From Promethearchaeota archaeon (lineage in GTDB: Archaea > Asgardarchaeota > Lokiarchaeia > Sigyniarchaeales > SOKP01): 64,000 bases of DNA. Shown here piece by piece: positions 1 through 64,000 of this stretch. Position numbers and translations under genes: made by a program. The stretch lies in contig JAHPZE010000003.1 of the NCBI GenBank assembly GCA_019058365.1, forward strand, positions 64,001 to 128,000. Direction: 5' to 3'. Position 1 is the stretch's first letter. Every line of letters starts with the position of its first letter. The notes beneath the pieces were generated by a model. It was not told where the DNA came from. It did not search any database and saw nothing but the letters and a program-made list of their open reading frames with translations.

Positions 1-185
1 ACTATATTCTGTAATTTTAATAATAACAATATAAGATATCGTAATAATATTTTTTTTTAAATTAAAAAATATTGTGAAAGTCATAAAATTTAAAGAAAAA
101 TACTATAATTAAAATATTATTTTACGTAATCACTAAGAACTTGTTTCCTTATTAAGATGAGATTCTAATATTATATATACGAATT

Positions 186-1070
186 CTACGTTAGTTTATG
201 AGCTTCTTTACAGACGTCAACATTTTCAATCCATTCGTTGATTTTATTTAGCTCCTGTTCAGGAAATTCATATGAATGCTCTCGATCAGGGTATATTCCA
301 TTTATAACTTCGTCTTTATAATTATTCAAAGCATGACGAATAGATTCTCCAATGTTACCAAAATATTTAACAAATTTAGGTTTAAACTCTGTAAAGATAC
401 CTAACATGTCGTGAATTACCAATATTTGGCCATCACAATACACTCCAGCTCCGATACCTATAGTTGGAACATCAACACTACTTGTAATTATTTTTGCTAT
501 TTGCCAAGGAATACCTTCTAAAACAATTGAAAAAACTCCTGATTCCTCTAAATTTTTTGCATCTAATATTAATTTCTTTGCTGCTTCTATTGTTTTCCCT
601 TGAACTAAATAACCTCCAAACTCATAAATTGCTTGAGGGGTGAGACCAATATGCCCCATAACTTGAATATCTGCATTGATCATTGCTTTAATCGTAGGAC
701 AAATTTCTGTTCCCCCTTCGACTTTAACAGCTTCAGCACCACCTTCTTGAATAAAACGTCCAGCATTTTTAACAGCATCGGTGAGATTTATCTTATATGA
801 AAGAAAAGGCATGTCTCCAACAAGTAATGCATTTGATACTCCTCGGCTTACCGCTTTAGTATGATGAATCATTTCATCCATAGTTACAGATAGAGTATTC
901 TTATATCCAAGCATTACCATTGAAAGCGTATCTCCTACAAGTATAAGATCAATACCACTATTATCAACGATTTTTGCTAGTGAATAATCATAGGAGGTGA
1001 TGGTAACTATTTTTTCTCCTTTTTTTTTCTTCCCAATAATATCATTTATTGTGACTTTTTGTAAGGACAT
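186..1070 (-). CDS. panB: 3-methyl-2-oxobutanoate hydroxymethyltransferase (ketopantoate hydroxymethyltransferase)
   Basis: Motifs [51 protein letters not shown]. Confidence 0.97.
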
Positions 1071-1258
1071 ATTTTCAAATAACTAATTAGCTTTGAAAAA
1101 TGTTATGAAATTTTGCTTAAGTTATTTTCGAGAGCATGAAAAGAAGATCATTAGAAATATGCAAATTTGCTATTTGTAATAATAATAATTTTTATCAATA
1201 AGACTTTTTAATCTTCACATATTAACCCTAATAGTCTAATAAAGAGGATTTAAGCATT

Positions 1259-2287
1259 ATGATAGATCCAAAAGATATTGATTTCTATTCATTGGGATTT
1301 AATTTTATTGCAACAAAAACTATGTTTATGGCAAATCATAAAAATGGCAAATGGGAAGATGGAAAATTATTACCTTTTGGAAACTTCGAAATTTCTCCAG
1401 CATCATGTGTAATAAATTACGGACAAGGTATTTTTGAAGGAATGAAAGCCTTAAGAGCAAAGAATGGAGAAGTTACGTTGTTTAGACCAGCAGAAAATAG
1501 TAAAAGATTTAATTTTAGTGCTAGAAGAATGTTAATGCCAGAATATGATGCCGATAAGTTTATTGATGCTGTGAAGAGAGTGGTAAAGGCTAATGAAGAG
1601 TTTATTCCTCCTTATGATAGTGGAGGAGCTTTATATATCCGGCCGATTTTGTTTGGATATGGACCTATTCTTGGAGTACACTCAGCAGAAGAATTTAAAT
1701 TGATAATTTTTACAGTTCCTGTTGGACCTTATTTTCCAGAGGGCTTTAAAGGAATTAAGTTAGAAATATCAAAAAATTATACTAGAGCTGCTCCTGGAGG
1801 GACGGGTTCAGCAAAAACAATATGTAATTATGCTGGGACAATGTTGCCCGCAAAAGAAGCTAAAGCAAGAGGGTTTTCACAAATTTTATATTTAGATGCC
1901 ATTCATTTAGAGTATATCGAAGAAGTCGGTGCAGCTAATTTTTTCGCAATGATTAATGGTAAATTAGCCACTCCCAGAAAGTCGGGAACAATTTTAGAAG
2001 GAATTACGAGGGAATCTATTTTAGAACTTGCATCCAAAAAATTAGGAATTGAGGTTGAAGAGAGAGAAATTTCTTATAGAGAATTATTTAAAGATTCATG
2101 TACAGAAGCATTCTGTAGCGGTACTGCAGCGGTAATTACTCCAATTGCATCAGTTAATATAGAAGGGAACGAGCGAATCTTTAATGACCAAGAACCAGGG
2201 GAAATAACTAATAAAATATATAAATTGCTAACAGGAATTCAGCGAATAGAAATAGAAGATGAGTTTGGATGGATTACTAAAGTATAA
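1259..2287 (+). CDS. ilvE: Branched-chain amino acid aminotransferase (PLP fold IV)
   Basis: NYGQGIFEGMKA, LYIRP, AKTICNYA, EEVGAANFF, ILEGITR, SGTAAVITP. Confidence 0.95.
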   Translation: MIDPKDIDFYSLGFNFIATKTMFMANHKNGKWEDGKLLPFGNFEISPASCVINYGQGIFEGMKALRAKNGEVTLFRPAENSKRFNFSARRMLMPEYDADKFIDAVKRVVKANEEFIPPYDSGGALYIRPILFGYGPILGVHSAEEFKLIIFTVPVGPYFPEGFKGIKLEISKNYTRAAPGGTGSAKTICNYAGTMLPAKEAKARGFSQILYLDAIHLEYIEEVGAANFFAMINGKLATPRKSGTILEGITRESILELASKKLGIEVEEREISYRELFKDSCTEAFCSGTAAVITPIASVNIEGNERIFNDQEPGEITNKIYKLLTGIQRIEIEDEFGWITKV

Positions 2288-2301
2288 TTTTTTTTTATTT
2301 T

Positions 2302-2805
2302 TTAAATTCTTTCTATGAGAGAAATGAATGCTTTCTTAACGTTATCTCCTGTTTTTGAGGAGATTTTTAAATATCCTATAATATTATTATATTTTTTTAT
2401 TATATTTAATATATAATCATCAAAAATTTTACAGTTATATATATCAATAATATCAGATTTGTTTCCCAATATAAAAGCAGATATATTACCATATTGATTT
2501 AATTTTTTTATCCAATCTTCAACTCCTTCAAGCGTGTTGAATCGAGATAAGTCAAATAATACAAAAGCTGCTATAGAACCATCCACAAAATCATTTAACA
2601 ATTGTTTAAATTGAGATTGCCCTGCAAAGTCCCACATTACAAAATTATATTCTTGCTCATTTATAGTTAGATTTTTGGAAAAAAAATCAATTCCTTTAGT
2701 TAATTCGCAATTATCATCGAAATTATCATGGATTAAACGATTTAGAAACGATGTTTTCCCAACACCACCATCTCCAGAAACAATGATTTTTACTGTTTTT
2801 TTCAT
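2302..2805 (-). CDS. Rab/Ras-like small GTPase
   Basis: G1 GDGGVGKTS, G3 WDFAGQ, G4 NKSD, G5 SSK. Confidence 0.93.
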   Translation of the reverse strand: MKKTVKIIVSGDGGVGKTSFLNRLIHDNFDDNCELTKGIDFFSKNLTINEQEYNFVMWDFAGQSQFKQLLNDFVDGSIAAFVLFDLSRFNTLEGVEDWIKKLNQYGNISAFILGNKSDIIDIYNCKIFDDYILNIIKKYNNIIGYLKISSKTGDNVKKAFISLIERI

Positions 2806-2983
2806 GTTAATATATACTATATTGTTTTTAGTTTAAAAAACTACGATAAAAGGTGATTTCCGTAATAGTAGAACATAAAAAAATCTTGCTATATACAATC
2901 CTTTTACTTACTTAAATGTAAAAATCAGTGTATTTTAAAATATAGAAAATGATAAGATAAGATTTATACGGAGTTTGAGTATT

Positions 2984-3388
2984 TTATTGTACTCGAAGAA
3001 GCTGTGAACTTCCAGTACAAATTAATCCTCCTTTTTCATCCCAGATTTTTGCTTTACAAAAGAAGATATTTTTCCCACTCTTAATGCACTTAGCCTTTGC
3101 TGTTAAACGTCCCTTAGATACGGGTTTGAGAAATTCGACTTGTAAATCTATTGTTGTAACATATACATCAGGAAGGATCAGAGACAACGCTGCACATCCA
3201 CAAGTAGAATCGACAAGAGAAGCTAAAACGCCTCCATGAATGATCCCATTCTGGGTAAGGTTTTCTCTTATTTCCATTTCAAAATTAACTCTTCCATCCG
3301 CGATTTCTTGTATTTCAAAACCCAATGTGGAATAGTACGGTATTTTTTTATAGAGTAGCTTTATAATATCATTCATATTATATATCAT
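2984..3388 (-). CDS. PaaI family thioesterase (hotdog fold)
   Basis: NGIIHGGVLASLVD and TIDLQVEFLKPV. Confidence 0.9.
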   Translation of the reverse strand: MIYNMNDIIKLLYKKIPYYSTLGFEIQEIADGRVNFEMEIRENLTQNGIIHGGVLASLVDSTCGCAALSLILPDVYVTTIDLQVEFLKPVSKGRLTAKAKCIKSGKNIFFCKAKIWDEKGGLICTGSSQLLRVQ

Positions 3389-3478
3389 TCTGTTTTAGAA
3401 TATAATTATATGTGTTAATGGAGATTTTTTAAAATTTCTAAAGGCAAAAAATTAAAACCTATGAAATCACACTAATTC

Positions 3479-4384
3479 TTGATGCTGAAATTTAGAATTA
3501 ATAGCTTTATCGACCTTAGATTTGAAGATGGGAAAACTAATATTTATGTGAATAATAGACTATTTAATCATTGTAAATATATCCTACTGAATCTTCCAGC
3601 TGATGATTCTAAGAATATTACTGATATTGATTCAATAGATGATGCTGTTAAAAATTTAAATAACTCCGTCGAAATTATAGGAAATGAGATAAATAAGATT
3701 AATCCTGAAATATTATTTTGGGCTCATTGTTCAAATCTTCAAACATGGTATGAAAATAATTATAATACAAATTTGATCCATAGTAATTTAGCATTTCCAT
3801 TGCTTAAAGAGTTGACTAGAGCAGGAGATCTTAAAGCAACGAAAATTTTTAAAGAAGAAGTTGCAAAAAGATTTGAGGGTCATAATCTAAACGTAATTCA
3901 ATTCTTGTTGTATAATAAATATTTAGATTGTTTAAATAAGGAGGAATTAGAGACTTTATTAGAACGTATTAGTGCTAGTTTAACTGATTTGGTTACTAGA
4001 AAACTTAGAGAACAATTAAAAGCAATTTACGCTAATTTCAGAGAAATTAAAGATGTAATTGATATATTACTTTTTCTTGATTTAAATTATAATCAAAATT
4101 TAATTCTTCGAATCCTAAATAAATTAAGTATGAAAAATAATACTCATTTTACATATTTTTTAATATTGCATTTAAACTTTAAAGACCATTTTGATTTTAA
4201 AATCCCTTATGGAAAATTTTTCACTTACTTTGAGAAGATCCTTAATGATATTTATAAGAATTATCCAGAAATCGATGATTTACTTAAAATTATCGATTCT
4301 GGCTTTATAAATGGTGGAATTTCTCTAGATGAAAAACTTTCCTATGGTTTTGTATCTAATCCAGAAGGCATATATGAAGAATAA
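3479..4384 (+). CDS. Lokiarchaeal conserved protein (family often fused to LRRs)
   Basis: Contains FWAHCSNLQTWYENNYNTNLIHSNLAFPLLKEL, a motif recalled from an expanded Lokiarchaeia family; no LRRs visible here. Confidence 0.6.
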   Translation: MMLKFRINSFIDLRFEDGKTNIYVNNRLFNHCKYILLNLPADDSKNITDIDSIDDAVKNLNNSVEIIGNEINKINPEILFWAHCSNLQTWYENNYNTNLIHSNLAFPLLKELTRAGDLKATKIFKEEVAKRFEGHNLNVIQFLLYNKYLDCLNKEELETLLERISASLTDLVTRKLREQLKAIYANFREIKDVIDILLFLDLNYNQNLILRILNKLSMKNNTHFTYFLILHLNFKDHFDFKIPYGKFFTYFEKILNDIYKNYPEIDDLLKIIDSGFINGGISLDEKLSYGFVSNPEGIYEE

Positions 4385-4401
4385 TCAAATTCGAATAATT
4401 A

Positions 4402-5184
4402 TTACTCTAAACTTTTTTCTAGATAATAATAACTATAAGCTTTTTCAAAACCTAATTTATTGTAGAGGTTCATAGCTTTATTATTTTCAATTTCAACTTG
4501 TAACCATATGGTTTTGACACCATTTGGAATAGCCCAATCGCTTATAACTTTAAAAAGCATTGATGTAGCAATATATTGCTTCCGAAAATTTGGTTTTACT
4601 AATAGATCAGCAATATACAAGAATCCATGTGGATCTAATATTCCCATGAGGGTTCCTACAACTTTATTTTCGTGTTTGGCTATAATAAAACGTTTCTTTG
4701 GAATAATAATTCTTTTAACTAAAGCATCTAAAATTTTCTGTGCACTTTGATCTCTCTTAGAATATTTGCTTATAAAATTAGAAATTACTTCTTCTCGTTT
4801 AGAATAGATAAAATATTTAAATTTTTCATTAATTACCCCAATTCTTAATTTTTGAGCAGAAGCAATCAGTGTATGAGTAATACAACCTAGTTGGTGATAT
4901 CTATGCTCTTTTAGTTTAACAACTAAATTGCTTGGTTCAAAAAAGTCAGGTATTGTAAAGATTGTCGGTAAATTATATGCTTGATAGGCTTTTTCAGCGA
5001 GTTTGATATCTTTATCTAATTCATTCAAATAACCAGTATAACGTAAAGGAAAGACAGAATTTGCGCGAGATGTAACTCCATCAGTAAAGCGCAAGATCCA
5101 CCCATGTAAAAAGTAATAATGGTGCGCCGGCCATGAATTCATCAATATTTCTTGTAAAAATTTTATATCTTCTTTTCCAAACAT
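4402..5184 (-). CDS. GNAT family N-acetyltransferase
   Basis: N-terminal GWILRFTDGVTSRANSV; C-terminal acetyl-CoA motifs FRKQYIAT and LQVEIENNKAMNLYNKLGF. Confidence 0.88.
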   Translation of the reverse strand: MFGKEDIKFLQEILMNSWPAHHYYFLHGWILRFTDGVTSRANSVFPLRYTGYLNELDKDIKLAEKAYQAYNLPTIFTIPDFFEPSNLVVKLKEHRYHQLGCITHTLIASAQKLRIGVINEKFKYFIYSKREEVISNFISKYSKRDQSAQKILDALVKRIIIPKKRFIIAKHENKVVGTLMGILDPHGFLYIADLLVKPNFRKQYIATSMLFKVISDWAIPNGVKTIWLQVEIENNKAMNLYNKLGFEKAYSYYYLEKSLE

Positions 5185-5190
5185 AAATAT

Positions 5191-5343
5191 CTAACTCTTA
5201 ATTTTTTTTAAATTAAAGTACTTTTTCTTTCTTTTTCTTATTTTAATTTCAGTGTTGCCCAACTTAGCACTACAATACCTACAATTAGTAGTATAACCCT
5301 CTAATTCCTTTCCACATTCTGGACAATATTTAGGTCCCGATAA
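5191..5343 (-). CDS. Small zinc-ribbon ORF or fragment (not in ORF track)
   Basis: Manual translation LSGPKYCPECGKELEGYTTNCRYCSAKLG...KIKS*; two CxxC pairs; no clear start codon. Confidence 0.45.
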   Translation of the reverse strand, partial: LSGPKYCPECGKELEGYTTNCRYCSAKLGNTEIKIRKRKKKYFNLKKIKS

Positions 5344-5462
5344 GCAATTGTCTCTTATACAAACCCACTCTCGTCGTCAATATCTAAATTATTAAAAAAA
5401 ATTTATTTATATTTACCTATTTTGTATTTTAAATCAGTCATATAGTTTTTTAATACACAATT

Positions 5463-6068
5463 GTGATAAGGAATATAATTTTTGATTTGGGTAATGTAAT
5501 TTTCAATTTTAAACCAGAGAAATTCTTACGCAGATATACTAACGATGAAATTTATATAAAAGACTTTATTTCCAAAGTGATTCGAAGTGAAATTTGGTTA
5601 AAATTAGATCGTGGAACAATTTCAATTAAAAAGGCAGAGGAAGAATTCATTGAGAAATTTCCAGAAGATCGCAATTTTATTTTGATGTTCTTTGAAGAAT
5701 GGATGAAGATGCTTACTCCAATCCAAGAAAATGTAAAAATTCTATATGAGTTAAAAGCTAATGGTTATAAATTATATATTTTATCTAATTTTATTATTGA
5801 AGCGTTTGATTATGTACAAAACCAATATAGTTTTCTGACACTTTTTGATGGAAAGATTATTTCAGGGAACGTAAAAGTTATTAAACCTGAGCTTGAGATC
5901 TATCAAATGTTAATTAAAATATACAATTTAGTACCAGAAGAATGTATATTTATTGACGATGTACTCGCTTTTTTATCTAGAGCAAGACGATTGAATATAA
6001 AAACAATTTTATTTACACAAGATACAAATTTACGTACAGAATTAAGGAAATTGAAAGTGAATATTTAA
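5463..6068 (+). CDS. HAD family phosphatase
   Basis: IIFDLGNV, LSN, KPELEIY, FIDD motifs. Confidence 0.92.
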   Translation: MIRNIIFDLGNVIFNFKPEKFLRRYTNDEIYIKDFISKVIRSEIWLKLDRGTISIKKAEEEFIEKFPEDRNFILMFFEEWMKMLTPIQENVKILYELKANGYKLYILSNFIIEAFDYVQNQYSFLTLFDGKIISGNVKVIKPELEIYQMLIKIYNLVPEECIFIDDVLAFLSRARRLNIKTILFTQDTNLRTELRKLKVNI

Positions 6069-6077
6069 AATTAAATT

Positions 6078-6917
6078 TTATAGAGATTTTCGGTTTTTTT
6101 TAATCCATTTAATACCAAAATCCACGATGTCTCGTTGTGATATTAGTCTAGATTCTGCTAAACCGACTTTCCCGGGAATATAATTAATTTTTAATTCGAA
6201 ATCAATTCCTAATTGCTCAAAATCGTCATTATTGATATCTAATTCTTTCCATTCTACCCATTTTCTTTCATTACCTACTTGAATTGCTGATCCATTTAAT
6301 CTATAATGTTTTCCTGGATAATCACCTCGATATTCAGCAAGGTGTAGAGAGCTGTTATTTTCGTGGGACACTCCAACTAATAAAACTTTTCCATCAAGTT
6401 CATATATTCGAGCTATTGGAGAATTTTCACCTAGATCAGCCAGTAATTCGTGATTTTCTATTATGAGTTTAGCATATTTTCCCCATGCTGCAAAAGAGGA
6501 TATTGGATGATTACTACGAAGTACATTAGGCCATTTTCTAAAAGTATCCACAATTATTCCCATTCCTCGAGTAGGCGTTATTCCAGGATGATAAGCAGGC
6601 ATTTCATTACGAATTATATCCCACCAACTTTTTGGTACAGGTGGATTTTCCCAAAATGATGGATCCGTATTATCACCGGAAAATGTGGGCATAATCAATG
6701 TTCCTTCTGAAGTAAGGATTTGCATCACTGCTTTTATAACTGAAACAGGCCCTCCTACAGTCCATCCTATTGCGCTTAATGAACTATGCATTATCAGTGT
6801 TTGTCCTGATCTAATGCCGAGCGATTCAAAATCTTGTTTTAATGAAGTTATAGTGTTAGGATATTGAGTAGATTCCACAACATCCCACTCAGATTGTTTA
6901 TGATGACCAATTCCCAT
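6078..6917 (-). CDS. AAC(3)/YokD family N-acetyltransferase
   Basis: HSSLSAIGWTVGG, GTLIMPT, RSNHPISSFAAWG, SSLHLAE. Confidence 0.9.
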   Translation of the reverse strand: MGIGHHKQSEWDVVESTQYPNTITSLKQDFESLGIRSGQTLIMHSSLSAIGWTVGGPVSVIKAVMQILTSEGTLIMPTFSGDNTDPSFWENPPVPKSWWDIIRNEMPAYHPGITPTRGMGIIVDTFRKWPNVLRSNHPISSFAAWGKYAKLIIENHELLADLGENSPIARIYELDGKVLLVGVSHENNSSLHLAEYRGDYPGKHYRLNGSAIQVGNERKWVEWKELDINNDDFEQLGIDFELKINYIPGKVGLAESRLISQRDIVDFGIKWIKKNRKSL

Positions 6918-7036
6918 AGCGTTGAGAATTATTAAAAATTAAAAAAATTTTTGTAAAAGTGATTTTTGTTTTTTCGATAAAAATACTAAATTTATACTCT
7001 GTTTTTCTTTAAAAATGCACAATAATTGATAGATCT

Positions 7037-7753
7037 ATGGTTGATAATCATAGTTACAGTTTTTTTGGCCAGAAGGTAGGATTGATTATTCAAAGTTCTT
7101 CTAAAAATGAGCTTCATATCTTTTTTAGACTTATTAAATGCAAAAATGATGGTTCTTGGGAAAAACCAAGTATCGGAGAAGGCAAAGTTATTAAATTTTC
7201 ATTGGAAGAGATAGTTTGGATCATCCGTGTATTAGACAAAGAAACTAACTCGTGGTCAAGTTATCATACGTTTAAAGATGCGAAAACACAAATTTCCTTC
7301 AAGTGGGAAAATGGAGAATATAATAAGTTATGGATTCACATTGGTAAATATTCTAAAGTCCTTGAATATGCTCAGATTAAGATACTAGAATTATTATTGA
7401 AACATTTTTTAAAAGAAAAAATAGAATTCGCTACAACTCCTAATATTTCAAAAAAAAGTGATTCAGAATTAATCGAAAACATTATAGTTCAAGAGGAAAT
7501 AATCACAAATAAAGAAAAATCATTTCTTGATATGAAACATAGAGAAAAGATAGATAATTCAAGTGAGATACAAAGTGTTAATGGAACCATCAAGGGTGAA
7601 ACTAATAAAGCTCTACTTATCCAATTTGATAACGGAACTGAAATTTGGATTCCTAAGTCCAGAATTCACTCAAGTTTTGATAAGAACAGAAATGATAATC
7701 AAAAGTTCATAATCGACGACTGGATTTTAAAAAAAAATGAAGTTGTTTCTTAA
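7037..7753 (+). CDS. Hypothetical protein; C-terminal ETxKA(x)n-WIPKS small beta domain
   Basis: Long ORF; function not assignable. Confidence 0.6.
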   Translation: MVDNHSYSFFGQKVGLIIQSSSKNELHIFFRLIKCKNDGSWEKPSIGEGKVIKFSLEEIVWIIRVLDKETNSWSSYHTFKDAKTQISFKWENGEYNKLWIHIGKYSKVLEYAQIKILELLLKHFLKEKIEFATTPNISKKSDSELIENIIVQEEIITNKEKSFLDMKHREKIDNSSEIQSVNGTIKGETNKALLIQFDNGTEIWIPKSRIHSSFDKNRNDNQKFIIDDWILKKNEVVS

Positions 7754-7765
7754 GGGTCCTAAATA

Positions 7766-7900
7766 ATGCCTAAATCTGAGGAAGAGGATATCGAGAAATA
7801 CAGATTCATAATATATCATGGACATATTCATATATTATCAAAAAATGATGAGATTCAAGAATTTAAGAATATTGATGAAGAAAAATTACCAATTTTATAA
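7766..7900 (+). CDS. Small hypothetical ORF (44 aa, not in ORF track)
   Basis: ATG..TAA just after the previous gene: MPKSEEEDIEKYRFIIYHGHIHILSKNDEIQEFKNIDEEKLPIL. Confidence 0.35.
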   Translation: MPKSEEEDIEKYRFIIYHGHIHILSKNDEIQEFKNIDEEKLPIL

Positions 7901-8052
7901 GCAATTTTCTCAGTAAGTACATATCTTTCCCTTTAAATTAATCATTTTTATCATAGCCACAAACCAAATAAAACATAGACTATTTTTTATTGTAGAATCA
8001 TAAAAATGATTACGAAGAAATTTAGAATATTTAGGAAAACGGGGCAATTAAT

Positions 8053-9438
8053 ATGGAAAAATCTGCTGATATAGTTATAATTGGTGCTGGACCTGTAGGA
8101 ATTTATTTTGGTTGGCAATTGGCAAAAAAGGGGCACTCTGTCTTAATTATTGAGAAAGAATCCAAAGAAAATACAGGTTCAAAAATGGATCAGTTTCATT
8201 TAGAGACTATGGTTTTTGATAAGTATAAAATACCCCCACCTGTAGAGGGAACAGATGAGTTTATTACAAATTTTAAGTGGACTTCATATTATGGGCCTTA
8301 TGGAAAATATCAACAGGTAATGGAATATCCGGTAACTGCAATGAGATTTCAATATTTTATACAGAGACTAATATATATAACTGAAGTAGATGGGGTTCAA
8401 TTCAAATTTTCAGCTACATATAAAGAACCAATAATAAAAGAAAATAAAATAATAGGAGTTAAATTTGAAAAAGATGGTAAAATCTATGAAATTCTAGGAA
8501 AGCTAATTGTTGATTCTACTGGTTCTTCAGCAATTGTACGACAGTCTCTGCCTAAGGATTTTGGAGTAGAAACATTCAAAATTGAGAATGAAGATAAAAT
8601 GTATGTAATTCAGAGAGTTATACAATGGAAGAATCCAGATGAACCACACCCGGGTACGGGAAAATACGAAGAATCAATTTCATATCTATATTATAAAACT
8701 TGGGTAGCACCTCATTTCTTACCAAATGCAAATATATTTGGCGGAGGTCAACCAGGAGGATATCAAAACCAAGAAAAAGCTACTGAAATCTTCCTACAAG
8801 AAGTTCCTTTCCCTCCTTATGAAATTTTAGAAGTACATAAAGCCACTACAGCTTATCGTAGGTCACCATATTCTCTTGTTGGTAATGGATTCTTTTGTAT
8901 TGGTGATAGTGCATGTATGTCGAAATCTTTTAGTGGGGAAGCAATCGAATCTTCTTGGAATGTGGGTCTTATAGCATCGGACGTAATTCATACAACTTTA
9001 GAGAAAAATTTAGAGTTGAATAGAGTAAATTTATGGCCAATAAATATACGTTTTTTCAGAAATCGAGGAGCAAAACTTGCTGCTTTATTAGCTCAAATTC
9101 CGGGTGCTGCAAACACTACTAAAAAAGACGTGATTTATCTTTTCAAGAAAAGTTTTATATTTAGTGGTCGAGATTTCACTTCAATGTGGGAAAACCTTGA
9201 ATTAGATATGAGTTTTGGAAGGATGATAAAGATAGTAGGTTTATTTCTTTGGGGTCTTTTAACTCGACAGTTTTCCAAAAAAGCATTAGGAACGATGTTA
9301 AAATATATGAAAATTTCTGGAAGGATTAGAGAACATTATGAAAATTATCCTGAAAATCCAAAAAATTTTGACATTTGGACTGAAAAAGCTAATGAACTAT
9401 GGAGTCACGTTGAAAAGATGAAATTTACACTTATCTAA
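8053..9438 (+). CDS. NAD(P)/FAD-dependent oxidoreductase (geranylgeranyl reductase-like)
   Basis: N-terminal IIGAGPVG Rossmann motif; IGDSA motif. Confidence 0.8.
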   Translation: MEKSADIVIIGAGPVGIYFGWQLAKKGHSVLIIEKESKENTGSKMDQFHLETMVFDKYKIPPPVEGTDEFITNFKWTSYYGPYGKYQQVMEYPVTAMRFQYFIQRLIYITEVDGVQFKFSATYKEPIIKENKIIGVKFEKDGKIYEILGKLIVDSTGSSAIVRQSLPKDFGVETFKIENEDKMYVIQRVIQWKNPDEPHPGTGKYEESISYLYYKTWVAPHFLPNANIFGGGQPGGYQNQEKATEIFLQEVPFPPYEILEVHKATTAYRRSPYSLVGNGFFCIGDSACMSKSFSGEAIESSWNVGLIASDVIHTTLEKNLELNRVNLWPINIRFFRNRGAKLAALLAQIPGAANTTKKDVIYLFKKSFIFSGRDFTSMWENLELDMSFGRMIKIVGLFLWGLLTRQFSKKALGTMLKYMKISGRIREHYENYPENPKNFDIWTEKANELWSHVEKMKFTLI

Positions 9439-9497
9439 TAGAATTTCTCGATATCTTTTATATATATCATTCTAGTTATAATAATATTCGAAAAATT

Positions 9498-9704
9498 TCA
9501 ATTATACCCACTATAACAATATTTCTGATGAAAATTTATGCAAATAGCGCAAAATGTCTCTCCGCACAACGCACAAACGATTTCTTCATTTTTATATATA
9601 TCTAAATTCTTCTCACATCGATTACAATGTCTATATCTCAAAGCAAAAGAATCTCTAGCTTTTTGGAACTTTCGCTTTTTTTTTTTATACTTTAACTCAA
9701 GCAT
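9498..9704 (-). CDS. Small Cys/His-rich zinc-finger protein
   Basis: CNRC...CALC...CAIC..H...C in 68 aa. Confidence 0.55.
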   Translation of the reverse strand: MLELKYKKKKRKFQKARDSFALRYRHCNRCEKNLDIYKNEEIVCALCGETFCAICINFHQKYCYSGYN

Positions 9705-9807
9705 TACTACTGTATTTTAAAAAAAACAATTTAAACTCAGATAAAAATTTCTGAAATCGTTTATATGAGTTAATGAACGATGATTTTAACTTTTTAGGAT
9801 ATATATT

Positions 9808-10095
9808 TTATTTCAAATCCTCAACTAATTCAAGAAATCCTGTATATGGAATAGCAACCCAACTTTCTGCAAATGTAGCCCCCCGCAGAACGAGAAAGCA
9901 ACGAAACTTTTGCTGCTTCCTTTTCATTTTTAACTTCGAAGATATCAAGGAAATCATATCGCCCTAAAATGGCATAATGTGCGATCTATTTAATATTTGG
10001 AACTTTCTCTCTAACCAGGTTTAACTATTTTTCTCCTCATTCTTTCCTTTTCTCTACTAAGTCAGGATTTTGAAGTTTAGTTACTAATATATATA
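9808..10095 (-). pseudogene. GYD-domain protein pseudogene
   Basis: Manual translation KVPNIK*IAHYAILGRYDFLDIFEVKNEKEAAKVSLLSRSAG, then frameshift in a G-run to ATFAESWVAIPYTGFLELVEDLK*; has both an internal stop and a frameshift; 5' end approximate. Confidence 0.7.
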
Positions 10096-10193
10096 TTAGT
10101 ATAAAGAAAAGAATAATAATTGAAAATTTAAATCTTATTGAGTCTATTGAATTCTAAAGACTAATATCTAATTAGTGGAAAATAAAGGAAGTA

Positions 10194-10730
10194 TTATAAC
10201 CTAACTTTTTTTATCATAAACCTTGTTATTGATTCAAATATTTTTTCTACATTTTGGCCTGTTTTTGATGAACACTCATAATATCCATCTAAATTATGTA
10301 ATTGTGCCAGATCAATAGCTTGTCCCATATCGATTGTTCTTAAATTCTCCAGATCTGTTTTACCTCCAACTATTATAATTGGAATTGATAGAATACCCTG
10401 CTTATCTTTGAAGAATGATAACCAGTTTTCAATACTTCTTAAACTACTCTTTCTAGTTATGTCATACATAAAAATGCCACCATGAGCACCTTTAACAAAA
10501 CTAGGAAAAAGAATTTGATATTTTTCTTCACCAGCAAAATCCCATATCTGAAGTACTACATTCTTTCCATCGACTTCTAGAGATTTTTTTGTAATATCCG
10601 TACCTATTGTCATTTTTAAGTCTTCTTTAAAAGTTTTTGTTACAAATCTTCGAGTTAAAGATGTTTTTCCAACACCATGATCGCCAAAAACACATAATTT
10701 ATATTTTAACTGTTCTGAGATAATATACAC
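10194..10730 (-). CDS. Rab-like small GTPase
   Basis: GDHGVGKTS, TIG, WDFAGEE, GKTD, ECSSKTG. Confidence 0.94.
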   Translation of the reverse strand: MYIISEQLKYKLCVFGDHGVGKTSLTRRFVTKTFKEDLKMTIGTDITKKSLEVDGKNVVLQIWDFAGEEKYQILFPSFVKGAHGGIFMYDITRKSSLRSIENWLSFFKDKQGILSIPIIIVGGKTDLENLRTIDMGQAIDLAQLHNLDGYYECSSKTGQNVEKIFESITRFMIKKVRL

Positions 10731-10757
10731 CCTTTCATAATATTATAAAATAAAAAA

Positions 10758-11876
10758 TTAAGAATTTTTTTCAACATGTGCTAATTCTGCCTTTTTATCC
10801 ATTATCGCCATATAAGTTCCTTTAGTATTTATCGGAGGGATAATTTCTTTTTCTTTTTTATAAAGCTGAATAGCCTCAGAAGTGCAAGTAGGAATACAAG
10901 CACCACACCCAATACACCTCGCTTTATTAACATGAGCAATATTATCTTCAATATAAATAGCGTCCATGTTACACCTATCCTCACAGGTTTCACATCCTAC
11001 ACAGAGATCCTCATCAACAGAAGCATAGAAATTCGTAGCAAAGAACTGAGCCGGTTCTGATAGTCTTTTTTGATTAGTAAGAATTCCACAACAACATCCA
11101 CAACAAGTACAGATGCACATTGGTCTTTGAGAGTTACCTGGCTGTATAACTAAGCCATCCTCTTTAGCTTTCTTTAAAATATTTATAGCTTCTTCTTTAG
11201 TAATTTCTCGTCCCAATCCTTTATCTATATATATTTTTGCTGCGTTTCGAAAGGCAAAACAAGATTCCCGGAGATCTGTTTTTTTACAAGGATCTGCGAC
11301 AAGATCTTTAGCTTGTCTGCAAATACATTCTTGAACTGATATCGGTTCTCCTATATTTTCAATCATTGTTCTTAGCTCGTCATAATTTGAAATTTTTTGC
11401 TCATAAGATATACTTTGTTCTATAGGAATCGTACGTAATTGAGGGATTTTTGTCCTATTAAATTCCGCTAGAAATGCCTCTTCAAAATATTGCATAAAAT
11501 CATGATAAAAATCTTCAGTAAGTCGATTTAGTTGGAATTCATAAAAGCCGATGACTATTGGAGCATTTGCATAATATTTTATTTCCTCATCTCCTTCTTT
11601 AGCTGAACCGAAATTTATAAGCCCTTTTTTCTCCATTTTATCTAGCTCTTGTTCTAATTGCTCAACCGTTATACCACTATTTTTAACCTTTCTATAGATT
11701 TTCTTTAAAGGTAGAGGTTGGAACCCCAGCTTCAATGCCAGTTCTGCTTGCTTTGGAGTAAAAAGATGCTTTAAAATTCGCAGCTCAACACCAGATTCTG
11801 TAGCAGGATATCCAATTGGTAATTTATCTAGATGTTTTTGCAATTCTTGATAGATATCTAAATCCTCATTATTCAT
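10758..11876 (-). CDS. 4Fe-4S dicluster-domain protein
   Basis: CVGCETCEDRC and CIGCGACIPTC ferredoxin motifs; CICR, ICTCCGCCC. Confidence 0.88.
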   Translation of the reverse strand: MNNEDLDIYQELQKHLDKLPIGYPATESGVELRILKHLFTPKQAELALKLGFQPLPLKKIYRKVKNSGITVEQLEQELDKMEKKGLINFGSAKEGDEEIKYYANAPIVIGFYEFQLNRLTEDFYHDFMQYFEEAFLAEFNRTKIPQLRTIPIEQSISYEQKISNYDELRTMIENIGEPISVQECICRQAKDLVADPCKKTDLRESCFAFRNAAKIYIDKGLGREITKEEAINILKKAKEDGLVIQPGNSQRPMCICTCCGCCCGILTNQKRLSEPAQFFATNFYASVDEDLCVGCETCEDRCNMDAIYIEDNIAHVNKARCIGCGACIPTCTSEAIQLYKKEKEIIPPINTKGTYMAIMDKKAELAHVEKNS

Positions 11877-12085
11877 ACTAATTTATTATATTCAAATCTT
11901 TTTGAAATTAATCATTAAATGGAATAAGCTTTAAAGTTTAATTTTCCATTTTTAACAATTTCAGCTTAAATTAAGGGAATTTCAAAAAATAGAAAGAAGT
12001 AAAGGTTTAAGCATTTTCAAACCATCTTCTAAAGTTTTAAATAGTTTTACTAGCTCTGCAATTATTCTTCATATTCCAAAATATT

Positions 12086-12769
12086 CTATTTAATCAAAAA
12101 ACCTTTTAATATTGCTATTGTTCCGATGTTAATTGCAATTAAAGCAAAAATTTCAATTATGATTGATCTGAGGAATCCACCAATTAGGTTGATGAACATC
12201 CCAATTATGGCAAAAATAATCCCGACAAAAAACCACTGTACTTTCTTTTTAGTTTTTTCTTCAATTTTTCTTGTTATCATCACGTACTTATATACTACAT
12301 AAATAGACATTATTGTTCTGACAATAGTTATGAAAATAAACCAGTCAGTGGGAGTGTTGGTATCAACAATGCCTTTTTCATATCGATCCATATTTAATTC
12401 TGGTGTCCAGATAAAATATCCAACACTCATTATGAAGAATAGTACTATCATTGATCCGAAGTATTTTAGACTCATTGCAATCTTTTTATATTTCTCTAAG
12501 ATAAAAATCGTCATCACTAAGGAAATAAAGATAAAATTGAAAATTATCTGAGCTGTAATCATAATGGGAATAATAATCTGTGAATTATTAAGTATTAAAT
12601 GGTAAATTGTATATGTTAAAAATCCGAGGGAAGAGGAAATGAAGAATAGAGTAAACCAAATATTTAACAAGTCTTTTGGATTTAATCGCAAAACTCTAAA
12701 TCCAACTGAGAAAGAAATTATAACTGTTATGATTGCTGTAATTATTTTAATTATGTTGTAAAACTCCAT
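12086..12769 (-). CDS. Polytopic membrane protein (6-7 TM; resembles stand-alone HisKA_7TM-like sensor domain)
   Basis: Alternating long hydrophobic segments. Confidence 0.65.
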   Translation of the reverse strand: MEFYNIIKIITAIITVIISFSVGFRVLRLNPKDLLNIWFTLFFISSSLGFLTYTIYHLILNNSQIIIPIMITAQIIFNFIFISLVMTIFILEKYKKIAMSLKYFGSMIVLFFIMSVGYFIWTPELNMDRYEKGIVDTNTPTDWFIFITIVRTIMSIYVVYKYVMITRKIEEKTKKKVQWFFVGIIFAIIGMFINLIGGFLRSIIIEIFALIAINIGTIAILKGFLIK

Positions 12770-12869
12770 ATTATATTCTTTTGATACATATTTATAAAAA
12801 GATTTTTACAAAATTAAAAAAAAATAGAATTTTCTGTTATATCTTGTTGCTTGAATAGTAAGTATATAA

Positions 12870-13095
12870 AAAAACTAGTGTTAGTGAAATCTACCAATCT
12901 TCTCCTGGTTCGTTAATTGATTCAGGTATCTCAATTTCTTTTGTTTTCTTTCCTTCAGAAATCGCCTTTAGTACGGCATTTTTAAAATCTTCAAGAAGGA
13001 CAGTTCTTCTATAATATAATCTTTTCTTACAATAGGGTTATGCCCGGGTATTATGTATTCAATATTAAGGGTTAACATATATTCAAATGATTTTA
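12870..13095 (-). pseudogene. C-terminal fragment of a metallo-beta-lactamase-fold hydrolase
   Basis: LNIEYIIPGHNPIV (PGHG-type motif) followed by a frameshifted tail; no N-terminal HxHxDH motif. Confidence 0.5.
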
Positions 13096-13294
13096 TCAGT
13101 ATCCATATCTCCTGATAATAACTATGTAATCGTAGCTCATTCGATAAGAATATAAGAGTATGGTACTTAGCGACCGGTGACCTTATATTTACACTTAATG
13201 GCACAAAAAAGAAGTAGTAGCAGTTGCTATTTCTTCTGATAGTAAATATATTATCAGTGGTTCAAATGATACAACAATTAAAATATGGGAATGA
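13087..13294 (+). pseudogene. WD40-repeat protein remnant (two repeats, two frameshifts)
   Basis: ILSVSISPDNNYVI / SSFDKNIRVWYLATGDLIFTLNG / KKEVVAVAISSDSKYIISGSNDTTIKIWE*. Confidence 0.75.
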
Positions 13295-13388
13295 TTAAAG
13301 AAGAATTCATAATTGAGGAAAAAATACTAATCGTTTAATTTTAAACTACTCTTTTCATTTATAATATCTAAAAAAAAGAAGAATATAA

Positions 13389-14882
13389 ATGATTGAATAT
13401 ACAATTTCTGAAATACTGAAGTTAATGGAAACGGGGAAGCTTACAGCAAAAGTACTTACAAAAAACTATCTAAAAAGGATTAGCAAAATCGATAAAGCAG
13501 GACCAAAAATTAATTCAATAATTGAAATAAATCCCGATGTATTACAAATAGCGGATGTTCTTGATGAAGAAAGGAAAAATAAAAAGATTCGTGGCCCATT
13601 ACATGGTATTCCCGTTTTAATCAAGGATAATATATCCACTTCAGATAAAATGATGACTACAGCAGGATCGTTAGCTCTTGACGGTTATAGAGCTACTCGA
13701 GATGCTTTTATTGTTAATAAGTTAAGAGAAGCGGGAGCAATAATCTTAGGTAAGACAAATCTTAGTGAATGGGCTAATTTCAGATCTACGCGCTCGACGA
13801 GTGGCTGGAGCAGTCGTGGAGGTCAAACTCTAAATCCATATGTACTTGATCGTAATCCTTGTGGTTCTAGTTCTGGTTCAGCAGTAGCAGTAGCCGCAAA
13901 TCTATGTGTAGGGGCAATTGGTACTGAAACCGATGGTTCAATAATTTGCCCCTCACAAATAAATTCAATAGTTGGAATAAAACCCTCAATCGGGTTGGTT
14001 AGTCGAACTGGAATTATACCAATTTCGCATAATCAAGATACTGCAGGCCCAATGGCACGAACAGTTGAGGATATCGCTACTTTATTGAGTGTGATAGTCG
14101 GGGCTGATCCAGAAGATCCAAGCACTATAATGGATAATAAAGAGATTCCATCTGATTACACCAAATTTTTGGTTATTAATGGATTGCGTGAAGCTAGAAT
14201 TGGTGTTGCTCGTAACTTTTTTGGCAGAAATGAGTATGTAGATCAAGTAATAGAAAAATGTATTAAGAAGATGAAGGAGTTAGGTACTACGATTATAGAT
14301 CCAACTGATTTAACTATAGTGAATGATCTACAAGATCCCGAATATGAAGTTCTTCTATATGATTTCAAACATGATATGAACGAATTTCTAAAGAATAATG
14401 TTCCAGATGATTTTCCTCAAACATTAAATGAGTTAATCCAATATAATAATCAAAATAAAGACACAATTATGCCATATTTTGATCAAGAAATATTTAAAAG
14501 GGCAGAAGAAAAAGGACCTCTCTCAAGTGAAGAATATAAAACAGCTTTGGAAAAATGTCAAAAACTTGCTCGTGAAGAGGGTATTGATAAAGTTATCCAA
14601 GAGAATCAACTTGATGCTATTGTTGCTCCCAGCGGAGGTCCCGCATGGTTTATTGATTATATTAACGGGGACCATTCTACAGGAGGAAGTTCGTCCCCCT
14701 CTGCTGTTGCAGGTTATCCAAATATAACTATTCCCGCTGGTTATGTGTTTGGACTTCCAATTGGGATTTCATTTATTGGGGGATTATTTCAAGAACCAGT
14801 TCTTCTTAAATTGGCATATGCATTTGAACAAGCATCTAAAGTATGGCAACCGCCAAACTATCGAAAAACACTTAAAATTTAA
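13389..14882 (+). CDS. Amidase signature family enzyme
   Basis: GPLHGIPVLIKDN, GKTNLSEW, PCGSSSGSAVAVA, GTETDGSI. Confidence 0.95.
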   Translation: MIEYTISEILKLMETGKLTAKVLTKNYLKRISKIDKAGPKINSIIEINPDVLQIADVLDEERKNKKIRGPLHGIPVLIKDNISTSDKMMTTAGSLALDGYRATRDAFIVNKLREAGAIILGKTNLSEWANFRSTRSTSGWSSRGGQTLNPYVLDRNPCGSSSGSAVAVAANLCVGAIGTETDGSIICPSQINSIVGIKPSIGLVSRTGIIPISHNQDTAGPMARTVEDIATLLSVIVGADPEDPSTIMDNKEIPSDYTKFLVINGLREARIGVARNFFGRNEYVDQVIEKCIKKMKELGTTIIDPTDLTIVNDLQDPEYEVLLYDFKHDMNEFLKNNVPDDFPQTLNELIQYNNQNKDTIMPYFDQEIFKRAEEKGPLSSEEYKTALEKCQKLAREEGIDKVIQENQLDAIVAPSGGPAWFIDYINGDHSTGGSSSPSAVAGYPNITIPAGYVFGLPIGISFIGGLFQEPVLLKLAYAFEQASKVWQPPNYRKTLKI

Positions 14883-14921
14883 TTAGCTATGAATCATTTC
14901 TCGTCACCGGAATTAAACTAA

Positions 14922-15728
14922 TCATAAAATTTTGCAGTTAAGGTATTTTTTCAGAGCCGATTTACGTATACCCATTGCTAAAGCCCTATTTTCTTCTCCT
15001 GGGATAAATATGACATTTTTGCTTTTAACTGCATTCAGTGAGAGTGTAACTACCTCTTCCGCAGTCATCCATGGCACTTTAGAAAAGGATTCACGACTAA
15101 ACCCTCCCATAGAATTTGTATCATGAAATTCTGAATAGGTGAAACCAGGGCACAAAGCTTGAATATAAATTCTGGGGTTTCTCACATTTGAACTTAATAA
15201 TTCAGAAAAAATAGCAAGTGCGGCTTTAGTAGAAGAGTACATAACACTCGTTCTAGCTATGGCTGACATTGAAGCGGTATTTATTATTACTCCTTTTCTT
15301 CTTTTTGTCATTTCTTGTATTGCGGCATGACATAACATTACGGGACTAGTGTAATGTACATTAATCATATCAATATTCTGCTTATTTTCTCTTTCAATAA
15401 ATGGTATAATGATTCCATAACCGGCGTTGTTTATGAGAATATCAAGATTATCCGCCTCTAATATTTTAGAAGCAACTTTTTCTGTATCATTCAGATTTGA
15501 TAAATCAGCAATTAATACTTCTGCCTTAATAGAAAATTTTGCACTAAGTTCTTGACTTAGTTTCTCTAGCTTATTTTTTCTCCTAGCCACTAAGATTAAA
15601 TCAAATCCTTGCTCAGCTAGTTGACGAGCAAATTCTGCTCCAATTCCCGATGAAGCACCCGTTATTAAAGCGCTTCCAAGATTAACCCAATTCATAAAAT
15701 TCTCTTTATTATTCATAATTTCTACCAC
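14922..15728 (-). CDS. Short-chain dehydrogenase/reductase
   Basis: TGASSGIG, NNAG, YSSTK. Confidence 0.93.
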   Translation of the reverse strand: MVEIMNNKENFMNWVNLGSALITGASSGIGAEFARQLAEQGFDLILVARRKNKLEKLSQELSAKFSIKAEVLIADLSNLNDTEKVASKILEADNLDILINNAGYGIIIPFIERENKQNIDMINVHYTSPVMLCHAAIQEMTKRRKGVIINTASMSAIARTSVMYSSTKAALAIFSELLSSNVRNPRIYIQALCPGFTYSEFHDTNSMGGFSRESFSKVPWMTAEEVVTLSLNAVKSKNVIFIPGEENRALAMGIRKSALKKYLNCKIL

Positions 15729-15863
15729 TATTCCAATTTTAATTTCAATTATAGATTTCTTTAATAAATATCTAAAGTAATGATTTAAGGAATACTTTTA
15801 CATTTTTGAATTTTAATTTTAAAAACTTATAACTCAAATAACTTTTTAAGTAATTGAGTAATA

Positions 15864-16364
15864 ATGGAAGATTCATTAAAGCAATGGTTATCTGATAATA
15901 AAATTCAATATATCTTACACACGCACCCGGCAGTATTTACTGTTCCTGAGGCTAAAATTCATTGTGGACATATCCCTGGAACTCATTGTAAGAATTTACT
16001 TATCAAAAATAAAAAATCTGGACAACTCTATTTAGTTACCATTCCTCATCAAAAACGTTTAGATTTAAATCAATTCCGTAAAATGATAAATGCTCCAAAA
16101 GTTCGTTTTGCAGGCCCTGAAGAACTTTCTGAAACGTTGGGTATTACACCCGGTGCGGTTTCTCCAATTGGATTAGTTAATGATACCGATGACAAGGTAA
16201 TATTCATTATTGATGAAAGTCTATGGAATGCGAAAGAGTTATGTTGTCATCCAAATGTGAACACCGAAACCTTACAAATCTCCGGAAGAGATTTTCGAAA
16301 ATTAATCAAGGCAACGGGTACATCTATGGAAATTAAAATTCTTCCATATTTAGAGCACTCTTAA
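15864..16364 (+). CDS. YbaK/ProX (prolyl-tRNA editing) domain protein
   Basis: HPAVFTV, HCKNLLIK, LGITPGAVSPIG, HPNVNT. Confidence 0.9.
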   Translation: MEDSLKQWLSDNKIQYILHTHPAVFTVPEAKIHCGHIPGTHCKNLLIKNKKSGQLYLVTIPHQKRLDLNQFRKMINAPKVRFAGPEELSETLGITPGAVSPIGLVNDTDDKVIFIIDESLWNAKELCCHPNVNTETLQISGRDFRKLIKATGTSMEIKILPYLEHS

Positions 16365-16429
16365 CTTAAAAATTAAAAAAAAAATGATTGATATGTAATT
16401 CTTAAATTTATTTCTTCTCGTTTTTTTTA

Positions 16430-16810
16430 TTATCTCTCTAAAGCTGCGCTAGCTTTATTTAGATTATCAACTCCAAGAACTATTCTATTATTTTCAGCTA
16501 AATAGATCAAGTCAATATTAACTCCAGCATTACCTATTTTTCGAGCCATCTTTCCCCCAGTGCCGGGTTTTCCTACAACATTCCCGATATCTATAACCAA
16601 TACATCGCGTATAGCCCTTACTTCAAAACCAGCATCTTCGAGTGCCCATTGAGCTGTGGTTTCATCTTCAACCAGAATATGGACGACACCTTCACCTTTT
16701 TGGGGAAATGCACATAATCCTTCCATATTAATGCCATTTTTGCCTAAAGCCTCACCCATATCAGCTAGAGTACCTGGTTTATTTTTCAAAATAACGGTTA
16801 AATCTTTCAT
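16430..16810 (-). CDS. ACT-domain protein
   Basis: LKNKPGTLA...GINM and KPGTGG...AGVNI tandem ACT motifs. Confidence 0.85.
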   Translation of the reverse strand: MKDLTVILKNKPGTLADMGEALGKNGINMEGLCAFPQKGEGVVHILVEDETTAQWALEDAGFEVRAIRDVLVIDIGNVVGKPGTGGKMARKIGNAGVNIDLIYLAENNRIVLGVDNLNKASAALER

Positions 16811-16939
16811 TATTTTATTCCTCCTACTTCTATTTACTTTATTTATTAGATTAGATCTAAATTTGTTATCTCAAGATTTTTTTCCATTGCTTAATTATGT
16901 CTTTTCCCTATTTAAGCTTTCTTTTAAATTTTCTAAAAT

Positions 16940-17108
16940 ACCCAGATTACATTATAAACGATCCCAATATCCTAAAGCTTTAAAATTATTTGAAGACGCA
17001 ATTCAGATTTTAGATAACCTTAAAATGAGCGTTGAGCCTATAACTGAAACTCTTAAAGAAAATATTGAATTTATCAAAAATGAGATGGAAAAAAAGCCAA
17101 TTAATTAA
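16940..17108 (+). pseudogene. C-terminal remnant of a TPR protein
   Basis: LHYKRSQYPKALKLFEDAIQIL...IETLKENIEF is TPR-like; the upstream part of the 150-aa ORF is only the antisense of the ACT gene. Confidence 0.5.
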
Positions 17109-17294
17109 TCAAAAATATCGAAGCTTGTGAATATACTCTTTTTTATTATATCTCTTTTTAGATCACTGCAGAAATGTAAAAATAATCTTAAATATTACCA
17201 AATCATACTAAATTCTTACTATTTTGACTAAGATATTTACCTAAAAACTTTCTGTAATAATTTTAAAATTTTAAAAAAGGGTAAAATTTTCCTT

Positions 17295-17307
17295 TAGAAC
17301 ATACTCC
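17295..17307 (-). repeat. 23S-trailer core motif, copy 1 (TAGAACATACTCC on +), 4 nt past the tRNA-Pro 3' end
   Basis: Exact GAACATACTCC at 17297-17307. Confidence 0.7.
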
Positions 17308-17311
17308 ACTA

Positions 17312-17385
17312 TGGGGTAGGAGGGACTTGAACCCTCGACCTCCTGATCCCGAACCAGGAATCCTACCAAGCTGGACTACCACCCC
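17312..17385 (-). tRNA. tRNA-Pro(CGG)
   Basis: Reverse complement folds to a cloverleaf: acceptor GGGGTGG/CTACCCC, anticodon stem CCTGG/TCAGG with loop TT-CGG-GA, T arm GGTTCAAGTCC. Confidence 0.95.
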
Positions 17386-17440
17386 ATTTCGAACATTTCT
17401 CGTAATCCTTATACCTTAAACCCATTCCTTTTTCCCAAAC

Positions 17441-17525
17441 TAAAAAAAATAAAAAATTTAAAAACCTCTATTATGAACGGACTCTTTCTCATCCCACCTC
17501 AATCCATACAAACCTTACCTTACCG
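17441..17525 (-). repeat. Highly degenerate 23S-trailer relic, copy 2
   Basis: A-tract followed by ...tatgaacggactct...ctcaatccat...ccttacc; colinear with 29911-29985 but diverged. Confidence 0.45.
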
Positions 17526-17568
17526 TTTCAAATAAAATATATATCCTAGGGTTCTTAAATTCTTACTT

Positions 17569-18048
17569 TTACTTTTCATTTATTTGTTTGCCAAATTTAA
17601 TGGCATTTTTTGTTCCGATCCACAATATTTTTCTAAATTTTCTCTGGTTGATTACTTCGGCTCCTGCTTCTTCTACTTTTATTTTCATATATTCTAATGC
17701 TTTTCCACCAGTAAAACGAGCAGTGTTAAATACAATCGCTTTTTTTCCACTAAGATTTCCCATTCTTGCTAAGATTTCATCAAAAGCTTTTGGTGGAAAA
17801 TTTCCATATGTGGGCATACCGAAAATAATTAAATCATAACTTGCAGCATCAAGAATATTCAATTCCGTTTCTATTGCTGAAAAATCTTTATTTTCGAACT
17901 TGTCTAACAATTTTATCTTTTCAATAAATTTCCCGGTTATTTCGACTGGAAAGTAACTCACTTCATGAGTAGCCAGAGCACTCGCAATAGCTTCTGCTGT
18001 TTTTTTCGTTCTTCCTCCCATTGTAAAATATGCAATTAGAATTTTCAT
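17569..18048 (-). CDS. Flavodoxin family protein
   Basis: ILIAYFTMGGRTKKTAEAIA; YDLIIFGMPTY. Confidence 0.88.
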   Translation of the reverse strand: MKILIAYFTMGGRTKKTAEAIASALATHEVSYFPVEITGKFIEKIKLLDKFENKDFSAIETELNILDAASYDLIIFGMPTYGNFPPKAFDEILARMGNLSGKKAIVFNTARFTGGKALEYMKIKVEEAGAEVINQRKFRKILWIGTKNAIKFGKQINEK

Positions 18049-18119
18049 AATAAACAGTAATTTTTGAATAAACTAATTCTTTTGGATTGGTTATAATAAA
18101 AAGAGAAAAATTGTAATAT

Positions 18120-18758
18120 TTAGAATTTCCTTGACTTTCCTTGCAAATCAAAATTTGCTATCATCCCACTTCTATTCTTAAACTCCCAATTTTTTCCAAA
18201 ATCATTATATTTCCAAAAGTGAGTGTTACAAATTTTGAAATCTGAGAGGAACATACCAAAAAGAGAATTTTGAAGTCTTTGAGGATTTTTCCCATCGAGT
18301 CCCGGAGCATAGGATAATTTCATTTCTCCATTAGGCATAGTAATGTGGTAAGTATTTCCTTCTTGATTTAGATTAATATCGACATATTTTATTCCTAAAA
18401 TCTTTTTTAAAAGTATCGCACCAGGTATATTGTTAATAAAAAGAGGTTCTAAATACCTCCTTTGTTCTTCAGTAGTTTTATTACTAATATATAGCCCTCC
18501 TTCTCCACCTTTTGGCAGAACATCAGCAGCTTTATTAGAATATAAATCAATTACATTAATAGCCAATACTCCACTAATATCTACATCTCCAATTTTTCCC
18601 TCATTATATTGGAACAATTGAAATGATTTGCATGGAGTTTCTCTGTCTCTCCCAAAATAATATGAACAGAGCCCCTCTGATGCGCATGCCTCATACCACA
18701 CACCTTTCATACTCCAACTAATTCTCTCACTAATTTCTTTAGCCATTATTTCACCCAT
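18120..18758 (-). CDS. DUF1326-like protein
   Basis: W.MKG.WYEAC...C.C N-terminus and G.GDVDISG pattern. Confidence 0.65.
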   Translation of the reverse strand: MGEIMAKEISERISWSMKGVWYEACASEGLCSYYFGRDRETPCKSFQLFQYNEGKIGDVDISGVLAINVIDLYSNKAADVLPKGGEGGLYISNKTTEEQRRYLEPLFINNIPGAILLKKILGIKYVDINLNQEGNTYHITMPNGEMKLSYAPGLDGKNPQRLQNSLFGMFLSDFKICNTHFWKYNDFGKNWEFKNRSGMIANFDLQGKSRKF

Positions 18759-18850
18759 TTAGTTTAATTTTAATTGAATTTTAAATTTTATGGCCTAGCA
18801 TTTATAATTAAGAAGAAACATTTATTAAATCATTCTATAAAACAAAATTA

Positions 18851-18902
18851 GTTAAAAATAAAAGCTTCTACTCAAGAACATACTCCGTCCTTTCTTATCT
18901 CA
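18851..18902 (-). repeat. 23S-trailer relic, copy 3
   Basis: A-tract + CTCAAGAACATACTCC (core 18876-18886) + tcttatctca. Confidence 0.85.
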
Positions 18903-19000
18903 CTATTAAATCCTGCTTTTTCCGCATCTGCAAAATAATTTATTTGTTATCGAAATCAAATTTAAATTTTTTTATTTCTTAAGTATAATTTATAATTACT

Positions 19001-19603
19001 TTGGAGATTATAATGGTAAAAAATAAAATTAGACCTAATCCATATATTTACCCAATGCCTCTAGTTCTAATTGGTGCAAATGTTAATGGTAAAGCAAATT
19101 TCATGCCGCTTGCTTGGATTAGTATGGCAGAACATGAACCTCCTATGATTTCAATATCCTCATCTAAATCTCATTATACAAATAAAGGAATAGTAGAAAA
19201 TCAAACGTTTAGTGTCAATACACCCTCAGAAGATATGATTAAATCCGCAGATTATTGTGGCTTAAAATCTGGCAAAGATATTGATAAATCAAAGATATTT
19301 GAAATTTTTTATGGAGAATTAGGAACAGCACCAATGTTAATAGAGACACCCTTAAACCTTGAATGTAGAGTAGTGAAAATAGTAGACACTAAAGATTTTA
19401 TCGCCCCTGATAAAAGAGGACATTATATTTTTATTGGCGAAATTGTTCAAGCATATTCAGGTGAGGAATATCTTACAAATGGAATCCCTGATATAAAAAA
19501 AATAAATCCATATACACTTACCCAAATCGATGCGAGTTATTGGAAAATTGGTGAAAAAATCGGTAAAGCTTGGAGTATTGGAAAAGATTATTCTACTAAT
19601 TAA
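19001..19603 (+). CDS. Flavin reductase-like FMN-binding protein
   Basis: YPMPLVLIGA, FSVNTP, DYCGLKSG, NLECRV, FIGEIV. Confidence 0.9.
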   Translation: MEIIMVKNKIRPNPYIYPMPLVLIGANVNGKANFMPLAWISMAEHEPPMISISSSKSHYTNKGIVENQTFSVNTPSEDMIKSADYCGLKSGKDIDKSKIFEIFYGELGTAPMLIETPLNLECRVVKIVDTKDFIAPDKRGHYIFIGEIVQAYSGEEYLTNGIPDIKKINPYTLTQIDASYWKIGEKIGKAWSIGKDYSTN

Positions 19604-19874
19604 TCTTATATTTTTTTTAATGAATATTAATCCATGTATTTAACTCTCAATTTATAATAAGGATTTAATAGTATCTGAATTATTCATAGTAAGATATACC
19701 AAATTATTAACAAAAAGATCTTTATCTTTTGAATTTTATTTTTCATTTTAATCATCATCTCAAATTCATTAACATTCTTATTTTTATAATCACTGAATTT
19801 TGCTAAAAATACTGAACCAAATTAATCATCCGAAAGATTCTTTATTATTATAGAGAGAATTATCCAATAAAAAT

Positions 19875-20408
19875 TTAATCAGTTCTATGAATTGGTTGAT
19901 CTATTGCCTTTAAATAGTAAATCCTAAAATTTATTCCTTTTAATTTAACCACAACATTAATAAAAATGCCCGGACCCCATTTTGGACCTTCTCGAAATAT
20001 CATCTCATATGTACTCCCATATAGCTTATATTCGTTTGTAGGTAAAGCTGAAATTATTTCTGTACCATATATTAACCATAAACGCTCAAGGCTTATTGTT
20101 GAGGGGAATTCCAAAACACCACTTGCGTGAATTTTAATAACTACTATTAAAGGTTTTCCATCTGGTGGTGAAATTGGCATAAAATCACGCCACATATAGG
20201 TCTCTAAAGAATATGTAATATTCCCTTCATGAATCTCCTCCTGTGCTGTATATATACCAGGTTCAATATAATAATCCCATTTAGGATTTGAATTAGTTCC
20301 GTTAAGATTCACTAAAACACTTATTATACTGAAAGGAATTACAATAATACCTATAATAATTATGATTAATATAATAAAGCTTGAATTCCTCTTCAAGAGT
20401 ATAAACAA
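19875..20408 (-). CDS. Membrane-anchored hypothetical protein
   Basis: N-terminal TM helix; soluble domain with WRDFMPISPPDGKPL and GPKWGPG motifs. Confidence 0.65.
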   Translation of the reverse strand: MFILLKRNSSFIILIIIIIGIIVIPFSIISVLVNLNGTNSNPKWDYYIEPGIYTAQEEIHEGNITYSLETYMWRDFMPISPPDGKPLIVVIKIHASGVLEFPSTISLERLWLIYGTEIISALPTNEYKLYGSTYEMIFREGPKWGPGIFINVVVKLKGINFRIYYLKAIDQPIHRTD

Positions 20409-20490
20409 TCCGTTTCTTAATTTTTATTTACTAAATAGGATTTTTATGTTTTTAAACTTATTTGTCTAAGATTTAAACAATTCAAAAATT

Positions 20491-20606
20491 AAAAAAAATA
20501 AAATCCTTGCTCGTGAACATACTCCTTCCAGCTCTTCTCGTCTCAAACCAAGTATTTCTTCTCATCCATTTCTAAGCTACAAATCCTCATACCCTAAGCT
20601 TGAACT
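20491..20606 (-). repeat. 23S-trailer relic, copy 4 (~115 bp)
   Basis: A-tract, TGCTCGTGAACATACTCC (core 20515-20525), TCTCGTCTCAAACC, ...CTAAGCTTGAAC; colinear with 29911-30025. Confidence 0.88.
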
Positions 20607-20709
20607 GTAAATTGTCAGTTTATTCAAAATTTAATGAATTTAAAATCCAAATAATTATATGTACAACTGTAAAAATTATTCATAGAGAATCGAAAATCTA
20701 TTTAGAAAA

Positions 20710-21987
20710 TTGAAAAAAAAAACCTATATTCTATTAGGATTAGTAATTGGTTTGCTTTTTAGCTCTTTACCTCAATTTAAATTATCCAGGTTTGATCACC
20801 AGAATAATAAAAACAATAATTTAAAGATTAAAACTAATGAATTAGACGAATCATGGGAAAATGCTTTTGAATTTTTTGGATTAGATATGGTTATTGATTT
20901 AAATGATTGTATTTATGTTATGGCAGCTGAAAATTACTATTCAGGTTTGGGTTATTGGTATTATGGTGATCTAATATTATCAAAGTACAACAGCACTGGA
21001 GATCAATTATGGAGTTTTAATTTAGAGGGATTAAGATTAGATTATTCTGTGATTGCTATCGATTCAAAATCTAACCTATATTTAGCAAGCATGTTTGATA
21101 ATTATTCAATAACGCCCAACATGATATTGTTTAAATTCAATTCTTCTGGGGATTTAATATGGCAAAAAACATGGGATGGAGGAGGTAATGGAGATATTGT
21201 CGATATTGGTGTTGATTCAAAAGATGATATTTATATTTATGGGACTGCGGATTTAACTGAAGAATTCAAATCAAGTTTATTTATAGTAAAATATAATAGT
21301 TCTGGTGATCAACAATGGGTGTATCTTTATGGAGAATTAGAGGGATTTTATGAAGGAGAGGATATGGAAATTGATTCAAATGGTAATTTAATAGTATCAG
21401 GTTTTTACTATATCCAAGGGGATTCTTCTAATTGGATAAGATGCTATAATCAGTCTGGAATTTTGAAGTGGGAAATGATTAGTGAACAGGGGGGTTATTA
21501 TAATCTAGCAATAGATTCTTCGGATAATATAATTGTTGGAGGAAGATCATATATAGTGAAATATAATGATTTAGGTGATTTAATATGGGCATGGCAACAT
21601 CATTTTGAATTTTATTGGTCAATTGATATAACATTTGATTCTTTTGATAATATATATGCAGGTACGATTATAAGCATCCCAGAAGACCACCATAATTATG
21701 ATCTATATGTTGTTAAAATTAATAGTTCTGGAAATTTTGATTGGTATTTAACATGGGGTGGTGCAGGTGATGAAGATTTAATCGCAATTGATATTGACTC
21801 AAGTGACAATATCTATATATTATCTGATCATTTTCTACTAAAGAATCCAGAAAGTAATGGGAAATCACTCACTAATGAGAAATTATGGTCATTTTATCTG
21901 ATTATGTTTGGTATCTGCTTCTCTATTTCTGCGATCTCGTTGGTTCTTATTGTAAAGCGACGAGGTCGTAAAATGGAAATAAATTAA
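20710..21987 (+). CDS. Membrane-anchored beta-propeller (SBBP-like repeat) surface protein
   Basis: Repeated KYNSSGDxxW / IDSxDNIY units; N-terminal signal or TM and C-terminal TM. Confidence 0.8.
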   Translation: MKKKTYILLGLVIGLLFSSLPQFKLSRFDHQNNKNNNLKIKTNELDESWENAFEFFGLDMVIDLNDCIYVMAAENYYSGLGYWYYGDLILSKYNSTGDQLWSFNLEGLRLDYSVIAIDSKSNLYLASMFDNYSITPNMILFKFNSSGDLIWQKTWDGGGNGDIVDIGVDSKDDIYIYGTADLTEEFKSSLFIVKYNSSGDQQWVYLYGELEGFYEGEDMEIDSNGNLIVSGFYYIQGDSSNWIRCYNQSGILKWEMISEQGGYYNLAIDSSDNIIVGGRSYIVKYNDLGDLIWAWQHHFEFYWSIDITFDSFDNIYAGTIISIPEDHHNYDLYVVKINSSGNFDWYLTWGGAGDEDLIAIDIDSSDNIYILSDHFLLKNPESNGKSLTNEKLWSFYLIMFGICFSISAISLVLIVKRRGRKMEIN

Positions 21988-22091
21988 ATCTAAAAGCAAA
22001 AATCTTAAGATTTAATTTAGCTAAAAGATAATGCAGACTTCTAATTTAATACTGTTCATGAAAGAAATAAATGATATTAATAATGTAAGCA

Positions 22092-22634
22092 TTAAAAGTA
22101 TCTCGCACCAAAAAAGAAGTAAGCATTCATCAGATAAGCATCAATTATACCAATTACTAAAAATGATAAAGTATTGATGATTGCTGATATTGAAAATACT
22201 GTTTTAGATGATAAGATTATCCTTGATCGATCTTCTGTCAAAAGCTTTTGAAATTCTGATTGATATAAAATCCATTCAATAATGATTACAATAATTTCAA
22301 TCACAAGCCAAATATAGAGTATAAAAATTATATTAAACGCTAATGAAAAATAAAATGCTAAGTGGGTAGCTGGAAATGTGATAAGGTTGACTAGTATTAC
22401 AGATAGTAATAATTCTCGTTTACCCACTTCATGTGACCTCGAAATATCATAAAGAACACCATATTCAATAAATGTATTAAGAAAGAAAGTCCCAACCAAA
22501 GCTATTATTATGAAAACGGGATACTCCCAAAAAGCAATCGGTACGATACCTGCTGGGATATATAAAATTGTACTAGATATAAACGCGATGAATACCACAA
22601 ATCCAATAACTCCAATATAATTTCGAAGCCTCAT
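22092..22634 (-). CDS. Hypothetical membrane protein (about 5 TM)
   Basis: Hydrophobic segments; VNLITFP motif. Confidence 0.65.
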   Translation of the reverse strand: MRLRNYIGVIGFVVFIAFISSTILYIPAGIVPIAFWEYPVFIIIALVGTFFLNTFIEYGVLYDISRSHEVGKRELLLSVILVNLITFPATHLAFYFSLAFNIIFILYIWLVIEIIVIIIEWILYQSEFQKLLTEDRSRIILSSKTVFSISAIINTLSFLVIGIIDAYLMNAYFFFGARYF

Positions 22635-22713
22635 AATGAAATTGTAGATAATGTACTTTTTAAGCTTTTGTGCTCATAAATTTAGTTTTCTATAAATATG
22701 AAATTACCGAAAT

Positions 22714-22868
22714 TGCTCAAGAGCATACTCCTTCCCGTCTTATCTCAAAAAAGCATTTAACAAAACTTACCATCTCCATCCACACCACAATCCCCTACAC
22801 GTTAAGCTTGAACCTTGTGATTCCTCTTTCAACACTATACACCAGTGCTATTGAGAGCAGCGTGTTAA
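22714..22868 (-). repeat. 23S 3'-end/trailer relic, copy 5 (~155 bp; reaches into mature 23S sequence)
   Basis: Colinear with 29930-30080: TGCTCAAGAGCATACTCC...TCCCCTACACGTTAAGCTTGAACCTTGTG...GTGCTATTGAGAG. Confidence 0.93.
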
Positions 22869-22873
22869 GAATC

Positions 22874-23365
22874 TTAAGAATATAACTTCCTTAAATATGA
22901 TTTTAATGTGTCAATATTTTTAAAGTAAAATAAGCTTTCCTCTTCCTTAAAAAAAGGTTTTAATAAACCTCCTCTTTTAAGGACTTCTGTAATTTCCGCA
23001 TCTCTTAATACGAATACTTTTGTCTTTTTAGAAAGTTCTCTAAAGGAGAGGATGATTCCCATTTCGATCATATGACCTCCTTTATCGTGTTCTATAATCA
23101 TGATGATTTCATTCGAAAATTTAGCAATAAGATCAAATTTAAAAATTAAATTCTCAAGATGGGTACGTCTAAATTCTTTTTCAAAAAATCCTAGGTTATT
23201 CTTAACAGAATTTACAATCTTTTGTACTTCTTGAAGAGTAGTGAAAGCTTCTTCATTGTACGAACCACAAATAAAGATCTTGTTTTTCTTCAAATCGTAA
23301 ACTGAAAAAATATTAGTAAATTCATCTAAAAAATCATCCCATGCATTATCGTGTGAAAACTGCAT
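22874..23365 (-). CDS. Hypothetical protein, possibly nucleoside 2-deoxyribosyltransferase-like/TIR-like Rossmann fold
   Basis: KIFICGSY first strand and IIMIIEHDKGGHMIEMG (GxxxExG) pattern. Confidence 0.45.
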   Translation of the reverse strand: MQFSHDNAWDDFLDEFTNIFSVYDLKKNKIFICGSYNEEAFTTLQEVQKIVNSVKNNLGFFEKEFRRTHLENLIFKFDLIAKFSNEIIMIIEHDKGGHMIEMGIILSFRELSKKTKVFVLRDAEITEVLKRGGLLKPFFKEEESLFYFKNIDTLKSYLRKLYS

Positions 23366-23538
23366 TCTCTACTCCCAATAAATATAAAATAAATTAGAAA
23401 TTCATTTATGGTATAATTTATTATATACCAATAATAATTGACTCAATTAATTTTGAGTTAAATTTAAATAATTGATTATGCATATTTAATTTGAAATTAG
23501 ATGAAATATAGAATATAAATAATGAGAGTGAAAAAGTT

Positions 23539-23880
23539 TTGGATACTCCCAAAAACCTTGAAAATATAAGGAAAGAATTGGAAATCATATCAGAAAAGAC
23601 ACGATATAAGATACTGCTAACTTTATTAGCTAGTGAAAAATCTCTCTCATTCAGTCGATTTAGGGAACTTTTACCTTCTATTCCAGAGAATACTCTGAAT
23701 TATCATCTTAAAATCCTTAAAGAACAAAATTTTATTAAAAATGAAAAAAGAATGGGATACAAACGTTCTGAACCTCGCTCTTTTTATTCTCTTAGGAAAA
23801 AATCCATTGATCTGCTTGGAAATTTAGGTTTAAATGATGTGAAAGAAGAATTTCAAGCGTTATTTAAACAAATGACATAA
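23539..23880 (+). CDS. ArsR-like winged-helix transcriptional regulator
   Basis: TRYKILLTL...LSFS...TLNYHLKILKEQNFI. Confidence 0.85.
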   Translation: MDTPKNLENIRKELEIISEKTRYKILLTLLASEKSLSFSRFRELLPSIPENTLNYHLKILKEQNFIKNEKRMGYKRSEPRSFYSLRKKSIDLLGNLGLNDVKEEFQALFKQMT

Positions 23881-23890
23881 TTTATTTTTT

Positions 23891-23975
23891 AAAAAAAAAA
23901 ACGCTGCTCAAGAACATACTCCCCCTCGTCTTGTCCGTTCCATCTCGTTTTTATTCTTATCACCACCCCCAAACA
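23891..23975 (-). repeat. 23S-trailer relic, copy 6
   Basis: A11 tract + CGCTGCTCAAGAACATACTCC (core 23912-23922), followed by a C-rich diverged segment. Confidence 0.85.
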
Positions 23976-24173
23976 CAAACAAAAAAAAATAAAAAACCAT
24001 AGCTAATATAACAGAAATTTTATAATCTTAAAAAACTCCTTTATTTAATATAACTAGACAAATTTATCAAAATATTGGACTCATAATTGTTATGACCATA
24101 TATCCTGAAATTGTATAATCTTATAGTTGTATTATTCTTTATATTTAAATATAACATTAAGTTGAAATAAGTT

Positions 24174-24839
24174 ATGAAATATACTTCTATCTTTGATGTA
24201 ATTGGCCATATAATGGTTGGACCAAGTTCAAGCCATACTGCAGGAGCGTGTCAAATTGCGTATGTTGCACGGTTATTATTTGGAAAAAAGCCTAAAACTG
24301 TAAAAATAGGACTTCATGGTTCATTTGCAGAGACATATAAAGGTCATGGTACGGATATCGCAATTTTAGCTGGACTACTTGGATTTACACCTGAAGATGA
24401 TATGATCAAAAACGCATTTGAAATTGCTGAAAAAGAGGGGCTTGATTATTCATTTGAACTTGTGGATTTAGGGGTGGATTACCATCCAAATTCAGTTAGT
24501 ATAGAGATGTTTGATGGATCAGAAAAAATGAATGTAATAGGTTCTTCAATTGGAGGAGGTAACATAATAATCAAAGAAGTTAATAGCTTAGAAGCAGGAT
24601 TTGGGGGAGAACCAAATACGCTCGTAATATTAAATCATGACAAGATTGGGGCACTTGTAAATATAGCAAATACACTTCAAAAATTTAAATTAAATATAGG
24701 ATCGATGAAAATCTCCAGAAATTTGAAAAAAAAGATATCTTTAACATGGCTTGAAGCAGATACCGCGATACCAGAAGATCTAATTGATGCATTAAAAAAA
24801 TATCCAGAAATAATTTGGGTGAGGGTAATCAATGTTTGA
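24174..24839 (+). CDS. sdaAB: L-serine dehydratase, Fe-S dependent, beta subunit
   Basis: IMVGPSSSHTAGA, LHGSFAETYKGHGTD, HPNSV, SIGGGNI; C-terminal ACT domain. Confidence 0.95.
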   Translation: MKYTSIFDVIGHIMVGPSSSHTAGACQIAYVARLLFGKKPKTVKIGLHGSFAETYKGHGTDIAILAGLLGFTPEDDMIKNAFEIAEKEGLDYSFELVDLGVDYHPNSVSIEMFDGSEKMNVIGSSIGGGNIIIKEVNSLEAGFGGEPNTLVILNHDKIGALVNIANTLQKFKLNIGSMKISRNLKKKISLTWLEADTAIPEDLIDALKKYPEIIWVRVINV

Positions 24840-25698
24840 ATCTATTTCTAATCTGCTCAATGAATCTCAAACAAAAGGGATTCCATTACATGAATTAATA
24901 ATAAACGATGAAATGGAATTTCAAAATATTCCTAAGCGGATTATAATTGAAAAGCTTAATAAATCTTTAATTATAATGAAACAGTCTCTTGAAAAAGCAC
25001 TTGTAAGTGATATTGAATTGCCGATCAAAGAAGCAAGCCATCAGGCAAAAAGAATGCTTTCACCAGGAATTTTCTGTGGAACTAATTTAAAAGAAGCCGT
25101 GGGCTGGGCAATGGCTATCGGTGAATATAATAGTGGTATGGGATTAATTGTTGCTTGTCCTACAGCAGGTTCTTCTGGAACCCTACCTGCTGTTCTTTTT
25201 AAAGCTAAAGAAATTCTAAATAAATCGGATGATGATGTATTAAACGCTTTAATCGTTGCGGCAGCAATAGGGGCAATTATTGGTAATAACGCAATGCTTT
25301 CGGGAAGTGAAGGAGGTTGTCAAGCTGAAATTGGAGTTGCATCTGCAATGGCGTCGGCTGCTATAACTTATATGGCTGGAGGAACCCATCTTCAGATAGA
25401 CAATGCGATTGCATTAACATTAAAAAATCTATTAGGACTTGTTTGTGATCCTGTTGCCGGATTAGTAATTTCACCATGCATTAAAAGGAATGCTATAGGT
25501 GTGGTTAACGCATTTTTAGCTGCTGAAATGGCAATATCAGGAGTTGTATCTATTATCCCAGCAGATGAAGTTGTGGATGCTATGATGAAAGTTGGTCGTA
25601 AATTACCATATGAATTAAAAGAGACAGGAAAGGGTGGAATAGCAGCAACTAAAACGGGGAAAAGAATAAGAAAGAGCCTTTTTTCTGATATGTTATAA
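24832..25698 (+). CDS. sdaAA: L-serine dehydratase, Fe-S dependent, alpha subunit
   Basis: ACPTAGSSG, GGCQAEIG, LGLVCDPVAGLV.PCIKRN, KETGKGGIA. Confidence 0.95.
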   Translation: MFESISNLLNESQTKGIPLHELIINDEMEFQNIPKRIIIEKLNKSLIIMKQSLEKALVSDIELPIKEASHQAKRMLSPGIFCGTNLKEAVGWAMAIGEYNSGMGLIVACPTAGSSGTLPAVLFKAKEILNKSDDDVLNALIVAAAIGAIIGNNAMLSGSEGGCQAEIGVASAMASAAITYMAGGTHLQIDNAIALTLKNLLGLVCDPVAGLVISPCIKRNAIGVVNAFLAAEMAISGVVSIIPADEVVDAMMKVGRKLPYELKETGKGGIAATKTGKRIRKSLFSDML

Positions 25699-26012
25699 CA
25701 TTTATAAATCCAATAGAAAAAAAAGGATGAGTGAGAAATTAAAAATTGAATAATTAGGTCTTTATATTTTTTTTTATTCTCCCTATTTTTATGATTGGAA
25801 TTGTTCACTAAATTTTCATTGAAATCAGGCAGAAATAAATATATCCATTAATATATGTTCTTGAAAAATTAATCATCTCGAATTTTAATAATATACGTTC
25901 TAAAAATATAATTTCTTGCATTTGTTCATCTAATTGTTCAAGATTTAGTTCGAAATAAAAACAAAAATTATAAATATTATTGTTCTATTATATAATATAA
26001 TGGTGTTCAATT

Positions 26013-26687
26013 ATGAAAATGATGATTGAAAAAGATAGAAAAGAGATAATTTCAGAAGTGCAAAAATATGGTGGTATAGGTCTGCGACACCAATCTTTAA
26101 GAGTACACAAGAATGGGGCAAAATTTCCAATAAGTAAGAACTATATTGATGATGAACTTTTGGATCCCGAAATAGTATATACTCTTATTTTAATACCGGA
26201 AATTAAAATTGCTACTAAAACTAGTGTAGCATTAAGTTATTTTGCTCGAAAAAAAGGTCCTCTCGTATTTTATACATATCCCGAGAGCATTCTTGAAGAA
26301 GGTTTTTCCGTTCAAATTGCAAATATAATGGTTCAAGTATCTAAAGAGGGTTTCTTTGCCAACCAGTCAAGCACTGTACCATCAACCTTGAATTATTATT
26401 TTGAAATTCCTTCAGAATGGGCTCGTGGAAATAAAGAAATGCTCATGATCAGCGTGTTTTTAGATAAACCTATAAATAAGCTACTAGAAAAAAGGATTCA
26501 GGAAATATGTACTGATTTTGCTTTGCAATTAAAAAATGCAGAAGGACTTTTTAAAGCGCTATATATGGAAACAATTGATAAAATTCCGGAAAAGGATCGT
26601 TCAGACATTAAAAAATTTAATGAAAATTTAAAAACTAAAATAAAAACTTTATATGAGGAAATAGAAATATCGAGTAAGGAAAAATGA
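26013..26687 (+). CDS. Asgard longin/uDENN-like domain protein
   Basis: VALSYFARKKGPLVFYTYP resembles the uDENN/longin first hairpin (F...GP....YP); SEWARGNKEMLMIS motif. Confidence 0.5.
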   Translation: MKMMIEKDRKEIISEVQKYGGIGLRHQSLRVHKNGAKFPISKNYIDDELLDPEIVYTLILIPEIKIATKTSVALSYFARKKGPLVFYTYPESILEEGFSVQIANIMVQVSKEGFFANQSSTVPSTLNYYFEIPSEWARGNKEMLMISVFLDKPINKLLEKRIQEICTDFALQLKNAEGLFKALYMETIDKIPEKDRSDIKKFNENLKTKIKTLYEEIEISSKEK

Positions 26688-26691
26688 AGAT

Positions 26692-26804
26692 GGTCGCCCG
26701 AAAGCTCCCTACGTACACCCACACCTCACTAACCCCGTCTTTTACGGGTGTACTTGTCTCGCATACTCAGTTCGCACCACCGCGCTCTGATCTCGTTACT
26801 CAGC
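26692..26804 (-). repeat. Internal 23S rRNA domain VI fragment, copy 7 (113 bp)
   Basis: Ungapped match to 30083-30195 with 7 mismatches (counted by eye, ~94% identity). Confidence 0.97.
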
Positions 26805-28625
26805 TTAGGGAACAAAATAATGGGTATTTTGTTGGTGATCCTGTGAATGTATTTTCCCAGTCGATCTAAGTTTATTCAATGTTTCTTTTAGATTTTCTTT
26901 TCCGAATTCTAACATTTTAGGATCTTTAAGAAAATTTTCTAACCTTTTTTCTAAAGCTTCTAATGTAAAAGCAGAACCTTGATTATCTTTCAAATAATTG
27001 TAAATTTTTTCTTTAAAATCTTCTTCAATTGAATATTCCTTCTTAATTGTTGTTGTTTTTTTAAATGCCAGTTTCTCAATAATTTCCATATTCCTTTTTG
27101 TTAAAGCAAAGTCACTTTTAATTTCAAGTGCTTTTTGGTAGCATTTATATGCTACCTCGTATTGCATGAGCATTTGTTGGGCAACACCATTAGCTGTCCA
27201 TGATTTTTCATCAGGGAAGAATCCATGATGCTTAGCTTCTACAGATTTCAGATGTGTTTTTGAAAGATCAGGACGCTTGAATTTAGAAATGTTATTCTTA
27301 GCCATTAGACCATACATCATAATTTGTATTGGATTAAATCCTAATTGCTGACTTTTTGCAAAACACATAAGGGCATTTTTAAACTCTCCCAAGGCGCAGT
27401 GCGCTTTCCCACGATAAAACCATGCTGGTCCTGATGTGGGCTCACGTTCATTGATTCTAATTAATGTAGTAAGAGCACTTTCAAAATTACCAGTTGCTTC
27501 TTCTTCAACGACCATTTGCAATAATTCTTCTATATTCTCTTTATGCATGGGAGTCCTGCAATACGGGCATATACCACTGTTGGTATAATTTTTCTTTCCA
27601 CAGCGGGGACAATAATCACGTCCATCAACAACTGAATGAATTGTACCTTCTACTCCCATCGTACTGAAATGCTTCAATGCATCGATTTGTTCTTTAGCAT
27701 TTTCATGATTAGGTTTTAACTCCAATGTTTTTTTATAATCAGCCAAGGCTCTCTCAAATTGATTAGTTTTTTTGAAACTTGTTGCTCGGTTATAGTATGC
27801 CCCCTCAAAATCTGGATTAATTTCGATAGATTTAGAATAACTTAATATTGCTTCATCATATCTCTCCAGTGAATCTAATGCAAGCCCTTTATTATTATAT
27901 GAAGCAGAATAATTGGGATTTAACTCTATAGCTCTATCATAACATTCAATAGCTTTTTCAAATAAATTTTGGCTATCATAAACCCACCCTTTATGAACCC
28001 ACGCTAAAAATAATGTTGGTTCATATTTTAATGCTTTTTCGAAATAAACAAGTGCATTTTTTTGATTCTGAGACATTTGGTTAATGATACCTAAGTAAAG
28101 ATAAGCCTCAGCAAATTCTGGGAATATTTTAATCGCAGAATTAATCGCATTAAGAGCTTCAGACATTTTATTTCGATGGGTAAGTTTAATACCCTGTTTA
28201 AATAAGTCTAAAGCTTTTTTTGGAATGTTTTTGCCTTCAACTTTTAATGATCCAAAAAACTCCTTCTGTCGCTTTGCTTGCATTAGTAGAGGGAGAGCTT
28301 GTCGAAAATTAGGATTATGCTTCAAAATTTTCTCAATTGTCTCTATTGATTCATCATATTTTCCCTCCATTAAGAGCATTAATGCAAGATTGAGAAGTGT
28401 AAAGGGATTGTAAGGATCATAAGAAAGTGCACGATTAAGACATTCTTTTGCTTTCTCAAACTCCTCAAGGTGGAGATAAACACTTCCCATATTGCAAAAT
28501 AACTCTGGATCGTCATCTACTAGTTTATAAGCCTTTTTAAAAAAATTTAAAGCTTCTTGTGGTTTACGATTATTCAATGCTATTGTGCCTTGGTTGTATA
28601 AATCTTCGTATTCTTTACTATACAA
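26805..28625 (-). CDS. TPR-repeat protein with internal zinc ribbon
   Basis: Many TPR units (AIECYDRAIELNP etc.); CPRC...CPYC. Confidence 0.92.
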   Translation of the reverse strand: MYSKEYEDLYNQGTIALNNRKPQEALNFFKKAYKLVDDDPELFCNMGSVYLHLEEFEKAKECLNRALSYDPYNPFTLLNLALMLLMEGKYDESIETIEKILKHNPNFRQALPLLMQAKRQKEFFGSLKVEGKNIPKKALDLFKQGIKLTHRNKMSEALNAINSAIKIFPEFAEAYLYLGIINQMSQNQKNALVYFEKALKYEPTLFLAWVHKGWVYDSQNLFEKAIECYDRAIELNPNYSASYNNKGLALDSLERYDEAILSYSKSIEINPDFEGAYYNRATSFKKTNQFERALADYKKTLELKPNHENAKEQIDALKHFSTMGVEGTIHSVVDGRDYCPRCGKKNYTNSGICPYCRTPMHKENIEELLQMVVEEEATGNFESALTTLIRINEREPTSGPAWFYRGKAHCALGEFKNALMCFAKSQQLGFNPIQIMMYGLMAKNNISKFKRPDLSKTHLKSVEAKHHGFFPDEKSWTANGVAQQMLMQYEVAYKCYQKALEIKSDFALTKRNMEIIEKLAFKKTTTIKKEYSIEEDFKEKIYNYLKDNQGSAFTLEALEKRLENFLKDPKMLEFGKENLKETLNKLRSTGKIHSQDHQQNTHYFVP

Positions 28626-28744
28626 TAAAAATCACATTTTTGTCTTTGTAATAAAATATTTGTTTAATTAATTTATAAATATTTTTAAGATTGAGATATG
28701 AACATTGAATACCCAAATTTGGATACCTTCTTAATTAAAAATAA

Positions 28745-28873
28745 GAAAAAATAAAACCGTGCTCTAAAACATACTCCAGTCCTTCTCGTCTCAAACCATT
28801 CAATCCTTACCTTATTGCTCCGTCCACGCGACAATCCCCTACACGCTAAGCCTGAACCTTATGATTCCCCTTT
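28745..28873 (-). repeat. 23S-trailer relic, copy 8 (~125 bp)
   Basis: TGCTCTAAAACATACTCC...TCTCAAACCATTC...TCCCCTACACGCTAAGCCTGAACCTT; colinear with 29915-30040. Confidence 0.93.
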
Positions 28874-29040
28874 CTTTAATAACTCCATGCCTTCATTTCT
28901 AATTCTTTTATTTTTCTCTCTTAATTTCTGTATTTCATAGAGATTTTTCCTAACTAAATGTTCTATATATTCTCCTAGTTTTCTTTTTTCCATTAATAAT
29001 ATATTCTTATCTCTCAGATTGTCTATTTCAATTTGATTCC

Positions 29041-29253
29041 CTAAATATTCAATTGGCCTCTTAATATTCTTATCTCAACTCCAGTTCTTTTTTTTGCTTG
29101 AATTAAACTCTCTTTATATTTCCCTTCAGATGTAATCGGAAGCAATTGATTAATTGTAAACAATTTGTCTTCTAAGTCTACTAAATAATGATTAAAAAGC
29201 TCTTTTCTCTTTCCTAAATCCTTAATATCTATTGCTATTTTTTCGCAATCCAT
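29041..29253 (-). CDS. Small hypothetical protein
   Basis: 70-aa ORF lying between two trailer relics. Confidence 0.5.
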   Translation of the reverse strand: MDCEKIAIDIKDLGKRKELFNHYLVDLEDKLFTINQLLPITSEGKYKESLIQAKKRTGVEIRILRGQLNI

Positions 29254-29301
29254 TTTAAGAATTAAAGTTGAAAACGTTACTACTAAATAAGTAAAAGAAA
29301 T

Positions 29302-29356
29302 ATAAAAATAATGCTCATGAACATACTCCTTCTAAACCCTTCTCATCTCAAACCAT
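29302..29356 (-). repeat. 23S-trailer relic, copy 9 (overlaps the stop codon of the adjacent GTPase gene)
   Basis: TGCTCATGAACATACTCC (core 29319-29329)...CCCTTCTCATCTCAAACCAT. Confidence 0.88.
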
Positions 29357-29870
29357 GATAATTGTATAAGAAACTACCAATTCGCTCAAAAACCTCTTCA
29401 CATCCCAACCCAGTCCCCGCTGAAATCTCCATATATCCCATCAAATTATTATCACTTGCAAAATTCCTAATATCTTCTCCAGAAACCTTGCGAACCCCTA
29501 CTAAATCGAGTTTATTTCCAATTAAGTAAATTGGAATATCTCCTGCATATTCCTTAATCATTCTAGGAAATTCAGATAAATAGGTAAAGGAATTTAAATT
29601 TGTCAGATCATAAAAAAGAATGACAACATCTGACCCTGATATAAATATTCTTAAATCACGTCTAAAACTTTCTTTATTCGAAACATTCCAAATCATAAAA
29701 TTAATTACACACTCTCCAACAAACAATTCCTTTTTATAAGCCTCTACTCCTATGGTCTCTAAATGATCTTCAACGAAAAAATGATCATCGATAGACTTCC
29801 TAAGAAAAGTACGCCTTCCAACCTCTCTATCACCGATTATGACAAGTCTGAATATATAATTAGGCTTCAC
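29343..29870 (-). CDS. Rab-like small GTPase with degenerate G1/G3 motifs
   Basis: GDREVGRRT (P-loop Lys replaced), WNVSNKE in place of WDxxGQE, intact NKLD and SA motifs. Confidence 0.85.
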   Translation of the reverse strand: MKPNYIFRLVIIGDREVGRRTFLRKSIDDHFFVEDHLETIGVEAYKKELFVGECVINFMIWNVSNKESFRRDLRIFISGSDVVILFYDLTNLNSFTYLSEFPRMIKEYAGDIPIYLIGNKLDLVGVRKVSGEDIRNFASDNNLMGYMEISAGTGLGCEEVFERIGSFLYNYHGLR

Positions 29871-29909
29871 AATACTTCTATATCAATTTTTCCTAAATAA
29901 ATCATATGA

Positions 29910-29925
29910 TAAAAAAAAAATAAAA
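29910..29925 (-). terminator. Oligo-T terminator of the 23S transcript
   Basis: A-tract on + (T-tract on -) immediately after the 3' processing-stem arm. Confidence 0.6.
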
Positions 29926-30044
29926 TCGCTGCTCTAGAGCACACTCCATCCCTTCTCTTATCTCAAATCATTCATTCCTTACCATCCCCTCCACGCTACA
30001 TTCCCCTACACGCTAAGCCTGAACCTTGTGGTTCCTTTTTCAAC
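29926..30044 (-). other. Current 23S 3' trailer including the 3' arm of the processing stem
   Basis: GAGCACACTCC (29937-29947) and TCTCAAATC blocks are inverted relative to 34361-34380 and 34318-34327 upstream of the gene. Confidence 0.8.
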
Positions 30045-30146
30045 ACCACACACTCGTGCTATTGAGAGTGGCGGGCTGAACAGGTCGCCCGAAAGCTCCC
30101 TGCGTACACCCCCACCTCACTAACCCCGTCTTTTACGGGTGCACTC

Positions 30147-30397
30147 GTCTCGCATACTCAGTTCGCGTCACCGCGCCCTGATCTCGTTACTCAGCATCCC
30201 ATACATTCAAATTATAATGCTTCTCGCTTCATGCTCATGCATATGTCTACCCTCATGCTTCCGCTTCCACAATCAAGCACACACTTACACTCGCACTTAC
30301 ACTCCGATTGGCTTCCGGTTTTCACAGGAGAACCTTACCAATCACACTAACTTAAATACACAACATACCTCGCAACACTCTTTACACGAGATTGGCT
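30147..30397 (-). other. Supersized expansion segment ES39 (~250 nt)
   Basis: Lies between conserved flanks where H98 is normally very short; boundaries approximate. Confidence 0.8.
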
Positions 30398-30580
30398 GAC
30401 TATTTTCGGGTTTGGCTTCGTGCTTAGATGCTTTCAGCACTTATCCATTGGCGCGTGGCTGCCCGGCCTTACCTTGTCAGATAACCGGTACACTAGAGGC
30501 GCCGGCAAAATGTTCCTCTCGTACTGATTTTCCCTTGCCCTCAGTCAACCCACAAACCCAGTAGATAGAATCCGACCTGT

Positions 30581-31391
<811 letters not shown>

Positions 31392-31429
31392 TTAATGGGC
31401 GTACAGCCCCACCCTTGGAGGTTCTGCGC

Positions 31430-31460
31430 TGTGCTCCACTACGGAAACACATATGTGCGC
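31430..31460 (-). other. ~30-nt hairpin insertion at the tip of H91 (mini-intron or insertion)
   Basis: Extra sequence between CCTGG and CCAAGGG, bounded by direct repeat GCGCA, with internal stem TGTGTTTCC/GGAGCACA. Confidence 0.7.
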
Positions 31461-33380
31461 CTCCAGGATAGGAAGAGCCGACATCGAGGAAGCAAGCCAC
31501 GAGGTCGATAGGGACTCTTACTCGTGACAACTCTGTTACCCCCGGGGTAATTTTTCTATCACCTCAACCATCCACACGAGAAATGTTGAGGATCGCTAGA
31601 CCAGGCGTTAGCCTCAGGATTCCTTGGTGATCAGAATCCAGTCAGACCAGCTTATGCTCTTAAACTCTTCAGCGGATTCCTGACCCGCTTGAGCTGATCA
31701 TAGGTTACTCTAGATATTGTTTCTAGAGTGAGCCGCCCCAGCCAAACTGCCCACCTGCGGGTGTCCGACGCGGTATAGGCGCCGTTAGCGATTTCAAAGG
31801 GGAAAGCCGGTGTTCCAATTGTGCTCCGCCGCTACCGAGATAGCGACATCGACGCTCCCGACTACACTCTGTATCCAATTCAAAACCGCAGCAACAAGCT
31901 GCAGTAAAACTCCACGGGGTCTTCTCGTCCCACTGGGTTTCTCCGGACCGTTCGCCGGAGTGCAAGTTCAATCGTCAGGAGGCTGGGACAAGAGGGAGAA
32001 CGTTGGACCATTCATGCACGTCTGAACTTACCAGACAAGGCATTTGGCTACCTTAAGAGAGTTATAGTTACTCCCGGCGTTTAGCAGGACTTACTCGGGT
32101 TGTAACCCGGATTTATCAGACTGCCACTGGCCAGGTTTCAGCCACTGTAAACAAGTTTTCACTCTATCAGTGACCTATGTTTTTATTAAACAGTCGTCCC
32201 CCCCTAGTTATTGCAACTTGTGATCCCCCGCACACTGCCGAAGCTGCGTGTAGAAGATCGCAAGCAAGCCTTATCCCAAAGTTACGGCTCTAGTTTGTCG
32301 ATTTCCCTAGCCTCCTTTACACGAATACGCCTTAGGCTACTCACCTAGGGGCACCTGTGTCGGTTCTGGGTACGATCACGGCATTTCTTACTTGTGCTTT
32401 TTTAATAGGTCCTGGGATTGGCGGAACCTTCCACAATTGGATGGCTATTCATGATTTAAGCTGGGTCTAAGTATTACACTATTCACCAGCCTTATGCATT
32501 TAAATAGGGAAATATTCGACAGCCCTATTCCACCTACCCTGAACCGTCGGCACAAAGTCATGCGTTACCGCTATTTGTAGTGCCGTGGTACAGGAATATA
32601 AACCTGTTTCCCTTTCGCGTATACCAGTTAAGGGTACGCTTAGGATCGACTAACTCTTCGCTGACGACGCATTGCAAAGAAACCCTTGCCCTTTCGGCGG
32701 ATGGGATTCTAACCCATCTATGCTTTTACTATTACCAGGATTTTCACTACGAGCAGATCTACAGGAACTCACGCCCCTGCTTCTTCTCTACCCGCACGCT
32801 CCCCTACCAGATCACGGGGTTCTTCCGCCCGTGCTCTTGGGTCTCGGTGGCAGATTTGAGCCCCGTCCATTTTCGGGGCTATATTTCTCGGCAAATGAGT
32901 TGTTACACACTCGTTAGGGAATGGCTACTTCTATACCTATCCTTTTGCTGTTTTAGAAATATAACGCCCTTTAGTTTAACACTTAACCTGCACTTAGGGA
33001 CCTTAACCCAAGTCTAGGTTGTTCCCTTCTCGGCGATGGACTTTACGCCCACCAACCCGTTTCCCAGAGTCTACAGTGCCAGCAGTTTCGGAGTTTAAGA
33101 GTAAAGTGAGGAATTTCTTCCCCATGCTCCGCAATTAGTGCTCTACACCACTGGCTGCCTCGTCTGAGACTTGGCTGATACCAACTTCGGGGAGAACCAG
33201 CTATCACCGATCTAGATTAGCCTTTTGCTCCTATTCCCAGTTCATCCAAGCGAATTGCACGTCAACACTGGTGCAGACCTCCATCGCCCTTTCGAGCGAC
33301 TTCATCTTGACCAGGAATAGATCGACCGGCTTCGGGTATTATAGCAGAGACTTTTGGCCCTTTAAGACCATTCTTCTGGC

Positions 33381-33467
33381 TTAATTCCTTAGAAGGATTC
33401 GCTAAACGTTTTCAGAATGGCAGAACCACTCTTAAACGAATAGGTCTTCCTAATGTGATAATTAAGT
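33381..33467 (-). other. Enlarged expansion segment ES9 (~90 nt)
   Basis: AT-rich insert between conserved flanks in the H30-H31 region; boundaries approximate. Confidence 0.65.
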
Positions 33468-34309
33468 TGCAAGAATATTGGTTTCCCTATGCCTACGCGC
33501 CGTAAGACGCTTAAGCTTGCCACTACTATAAACTCCCTGGCCAATGATTCCAGACTGATGATGCGACCCTAGTCCTCTGTATTCTGACATTCTGTCACCA
33601 GAACTCATTCATGCAGAATCTGTCCTTTCAGGCTGCATCCTTAATAAGCTATTTGGTTTCAAGCACTTTTCAACGCCCTTCCGGGTTACTTTTCATCTTT
33701 CGCTCACGCTACTATTTCGCTATCGGTCTTGGGACATATTTAGATTTACCAGCGTGTATCTGGCATTTTCATACGAGAAAACCATCCCGCATTACTCGGG
33801 GACTCTCGCAGCAACCTTCTAGATTATGATTACGCGGCTGTCACGCTCTATGGCTCAACATTCCAGGGGTATTCATCTTCTCTAGGGAGGTCGTACAAGG
33901 CCCACACACCACATTTCCCATAGGTTTCCCTAGGGATTCAGTTTGATCTAATCCGCTTTCGCTCGCTGTTACTCACGGAATCACTATTGTTTTCTTTTCC
34001 TCCTGGTACTAAAATGTTTTACTTCCCAGGGTTCCCCTTCCCTCACCTTTCGGTTATGGGAATCTTGTGGATTATTGGGCCACAAGAGGATGTCCTATTC
34101 GAGAATCTTGGGGTCTACGTCTACATGCGACTAACCCAAGCTTATCGCAGCTTGTCACGCTCTTCATCGGTGCCCAAGCCAAGATATCCACCAAATAGCG
34201 GAGGCGTATTGGCGTCTAATTAAGGAAAGATTCAGATTGCTTGTATAAGGGTATGCGTATTCGGAGACAATAAGTCAATTGAGTATTCTTTAGAGATTAC
34301 TCAAAATCA

Positions 34310-34385
34310 TTAATGACGATTTGAGACGATAATAAGAAGACATAAATTAATATTAATTAGGGAGTATGTTCTTATGAGCATGATT
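34310..34385 (-). other. 23S 5' leader arm of the processing stem
   Basis: GGAGTATGTTCTTATGAGCA (34361-34380) and TTTGAGACGA (34320-34329) are reverse complements of the trailer blocks. Confidence 0.8.
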
Positions 34386-34870
34386 TTCCATGCTTGGCTC
34401 CGGTTTCCTCAAACCAACAAAAGTGCTTGTCGGTTTAAGCACTCACTTCCTGTAGTACCAATTTCAAGACAAAAGTCTTTATTGGTATACTTCAGTGAGG
34501 CCTATGCCAATTATCGGTCATATATCATCAGTAATAGATGAGATATTTTTGTAACCGATAACTTGTCGATGACATATAGGGTGTTTTTTATTCGACTCAA
34601 TTAATACCATCGACAAAATATTAGAATAAATCCTTGATTAAAAATTTTATGGTCTAATTTCAAAAATTTAAAAGGAGATGACAAATAGTTTGAGGTTTAT
34701 TAATTAAATGCTTAATAAAGAGCTAAAGCAAAAAAAAGGTGAATTAACGGAGAGTACAAATTAGAAAATATAGTAACTTTTATAGTTTAATTATGAATAC
34801 CTTAAATTATTATTAATGGACCTTTAAGATTTCGAAGGAAAGATGTAAAGCCTAATACGAATAGAGAGTA

Positions 34871-35743
34871 ATGACTGATAGAAAAATATTTGTGGGTACT
34901 TCAGGCTGGGGTTATGATGAATGGGTTGGTCCTTTTTACCCAAGAAATTTACGGAAAGAAGATTATTTGATGTATTATTCGGAGATTTTTTACACGAATG
35001 AGATAAATACTACTTTTTATAATATACCATCTCGATGGGTTGTAGAAAACTGGGTTAATAAAACACCACAAAACTTCTTATTCTCGGCAAAAATTCCTCA
35101 ATCAGTGACACATGAGCATAAATTAGATTCAAGAAATTGCTTAGATGATTTAGATAATTTCTTAAGGGCAATGGATCCATTAATTGAATCTAAAAAGTTA
35201 ATTGCTTTCTTAATTCAATTACCTCCCTCTTTTATAAAAAAGGAGCATTTCAATAGTTTAAAGGAATTTATTGATAACTGGCCCGGTGACCCTAAAAGCG
35301 AGAATTATCATTTAGTAATTGAGTTTAGGGATAAATCATGGATGGATGATGAAGTATTTAGGTTTTTAGAACAGAAATCATTAACATATTGTGCTGTGAT
35401 TGAGCCATTATTGCCTCCAAGGATGGATATTACGAATCCAGCTTTCGCATATGTTAGATTTCATGGTTATGGTAAAGAGATTTGGTTTGATTATTGTTTT
35501 ACTGAAGAGGAAATTAAAAAGTGGGCACACTCGCTTAAAGAGATAATTCCAAAAGTGGATAAAATTGGAATTTATTTTAACAATCATTTTTCAGGGTATG
35601 CTGCTAAAAACTCTCTGATGTTAATGAAGGAATTAGATGTTCAACCAAAAAAATCGCCAGAAGAGATCAATATTTTAGAAATTAAGAAAAAGACAGGAGA
35701 ATTTTCAAAAGGGCAAATAGGTCTAGATAAATTTTTAAAATAA
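34871..35743 (+). CDS. DUF72 domain protein
   Basis: VGTSGWGY..W.GPFYP, EINTTFY, FSAKIP, LIQLPPSF, YVRFHG, YFNN. Confidence 0.93.
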   Translation: MTDRKIFVGTSGWGYDEWVGPFYPRNLRKEDYLMYYSEIFYTNEINTTFYNIPSRWVVENWVNKTPQNFLFSAKIPQSVTHEHKLDSRNCLDDLDNFLRAMDPLIESKKLIAFLIQLPPSFIKKEHFNSLKEFIDNWPGDPKSENYHLVIEFRDKSWMDDEVFRFLEQKSLTYCAVIEPLLPPRMDITNPAFAYVRFHGYGKEIWFDYCFTEEEIKKWAHSLKEIIPKVDKIGIYFNNHFSGYAAKNSLMLMKELDVQPKKSPEEINILEIKKKTGEFSKGQIGLDKFLK

Positions 35744-35744
35744 A

Positions 35745-36773
35745 TTGGATGGGATACAACAGCTTTTGAATGAAAGAAGATTAAGAATTGGGTTTATTGG
35801 AGCTGGTTCAATAGGAAGTTTATTTGGTGGATATTTAGCAGACATTAAATCTAATATTTATTCAATAGAAATAATTTTTTTTTGTATGAAAGAGCATGCT
35901 AATGTGGTTAATAAGAAAGGGTTAAATGTATATAGAAATCAAAAGATCAACGTAATTAAAAACATCAAAGCTTATGAAAACGAAAAATCTATTGAGGAAA
36001 AGTTAGAAAGAGATTTGAATTTTGAATTTGATTTTGTTTTTCTTACAACAAAAGCATATGACATTAAAACAGCAATTCATCAATATAATAGAATCATTAA
36101 AGCGAGTAAATATTTAGTGATTTTACAGAATGGAATTGGCAATGAAGATATTGTGATTGAATATTGGAATAAGGCAAAGATTATTAGAGCGGTGACAACG
36201 AATGGAGCTTTATTGGAGAAACCAGGTCACTTAATTCATACAGGACGAGGTATAACTAAAATAGGATTTCCATTTCTTAGGGAACTTAATTTAGAAGAAA
36301 GTGAATTAGATCAAGCAAACTCGTATTTACTGTTATTGAGAGATATTTTAACTTTAGCTGATTTGGAAACTATTATAGTAGAAGATATAATCAAGGAAAG
36401 TTGGGAAAAAGCGTTGGTTAACATTGGGATCAACGCAATTGGGGCTTTAACTCGTTTAACTAATGGAGAGCTATTGGAAATTGAGGGATTAAAGTATTTC
36501 ATAGAGCAAGCAATTAGTGAAGCAATAAAAGTGGCGGAGATGAAAAACATTATACTTTCCAAAAAAGATTATTTATCAATAACCTATGATGTTCTTAATA
36601 AAACAGCAAATAATAAGAATTCAATGTTACAAGATATCTTAAATAGAAAGCCGACTGAAATTAATTTCTTAAATGGAAGAATCTTGAGGAACGCTGAGAA
36701 CTTAGGTATTAAAGTGCCCTATAATGAGCTTTTAACTTATTTAATAAGAGGTTTGGAAGACTCAGTTATTTAG
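35745..36773 (+). CDS. panE: Ketopantoate reductase
   Basis: GAGSIGS, TTKAYD, LQNGIG, WEKALVN..IN, NSMLQD, TEINFLNG. Confidence 0.92.
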   Translation: MDGIQQLLNERRLRIGFIGAGSIGSLFGGYLADIKSNIYSIEIIFFCMKEHANVVNKKGLNVYRNQKINVIKNIKAYENEKSIEEKLERDLNFEFDFVFLTTKAYDIKTAIHQYNRIIKASKYLVILQNGIGNEDIVIEYWNKAKIIRAVTTNGALLEKPGHLIHTGRGITKIGFPFLRELNLEESELDQANSYLLLLRDILTLADLETIIVEDIIKESWEKALVNIGINAIGALTRLTNGELLEIEGLKYFIEQAISEAIKVAEMKNIILSKKDYLSITYDVLNKTANNKNSMLQDILNRKPTEINFLNGRILRNAENLGIKVPYNELLTYLIRGLEDSVI

Positions 36774-37303
36774 TAATCATTTACATCTAAAGTCATAAAA
36801 TACGCATTTTCCCCGTCTCGATAATAGTTTTTTTTGATACTTTCAATTTTATAATTAAATTTTTCATATAATCTAATTGCGGTATAGTTCGACACTCTAA
36901 CTTCTAGAACGTATTCATGAATTTTGTATTTTTTTATTGCGGTCATACTATTTGCCAATAGTGATTTAGCAACTCCTTTTCTTCGATAACCTTCAGAGAC
37001 AGCGATAGAAACGAGATGTGCTTTATTTATATATTTTAGACTATTGGCAGAAGGAGCTTTTTCAACTCTCCACATAATATAGGCTATTATTTTTCCATGT
37101 TTATTTTGAGCTACTAAGAAGCATTCTGGAAAATCATCAAGTATACTTTTATAAAAGAAGTATGGATAATCTTCAGGTAATTCTTTTTCATTTACTTCAA
37201 TAACTTCATCTAAATCCTCAGAACTACATGTTCTAATAAAGAATTCTGAGGGATCATTGGTATTATTGAAAATATTTGTCTTGGTTTCCTTATTAGTTGT
37301 CAT
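36770..37303 (-). CDS. N-terminal acetyltransferase (Ard1/RimI-like GNAT)
   Basis: LPEDY, HLVSIAV, RRKGVA, LEVRVSN, YYRDGENAY. Confidence 0.88.
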   Translation of the reverse strand: MTTNKETKTNIFNNTNDPSEFFIRTCSSEDLDEVIEVNEKELPEDYPYFFYKSILDDFPECFLVAQNKHGKIIAYIMWRVEKAPSANSLKYINKAHLVSIAVSEGYRRKGVAKSLLANSMTAIKKYKIHEYVLEVRVSNYTAIRLYEKFNYKIESIKKNYYRDGENAYFMTLDVNDY

Positions 37304-37409
37304 TGGTATTTATGCTAAAGAATTTTTAAATATAAAATAGCCATAATAGTATATGGATTATAAAAATAAAAGCTTTTAAGTTTTTATGAATCAAAAACTA
37401 CAGATAATA

Positions 37410-38207
37410 TCAAATTTTTACTGCATCAAATGCTTTTTCTTTTTGTTTTTCAATATAATCAAGAATAAGATTCAGAGTATTTTGAATATTAAGTTTATTA
37501 TTAAAGTTTTTGACAATTTTTTCTAAATATGAGGGATTTAATTCTTTTAATTTCTTTGCGACGTTTATCATTTCTGGTATAGTTCTTACGATATTATCAA
37601 CAATAGTGATATCTGCCCATAAAGCTGTTCTGCTAAGAGGATTTAAGTCAACTGCGATAACTGTTTTATTTAATTTTTTCAAAGCTTCAGTTCTATCTCC
37701 GTCTTCTAAAGGAACCATGACTAAATCAGCATTTGCTATTAATTCTACATTTTTTCGATTGCTTTCAAGACCCTCAAGTTTGATCATTTTTTTGGGGTCA
37801 GTTCCATATATTATCGAAGCTCCTGCTTTTTGTAAAACATTTTTAATTGCTTGAATTCTACCTTTTTTTTGGTAAAATAAATTGATTTCAAGTGGAGCAT
37901 TCAAAATGTTCGATAATATTACGAGTTCATCTGGAACTAATGCGGCAACATTTCCATTTACACTTATGATAGGTCTATCGGCTAATAATATAGAAGCTAC
38001 AGCTGCTTCAATTGCTTTTTTGGCCACATCAGTAGTTTTTTCTCCTAAAATATAATCAAAACATTCTCCTCTTCCATGTGCAATTAACCCTGCCTCTGCA
38101 ACCACTAAATTTTTCATACCTTCGATTATTTTATGACGGTATTTTAGACTTTCATAACGGGGGTGAGACTTAGGAACTAGATGATCTTGGTTTTCGTTCG
38201 AAGTCAT
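37410..38207 (-). CDS. 4-phosphopantoate--beta-alanine ligase (phosphopantothenate synthetase)
   Basis: HPRYESL, GLIAHGRGECFDYILGE, SVNGN, VPLEDGDR, DLNPLSRT. Confidence 0.93.
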   Translation of the reverse strand: MTSNENQDHLVPKSHPRYESLKYRHKIIEGMKNLVVAEAGLIAHGRGECFDYILGEKTTDVAKKAIEAAVASILLADRPIISVNGNVAALVPDELVILSNILNAPLEINLFYQKKGRIQAIKNVLQKAGASIIYGTDPKKMIKLEGLESNRKNVELIANADLVMVPLEDGDRTEALKKLNKTVIAVDLNPLSRTALWADITIVDNIVRTIPEMINVAKKLKELNPSYLEKIVKNFNNKLNIQNTLNLILDYIEKQKEKAFDAVKI

Positions 38208-38295
38208 GAGATTTTAAAAATATTACTATTGTTCTTTATATAGATTGATATAAAGAAAAACTATTAATCTTTTGTATAATTTTAAAATTTTGTAG

Positions 38296-39576
38296 ATGAA
38301 TATGAGTTCATTAGCGAAAAAAAAGCCTAATGATTTGCGGATCTATAAAACAAAAAAACTATTAGACGATCTTAAAAAGAAAAAGGGCTTTCATACGGAA
38401 TTAATTACAGTATATATTCCTCATGATAGAAAAATTTCAGATGTAACAAATCATCTAAAAAATGAAATAAGTGAAAGTCAAAATATTAAATCAAAATTAA
38501 CACGAAAAAATGTATTAGATAGTATTTCTAGTCTTTTAGGGCAATTGAAAAACATAAATGATATTCCTGAAAATGGATTAGTTATGTTCTCTGGGGCTAT
38601 TCCCCAGAGTAATACACCAGGAACAGAGAGAAATGAAATGTATATTCTAGAACCTCCAGATAGAGTGGTGACTTTTAGATATCATTGCGCTAGCGAGTTC
38701 CTATTATGGCCTTTAGAGGAAATGTTAACTCCTAGTGATACATATGGCTTATTGGTTATAGGGAGAGCGGAATCTGCAATAGGTTATATTAAAGGTAATA
38801 AGGTTGAAGTAGTTAGAGAATTTACTTCAGGCATCCATGGGAAACATAGAGCTGGAGGTCAATCTCAAAAAAGATTTGAAAGGTTAATTGAAGAGGGAGA
38901 AAAACAATTTTACCGTAGAATTTCAGATTCGGTAAATGAACTTTTCTTAACCATGGAGAATTTAAAAGGTATATTTATTGGTGGCCCAGGCCAATCCAAA
39001 GAAAAATTTGTTAATGACGAGAGTTTAGACTACAGATTAAGAGAAAAAATTTTAGATGTAGTTGATCTTGGTTATGGGGGTTCCGAAGGGATTCGAGCAT
39101 TAATAGAAAAAGTGAAAGACAAAATTGAAGATGTGAAATATATTCAGGAAAAGCAAATTATGCAACGATTTATGAAAGAGATTTCAATTGATTCGGGTTT
39201 AGCATCCTACGGATTGGAAGAAATAAAAAGAGCATTAAATTATGGTGCTGTTGACACTTTAATGCTTTCAGAAAGATTAAATCTATACAAGATTAAATTA
39301 GAATGTTCTAATTGTGAATTTAGTGAATATAGAAATATTAAAGAAAATGAACTTGAAAAAATTAAGGGAGACATTCAAGGAGAAATTTGTCCTAATTGCT
39401 CATCAAATACATTCAATATCACTGAAAATAAATCAATCATAGAAGAACTAGGGGAAATTGCCGAATCAACTGGAACAGATGTAATTATCTTATCAACAGA
39501 AACTGAAGAAGGTGAAATGTTACAAAGTACTTTTGGAGGAATTGCGGCAATCCTTCGTTATAAAATTGATTATTAA
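38296..39576 (+). CDS. prf1: Peptide chain release factor aRF1
   Basis: NIKS, YHC, GKHRAGGQS, FGGIAAILRY. Confidence 0.97.
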   Translation: MNMSSLAKKKPNDLRIYKTKKLLDDLKKKKGFHTELITVYIPHDRKISDVTNHLKNEISESQNIKSKLTRKNVLDSISSLLGQLKNINDIPENGLVMFSGAIPQSNTPGTERNEMYILEPPDRVVTFRYHCASEFLLWPLEEMLTPSDTYGLLVIGRAESAIGYIKGNKVEVVREFTSGIHGKHRAGGQSQKRFERLIEEGEKQFYRRISDSVNELFLTMENLKGIFIGGPGQSKEKFVNDESLDYRLREKILDVVDLGYGGSEGIRALIEKVKDKIEDVKYIQEKQIMQRFMKEISIDSGLASYGLEEIKRALNYGAVDTLMLSERLNLYKIKLECSNCEFSEYRNIKENELEKIKGDIQGEICPNCSSNTFNITENKSIIEELGEIAESTGTDVIILSTETEEGEMLQSTFGGIAAILRYKIDY

Positions 39577-39631
39577 ATGAAATAAATACTCTAATTTGCA
39601 GGATAATTAAAATAAGGGTTTAGAATTCAAT

Positions 39632-40615
39632 ATGGAACTAAAAGATCAATTACTTACTTTAAAAATCATAATGTTTGGGGGGAAAGGTGGAGTTGGAAAA
39701 ACAAGTTGTGCTGCAAGTTCGGCAATATGGGCTGCAGAACATGGAAGAAATACATTAATTATTAGTACTGATCCCGCTCATTCTTTAGGCGATAGTTTAG
39801 GGGTTGATTTACCCCCTGGGATCCCTACTCCAATTGAAGATATTGAGAATTTAACAGCATTAGAAATTAATCCTAAAGCGAATATGGCTGAATTCAGGGG
39901 ATTAACAGATATGAACCCCTTAGAAGAAATGGGAATGGGAGATATGATGGGAGGGATGCCATTACTAGGTGATCTAGAAGACTTAGCTTCAATGAATCCT
40001 CCTGGAATTGATGAAGCTTTAGCTTTTGGTAAAATTTTAGAATTTATTGAGACCGAACATGATTATGATTTAGTTATCTTTGATACAGCCCCTACAGGAC
40101 ATACATTAAGATTCTTAAGTCTCCCAGAAACGCTATCTGGGTGGATAGGTAAGCTCATAAAAATGAGAATGAAATTAGGCAGCATGTTTGGGGCTTTAAA
40201 AAGGTTGTTTACACGTGAAGAAAAGAAAACAGATAATTCTTTGGATGTTTTAGAAAAGTTAAATCAATCAATAATAAACGCAAAAGATGATCTTACAAAT
40301 CCGATAAAGAATTCTTTTGTTATAGTAATGATTCCCGAAGAAATGGCTATATTAGAAACTGGACGATTACTTAATGAATTGGTTAAATATGAGATTCCCG
40401 TTTCTAATATTGTAGTGAATCAATTATACCAAGATATGACTGAATTATGTGATTTTTGTAAATCTAGACGAGAAATGCAACAAAAAAACCTTAGTAAGAT
40501 AAGGGAAATCTTTAAGAATAAATTAAATAAAATTTTAATTGAAGTTCCATTATTCAAGGAAGAAATAAGAGAATATGAGAAATTAAAAGAAATGGGAAAA
40601 TTTTTAATAAGATAA
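39632..40615 (+). CDS. Get3/TRC40/ArsA family ATPase
   Basis: GGKGGVGKT, STDPAHS, PGIDE, DTAPTGHT, Met-rich insert, CDFC. Confidence 0.92.
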   Translation: MELKDQLLTLKIIMFGGKGGVGKTSCAASSAIWAAEHGRNTLIISTDPAHSLGDSLGVDLPPGIPTPIEDIENLTALEINPKANMAEFRGLTDMNPLEEMGMGDMMGGMPLLGDLEDLASMNPPGIDEALAFGKILEFIETEHDYDLVIFDTAPTGHTLRFLSLPETLSGWIGKLIKMRMKLGSMFGALKRLFTREEKKTDNSLDVLEKLNQSIINAKDDLTNPIKNSFVIVMIPEEMAILETGRLLNELVKYEIPVSNIVVNQLYQDMTELCDFCKSRREMQQKNLSKIREIFKNKLNKILIEVPLFKEEIREYEKLKEMGKFLIR

Positions 40616-40620
40616 AATTA

Positions 40621-41595
40621 TTAAGGTAATTCTTGTAAAAAGCTACAATAAGTGCAAATTTTCCCACTTCCACATGGATAACCACATATTTGACATGAAT
40701 TGTATTCTTTTTTTTCTCTGTGATAATAAAGTGTTTCTGATAATTCTAAAAAACCGCTTAGCAAATTAAATTCTATTTCCGGACTATATTTTTTGCATTC
40801 TTGAATAAAATCTAATACTCTTTTTCTTATGATTGGGTCTTTTTCTCTATAAGGGCAATGAGAGGGGTAATAACTGAATTTTTTAATATTTGAATATAAA
40901 AAGATTTCTTCTTCAGGGATTCTTATTAAAGGTGTAATTTTCTTAATAAAATAGTGATTTATCTTATTATACTCTTTCTTAAATAAATATTGATTTGCGA
41001 TTATATCCAAACGTTTATAGAGAATATTCATAAGATAAGTTTCTGCGAAATCAGTAAGGTTATGTCCCATCGCTAAGACAGTACCGCCTAATTCTTTAGC
41101 ACCATCATTCAGTAACCTTCTTCTCCCTGTTGCACAATAATTACAAGCATATTTGTAATCTGAAGATTCTTTTTTTAACTTAATGATCTCATCTAAAGTA
41201 TATCCAATTTTTTCTTTAAAGGAAATAATCTTATGTTCAATATCATGTTCCTTGCAAAATTCTCTTGCTTTTTTAATACTATGTTCTCTATATTCCTTAA
41301 TTCCTTCATCAATTGTTAAGGCTATAATTGATTTAGATTGATGTGTTCTATTTTGAATGTTATTCAAATTATATAGAAGCGAAATTGAATCTTTCCCTCC
41401 TGATAAAGCAACTACAATTCTATCTTCGGGGTCTAGCATTTGATATTTAGAAATTGTTTTATAAATTATTTTCTCAATATTTTTTTGAAAGCATTCTGGA
41501 CAAAGATTTTCTCCAGAGTATTTTCTTTGTATTATAACAGTATTACTGCAGTGTGAACATTTCCCCTTTCTCAAAAAAATATTATAATTACTCAT
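40621..41595 (-). CDS. tRNA 2-thiolation protein (TtuA/Ncs6 family)
   Basis: PP-loop SGGKDS, CNYC, GHN.TD, and terminal zinc fingers. Confidence 0.88.
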   Translation of the reverse strand: MSNYNIFLRKGKCSHCSNTVIIQRKYSGENLCPECFQKNIEKIIYKTISKYQMLDPEDRIVVALSGGKDSISLLYNLNNIQNRTHQSKSIIALTIDEGIKEYREHSIKKAREFCKEHDIEHKIISFKEKIGYTLDEIIKLKKESSDYKYACNYCATGRRRLLNDGAKELGGTVLAMGHNLTDFAETYLMNILYKRLDIIANQYLFKKEYNKINHYFIKKITPLIRIPEEEIFLYSNIKKFSYYPSHCPYREKDPIIRKRVLDFIQECKKYSPEIEFNLLSGFLELSETLYYHREKKEYNSCQICGYPCGSGKICTYCSFLQELP

Positions 41596-41625
41596 TAAAG
41601 TTATATAAAAAAAGATAGTTAAAAA

Positions 41626-43440
41626 TTAAATCCAAAATAGAAGTCCACCGAATCTAGTAAAAGATAAGATAAAATTACCAACAATGATAAACAATGTAAT
41701 TACTCGTATAATATTTAGAAGTGTTTTTTTGATTTTTCGTTTTTCATCATGCCAATATTCATAAGAGATCTCAATAAGTGAACCATCTTCTAATTTTGTT
41801 TGTTCAGGAAGGTTTAAAGAAACAGTATCTTTAAATCCATCACCAATTTTATCGATTAAACTATATTTTTCTTCAGCTAAAATTATTTCGCTCTGTTTTC
41901 TAGCATCGATTTGATTCTCTATTACAATTTTGACAGAATCTATTTTTTCTACTCTATATTCTGATAAATTGAGATCTTTCTCATCTTTTTTAAATTTGAC
42001 TTTATCAGTTTTTTTCTTAGTAGTTTTGAAATCTTCTCCAAAACCCCAATTAATTAATTCTTTAACCATTCTATCACCATCGAATACTGGCAAAGGAAGC
42101 ATATTAAAGAGAGTTATGCTGAACGCAATAATGAATAACCATGCTATTTCCCTATACCAAAATTCTGGCCAAAAAGATGTGAAGAATTTTGCGAAATCAT
42201 TTTTATACATAAAGTATGAAATACTATAAATGCCAATTTTTACCCCTATTTTCTCAACATCTAGGATATACGTATCAGAAGCAGTACTAAGATTAATAGT
42301 GTTTAGATTAAATTCCGTTAATGCTTGCTCTAATGTATCTCCGCTAGTTCGATTTATTGAAATATTATTTATCTTGGTAATAGTTAATCCAACAGTTAAA
42401 TTTTTATTATAGTTATTCCCTCCTTCACTTGCTGAATATATCTTAGTTATTTGCAATTCAGTGTTTGAGATATAATCATAAAGGATTCCTATATTGTATC
42501 GAGGTCCTAACGTTATATTTTTCTCTGAATAACTATCTGCAGAGGGACTATAAATTCTGAATGTTAAATTATCCCCTATAGAACATTGTAAGCTAGTTTT
42601 ATTGTTTAATATATTATTAAGAGTTCTTCCCGCATAGTTATCAAGATAGATATATTGATTGTCTTCAGTCCCCTTCTTTTTAATAGCTAAAATTACATCA
42701 CCATTTGCTATATTTCCAAAATTAAATCCTCCATCTGCTTCTGTTACTACACTGTTCACTTGAGCGACTTGAGAATAAAAGGGAGTGATGATAAGTGGAA
42801 AACTTAATAATAGTAAGAATGCAACTCCAGCTGTCATTCCATTTACATATGTCCCCGCAGCTGCAATTCGTAACCTTGTATTTCTATGAAATTTTCTAGA
42901 ACTTAATGCTCTCTCATCAACTTCAACAAAAGCACCAAAACCTATAATAAAAAAAATCCCTGCTCCGAGAATACCAGTAGATTTTATATCCACTCCATCA
43001 GCGCCAGCTGAAATCCCATGAGCAAATTCATGTGTAGTTAAAATAAATAATAATGGAAGGATTAAATACATCATGACGGGTAAGTTGATAGTCACACCTG
43101 GAATAAGAGGAACTATCGCTTGTTCAACCCTAGGATTAAAAATCAGGTTAACAAAGTTTGTAAAGAAGAAATATAGAGCATATATTGTAAAGCTAAATGA
43201 TACAAATATGCCTATGGTCCAAAAAATTTTCCAGAATTTGGGAGCTTTTTTTGATATTTTCGCTATGAAATTATTTAATTTTCTCGTTCTAAACATTGCT
43301 AGCATTGGAAACCAGAGATAATATGCCTCCTTTTTATTTCTTAAAACACGAATTAAAAGTAAAACTACAACCCAAAATATTAAAGATAAAATGAACCATG
43401 GATTTAAAATAAAATCTAATATAATATCAAGTACAGACAT
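41626..43440 (-). CDS. Site-2 protease (M50) with PDZ-like inserts
   Basis: HEFAH, GAFVE, AAG, FNMLPLPVFDGD. Confidence 0.92.
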   Translation of the reverse strand: MSVLDIILDFILNPWFILSLIFWVVVLLLIRVLRNKKEAYYLWFPMLAMFRTRKLNNFIAKISKKAPKFWKIFWTIGIFVSFSFTIYALYFFFTNFVNLIFNPRVEQAIVPLIPGVTINLPVMMYLILPLLFILTTHEFAHGISAGADGVDIKSTGILGAGIFFIIGFGAFVEVDERALSSRKFHRNTRLRIAAAGTYVNGMTAGVAFLLLLSFPLIITPFYSQVAQVNSVVTEADGGFNFGNIANGDVILAIKKKGTEDNQYIYLDNYAGRTLNNILNNKTSLQCSIGDNLTFRIYSPSADSYSEKNITLGPRYNIGILYDYISNTELQITKIYSASEGGNNYNKNLTVGLTITKINNISINRTSGDTLEQALTEFNLNTINLSTASDTYILDVEKIGVKIGIYSISYFMYKNDFAKFFTSFWPEFWYREIAWLFIIAFSITLFNMLPLPVFDGDRMVKELINWGFGEDFKTTKKKTDKVKFKKDEKDLNLSEYRVEKIDSVKIVIENQIDARKQSEIILAEEKYSLIDKIGDGFKDTVSLNLPEQTKLEDGSLIEISYEYWHDEKRKIKKTLLNIIRVITLFIIVGNFILSFTRFGGLLFWI

Positions 43441-43636
43441 AAGCTTCCATTATACCATTTTCTTTTTATTATCTAATTTACATAATAAATTAAAGTTATT
43501 GGTTATAATATTGATATTTTGACATTAGAGGTATAAATAGCCTTATAAAATAGAAAAAGATTAAATTATTAGTTTATAATGTTATATATATAATTATTTT
43601 ATATTGCATAGGAATCAAACCCATAGATACTTTCAT

Positions 43637-43744
43637 AGCGGGGTGGGCTAGCCTGGTTTATGCCGCAGGGCTCATAAGTTGCAGAAATTATTTCCATCTC
43701 ATTGGGAAACCCTGAGATCGTTCGTTCAAATCGAACCCCCGCTA
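43637..43744 (+). tRNA. Initiator tRNA-Met(CAT) with a 32-nt intron (43677-43708) at 37/38
   Basis: A1:U72 pair, GGG/CCC anticodon stem, CAT anticodon, BHB helix CTCA/TGGG. Confidence 0.92.
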
Positions 43745-43894
43745 CTATTTTCTATATATTTTTCTAGGGTGTTAGTAATTAACCTATACAAATATTTTAA
43801 GAAAAAGTGCCCTTAAATATTCTTAGCTTAATAATTACTTCTATATTAAAAAAAGATTTATTTTTAAAATATTAAAATAGGAGAAAGGTTTGAG

Positions 43895-44641
43895 ATGAAT
43901 GAAATAATAAAGTTCAAGAGAAATCCTGCAGTTCAATGCTGGATAAAACATCTTTTAGAGGGGCAATATGATGAAACCGAGAAATTCTTCTATACAATTT
44001 TTGGGCATGTTAAACGTATTCGTATAATTGCCACAATTATTGAAAAAAGAGAGAATTTAATAGAATTAAATGAAGCAGACATGGGAATAGAAGAGAAAAT
44101 GGATTCAAATACAAGATTTGATTTTGATTTAGATGATAGCACGGGAATGATCAGGGCAATTATTAGGAATGTAAATCCAGACAAGTTCACAACTTTTAAT
44201 AAAGGTGATATTGTGGAAGTGTCGGGCCGCGTAAGTAAATTTAAAGATTTTATATCTTTATGGATAGAAATTCTAAGAAAAGTGGAAGAACCTAATCTTA
44301 TTTTGCTAAGAAATGCTGAAATAATTAATAGAATAACGCATGGAGAAATTCAAGAGATACCAGAATTTTCTAATGTAAGCGATAATATTGAAGAGTTTTC
44401 AGATGAATTAGATGTTACGACCTTATTTGAAAGTGAAAATGATTCTGGTAAGCACGACGCGATAAAGGAAAAAATTTATTTAAAAGTTGAAGAGTATTCT
44501 ACAAGAGGAAATGGAATAAATTTTGAAAAATTACAGCAAGAAGTTGGAATTCCTGATAGTGATTTGAGAATCTATCTTAATGACTTAATTTTAGAATCAC
44601 GTATTTACGAATCTGACAATGATAATTTTGAAGCATTTTAA
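43895..44641 (+). CDS. RPA32-like OB-fold plus winged-helix protein
   Basis: RIRIIATI...LDDSTGMIRA...GDIVEVSGRV OB fold; acidic linker; C-terminal wHTH. Confidence 0.75.
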   Translation: MNEIIKFKRNPAVQCWIKHLLEGQYDETEKFFYTIFGHVKRIRIIATIIEKRENLIELNEADMGIEEKMDSNTRFDFDLDDSTGMIRAIIRNVNPDKFTTFNKGDIVEVSGRVSKFKDFISLWIEILRKVEEPNLILLRNAEIINRITHGEIQEIPEFSNVSDNIEEFSDELDVTTLFESENDSGKHDAIKEKIYLKVEEYSTRGNGINFEKLQQEVGIPDSDLRIYLNDLILESRIYESDNDNFEAF

Positions 44642-44742
44642 TTTAAACCTCTACATCTAATTTTTTCACTTATAATGGAAAATTATTTTTCTTATGGTTG
44701 ATTTCATAATATATATTAACTATTTAAATTAAGAATAGAATT

Positions 44743-45156
44743 ATGGATATAAATAACTACAACGAATTATTAGATAAGGCTTATGAAAAGATACCAGAAA
44801 ATGTGAAAAGATCCTCAAGATTTGAAATACCAAAAGTTGAACTTCGTATTGAAAGTAGGAATACATTTATTATCAATTTTAACAAAATAATTTATACTCT
44901 CAATAGAGATAAGAAACATTTTACTGGGATATTTTTAAAAAAAGCAGGGACGATGGGGGAGATTAGGGGACAACAATTATTTTTAAAAGGGCAATATAAG
45001 GAACAAGTACTAAATAAATTGATCGAAAATTATACGAAAACCTACGTTTTATGTAGCATTTGCAATAAACCAGATACTCAAATTCAAAGAGAAGGTAAAA
45101 AACTTTATCTAAAATGTACTGCTTGTGGAGCAAGAGAAGAAATTAAAGAAAAATAA
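44743..45156 (+). CDS. eif2b: Translation initiation factor aIF2 beta
   Basis: RFEIP, YVLCSICNKPDT, CTACGA. Confidence 0.93.
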   Translation: MDINNYNELLDKAYEKIPENVKRSSRFEIPKVELRIESRNTFIINFNKIIYTLNRDKKHFTGIFLKKAGTMGEIRGQQLFLKGQYKEQVLNKLIENYTKTYVLCSICNKPDTQIQREGKKLYLKCTACGAREEIKEK

Positions 45157-45180
45157 GGTAAAGATTGAAATTGCAAAATT

Positions 45181-45478
45181 AATGATGGTATATCTAAAAG
45201 TTCATATTAGGGACGATTTTGAAACAATAGCATGTTGTGATGAAGAACTACTTAATCAAGTTTTTAAAGAAGGAAATTTAAGAATTGAAATTTCTAACCA
45301 ATTTTTTGGGGGTAGACTAATAAATCTCGAAGAAGCAATTTCTATTTTGAAAAGTGCATCATTTTTCAATATAGTAGGAGAAAAGATAATTAATAAAGCG
45401 ATTGATTGTAAGATTCTTCCTAAAGAAGGAGTTAGATTTATTAATGGAGTGCCTATGGCTTTAAAGATGATGTTTTAA
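45181..45478 (+). CDS. DUF424 family protein (start uncertain)
   Basis: IACCDEELL, FFGG, NIVG motifs. Confidence 0.8.
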
Positions 45479-46392
45479 TGCCTAATCGATTTTGTGCGAT
45501 ATGTGGAAAAAAATTAGTGCAAGATGATCCACATTTTGGAATGTGTCTCAAGTGTTTTTTAAAAGAACATCCATTATTTAAATTACCAGATCGTTTATCA
45601 ATTAATATCTGTCTTGATTGTGGGAGTTATTCGAAAAAGGATATATGGATTGAACCCTTAGATAACGAGTTATTTTCAATTATCAAAGAAGCGGTTCAAA
45701 AATTCCTATTAAAATCGTTTTTAAAAAAAAATAATATTGATTTTTCATTCGCTGTAAATGAAAATAGTTTTATTTTTTCATCGAAAGATTTATTAGTTTC
45801 ACTTGAAGTTGAAATTATCGGTGTTTTAAAAGAGGATTCAAATATAAAACACAAGCAAATAATATCAATAAATCTAAATCATATACTATGTAAAAATTGT
45901 TCTAATTTAAGAGGGGGAACTTACTTTATAGCAATTATTCAATTAAGAGTCAAAGATGAAGAACAATTTGGTTTAATAAAGGAAGTTTTAGACGAAGTAA
46001 ACGACTATGTAGAGAACCTTTTTGAAAAAAACCATAAACAATATATCTCAAAAATAGAAAATCAAAAATTTGGGGTAGATTTATATCTTAGTACAAATGA
46101 ATTAATGAATTACCTTATCAAGTTCTTAAAGTCAAAATATTTCTTTCTATTAAAAAGAACAAAAAAGTTAGTGGGAAGGGATACACAAAAAGGGAGAAAC
46201 CTTTATAGATTAAAAGCGTTAATAAAATTTTTACCGGTGAAGATCAAGGACATAGTTTTTATTGGAGATCAAAATTTTTCTGTAGAAAACATTACCAAAA
46301 ACAAAGTTATTCTCAGAGGTGAAAATGCCACTAAGTTGATAAAAGACTATACTTATTTCTTTAATGAAAAAATAATTAAAAAAAACCTATAG
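45478..46392 (+). CDS. nmd3: NMD3 family ribosome-maturation protein
   Basis: FCAICG, CLKC, CLDCG, CKNC, AIIQLR, KLVGRD. Confidence 0.88.
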   Translation: MPNRFCAICGKKLVQDDPHFGMCLKCFLKEHPLFKLPDRLSINICLDCGSYSKKDIWIEPLDNELFSIIKEAVQKFLLKSFLKKNNIDFSFAVNENSFIFSSKDLLVSLEVEIIGVLKEDSNIKHKQIISINLNHILCKNCSNLRGGTYFIAIIQLRVKDEEQFGLIKEVLDEVNDYVENLFEKNHKQYISKIENQKFGVDLYLSTNELMNYLIKFLKSKYFFLLKRTKKLVGRDTQKGRNLYRLKALIKFLPVKIKDIVFIGDQNFSVENITKNKVILRGENATKLIKDYTYFFNEKIIKKNL

Positions 46393-47252
46393 TGGAAAAG
46401 CTTTTGGAAGAAAATAACAAGATTGCTGACGAAGAGTCTGAAGAATTGATAGAAAGTGAGAAAGATAAAAAGTTTGATTTGATAATAGATGAGTTACAAA
46501 AAAGAAAAATCGATATTAAACGAATAAAGAAGATAGATCAATCAAAAAAAAGAGCAACAATAGATTCGGTTTTTGATGAAAGAACTATTTTTACTTTGAA
46601 TAAATTATTAGTAAATGGCCCATTAGAAAGAATAGAAGGCACAATTTCAGCGGGAAAAGAAGCAAATGTGTATCTAGCATATGATTTAACTGGAAAAGAG
46701 GTCGCTATCAAAATCTATAAGATTGATAGTAATACTTCAAAATGGATGAGAAATTATATCATTGGTGATCCTAGATTCAAGAAGATCCCTCGTAATATTT
46801 CAAAGATTATATATTTATGGGCGAGTAAAGAATATAAAAATCTTAAACGAGCATATAAAGTAGGTTTAAGTGTTCCAAATCCTATATTTATTAAAAATAA
46901 TATCTTGATCATGGAATACATAGGATTTGAATCTATTCCTGCTCCAATTTTAAAAGATATTAAAACCCCTAAAAATATTTTTAACCTAATGAATGAGGTA
47001 TTAACATTTATAAAAGAATTATATCAAAAGGCTAATTTAGTTCATGGAGATCTTAGTGAATTTAATATCTTATATCATAATCAAAAACCCGTTGTAATTG
47101 ATATGTCTCAAGCTGTATCTATTTATCATCCAAAAGCAGAAGTATATTTAGCAAGAGATATAAGTAATATTTTTAAATATTTTGAGAAATTAGGAACAAA
47201 CACACCTAATCCTAAAGATTTTTATTATGAGGTTATAGATATAAATATATGA
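46392..47252 (+). CDS. rio1: RIO1 family kinase
   Basis: ISAGKEANVY, AIKIY, YIIGDPRF, WASKEYKNL, LVHGDLSEFNIL, IDMSQ. Confidence 0.95.
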   Translation: MEKLLEENNKIADEESEELIESEKDKKFDLIIDELQKRKIDIKRIKKIDQSKKRATIDSVFDERTIFTLNKLLVNGPLERIEGTISAGKEANVYLAYDLTGKEVAIKIYKIDSNTSKWMRNYIIGDPRFKKIPRNISKIIYLWASKEYKNLKRAYKVGLSVPNPIFIKNNILIMEYIGFESIPAPILKDIKTPKNIFNLMNEVLTFIKELYQKANLVHGDLSEFNILYHNQKPVVIDMSQAVSIYHPKAEVYLARDISNIFKYFEKLGTNTPNPKDFYYEVIDINI

Positions 47253-47295
47253 GAAATTGATAGAAACGAAAAATTATTAATAATGAAATTATGCC

Positions 47296-47853
47296 ATGAA
47301 AATTGGAAAAAATCGTATTGCTGTCCTGATTGGTAAAGATGGTAAAACAAAAATAGAGATTGAAGAGAAGTTAGGAGTTAAAATTAATTTAGATAGTAAA
47401 TTGGGAAATTGTGAGATTTTACCTCAACCAAAAAATCCAAATTATATGCCTTTAAATGTGTTTACAGCCCAGAAAGTTGTTAATGCAATCAATAGAGGTT
47501 TTAATCCAACCAAAGCTATGAAATTATTAGAAGAGAATTTTGACCTTGAGATCTTTAATTTATTGAAAATCATCGGAAAATCTGACAAAAGAATTACACG
47601 TGTAAAGGGAAGAGTAATCGGGAGAAATGGGGAAATGCGAAGGGGACTTGAAAAATTTGCTGAAAGCTTTATCTCTGTTTATGGAAAAACAATTTCTATT
47701 ATTGCAGATTATGATAATTTACAAATTGCTAGAAAAGCAGTAAGTATGTTAATTAATGGAATGCCTCATCATGTTGTTTTAAAATTTTTAGAAGATAAAT
47801 ACAATTTAAAGAAAAAAGAACAATTTAAACAGATGTATAAGCCTGAATTTTAA
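47296..47853 (+). CDS. Dim2/Pno1-like KH-domain RNA-processing protein
   Basis: RIAVLIGKDG, AINRGF, RVKGRVIGRNG. Confidence 0.9.
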   Translation: MKIGKNRIAVLIGKDGKTKIEIEEKLGVKINLDSKLGNCEILPQPKNPNYMPLNVFTAQKVVNAINRGFNPTKAMKLLEENFDLEIFNLLKIIGKSDKRITRVKGRVIGRNGEMRRGLEKFAESFISVYGKTISIIADYDNLQIARKAVSMLINGMPHHVVLKFLEDKYNLKKKEQFKQMYKPEF

Positions 47854-47856
47854 TGA

Positions 47857-48225
47857 TTACTTTAAAAGTGAATTATGATAAATTTTTGAGGCATTTTTCA
47901 CTAAATCCTTTCCATATATAACAGCATTTAATTCCTCTAACAAGGTATTTATATTTGAAATATTGTTAATGAAATATAATTCCTTAAATTCTTCCTTGTT
48001 AAAATTTTTGAGATGAACTTCGAAACTTTTAATTGAATACGTATTTGTACAATAAGATTTAAATATTGTAATGTAACGAGGAAAAATATTTCTCTCTCTT
48101 AAAAAGATCGCCCAACCATCAAAATAAAATTCGATACTAATATCAAAATAATTTTTCCATTTCTCAATTTTAGCTATAATTTCATTTATTTCTGTTTGAA
48201 TATCTGGTGAAAATTTATCATTCAT
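47857..48225 (-). CDS. Hypothetical protein (start likely at MNDKF)
   Basis: ORF only; start approximate. Confidence 0.55.
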   Translation of the reverse strand: MNDKFSPDIQTEINEIIAKIEKWKNYFDISIEFYFDGWAIFLRERNIFPRYITIFKSYCTNTYSIKSFEVHLKNFNKEEFKELYFINNISNINTLLEELNAVIYGKDLVKNASKIYHNSLLK

Positions 48226-48272
48226 ATAGCAATGTCTAAAAAGGATTATAAAAAGGGGGATCAAAAAATTTC

Positions 48273-49391
48273 TTAATCAAAAGCAATTTCGCCTATGTTA
48301 AAAATATCGTCAGATAATCCTAGTTTTGAAGTCTTTTTAATGTTGGAATTATATGTAGCATTATTAACAGAATAACCGCTACCAAAAATCTGAGGAGACT
48401 TAATACCTGTTATTAAGAGCATAACTCTTAAAAGTCCATCATATTCATCTGAAACTCGAGCACCCCAAATTACCATTGAATCATTTACATCCATTTTTTC
48501 TGATATCTTCTTAGCTACTGAATTAGCCTCTGCTAATGTCATATCATTTCCTCCACAGATATGAATTAGAGCACCTTTAGCACCATCAATACTAACGTCT
48601 AATAAAGGAGTATTAAGTGCATCGTTAATAGCATCTTCAACTCGATGATCCTTCCCACTAGATTCACCAACACCTACAATAGCAACTCCTCCAGTGCTTA
48701 AAATAGTTCTTACATCAGCAAAATCCAAATTAATTAAAGATGGCAAAGAGATTGTTTCTGTTATACCTTTAACCATAGTAGCTAAAACTTCATCTGCCAC
48801 GCTGAAAGCTTCTATAATAGGTAGATTAGGAGCTATTTCTAGTAATCGATTGTTATCGATTACTACTAATGTGTCGACATAACGTTTCAATAGATTTAAA
48901 CCCATTTTTGCTTTATCAATCCGGCCTATTTCAGTATTAAAAGGTAATGTTACTACTCCAACTACAATTGCACCCTCCAATTTTGCGATTTCTGCAATAA
49001 TAGGAGCACTTCCAGTCCCTGTTCCTCCACCTTCTCCACATGTAATAAAAACTAAATTTGATTCTCTTAAAATTTTAGTTAGATCTTCACGAGATTCTTC
49101 AGCTGCGGCTCTACCTATCTCAGGGTTTCCTCCAGCACCAAGTCCTTTCGTTAAATTCTTCCCAATCAATATTTTTATATGAGATTCAATACTATCTAAA
49201 TGTTGGCAATCTGTATTTACACCTACACATTTAGCACCCCTTATACCTATTTTCATTAATCTATTAATTGTATTATTACCAGCTCCACCACATCCAATGA
49301 TTTTTATATTAGCATACCCAAAGTTCTCAATCTGAGGTCGAATTATTTCTCTTTCACGCGCGTTTTTTATGAATGATTCCATATTTATCAA
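48273..49391 (-). CDS. ftsZ: Cell division protein FtsZ
   Basis: GCGGAGNN, GLGAGGNP, GGGTGTG, NLDFAD. Confidence 0.96.
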   Translation of the reverse strand: MINMESFIKNAREREIIRPQIENFGYANIKIIGCGGAGNNTINRLMKIGIRGAKCVGVNTDCQHLDSIESHIKILIGKNLTKGLGAGGNPEIGRAAAEESREDLTKILRESNLVFITCGEGGGTGTGSAPIIAEIAKLEGAIVVGVVTLPFNTEIGRIDKAKMGLNLLKRYVDTLVVIDNNRLLEIAPNLPIIEAFSVADEVLATMVKGITETISLPSLINLDFADVRTILSTGGVAIVGVGESSGKDHRVEDAINDALNTPLLDVSIDGAKGALIHICGGNDMTLAEANSVAKKISEKMDVNDSMVIWGARVSDEYDGLLRVMLLITGIKSPQIFGSGYSVNNATYNSNIKKTSKLGLSDDIFNIGEIAFD

Positions 49392-49489
49392 ATTTTAATT
49401 TAATTTGTACAAAGAATTAATATGAAAAAATTAGAATTAATGTGATATCAGAATATTACATAATCAAACTGTTTAGAATTAAACATGAT

Positions 49490-50710
49490 TCAATTTAATG
49501 AAATATCTTTATCAAATTCAGAATCAAAAATTTGTCTAATATTAGTATCATTAATAAGAAGGATTTTTGGCAATGAATATGGAAATCTATTTGAAAATGT
49601 AAGACAATAAGCGCCTGTATTAGTAACAAGAACTTTTTCCCCTTGTAACAAATTTTCTGTAAAAAAGTAGTCTTTTGCTAATATGTCTTGATCCGTAGGA
49701 ATAATACCTGCAATTGATGTTTTATATTTATGTGGTTCATTAATCTGAGAGGCATTATAAAACCTTAAAGAACACCGTGCAAATTTTGGGCAAATGTGAT
49801 TACCTAAATTTAAAATTACCCATCTATCTTCACAAACTTTTACAATTTTTGAAATAAATAAACCAGCGTCTCCTATAAAATACCTTCCTGGTTCGAAATA
49901 AATATTTCTGTAATTCACTTCAAATTCCCTTAAAGCCCTTTTAATCTCCTTAGCGATATGTTTCAATTGATCTTGGGGCATAACAGTAGCTTCTGGAAAC
50001 CCACCTCCAAGATTTATATCTTTAATAACTATACCATGATCTGATAAAAATGTTAAGTTAGATGCTACAGCCCTAATATTTTTTCTAAATTGCCTAAAAT
50101 CATTCATTTGAGTACTAAAATGAGACAGAATGGATGTTATTTTTATATTTTGATAATCTTTAATTATGTTTTTGAATAGAGCTAATTTTCTTTCATTAAA
50201 TTTTATACCTAATTTACTAGCATATTTCTGTGAATTAACTCGAATACAAATAGATTGAATAATATCAAATTTCTTAGCGATAGAATTAATTTTTTTCAAA
50301 ACATCCAAATCATAAATTATTATTTCTTTTACATGGTTTTTGATACTTAATTCTATCAGTTCTTTTGATAAATAAGGCCCTCCAATAATGATCTTATTAG
50401 AAGAAAATCCAAGCTTAAGGGCTAACTTCAATTCCGGTAATCCTACAATTTCTGCCCCAATTCCCTCTGAAAGGACAATTTTGCAAATTTCTGAGAGAAA
50501 ATTAGCTTTGAATGAATAAAAACATTGGAAATTTTCAAATTCAGAGCTAAAAACATTAATAAAACTTTTTATATTTTCTCTAATTCTATTTTCCAAGAAT
50601 ATTAGCAATGGTGTTTTAAATCGCTTAACAATTTCATTAAAAGCCACTGAATCAATAAAAATACCATCATTACCATTAGTTAAAAATGGATTTCCGGAAA
50701 TATTTTTCAT
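49490..50710 (-). CDS. PLP-dependent fold III decarboxylase (LysA/ODC-like, divergent)
   Basis: YSFKAN, INLGGGF, FEPGR, GAY. Confidence 0.8.
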   Translation of the reverse strand: MKNISGNPFLTNGNDGIFIDSVAFNEIVKRFKTPLLIFLENRIRENIKSFINVFSSEFENFQCFYSFKANFLSEICKIVLSEGIGAEIVGLPELKLALKLGFSSNKIIIGGPYLSKELIELSIKNHVKEIIIYDLDVLKKINSIAKKFDIIQSICIRVNSQKYASKLGIKFNERKLALFKNIIKDYQNIKITSILSHFSTQMNDFRQFRKNIRAVASNLTFLSDHGIVIKDINLGGGFPEATVMPQDQLKHIAKEIKRALREFEVNYRNIYFEPGRYFIGDAGLFISKIVKVCEDRWVILNLGNHICPKFARCSLRFYNASQINEPHKYKTSIAGIIPTDQDILAKDYFFTENLLQGEKVLVTNTGAYCLTFSNRFPYSLPKILLINDTNIRQIFDSEFDKDISLN

Positions 50711-50717
50711 AATCTAA

Positions 50718-52019
50718 TCACTTATAGTTATTTATTAAATTTTTATATGTAGAATGTGTTTCATTACTAATTAGATCCCATGTATATTTTTGGGATACTT
50801 TTAATTGTCCTGCTAAGCCAAATTTTTTTCTTAGTCTCTTATTTTTTAATAAGTTGATAACTTTTTGGGCGATATCTTCAGGGTTATCAAATTCAACTAA
50901 TAATCCATCGACATTTTCTCTAATTACTTCTGGAGTTGCTCCGATCCTAGCTCCAATGACAGGTTTTCCAGCAGACCAAGCCTCAAGAAAAGATATCCCA
51001 AATGCGTCGCTCCGACTAGGCATTAAGTAAATATCAGCTTCTTTAAATGCTGTCATTTTTTTTTTATCGAAATAACCAGTTAAATTATCGGGAGTGAAAT
51101 TAAGAATTCTAGCATTTTCAAGTTTATGTATTTTCGATAATTCTTGATTAAAAGCGAGCGTTGATGGCCCAATAAAAACAAAATAGACTTTTTTTATCTT
51201 ATTAATAATATAAGGTATTGATTTCAGAATAGATAATGCTCCTTTTTCATAATTTTTATAACCACAAAATAGAATTAGTTTGTATTTTTGTTCTCTTTTA
51301 ATAAAAAAATTATGCTTAAAATAATTAAATTCTAAGGGAGATTTATTAACACTTTTAAACTTTTCATAATCCACACCCATTGGAATAACTTGTATTTTTT
51401 CTGGTTGAATTTTACATTTTTCGATTAAGAATTTTTTCTCTAGATTTGTGCACGCAATTAATAAATCAAATTTTTTTAAAACCTCAATTATTCTTAAATC
51501 CATATATCGAGGATTGGAAAAATGAAAAAATGGAGTGCATATAACTGGTTTATTAATAGAAATTCCAATTATTAAACTTATGATACAGTTAAAGTATGGG
51601 AAAAAAGTAGTGTGAATTAAATCATAGTTTAAATCTGGTTTTTTTAATAAATTTTCTAATAAATCTCCTAAATAAGGTCCATTTGCAATAAAGGCTTTTA
51701 ATACTTCATCTTTTAATATAAGAGTATTTAGCGCGGGAATAGTTTTCAATTTATTTAAAATTTCATTTTGAGAGAGATTATAATTCACCTGAAATCGATT
51801 TATCTTCAAATTGTTAACTTTATCATAATATTTATTATCTTTAAAGAGCCTTTTTCCATTAGAATCTCTTAAAGCTTTAAAATCTATAGCGTTTGAAGTA
51901 TAAATATCTATGCTATATTTATATTTTGTTGTTAAGATCTCTGCCATTCGCTGAAAATAGAATTCAGCACCTGATATTGAAGGAAAATATCTTGTTGGAA
52001 GATATAAAATTTTATTCAA
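50718..52019 (-). CDS. Glycosyltransferase family 4
   Basis: PSISGAE, VIPMGVD, DAFGISFLEAW..GKPVI. Confidence 0.9.
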   Translation of the reverse strand: MNKILYLPTRYFPSISGAEFYFQRMAEILTTKYKYSIDIYTSNAIDFKALRDSNGKRLFKDNKYYDKVNNLKINRFQVNYNLSQNEILNKLKTIPALNTLILKDEVLKAFIANGPYLGDLLENLLKKPDLNYDLIHTTFFPYFNCIISLIIGISINKPVICTPFFHFSNPRYMDLRIIEVLKKFDLLIACTNLEKKFLIEKCKIQPEKIQVIPMGVDYEKFKSVNKSPLEFNYFKHNFFIKREQKYKLILFCGYKNYEKGALSILKSIPYIINKIKKVYFVFIGPSTLAFNQELSKIHKLENARILNFTPDNLTGYFDKKKMTAFKEADIYLMPSRSDAFGISFLEAWSAGKPVIGARIGATPEVIRENVDGLLVEFDNPEDIAQKVINLLKNKRLRKKFGLAGQLKVSQKYTWDLISNETHSTYKNLINNYK

Positions 52020-52070
52020 TGAAAGAATGATCCTTTTTATTTATTAAATATAATAGGTATATATATACAA

Positions 52071-52463
52071 ATGTCAAAAGATTTATTATTTCAGGTTTTT
52101 AGAGAAGCCAAGAAAAAACAGATAATTGATGAAAAATTCATTTCTTTCTTAGATAACATTTTTCCTGATAAATCCACTAATGTTATTGATGTATTAAAAA
52201 GTGGGATTATACAATACACATATAAACCTTCCAATAGAATCGTTTGGACCGCTCAAGGTGAAAATCAAGAGCATTTAATTTACCCAAAATTGTTTTGTTC
52301 ATGTCAAGATTTCTACAAGAATGTCGTTATTAAAAAAAAGCGTTCATTTTGTAAGCACATATTAGCTCAAATAATTAGTGAAGCTTTAGATAAATTTAAA
52401 ACTGTTACTTTAGAGGATAACAAATTTAAAGAATTGGTTAGAGAATTAAAGCTTAAAATTTAA
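52071..52463 (+). CDS. SWIM zinc-finger protein
   Basis: FCSCQDF...CKHILA. Confidence 0.85.
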   Translation: MSKDLLFQVFREAKKKQIIDEKFISFLDNIFPDKSTNVIDVLKSGIIQYTYKPSNRIVWTAQGENQEHLIYPKLFCSCQDFYKNVVIKKKRSFCKHILAQIISEALDKFKTVTLEDNKFKELVRELKLKI

Positions 52464-52476
52464 CAATTTCTTCAAC

Positions 52477-53073
52477 TTATTTAACAGAAATTTCTTCTCT
52501 CTCCCAACTTTGTAAGTATCTATTAAATTCTTCCAAACTTATCTGACGTGGTATTTCAATTTGCTTTTTTGCTTCTAATTTCCTTATTTTAAAAATTAAT
52601 TTCTTATTTTTTCGGTAAAATTTCTCTGCTTTTGGATATTCTTCTTTAAAAATTTCTTTCAATTTTTCAATATCTAAATTCTCTAATTCACAATATTTTT
52701 CAATAACAAAATTACATAGAGGATCTATCGATATCTCAAAATTAAAAGCATCTACGCGTTTCAATGCTAAAGGGTATGCTTGACAAGCTAAAGGTTTAGT
52801 ATCATGTACCGTACACCCATGTGATTTTAAATAATACGGGCATCCTTTATTTTCATTATCTAACTTTATTCGGTAAGTCAAAACCAATACCTTTTTATTT
52901 TTTATATCTGGAAACACTAAATCTTCGATAATTTTAAAATCAATATTGCGTTCCTTCGCAATCTCGATTAATCTATCTGCTTCATCTGGATATATTGGAA
53001 TTCTTTTTACATAATCACCAGGAACCTCATGACAACATGTACCGCACATTCTACATTCATATTTAATTGACAT
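52477..53073 (-). CDS. YkgJ family (CxxCxxCC) Fe-S/Zn cluster protein
   Basis: CRMCGTCC, CPY, CTVH.TKPLACQAYP. Confidence 0.88.
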   Translation of the reverse strand: MSIKYECRMCGTCCHEVPGDYVKRIPIYPDEADRLIEIAKERNIDFKIIEDLVFPDIKNKKVLVLTYRIKLDNENKGCPYYLKSHGCTVHDTKPLACQAYPLALKRVDAFNFEISIDPLCNFVIEKYCELENLDIEKLKEIFKEEYPKAEKFYRKNKKLIFKIRKLEAKKQIEIPRQISLEEFNRYLQSWEREEISVK

Positions 53074-53249
53074 CTTCTAAATTGATATTTTTTAACTATA
53101 ATTATAAGAGTTATATCTAAAATTAATTTTCAGTAATATGATTATATTACTTTTACAATAAATCTTGTGTCTACTAGGATAATACATCGTTTTTAAATTG
53201 ATAAAATCACCCTATTATTAGGGATGTATTTAATAAAAGGGAAAAAGTT

Positions 53250-54059
53250 ATGGAAGGAATAAGAATTATAAAACATAATAATATAACTGAAGAAGATTTT
53301 ATAAGACCTCTTTGTATTTTAGGAATGCCAGGAATTGCAGATGTTGGCAAATTTGCTTTAGATTCTCTTATCGGTCAGCTTGACGCTCAAAATTTAATTG
53401 ATATTATTTTTGATGATTATCCTGCTGGGGCAATTGTTGATGATAGTTTATTATCTGCTCCTAAAGCTGAAATTCTATATTGGAAAGACCCAAATGAATT
53501 AAGAGATCTTATCTTAATAACTGCTGACGCCCAAAGTCTCACTCCAAAAGGCATATATAAAATATCGAATTTTCTAAGTGAACTTATTCATCAGTACGGA
53601 ATAAAATTAATAGTGGCCTTAGGAGCATACCCAGTTAATACCAGAAAAATCACTTCTAACCTCCCAAGAATTTATCTTAGTTCAACAAATCAAGAGTTAT
53701 TAGACCATTATTTATTAGAAAATAATTGCCAAAAGATTCAAAAAGGAGTAATTATTGGTGCGAATGGTTTGATTCCGACATTAGCAAAAGCACGATTTAA
53801 TATTGATGGACTGGTTTTTCTTGCAGAAACTGATAATATTGCCATGATAAATGAAGATATTACAGATTTGAAAGCATCAATAACTCTTTTAGAAATGCTT
53901 AAAAAATCCTTCACATTACCGATTAAAAAGAAATACTCCTTGGAAAATATAGAAGAAATAACAAAGAATCTTCAAATTAAAAGAGATCAGTTAGAAAAAG
54001 ATCTCGATTCAATCCAACTTGTTGATACTGAAGATAAACGAAAATCATTATACATCTAA
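53250..54059 (+). CDS. PAC2 family proteasome assembly chaperone-like protein
   Basis: GMPGIADVG, ADAQ, ALGAY, IIGANG; C-terminal ..LYI (HbYX-like). Confidence 0.8.
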   Translation: MEGIRIIKHNNITEEDFIRPLCILGMPGIADVGKFALDSLIGQLDAQNLIDIIFDDYPAGAIVDDSLLSAPKAEILYWKDPNELRDLILITADAQSLTPKGIYKISNFLSELIHQYGIKLIVALGAYPVNTRKITSNLPRIYLSSTNQELLDHYLLENNCQKIQKGVIIGANGLIPTLAKARFNIDGLVFLAETDNIAMINEDITDLKASITLLEMLKKSFTLPIKKKYSLENIEEITKNLQIKRDQLEKDLDSIQLVDTEDKRKSLYI

Positions 54060-54157
54060 GGGCACTTTTTTTTGATAATCTCTTCTTGCTTGTAAATTAT
54101 TTTTTCTTAAAGGAATTAAGCAAAAAGTATTTTAATCATTGAGAATTTAATATAAGT

Positions 54158-54307
54158 ATGAAATATGTGTGTGCTCGGAAAAGTTGTGGGAAGGAAGTTA
54201 GCAAAAAAGAATTAAGTGCTCTTCCAGGTATTAAATGTTCTCACTGTGGATTTCGTATCTTATATAAGAAGCGCCCAGATGTTATAAAGCGAATTAAAGT
54301 TCGTTAG
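54158..54307 (+). CDS. rpo12: RNA polymerase subunit Rpo12 (P), missed by the ORF track
   Basis: MKYVCARKSCGKEVSKKELSALPGIKCSHCGFRILYKKRPDVIKRIKVR; C..CGFRILYK.R signature. Confidence 0.92.
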   Translation: MKYVCARKSCGKEVSKKELSALPGIKCSHCGFRILYKKRPDVIKRIKVR

Positions 54308-54376
54308 GTCTTATTCTTTTTATTAAATGTATATTATATCTCAATATTTCTTAAAATTGAAAAGAAGAGAATTTTG

Positions 54377-55315
54377 TTAAATTTTTATTTCAAATTTCAA
54401 ATGATTAACTAGTTCCTTATATCGATTTCGGATAGTTGCTTCAGTAACTCCCGCTGCAATTGAGATTTCTTTCTGAGTACGCCTTTCTCCTTCTTGAATC
54501 GCAGCAACGTATAATGCGGCTCCTGCTAAACCTGTTGGAGCTTTTCCTGCTGTGATGCGATATTTGTTTGCAAGTTTTAAAATAGAAGCAGCTCTATTTT
54601 GAGTTTTTCCTGATAAGTTTAATTCGGCGCAAAACCGTGGAATAAAAAATATGGGAGAGGATACTTGTATGTTTAATCTAAGCTCATTTAAAATTAATCT
54701 ATAACATCGAGCAACTTTCTTTTTATCTACTGAAGCAAATTCTATGAAATCATCTAGAGTTTTTGGTATACTATTTAATCTACAAGACAAGTAAATTGAT
54801 GCAATTAACATTGCTTCAATTGATCTCCCTCTAATCAAATTTTTATTTGCCATTTTCCTATAAATATGTGCGGCAGATTCTTTTAAATCTTTAGAAAGGT
54901 TCAATTGAGAAGAAAATCTATCTAATTCATTCATTGCATATGCTAAATTTCTATCAATCGATTTATTAGTACGTGTTCTGACATGCCATTTCCTTAACCG
55001 ATAAACTTCAGCTTTCATTTTAGGACTTAAAGTCTTTCCAAATGCATCTTTATTCTTCCAACCTATCATAGTGCTTAATCCTTTATCGTGAAGTGTAAGT
55101 GTTGCAGGGGCACCTACTCTTACTTTTTTATTTGCCTCTTCTGATGTGAAAGCTCGCCATTCGGGACCTGCATCTATAGTTCTTTGACTTAATACTAAAC
55201 CACACACACCGCAAACTATCTCACCACGAGAATCATCTGAGATTAAATTTTCATTACCACATTCTGGGCATAAATTAAAAGTTTTTTGAGGGAATGAAAG
55301 ATCCAATAACGCCAA
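54377..55315 (-). CDS. tfb: Transcription initiation factor IIB
   Basis: CPECG zinc ribbon, GPEWRAF, HDKGLST, RGRS, GVTEATIRNRYKEL. Confidence 0.97.
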   Translation of the reverse strand: MALLDLSFPQKTFNLCPECGNENLISDDSRGEIVCGVCGLVLSQRTIDAGPEWRAFTSEEANKKVRVGAPATLTLHDKGLSTMIGWKNKDAFGKTLSPKMKAEVYRLRKWHVRTRTNKSIDRNLAYAMNELDRFSSQLNLSKDLKESAAHIYRKMANKNLIRGRSIEAMLIASIYLSCRLNSIPKTLDDFIEFASVDKKKVARCYRLILNELRLNIQVSSPIFFIPRFCAELNLSGKTQNRAASILKLANKYRITAGKAPTGLAGAALYVAAIQEGERRTQKEISIAAGVTEATIRNRYKELVNHLKFEIKI

Positions 55316-55474
55316 CCCTTTAAAAATTCTCTTCTTTAATTTTCATAATTAATCTAGCACATTTAAATGTTTGCGTTTTGAGGATTTATCCATTAATAAG
55401 AAACTTAATTTTTCATTTTTGAATTTTCGATTAGATCGAAAAATTTTAATAAGTTCATTGTTTCACTTAATATA

Positions 55475-55948
55475 ATGCGACATTATTATAAAGCACATGG
55501 AAAGCATTGCTATCTTCGCTCTTTTCAATCAAAATGTCCAAAGTGTAATGCTGATGTTTTATATTGGGAATGTACTCATGGATGTAAAGTCTTTTTTGAA
55601 TATCCCCCTTATGGAAAATTGGTGAGACATTTTTGTCGGTATCATAAGGGTTCACTTAATGTAAAGAAAAAATTTCATGTTATTGTTAAAAAATCAAAAG
55701 GACTGCTAGAAAATCAATCTCCAAGTTGTCCCATATGTGGGAAGTTATTTAGAAATAGTATTAGTTTAGAAAATCATTTGGAAAATTTAAAAAAAAATGA
55801 TATTAATCATAAACTTTTTTTTGAGAATAGAATTTCCTTTGAAAATGAACATAAAGTAAGTATTAAAAAAGATTTGGAGCACATTAAATCTCGTGATCAA
55901 TCGTGTTTTGGTAAAATTAATTTAAAAAAAGAGAAAAAAATTGGTTAA
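55475..55948 (+). CDS. Hypothetical zinc-finger protein
   Basis: CPKC, CTHG, and a CPICGK..F....L..H C2H2-like motif. Confidence 0.6.
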   Translation: MRHYYKAHGKHCYLRSFQSKCPKCNADVLYWECTHGCKVFFEYPPYGKLVRHFCRYHKGSLNVKKKFHVIVKKSKGLLENQSPSCPICGKLFRNSISLENHLENLKKNDINHKLFFENRISFENEHKVSIKKDLEHIKSRDQSCFGKINLKKEKKIG

Positions 55949-56060
55949 AATTATCTATAGATAAATTTTTAATAAATTAGTATATAATTATTTTATAATA
56001 AAACTTAATGATTTTAGACATTATTTTATTTTAAAATTCCCAAAAGAAAGAGGAAAAAAA

Positions 56061-56696
56061 ATGCCAGTAGATCCCGCAACCGCAGTTTACAATTTGATGC
56101 ATTCAGATCCTAATATTATCGCAGCTGTAGTAATTAAAGGAAGAGATGTTATTTATACAACAGATAATTGGGATATTAGCGGAGATGTTGATAGAGTAGT
56201 ATCAAGTTGGACTGGCCAAAATGCTCAATTCATAATAGTTTCTGGAGTAAAATATTCAGTATTGCAAATGGAGACTGAACGTTTAGTTGCTATATCTTTA
56301 AAAGGTGAAGGAAGTATATGTGCAGCAAAAGATGAAGAGCATAAACTTATATGCTATCTTCAACCAGATGGAGATGCCCGTGGAGCTATAATGGATGTTC
56401 AAAGAGCAGTAGGGACTATGCGCACACAAGGACCATATATGGATGTTGGCACTCAAATGGGGGAAACAACGGTTCAGATGAGTGGTATTGCTTCTACGGA
56501 GGTCATAGCTTCAGCAGGGACTGTTTCCAGTGTAGATCTTCAATTGAAAGGTGAAATACAATCGTTTTTAGACTGGATTAAAGATACTGAAGGTTTAGCG
56601 GGTTATATAAATTATTATCTTCAACAAAACAATACTCAAATAATTTCTGAGTTATCAAGAATTTATAATAACCTAAGACAGATTTTTGGTGTTTAA
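56061..56696 (+). CDS. Asgard profilin-like protein with C-terminal extension
   Basis: TTDNWDIS, GVKYSVL, ETERLV, KGEG pattern recalls Loki profilins; ~85 extra C-terminal residues. Confidence 0.72.
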   Translation: MPVDPATAVYNLMHSDPNIIAAVVIKGRDVIYTTDNWDISGDVDRVVSSWTGQNAQFIIVSGVKYSVLQMETERLVAISLKGEGSICAAKDEEHKLICYLQPDGDARGAIMDVQRAVGTMRTQGPYMDVGTQMGETTVQMSGIASTEVIASAGTVSSVDLQLKGEIQSFLDWIKDTEGLAGYINYYLQQNNTQIISELSRIYNNLRQIFGV

Positions 56697-56887
56697 GTAA
56701 AACATTAATCAAGAATAGTTCTTCTAACAATTGTTATTTATCGATATATTCGATACTTAGTTTATACTTAAATTTTTATCCGGATTTTTATAATTACAAA
56801 TAGAAATCATATTTTCAATTTCAAAAGATATAAATTTTTTAATATTATAGGTGATCTTAATAATTAGACAACTCAAAATTTCAACAA

Positions 56888-57391
56888 GTGAGATTTTTGG
56901 CTAAAAAGAAAATAATTAAGGAGAATAAACCGACTATTTTAAAAAAACCAAAGAGTAAGAGTACGCGGGAAGAAATGAAAAAGAAAAAACTCGCTAAAAA
57001 ACCATTAAAAAAAGAAGAAGAATTAAAAACTGAATATTCATCAAACCTTGAGCTTGAATTAGATATCCCAATTGTTCCTGAAGCACCTAAGAAAAAAGAG
57101 AAGTTAACATTAGCTACTTCTAATTTATCTACTGATGTATTAGCAAGAATGAAAAAAATTGAATCGCCTGATATTAAAGTAGTATTAGTAAATTGTGAGA
57201 GATGTAAAGCTGTTATCCCCATTCCTATTCCAAAAAAAACAATATTACAATCAGAATTACCCGTAGTTCCTATAAGTTATGTTCATAAAAATTTGCAGAA
57301 AGAAGATCAACATTGTTTAACAGTCCATCTTGATCATGATTTTGATATTCGAAGACAGAGAATATCTGATGTAGTTATATCTTCAGATTAA
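56888..57391 (+). CDS. Hypothetical protein (Lys-rich N-terminus; CERC...H...H putative Zn site)
   Basis: ORF and composition. Confidence 0.6.
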   Translation: MRFLAKKKIIKENKPTILKKPKSKSTREEMKKKKLAKKPLKKEEELKTEYSSNLELELDIPIVPEAPKKKEKLTLATSNLSTDVLARMKKIESPDIKVVLVNCERCKAVIPIPIPKKTILQSELPVVPISYVHKNLQKEDQHCLTVHLDHDFDIRRQRISDVVISSD

Positions 57392-57405
57392 AACTTAATA
57401 AAATC

Positions 57406-57633
57406 TCATAAGATAAAAATAATTAAGAAAGCAATTAAAACAGGAATAACACATAAACAGCATAAAAATCCATACCAACTCTTTTTCCAATCAATATATG
57501 TATTAGGGTTCAAGATTACTTGACAATTAGGACAATATTTTTGTTTTTGATCTACAATTTGTACTCCACAATTATAACAAATATTTATTCCGCTATTGAA
57601 TTTTTTATAGTTTTTACCCTCGATTTTTAACAC
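57406..57633 (-). CDS. Zinc-ribbon protein with C-terminal TM helix
   Basis: CYNC...CPNC plus hydrophobic tail. Confidence 0.65.
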   Translation of the reverse strand: MLKIEGKNYKKFNSGINICYNCGVQIVDQKQKYCPNCQVILNPNTYIDWKKSWYGFLCCLCVIPVLIAFLIIFIL

Positions 57634-57793
57634 TTTAGACTTTCTTTAGAATTCAATTATTGAGATAATAACATATTATTATTTGCTATTTAAATATAAT
57701 TTTTAAATATAATTAAATAATATAAGCATTGTTGTACTACAGTATCTATTTTTATTGTATAATTAAAATCTAAAAGCACAATTATTTATAAAA

Positions 57794-58159
57794 ATGAAAT
57801 CCATAGCTGAAGACAATATAGAAATTGATGAAATTACAATATACTTAAACCTTTTTAAATTACATAAGAGTTTTCTATTATTAATTTCTGATCAACCAAA
57901 TATGGGGATCGGGAATATAACTTTAGGAAGTCCTCCAGCAATTAAAGGATTAAAATCATTAACAGCTTCTTATAATTTATTTGGTGTGGATAAAAAATTG
58001 ATGAGTACTATTATAGCTGAAAGAGCTGCAAATATACTTAAGGCACCAGTACTTCTTCTTTTATTTTTAAAGAGTAAAAAGAGTGATGATGAAATATTAA
58101 AACCTTTAGTGAATTTTCTAAATAATACTTTAAAAAAAGTACTTGAAAATTTGGAATAA
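57794..58159 (+). CDS. Hypothetical protein, possibly PAC3/PAC4-like proteasome chaperone fold
   Basis: Pattern ...SFLLLISD...GNITLGSP...LFG...IAER...PVLL; weak recognition. Confidence 0.45.
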   Translation: MKSIAEDNIEIDEITIYLNLFKLHKSFLLLISDQPNMGIGNITLGSPPAIKGLKSLTASYNLFGVDKKLMSTIIAERAANILKAPVLLLLFLKSKKSDDEILKPLVNFLNNTLKKVLENLE

Positions 58160-58321
58160 TGCAGGGAGTGGGATTCGAACCCACGAAGAGCTATCTCACC
58201 GGATATCTCATTAGTTATTATGTTAATCAACGGATAATATAATAATCAGATCTTGAGTCCGGTTATTGAGGATTATTTTCCAAAAAAGTCCGGCACCGTT
58301 GACCAACTTGGTTATCCCTGC
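58160..58321 (-). tRNA. tRNA-Leu(CAA) with two introns (58257-58287 at 32/33; 58205-58251 at 37/38)
   Basis: Acceptor GCAGGGA/TCCCTGC, long variable arm, GGTTCGAATCC; removing both introns gives CCGGA-CT-CAA-GA-TCCGG. Confidence 0.9.
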
Positions 58322-58435
58322 TTGAAGAAATATTCATTATTTTATATATTCATTAAATAAAATTATTATTTTAATTTTTATCAAAATTATCAAAATCCAA
58401 AAAAAGTACTAATAAGTGCTAAGTTCACATCAAAT

Positions 58436-58672
58436 TTAAGCAAAAAATCCCGGTATTATCATTATTAACATCATTACAACTAACATCACTATTAAAAAAA
58501 CGCATTGTAATCTTCCTTTTTTCTTCTGTTTTCTTTCTTTGTTAAGATAATTATCCCGACAAGCTTGACTACAAAATTTCTTATCAGTAGGCATTGCTTT
58601 GCCACATATTGGACAATGACTATGGGGTCCCCATTTTTTTTTTATTTGATCTTTCCATGAAGATTGAGACAT
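58436..58672 (-). CDS. DUF2116-like Zn-ribbon membrane protein
   Basis: HSHCPICGKAMP...FCSQAC plus C-terminal TM. Confidence 0.8.
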   Translation of the reverse strand: MSQSSWKDQIKKKWGPHSHCPICGKAMPTDKKFCSQACRDNYLNKERKQKKKGRLQCVFLIVMLVVMMLIMIIPGFFA

Positions 58673-58746
58673 TTTTTCACTCGAGCTTAAGAGGGTTAAT
58701 ATAGGATAATAAAAATTAGAAGATTAAAATAATTTATCAAAGATTT

Positions 58747-59472
58747 TCATTCAGTTATAGTGGTACAAGTTATATTTTCGTCACCATTCCAATATTTTTC
58801 AAATTCTTTTAGATCTTTACCAGACATAACTCTAATATGAAGTTTACTTCTTTTTAAAATTTGTAAAGATACTGCATCAAAAATGCGATATTCCCCGGCT
58901 GCTGCTTGCTTATCATCGTGTAGATTTAATATAATTTCTTGTAAATCAGCATAAGTTAAGTGTTTCAACAATTTAGCATCATTAAATTTCTTTGGATCTT
59001 TATCATAAATACCTTCCACATCAGTAAGAACCACTAACTCTTCAGCTGTTATAAATTCAGCTACTTCGAGAGCAACCGAGGTTGTAGATTGCCCAGGTTG
59101 TAATCCTCCCATTATAATAATTTTTCCAAAAAGCAATGCTGTAGAGAGTTCTTCTATTGATTTTGGGACTAAAGGATAAGCGATATCTTGAAACGCAGAT
59201 ATGAGTAATTTAGCATTTATTCGAGACAGATCAATTCCAAATGTGTCACACAATGCTTCATTCCCTTGAAAATATCTTACTATATTTATATATTCTCTTG
59301 CAATTTCTCCACCACCGCAAACAATAACATGATATCCGGAGTATTTCTTTTTTTTTAAGATTCGACAGAAATTTTGAATTTTTTCCTTATTAAGTTCTTT
59401 ATCTTCAGTAAATAATAATGACCCCCCGATTTTTATGACAGTATTTCTATCTTTCATAATATTTTCATTCAA
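58747..59472 (-). CDS. pyrH: UMP kinase
   Basis: VIKIGGS, GGGEIAREYI, PGQSTT, TDVEGIYDKDP. Confidence 0.93.
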   Translation of the reverse strand: MNENIMKDRNTVIKIGGSLLFTEDKELNKEKIQNFCRILKKKKYSGYHVIVCGGGEIAREYINIVRYFQGNEALCDTFGIDLSRINAKLLISAFQDIAYPLVPKSIEELSTALLFGKIIIMGGLQPGQSTTSVALEVAEFITAEELVVLTDVEGIYDKDPKKFNDAKLLKHLTYADLQEIILNLHDDKQAAAGEYRIFDAVSLQILKRSKLHIRVMSGKDLKEFEKYWNGDENITCTTITE

Positions 59473-59523
59473 ATTTTCTTTGTATTAATATATAGTTAAT
59501 TTGGTAATTTAAGTTACTTTAGA

Positions 59524-60489
59524 ATGAAATTTAATAAATTTAAAAAAATTATAGTCGAAGTTCCTCACAGAATATCTGGATTTTTTGAAATAGTTGATCA
59601 AATTAACGGTGTAAAAATCAAGGATCCCGTGAGGATTGGATCTCGAGGTGCAGGGTTTTGTGTCAATGCAATAGGTAAAACGGAGATTAAAGCTCAAGTT
59701 ATTGGTAATAATAATGATAATGAGATTGAGATTTATATTAATGACGAAAAAGTAAACCAGAAGGCAGAAACGACATACTTTATTATCGATTATTTAAAAA
59801 ATTATATTAAAAAATCACATAAAATAAGAATTAATCACTCTTTTGAACTACCTGTTGGATGTGGTTACGGAGCTAGTGGTTCTGGGGCACTGGGAACCAT
59901 ATTTGGTTTAGATTATTTGTTTAATTTAAAATTAACATATTTAGAAAAGGGAAAGATAGCACATATTGCCGAGGTTGTAAAAAGAACGGGTTTAGGAACT
60001 GTTTGTGGGCAATTAAATGGAGGAATGGGAATCTTGATAGAACCGGGATTCCCATGTGTCTATGAGAGGATCCAAGTACCACAAAATTTAAAAATTATAT
60101 GTGGATCATTTGGAGTTATTCATACAAAATCAATATTGACAAATCCAATTTTAAATATAAAAATTAAAGAAGCGGGTAATGAAGCCCTGAAGAGATTAAA
60201 AATAGATCCAAATATTAAAACATTTATCGAAACATCCATAGAGTTCGTGAAGCAGACTGAAATTCTTGATATTCTAGATTTATCAAAAATAAAAGAATTA
60301 ATTGAAAATTTGAACAAATTAAACATAATTGGTGCTAGTATGAATCAGTTGGGTCGTTCAGTTTATGCAATATGTAGAAAAGAAGGAGAAAAGGAGGTTT
60401 TAAGTTTATTGGAATCGTATAAACCTGAAATTAACATCTTTATCACATCTATTCATGAAAATTCATCAATTAAGTTGAAGAATAAATAA
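59524..60489 (+). CDS. Pantoate kinase (GHMP family)
   Basis: PHRISGFF, GSRGAG, PVGCGYGASG, AHIAEV..RTGLGTV. Confidence 0.9.
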   Translation: MKFNKFKKIIVEVPHRISGFFEIVDQINGVKIKDPVRIGSRGAGFCVNAIGKTEIKAQVIGNNNDNEIEIYINDEKVNQKAETTYFIIDYLKNYIKKSHKIRINHSFELPVGCGYGASGSGALGTIFGLDYLFNLKLTYLEKGKIAHIAEVVKRTGLGTVCGQLNGGMGILIEPGFPCVYERIQVPQNLKIICGSFGVIHTKSILTNPILNIKIKEAGNEALKRLKIDPNIKTFIETSIEFVKQTEILDILDLSKIKELIENLNKLNIIGASMNQLGRSVYAICRKEGEKEVLSLLESYKPEINIFITSIHENSSIKLKNK

Positions 60490-60576
60490 AATTTTTTTAT
60501 TTACATATTCTTACAGTGAATCGGAAATATTTCAATTAAGATTTTTTAATTATTTTAAAGAATGAAATAAATTTTC

Positions 60577-61311
60577 CTATTTTTTGTATAATTCTGTTTT
60601 TAACTCCTCAATAAGATGTGCTTTAATTACTCCATCATTTCTATCATAACCTTCACACACTACAGTTCTTACTCCGATAATATCTGGTGAAATATCATTT
60701 ATTAAAGGAATATCTTTCTTCCTTAAATTCCCCGCTAATGCAACTTCAAGATCATATTCTTTCGCTTTATCTTTAAATTGAATTAATTGATCAAAATTCA
60801 GAAAATCAAATATTCCTTTTCCATCTTTAATGTAAGTATCAAGCATGGCAATATCAGATCTGGATTCTGATGCGATAGTAGGAATACTCATAAATTCTGG
60901 TGAGGATTCCATTCGTATACGATCTGCATATCCCGCTGCAACAATTTTAATATTTTCATTATATTCTCTTACTGCTTTAACAACCTTTTTCATTAAGTAT
61001 ATAGCATCTTTTTCGTTTTTAGGCCCTTTTAATCCAATTTTTATTATATCTGCGCCAGATACTGCTGCTCCTAAAGCGGCTAATGATGCTGAACCGGGTA
61101 GATTCGGAAAATCTCCAATTGTAGCACTTAATAATTGAAAACTCCGGTTGGGAATTAAAAACTTCATTTCTTTAATAATCCAAGGAAAATTTGCTCCTAA
61201 TGACCCCTCCGCTGGATTTTTACAATCAATATAATCTACTTGACTAGCAATAACAATTTTTGCTTCTTCAATCGTTTTAGGACTAATTAAAAGTTTGATA
61301 TTATGGGGCAT
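60577..61311 (-). CDS. mfnB: (5-formylfuran-3-yl)methyl phosphate synthase (methanofuran biosynthesis)
   Basis: LLISP..EEA, DCKNPAEGSLGANFPW, SATIGD, MLDT..KDG, IIGVR. Confidence 0.9.
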   Translation of the reverse strand: MPHNIKLLISPKTIEEAKIVIASQVDYIDCKNPAEGSLGANFPWIIKEMKFLIPNRSFQLLSATIGDFPNLPGSASLAALGAAVSGADIIKIGLKGPKNEKDAIYLMKKVVKAVREYNENIKIVAAGYADRIRMESSPEFMSIPTIASESRSDIAMLDTYIKDGKGIFDFLNFDQLIQFKDKAKEYDLEVALAGNLRKKDIPLINDISPDIIGVRTVVCEGYDRNDGVIKAHLIEELKTELYKK

Positions 61312-61573
61312 TTTGTATCTAATTATAATGTAAAAATATTAAAAAATTTAATTAGGATTGAAATTTAGAAAGTTGGTTCATTTTAAAAAATTGACAAGTT
61401 TACTACTATTGTTCATAGTTATTCTTTATACTGTTTAAGGAGAAAAATATTACTTAAATTTATGATTTATAAAAGGAATAATAAAATCCAAAACATTTAT
61501 TTTTGTATAATTTTATATAAAAATTTATATTAAATCATTTTTATTAAATACAAAAAACAATTTCGAATTTATT

Positions 61574-62101
61574 ATGTCACCTAAAGAAATTACAAAAGTG
61601 GATATAACTAATGAAGTTTTTAAAGAACCAATAGAAGTAATTAATCAATTATCTTCAAACTTAGGGTTAAATTACACTAAAGTTATACAAACTTATGTTA
61701 TGGAAGATCGACGACTAAACTTAACGTTGGAGGATCAAGGTAATAGTTATTTCAAAGGCAAAGTTGTATGGATTGGAAATAAGAAGGATGATACAGAAGG
61801 ATCTATATTTTGTGTCGATACAAGAGAAGAATTGAAACAAATTAGTCCTACTGCAGAGAACACTGAAAGTGTAATATTAGATATTAAAAAAGAATTAATA
61901 AAAGTGTCTACTGCATCAAAAACCAAATGTTCTGTTTGTGGAAAAAATATAGAGATTTTTGATGAGGTTACTGGCTGTCCTATTTGCGAAGCAAAAGCAC
62001 ATCGAGAGCATTTAACAGATTGGGTTAGAATGAAACATACATGTCCAATTTGTAAGAAATCCTTAAACGTTTCGAGTACTGGTGTTATTTTTATCGATTG
62101 A
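61574..62101 (+). CDS. Protein with C-terminal RING-like zinc finger
   Basis: CSVC...CPIC...HREH..W....CPIC. Confidence 0.75.
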   Translation: MSPKEITKVDITNEVFKEPIEVINQLSSNLGLNYTKVIQTYVMEDRRLNLTLEDQGNSYFKGKVVWIGNKKDDTEGSIFCVDTREELKQISPTAENTESVILDIKKELIKVSTASKTKCSVCGKNIEIFDEVTGCPICEAKAHREHLTDWVRMKHTCPICKKSLNVSSTGVIFID

Positions 62102-62111
62102 TTCCAAAAAA

Positions 62112-62858
62112 CTAATGGAAAGGTCTTAATTTTTCAATATCTATTGTTCCATCATATAAAGCAGTTGCGATTAATATACCCGAGAAGTTTTGTTCTTTAT
62201 AATCTAAAATATCCCTATAATTTTTGATCCCTCCACCAACGAAGATATTTCCAGTAAAATTATGTAATAGATCTAAATAGAGTTGTGGAATTCCTCCAAT
62301 TTTCTGACCAACTCTAAATAAATCTAATAGAATGATATTTTTAATACCTAGAGATTCAATTCTTTTTATGAGGTTAAACGGATTTTGAGTTTTTATATCC
62401 TTTGCACTTGATAAGATCTGTCCATTATACATATCAATACTTATTATTATTTTATTACGATCTAAGATTTGTAAACTTTGATTAATAAGTTTAAAACTTT
62501 TAATAGTTTCTAATCCTAAAATTAGACTTTTAATTTTAAATCTTGAGAAAAGATAAATATCTTCAAGATTAACAATTCCAGGATCCAGTATTATATTCAT
62601 ATCTGAAATATCTAAAATTTGTTTTAAAATTGGATAATTTGGGGTTTTATTTATTATAGAATCTAAATCTGCGATATAAAATTCATTAAAATCATACTTT
62701 TTTTTAAATAGTTGAATAATCTCAACTGGGTTAGATGACTGAAATAAATTTGATTTTAAAGGATTGTATTTAGTTCTTTCCCCCTTTATGGCATGAACTG
62801 CCTTAGAATTTAAAATATCTATAACGGGTATGATTTTAAATCTTGTCATTTGCACCAT
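62112..62858 (-). CDS. HisA/HisF-related TIM-barrel protein (C1/methanopterin-associated type)
   Basis: IIPVIDI...AVHA..GER..Y.P, YIADLDSI, LDLFRVG, VGGGI. Confidence 0.82.
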   Translation of the reverse strand: MVQMTRFKIIPVIDILNSKAVHAIKGERTKYNPLKSNLFQSSNPVEIIQLFKKKYDFNEFYIADLDSIINKTPNYPILKQILDISDMNIILDPGIVNLEDIYLFSRFKIKSLILGLETIKSFKLINQSLQILDRNKIIISIDMYNGQILSSAKDIKTQNPFNLIKRIESLGIKNIILLDLFRVGQKIGGIPQLYLDLLHNFTGNIFVGGGIKNYRDILDYKEQNFSGILIATALYDGTIDIEKLRPFH

Positions 62859-63069
62859 TAAAACTTAATTAATAGAAATCTTAGAGAATATAAGATTATC
62901 AATTATCTCCTTGTAATTACCCCAATAAAATAACTTTGAAAAATTACCTTTATTTAATACTCTTTAATTTTAAAAGAATATCTTTTTTTAATTACAATTA
63001 AATAATTTTTTTTTTAAATAATCTCTACTAGAATATTTTTAATACAAGAGTAATTTTTTTGTGATTGAA

Positions 63070-64000
63070 ATGAAAACTGAGATTTATGTAAATAAAATTA
63101 TAGAGAATACGGGTTTAGCAAGAAAGGAGATCCAAAATTTAGTTGAAGATAAGAAAAATGAATTAAAGGGATTGATTTCTGATGAAGGCGCTTTATTTAT
63201 CATAGCTAAAGAGTTGGGAGTCGACATTAAAAATGAAGATAAAGATCTGTTAAAAGAAATTGAAATTTATATTTCTGATATTACTCAAAATATGAAAAAC
63301 ATAACATTATTCGGTAGAATCAAGGATATCTATAATGTTAATAGTTTTAATAAGAATGATGGAAGCAAGGGTTTTGTTGGCTCTTTTCTACTACATGATA
63401 CTACGGGAGATGCTCGAATCGTACTCTGGGATGATCAAGTAAAAGTTTTTAACGAATCTAATTTTGAAAAAAATGAACTTGTTAAAATTGTTAATGGAAA
63501 CGCAAAAAAAGGAAAATTTGGAGATATTGAAATACATGTAGGAAGTTATGGAAAAGTTATTTTATCTCCTGAAGATGTCGACTATAATAAATATCCCAAA
63601 ATAACATTTAAATCTATTAATATAAAAGATATTAATTTAAATCTTAGATCTTTATCCATAGAAGGAAAAATAATTCAAATTTCACCAATAAGAGAATTTA
63701 CTCGAAAGGATGGCGAATTTGGAAGAGTTGGATCGTTAACATTATTAGATACTACGGGATCAATTAAAATTACCTTTTGGAATGAAGACACAGAAAAATT
63801 AAATAAATTAGAAATTAGTGATATTGTATTGGTAACTAATTTAAATCCTCGATTAAGCACACTGGATTCGAAAACAATTGATTTAAATGCAAGTAAAAAT
63901 ACAAAAATTACTAAAAAAAATAAAGATCTCAATATTGAAGGAGAAGTTATTAAAAATATAAAAGCGCTGCAGAATAGTAAAGGAGTTGTTACATTTAAGG
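63070..64000 (+). CDS. Replication protein A large subunit (multi-OB fold), truncated by window end; not in ORF track
   Basis: Open frame MKTEIYV...GLISDEGALFIIAKELGV...LHDTTGDARIVLWDD...LLDTTGSIKITFWNE. Confidence 0.88.
   Translation, partial: MKTEIYVNKIIENTGLARKEIQNLVEDKKNELKGLISDEGALFIIAKELGVDIKNEDKDLLKEIEIYISDITQNMKNITLFGRIKDIYNVNSFNKNDGSKGFVGSFLLHDTTGDARIVLWDDQVKVFNESNFEKNELVKIVNGNAKKGKFGDIEIHVGSYGKVILSPEDVDYNKYPKITFKSINIKDINLNLRSLSIEGKIIQISPIREFTRKDGEFGRVGSLTLLDTTGSIKITFWNEDTEKLNKLEISDIVLVTNLNPRLSTLDSKTIDLNASKNTKITKKNKDLNIEGEVIKNIKALQNSKGVVTFK

Follow-up and report, generated by a model that had tools for sequence, protein, structure and literature searches.

Serial relics of the 23S rRNA tail separate variable gene blocks in a Lokiarchaeia genome and its relatives

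Tandem accretion of DNA at the 3' ends of tRNA and tmRNA genes is known from the tycheposon islands of Prochlorococcus (10.1101/2020.12.28.424599) and from additive flexible genomic islands (PMC5217437). The locus described here resembles them in having a variable island attached to a gene for a stable RNA, with partial target copies between the units and the newer units tending to lie nearest the gene; however, the target there is a tRNA whereas here it is the 23S end with its processing-stem trailer, the fixed att there is ~40 nt long whereas the copies here range from ~20 to >500 nt, and the integrase carried by some units of tRNA-type islands has no counterpart in or beside the array, where a transient element is a possible source. 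Integrons and CALINs, including archaeal ones (PMC9668308), share with our locus the ~1-kb blocks of 1-2 genes with related repeats between them, reshuffled among genomes. Here, in contrast, the repeat is an rRNA tail without an attC-like hairpin, no IntI is linked, and blocks hold genes in both orientations with intergenic DNA, unlike the mostly single, uniformly oriented ORFs of integrons. A variable island beside the 23S gene is also found in Pelagibacterales, namely the rRNA-bounded replacement island for the O-chain (10.64898/2026.10.07.757358), which differs in being one large block, with no mention of serial 23S-tail relics in the text consulted. The live trailer of our locus is itself, by its predicted fold, an element of the archaeal pre-23S processing stem with its bulge-helix-bulge (BHB), whereas the relics are orphan half-stems decaying without preferential conservation. 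Finally, homology-facilitated illegitimate recombination, reportedly described in 2002 by de Vries and Wackernagel and by Prudhomme et al., both of whom are cited in PMC3646047, is said to involve single transformation events, usually with resident DNA deleted. The process that we propose would likewise combine one homologous anchor with one illegitimate joint and no site-specific enzyme, but would be iterated at one rRNA site, leaving reusable repeats. Our literature search, with most subscription papers outside its reach, found no description of such a 23S-tail array.

In the window, by which we mean the whole stretch of 64,000 nucleotides that was analysed and to which all coordinates refer, the sole 23S gene found in the genome, of which BLAST returned no second copy, is followed by nine copies of its own 3' end and trailer, all in the same orientation and truncated at the 5' side. 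The array of serial copies is confirmed as real. All copy positions listed in the first-pass annotation, with their single orientation, are recovered by a core search and by a profile HMM of the 23S end plus trailer, with which the relics were called. In fact the core GARCAYACTCC, with at most one mismatch, occurs on one strand at 17297, 18876, 20515, 22721, 23912, 28767, 29319 and, in the live trailer, 29937, while its complement in the leader (34361-34371) gives a ninth match; 1.2 matches are expected, and none of 100 shuffles reaches nine. The HMM found nothing in reversed DNA, and genome-wide it found besides the array only the leader and a weak trace on contig C29 (E 0.011), with none at 16S, in agreement with the earlier expectation that copies cluster at the 23S tail; its relic counts are to be taken as minima, since it overlooked a decayed relic in G012. 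Moreover, a 2021 sediment run, which may stem from the source sample, yielded a Logan contig that matches 25449-30443 at 100% identity, and this part is thus not peculiar to the present assembly. The contamination of the assembly stands at 6.6%.

The 23S gene occupies 30050..34215 on the minus strand, with its putative mature 3' end at ~30050 and the Rfam LSU_rRNA_archaea match at 31318-34215. As a correction to the first-pass annotation, it is split by an intron (~30584..31356, minus) with a LAGLIDADG homing endonuclease ORF (30651-31286); the 3' part at 30583-29913 aligns with the intron-less 23S of a relative, G031. Reading outward on the same strand, to which all relics belong, the live trailer (29905..30042; BHB half 30027-30003, core 29947-29931) ends in a T-tract and is followed by a Rab/Ras-like small GTPase gene (29343..29870, minus; Pfam Ras, 3.8e-30) and by relic 1 (29280..29356; HMM E 3.6e-9), which is 71% identical to the live trailer of its own genome. 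Next come a 70-aa ORF of no family (29041..29253, minus) and relic 2 (28730..28874; HMM E 8e-29), 79% identical to its own live trailer and 84% to that of G031. The gene for a TPR protein (26805..28625, minus) abuts with its stop codon on relic 3 (26687..26804; HMM 26785-26687), an internal 23S 3' fragment without trailer that is 94% identical to 30083-30195. The fourth block (24174..26687, plus) holds the sdaAB/sdaAA genes of L-serine dehydratase (24174-25698) and a 224-aa ORF (26013-26687), called longin-like in the first-pass annotation, with no Pfam match; beyond it lies relic 4 (23887..23970; HMM core 23935-23887), whose 5' joint is identical in G005 and G024. A divergent pair (22874..23880) of a 163-aa ORF (minus) and an ArsR-like HTH gene (plus), which in other lineages adjoins the ACT gene, precedes relic 5 (22684..22869; HMM E 1.9e-35), the longest complete copy, which extends into the 23S end and has a joint common to G005, G031 and G008. 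Farther out lie a beta-propeller-like 425-aa ORF (plus) with a 180-aa membrane protein (minus) at 20710..22634, relic 6 (20482..20605), a flavin reductase (plus) with a 177-aa membrane protein (minus) at 19001..20408, relic 7 (18844..18914; HMM 18902-18844), DUF1326 and flavodoxin genes (17569..18758, minus) and the degenerate relic 8 (17443..17526). The ninth block is a tRNA-Pro(CGG) gene (17312..17385, minus), absent from the first-pass annotation and itself cargo, and 2-3 nt past its 3' end begins relic 9 (17257..17310), a core with T-tract; relics 6, 8 and 9 are HMM matches as well. The ACT-domain gene (16430..16810, minus) is the first of the post-array region that is common to most of the genus.

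According to folding predictions, the live trailer is the 3' strand of a pre-23S processing stem, of which the 5' leader strand lies at 34220..34380 (minus; BHB half 34251-34227): leader and trailer co-fold into a predicted BHB with a 4-bp helix between two 3-nt bulges. Among the studied genome, G005 and G031, between which the 23S 3' region is mosaic, leaders are 93-97.5% identical and trailers 80-84.5%, and the leader of the studied genome co-folds with the G031 and G005 trailers at -100.6 and -95.5 kcal/mol as against -84.0 with its own. In this comparison of 3 genomes, live trailers diverge much faster than the partner leader, an asymmetry to which the G-U tolerance of the purine-rich strand may contribute in part. 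When four relics and the live trailer were folded alone, they were not more stable than shuffled sequences (z +1.2 to -1.6). The idea that the 17-nt core is under selection in relics was considered and rejected, since in long relics this core is no better kept than the BHB motif (5.7% against 3.6% mismatches).

Arrays are found genus-wide, with 168 copies in 51 loci as an HMM lower bound, and also in 3 sister genera; no 23S-tail array was seen in the other families sampled, and no comparable array at 16S. Behind the 16S gene stands a tRNA-like gene, and a trailer of the 23S kind seems to be lacking there. A candidate cross-genus array in G073 lies on a contig 100% identical to G024 and was treated as mis-binned, and g1-type relics in G063 and G150 were left out of use. 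The copies run different distances toward the rRNA, as first observed: their 5' starts range over the entire 240 nt, which speaks against a fixed crossover site, one extends at least ~550 nt, and 144 of 168 finish at the T-tract, all being co-oriented. Orthologous relics keep the 5' joint unchanged between species at 86-97% rpoB identity, so that truncation is not gradual erosion. First relics are 60-92% identical to their own live trailers. The early impression that distal copies are the shortest or most decayed is not general, and a gradient along the arrays was rejected (rank versus 5' start, rho -0.17, p 0.12; versus score per base, rho -0.06, p 0.56). Comparison of relatives did uphold the expectation of variable cargo, in that blocks near the rRNA are species-specific while far blocks are shared yet reordered. 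Relatives have no identical, stable order, and with block order changing even between close relatives and no gradient in length or decay, the array does not read as a simple chronological stack. Moreover, hybrid relics that change parent within the trailer occur in G097/G030, G024/G104 and G101/G019, the 5' part tracking the upstream block and the 3' part the downstream block. Crossovers within copies seem to have shortened arrays as well as lengthened them, and some evidence points to replacement of the live trailer. Microhomology, a 4-5 nt overlap, was seen at a single joint.

As to the contents, blocks hold 0 to 7 ORFs and include divergent gene pairs with intergenic DNA, and among 187 cargo ORFs 108 are sense and 79 antisense. 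A match of >=60% elsewhere in the studied genome exists for 10 of 174 ORFs whereas among distal genes 57 of 82 have one. Of the 95 scanned, 8 are Ras/Roc GTPases, the most frequent cargo family; beta-helix, LRR, TPR and Roadblock proteins also occur. For example, the sdaAB DNA is 91-95% identical across lineages with rpoB at ~86%, and in another genus too; the serine dehydratase pair is 88% identical to Hodarchaeota/Heimdallarchaeota proteins versus 61-63% to cultured Lokiarchaeia, and sdaAB stands natively in a Hodarchaeota operon. All in all, the cargo is accessory and in part acquired laterally. Similarly the tRNA-Pro(CGG) gene is 97% identical to a gene of genus g28 versus 81% to the congeneric gene of G020, and the ancestral tRNA-Pro locus is empty in the studied genome; the foreign gene in the array has taken the place of the native one. 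That this gene is the ancestral distal neighbour of the 23S was rejected, for its block takes differing array positions in the studied genome, G005, G027 and G099, which marks it as mobile cargo.

We consider the most probable reading, at roughly 0.6, to be recombination in which the rRNA tail is the homologous anchor and the far joint is illegitimate, together with excision and insertion between copies. The 23S 3' end with its processing-stem trailer would be the sole conserved homology arm of the region, used by ordinary recombination. For growth, DNA of a relative consisting of 23S end, trailer, T-tract and cargo would recombine into the resident 23S end, while its far end would be joined illegitimately to the resident 23S end or trailer, at a position that varies; the rRNA would stay intact with the cargo directly behind it, and the old tail, now truncated at the 5' side, would be displaced outward as a relic that may still end transcripts of cargo on the same strand. 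Relics being direct repeats, crossovers between relics or with the live trailer would then delete, insert and move blocks and leave hybrid relics, products which are in fact observed. New genes, at the weakest step, would enter via further illegitimate joints in the cargo or past the T-tract. A dedicated enzyme would not be required. The first-pass annotation had likewise proposed repeated recombination via 23S homology; signs of live-trailer replacement and the variable far joints agree with that part, from which we infer the mechanism, and mosaic 23S 3' regions together with fast-changing trailers point indirectly to a homologous anchor on one side. On the other hand, a single illegitimate joint per event does not itself place a new gene by the T-tract. 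No DprA above the family cut-off was found in 5 genomes and a MutS-family gene is present, which leaves both DNA uptake and a tolerance for 10-20% divergence hypothetical.

In a dedicated gene-capture system, either an enzyme not yet recognised or the transcription and processing of the rRNA itself would guide incoming foreign DNA to the 23S terminator, with duplication of the tail. Such a system would be an integron analogue that takes up and circulates accessory genes and genes of eukaryote-like type, small GTPases for example; we regard it as unlikely. Rather unlikely too is in-place duplication at break repair, by which the repair of breaks or R-loops at the 23S terminator, a site of strong transcription, would copy the genome's own trailer at variable length and trap a DNA fragment between the copies, like a long variable target duplication, to be scrambled later by recombination. 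It explains the G097 relic, whose 5' 105 nt are 100% identical to its own live trailer, equally well as our preferred reading; of 46 long relics, 13 have their best match in their own genome, and two new joints per event agree both with a 3' end that is fixed at the T-tract and with captured genes whose native place is elsewhere, such as tRNA-Pro and sdaAB. However, the species-specific proximal relics of the studied genome, at 71-79% to the live trailer, fall below the leader (94.5%) and below an orthologous relic pair shared with G005 (90%, flanks included), live trailers differ past the core, and one and the same joint of T-tract and cargo is met again in other lineages and at other ranks.

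Doubtful, in our judgement, is integration at the 23S 3' end by a site-specific recombinase encoded elsewhere, either XerA or an integrase brought in by a transient element, in the manner known for tRNA genes, with mobility genes and 5' att parts lost later. The architecture does resemble tandem tRNA islands (10.1101/2020.12.28.424599), ~20 relics begin within the first 40 model positions, and several parent switches fall in the 17-nt core, although this last is expected anyway because short relics share the core alone; the starts are otherwise widely spread and stable, and the core is not preferentially conserved. As first remarked for the window, no integrase or transposase is visible: PF00589 has no match in or beside any array in 20 genomes, 0 of 187 cargo ORFs resemble three tyrosine recombinase queries, and 0 of 95 match integration PHROGs. 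In most array genomes a XerA-like recombinase is the sole one, never within the array; serine resolvases and IS110 transposases are absent from 5 genomes and IS200-type transposases from the studied one. Viral contigs bearing the trailer were not found either, and an integrase-bearing provirus in G024, ~1.5 kb from a lone relic, was rejected as its carrier with no att repeat linking the two.

Retrocopies typically have a fixed 3' end at the transcript U-tract and variable 5' truncation. Relics show such ends, one joint lies just past the tRNA 3' end, and some genomes have lone relics far from the 23S, all of which would suit reverse-transcribed pre-rRNA 3' ends with cargo added by template switching; nevertheless this is very improbable, given no RVT_1 (PF00078) match in 5 array genomes, the 79 antisense cargo ORFs, the divergent pairs keeping their intergenic DNA and the lack of dispersal in the studied genome. 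A chimeric assembly or generic terminator motif is the least probable, for although rRNA edges assemble poorly, contamination is present and one relative has a mis-binned array contig, the copies show 46-92% divergence when compared with the live trailer and are not duplicates, joints and block order are common to independently assembled species, the Logan contig agrees across 5 kb and the motif is not genome-wide.

To sum up, under the recombination reading the end of an rRNA gene would serve as an additive integration site without a visible integrase. The array platform has replaced a core tRNA gene, and the mosaic 23S 3' region between species matters for marker trees; the array may also explain why many assemblies break at the 23S tail. 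It offers a fixed, readable locus at which to follow how Asgard archaea, a group with gene flow relevant to the origin of eukaryotes, acquire genes.

The repeat of the array is the 3' strand of the processing stem of pre-23S rRNA together with a T-tract, to which the last part of the 23S is sometimes added, since the leader (the 5' strand, at 34220-34380) and the trailer pair as a long stem with a bulge-helix-bulge (BHB) motif, namely a 4-bp helix flanked by two 3-nt bulges; no attC-like self-folding of the repeat was found. Upstream of the leader stem, a segment at 34395-34530 (minus strand) folds strongly (z -5.5) and has no match in Rfam; over the 150 nt that precede the stem, the related genome G031 shows 93% identity. 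In the window, which is G000:C35:64001-128000, Rfam places the archaeal LSU rRNA at 31318-34215 on the minus strand and a tRNA at 17312-17385; a 5S rRNA did not turn up in the Rfam scan of G000. The Rfam 23S match is cut short by an intron of about 770 nt (30584-31356, minus strand), which carries a LAGLIDADG ORF (211 aa) and is not present in the 23S of G031; past it the 23S resumes, with its 3' end near 30050. A species-variable insertion near this end (30230-30400, minus strand) probably corresponds to ES39, which is reported to be enlarged in Lokiarchaeota (PMC7594248).

Using a profile of the 23S end and trailer, nine relics, i.e. 5'-truncated copies of this region, were located within 17257-29356. 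All the core positions listed in the first-pass annotation were matched (9 matches against 1.2 expected), and its expectation that copies lie only behind the 23S gene was borne out, as the rest of the 4.7 Mb genome gives with the same profile only the leader and one weak trace (C29:17839-17890), and reversed DNA gives no match. Across the genus, 168 relics at 51 loci were found behind the 23S gene in many species, all co-directional with the rRNA and as many as 15 of them within 20 kb, and some species have none in the stretch read. As far as the survey goes, which consists of samples whose kin are not independent, genera g28, g27 and g22 have relics, each of its own trailer type, and none occur in the loci read for genera g18, g23, g26 and g29 or families f2 and f7 (single-contig genomes among them). 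The 16S gene has no array; in G000 (C35:148096-148365, L001) it is unlinked from the 23S and followed by an AT-rich trailer and then an intron-containing tRNA-like gene. Lone relics far from any 23S (L009, L015, L016, L033, L034, L039, L164, L167 and G000 C29:17839-17890) often lie at synteny breaks relative to G000 and may be parts of arrays that became displaced, or scars left by rearrangement. The stretch L134 (G073:C166), filed in another genus, is 100% identical to G024:C25:515-7312 and is a probable binning error; relics of the trailer type of genus g1 in g28 and g18 genomes (L135:9077 in G150:C15, L149:3237 in G063:C90) may reflect transfer or mis-binning.

At the median, a block between relics is 1.0 kb long, and most blocks contain one or two ORFs. 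In total, 108 ORFs are sense and 79 antisense, and the Ras/Roc, beta-helix, LRR and TPR families are the most frequent. The 5' starts of relics are spread over the entire modelled 240 nt, and 144 of the 168 reach the T-tract, which may act as a terminator for same-strand cargo, since the distance from the stop of such cargo to a relic is often no more than tens of bases. One relic has at least ~550 nt; young copies of great length may have escaped notice, because relics are where several contigs end. The gradient proposed earlier, with the distal copies shortest or most decayed, is not seen: rank along the array shows no trend in length or decay.

As had been anticipated, the close relatives G005, G027 and G031 (rpoB DNA identity to G000 97.5%, 97.0% and 94.8%) have their own proximal blocks and common distal ones, followed by a joint core region. 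The order of blocks is not fixed, and the roughly chronological array proposed earlier is not supported, as the tRNA-Pro block is preceded by different blocks in G000, G005, G027 and G099. Orthologous relics have the same 5' joint, which indicates that truncation dates from insertion. Many relics are hybrid, in that their 5' part belongs to the block upstream, and their 3' part, together with the T-tract, to the block downstream. In three pairs of species (G097/G030, G024/G104, G101/G019), one species' relic has the 3' flank found after the other's live trailer (the one now behind the 23S); these pairs, from which the direction of change is not readable, show arrays changing length via crossover inside the repeat.

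The live trailer itself seems to be exchanged. In comparisons of G000, G005 and G031, identity is 93-97.5% for the leader and 80-84.5% for the trailer; in the 5' part of the 23S, G005 is closest to G031, in a variable segment close to the 3' end G000 goes with G005, and over the final 135 nt G000 does not differ from G031. Moreover, the pairing of the G000 leader is stronger with foreign trailers than with the G000 trailer, and every first relic differs somewhere along its length from the live trailer of its own array (identity 60-92%). Taken together, these observations favour replacement by DNA of relatives. G097 is an exception: over 105 nt a relic there equals the live trailer of the same genome, which is compatible with a donor of the same species, with gene conversion or with duplication.

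As for the cargo, matches elsewhere in G000 at 60% or more were obtained for 10 of 174 cargo ORFs of other arrays versus 57 of 82 distal genes. The sdaAB DNA is 91-95% identical between lineages with rpoB of ~86%, and in another genus; its closest named outside relatives are in an amino-acid operon of Hodarchaeota/Heimdallarchaeota (88% protein identity), which is without relics. The array tRNA-Pro(CGG) resembles a gene of genus g28 (97% identity) more than the congeneric one (81%), and the ancestral tRNA-Pro site in G000 is empty. Judging from these comparisons, the array takes in DNA native to other places. At least one cargo protein (alignment A2) matches oligonucleotide-cyclase (CBASS-type) models at 2e-16.

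Repeat identity, confinement, variable and stable joints, hybrid relics, reshuffling and lateral cargo are shown by the data. For the mechanism, we give a probability of roughly 0.6 to growth in which the 23S tail would serve as homologous anchor and the far joint would be illegitimate, with shuffling by recombination between repeats. This best model is weakest in explaining how a T-tract first acquires a new gene behind it; short remnants in common after some T-tracts suggest separate illegitimate joints there. Alternatively, duplication in place at the terminator could have trapped DNA, which we consider doubtful. A trans-acting site-specific recombinase, with decay afterwards, is slightly more doubtful still: most array genomes have one XerA-like gene and sporadic integrases without linkage to the array, no integration PHROG is matched among the cargo scanned, and in long relics the core is decayed at least as much as the BHB motif. 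Resolvase and IS110, as well as reverse transcriptase, were not found in five genomes, nor was an IS200-type transposase in G000, and no viral contig carries the trailer. Retro-copying is highly improbable. That the array is an artefact can practically be dismissed; a Logan contig repeats 25449-30443 exactly, and as it may come from the source sample, it checks the assembly and not the biology. A provirus in G024 (L008:210-9153; C28, ~132-149 kb) encodes a tyrosine integrase and has genes resembling those for capsid, portal and terminase; its distance to a lone, long relic of the 23S tail, which precedes a 1578-aa gene, is ~1.5 kb.

No description of 23S-tail arrays was found in the literature searched. 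In its working the array resembles the tandem accretion known from tRNA genes, yet fails the defining tests of that system, and it looks like an integron array, yet the defining integron tests failed here as well. It is a real, stable-RNA-anchored gene accretion.
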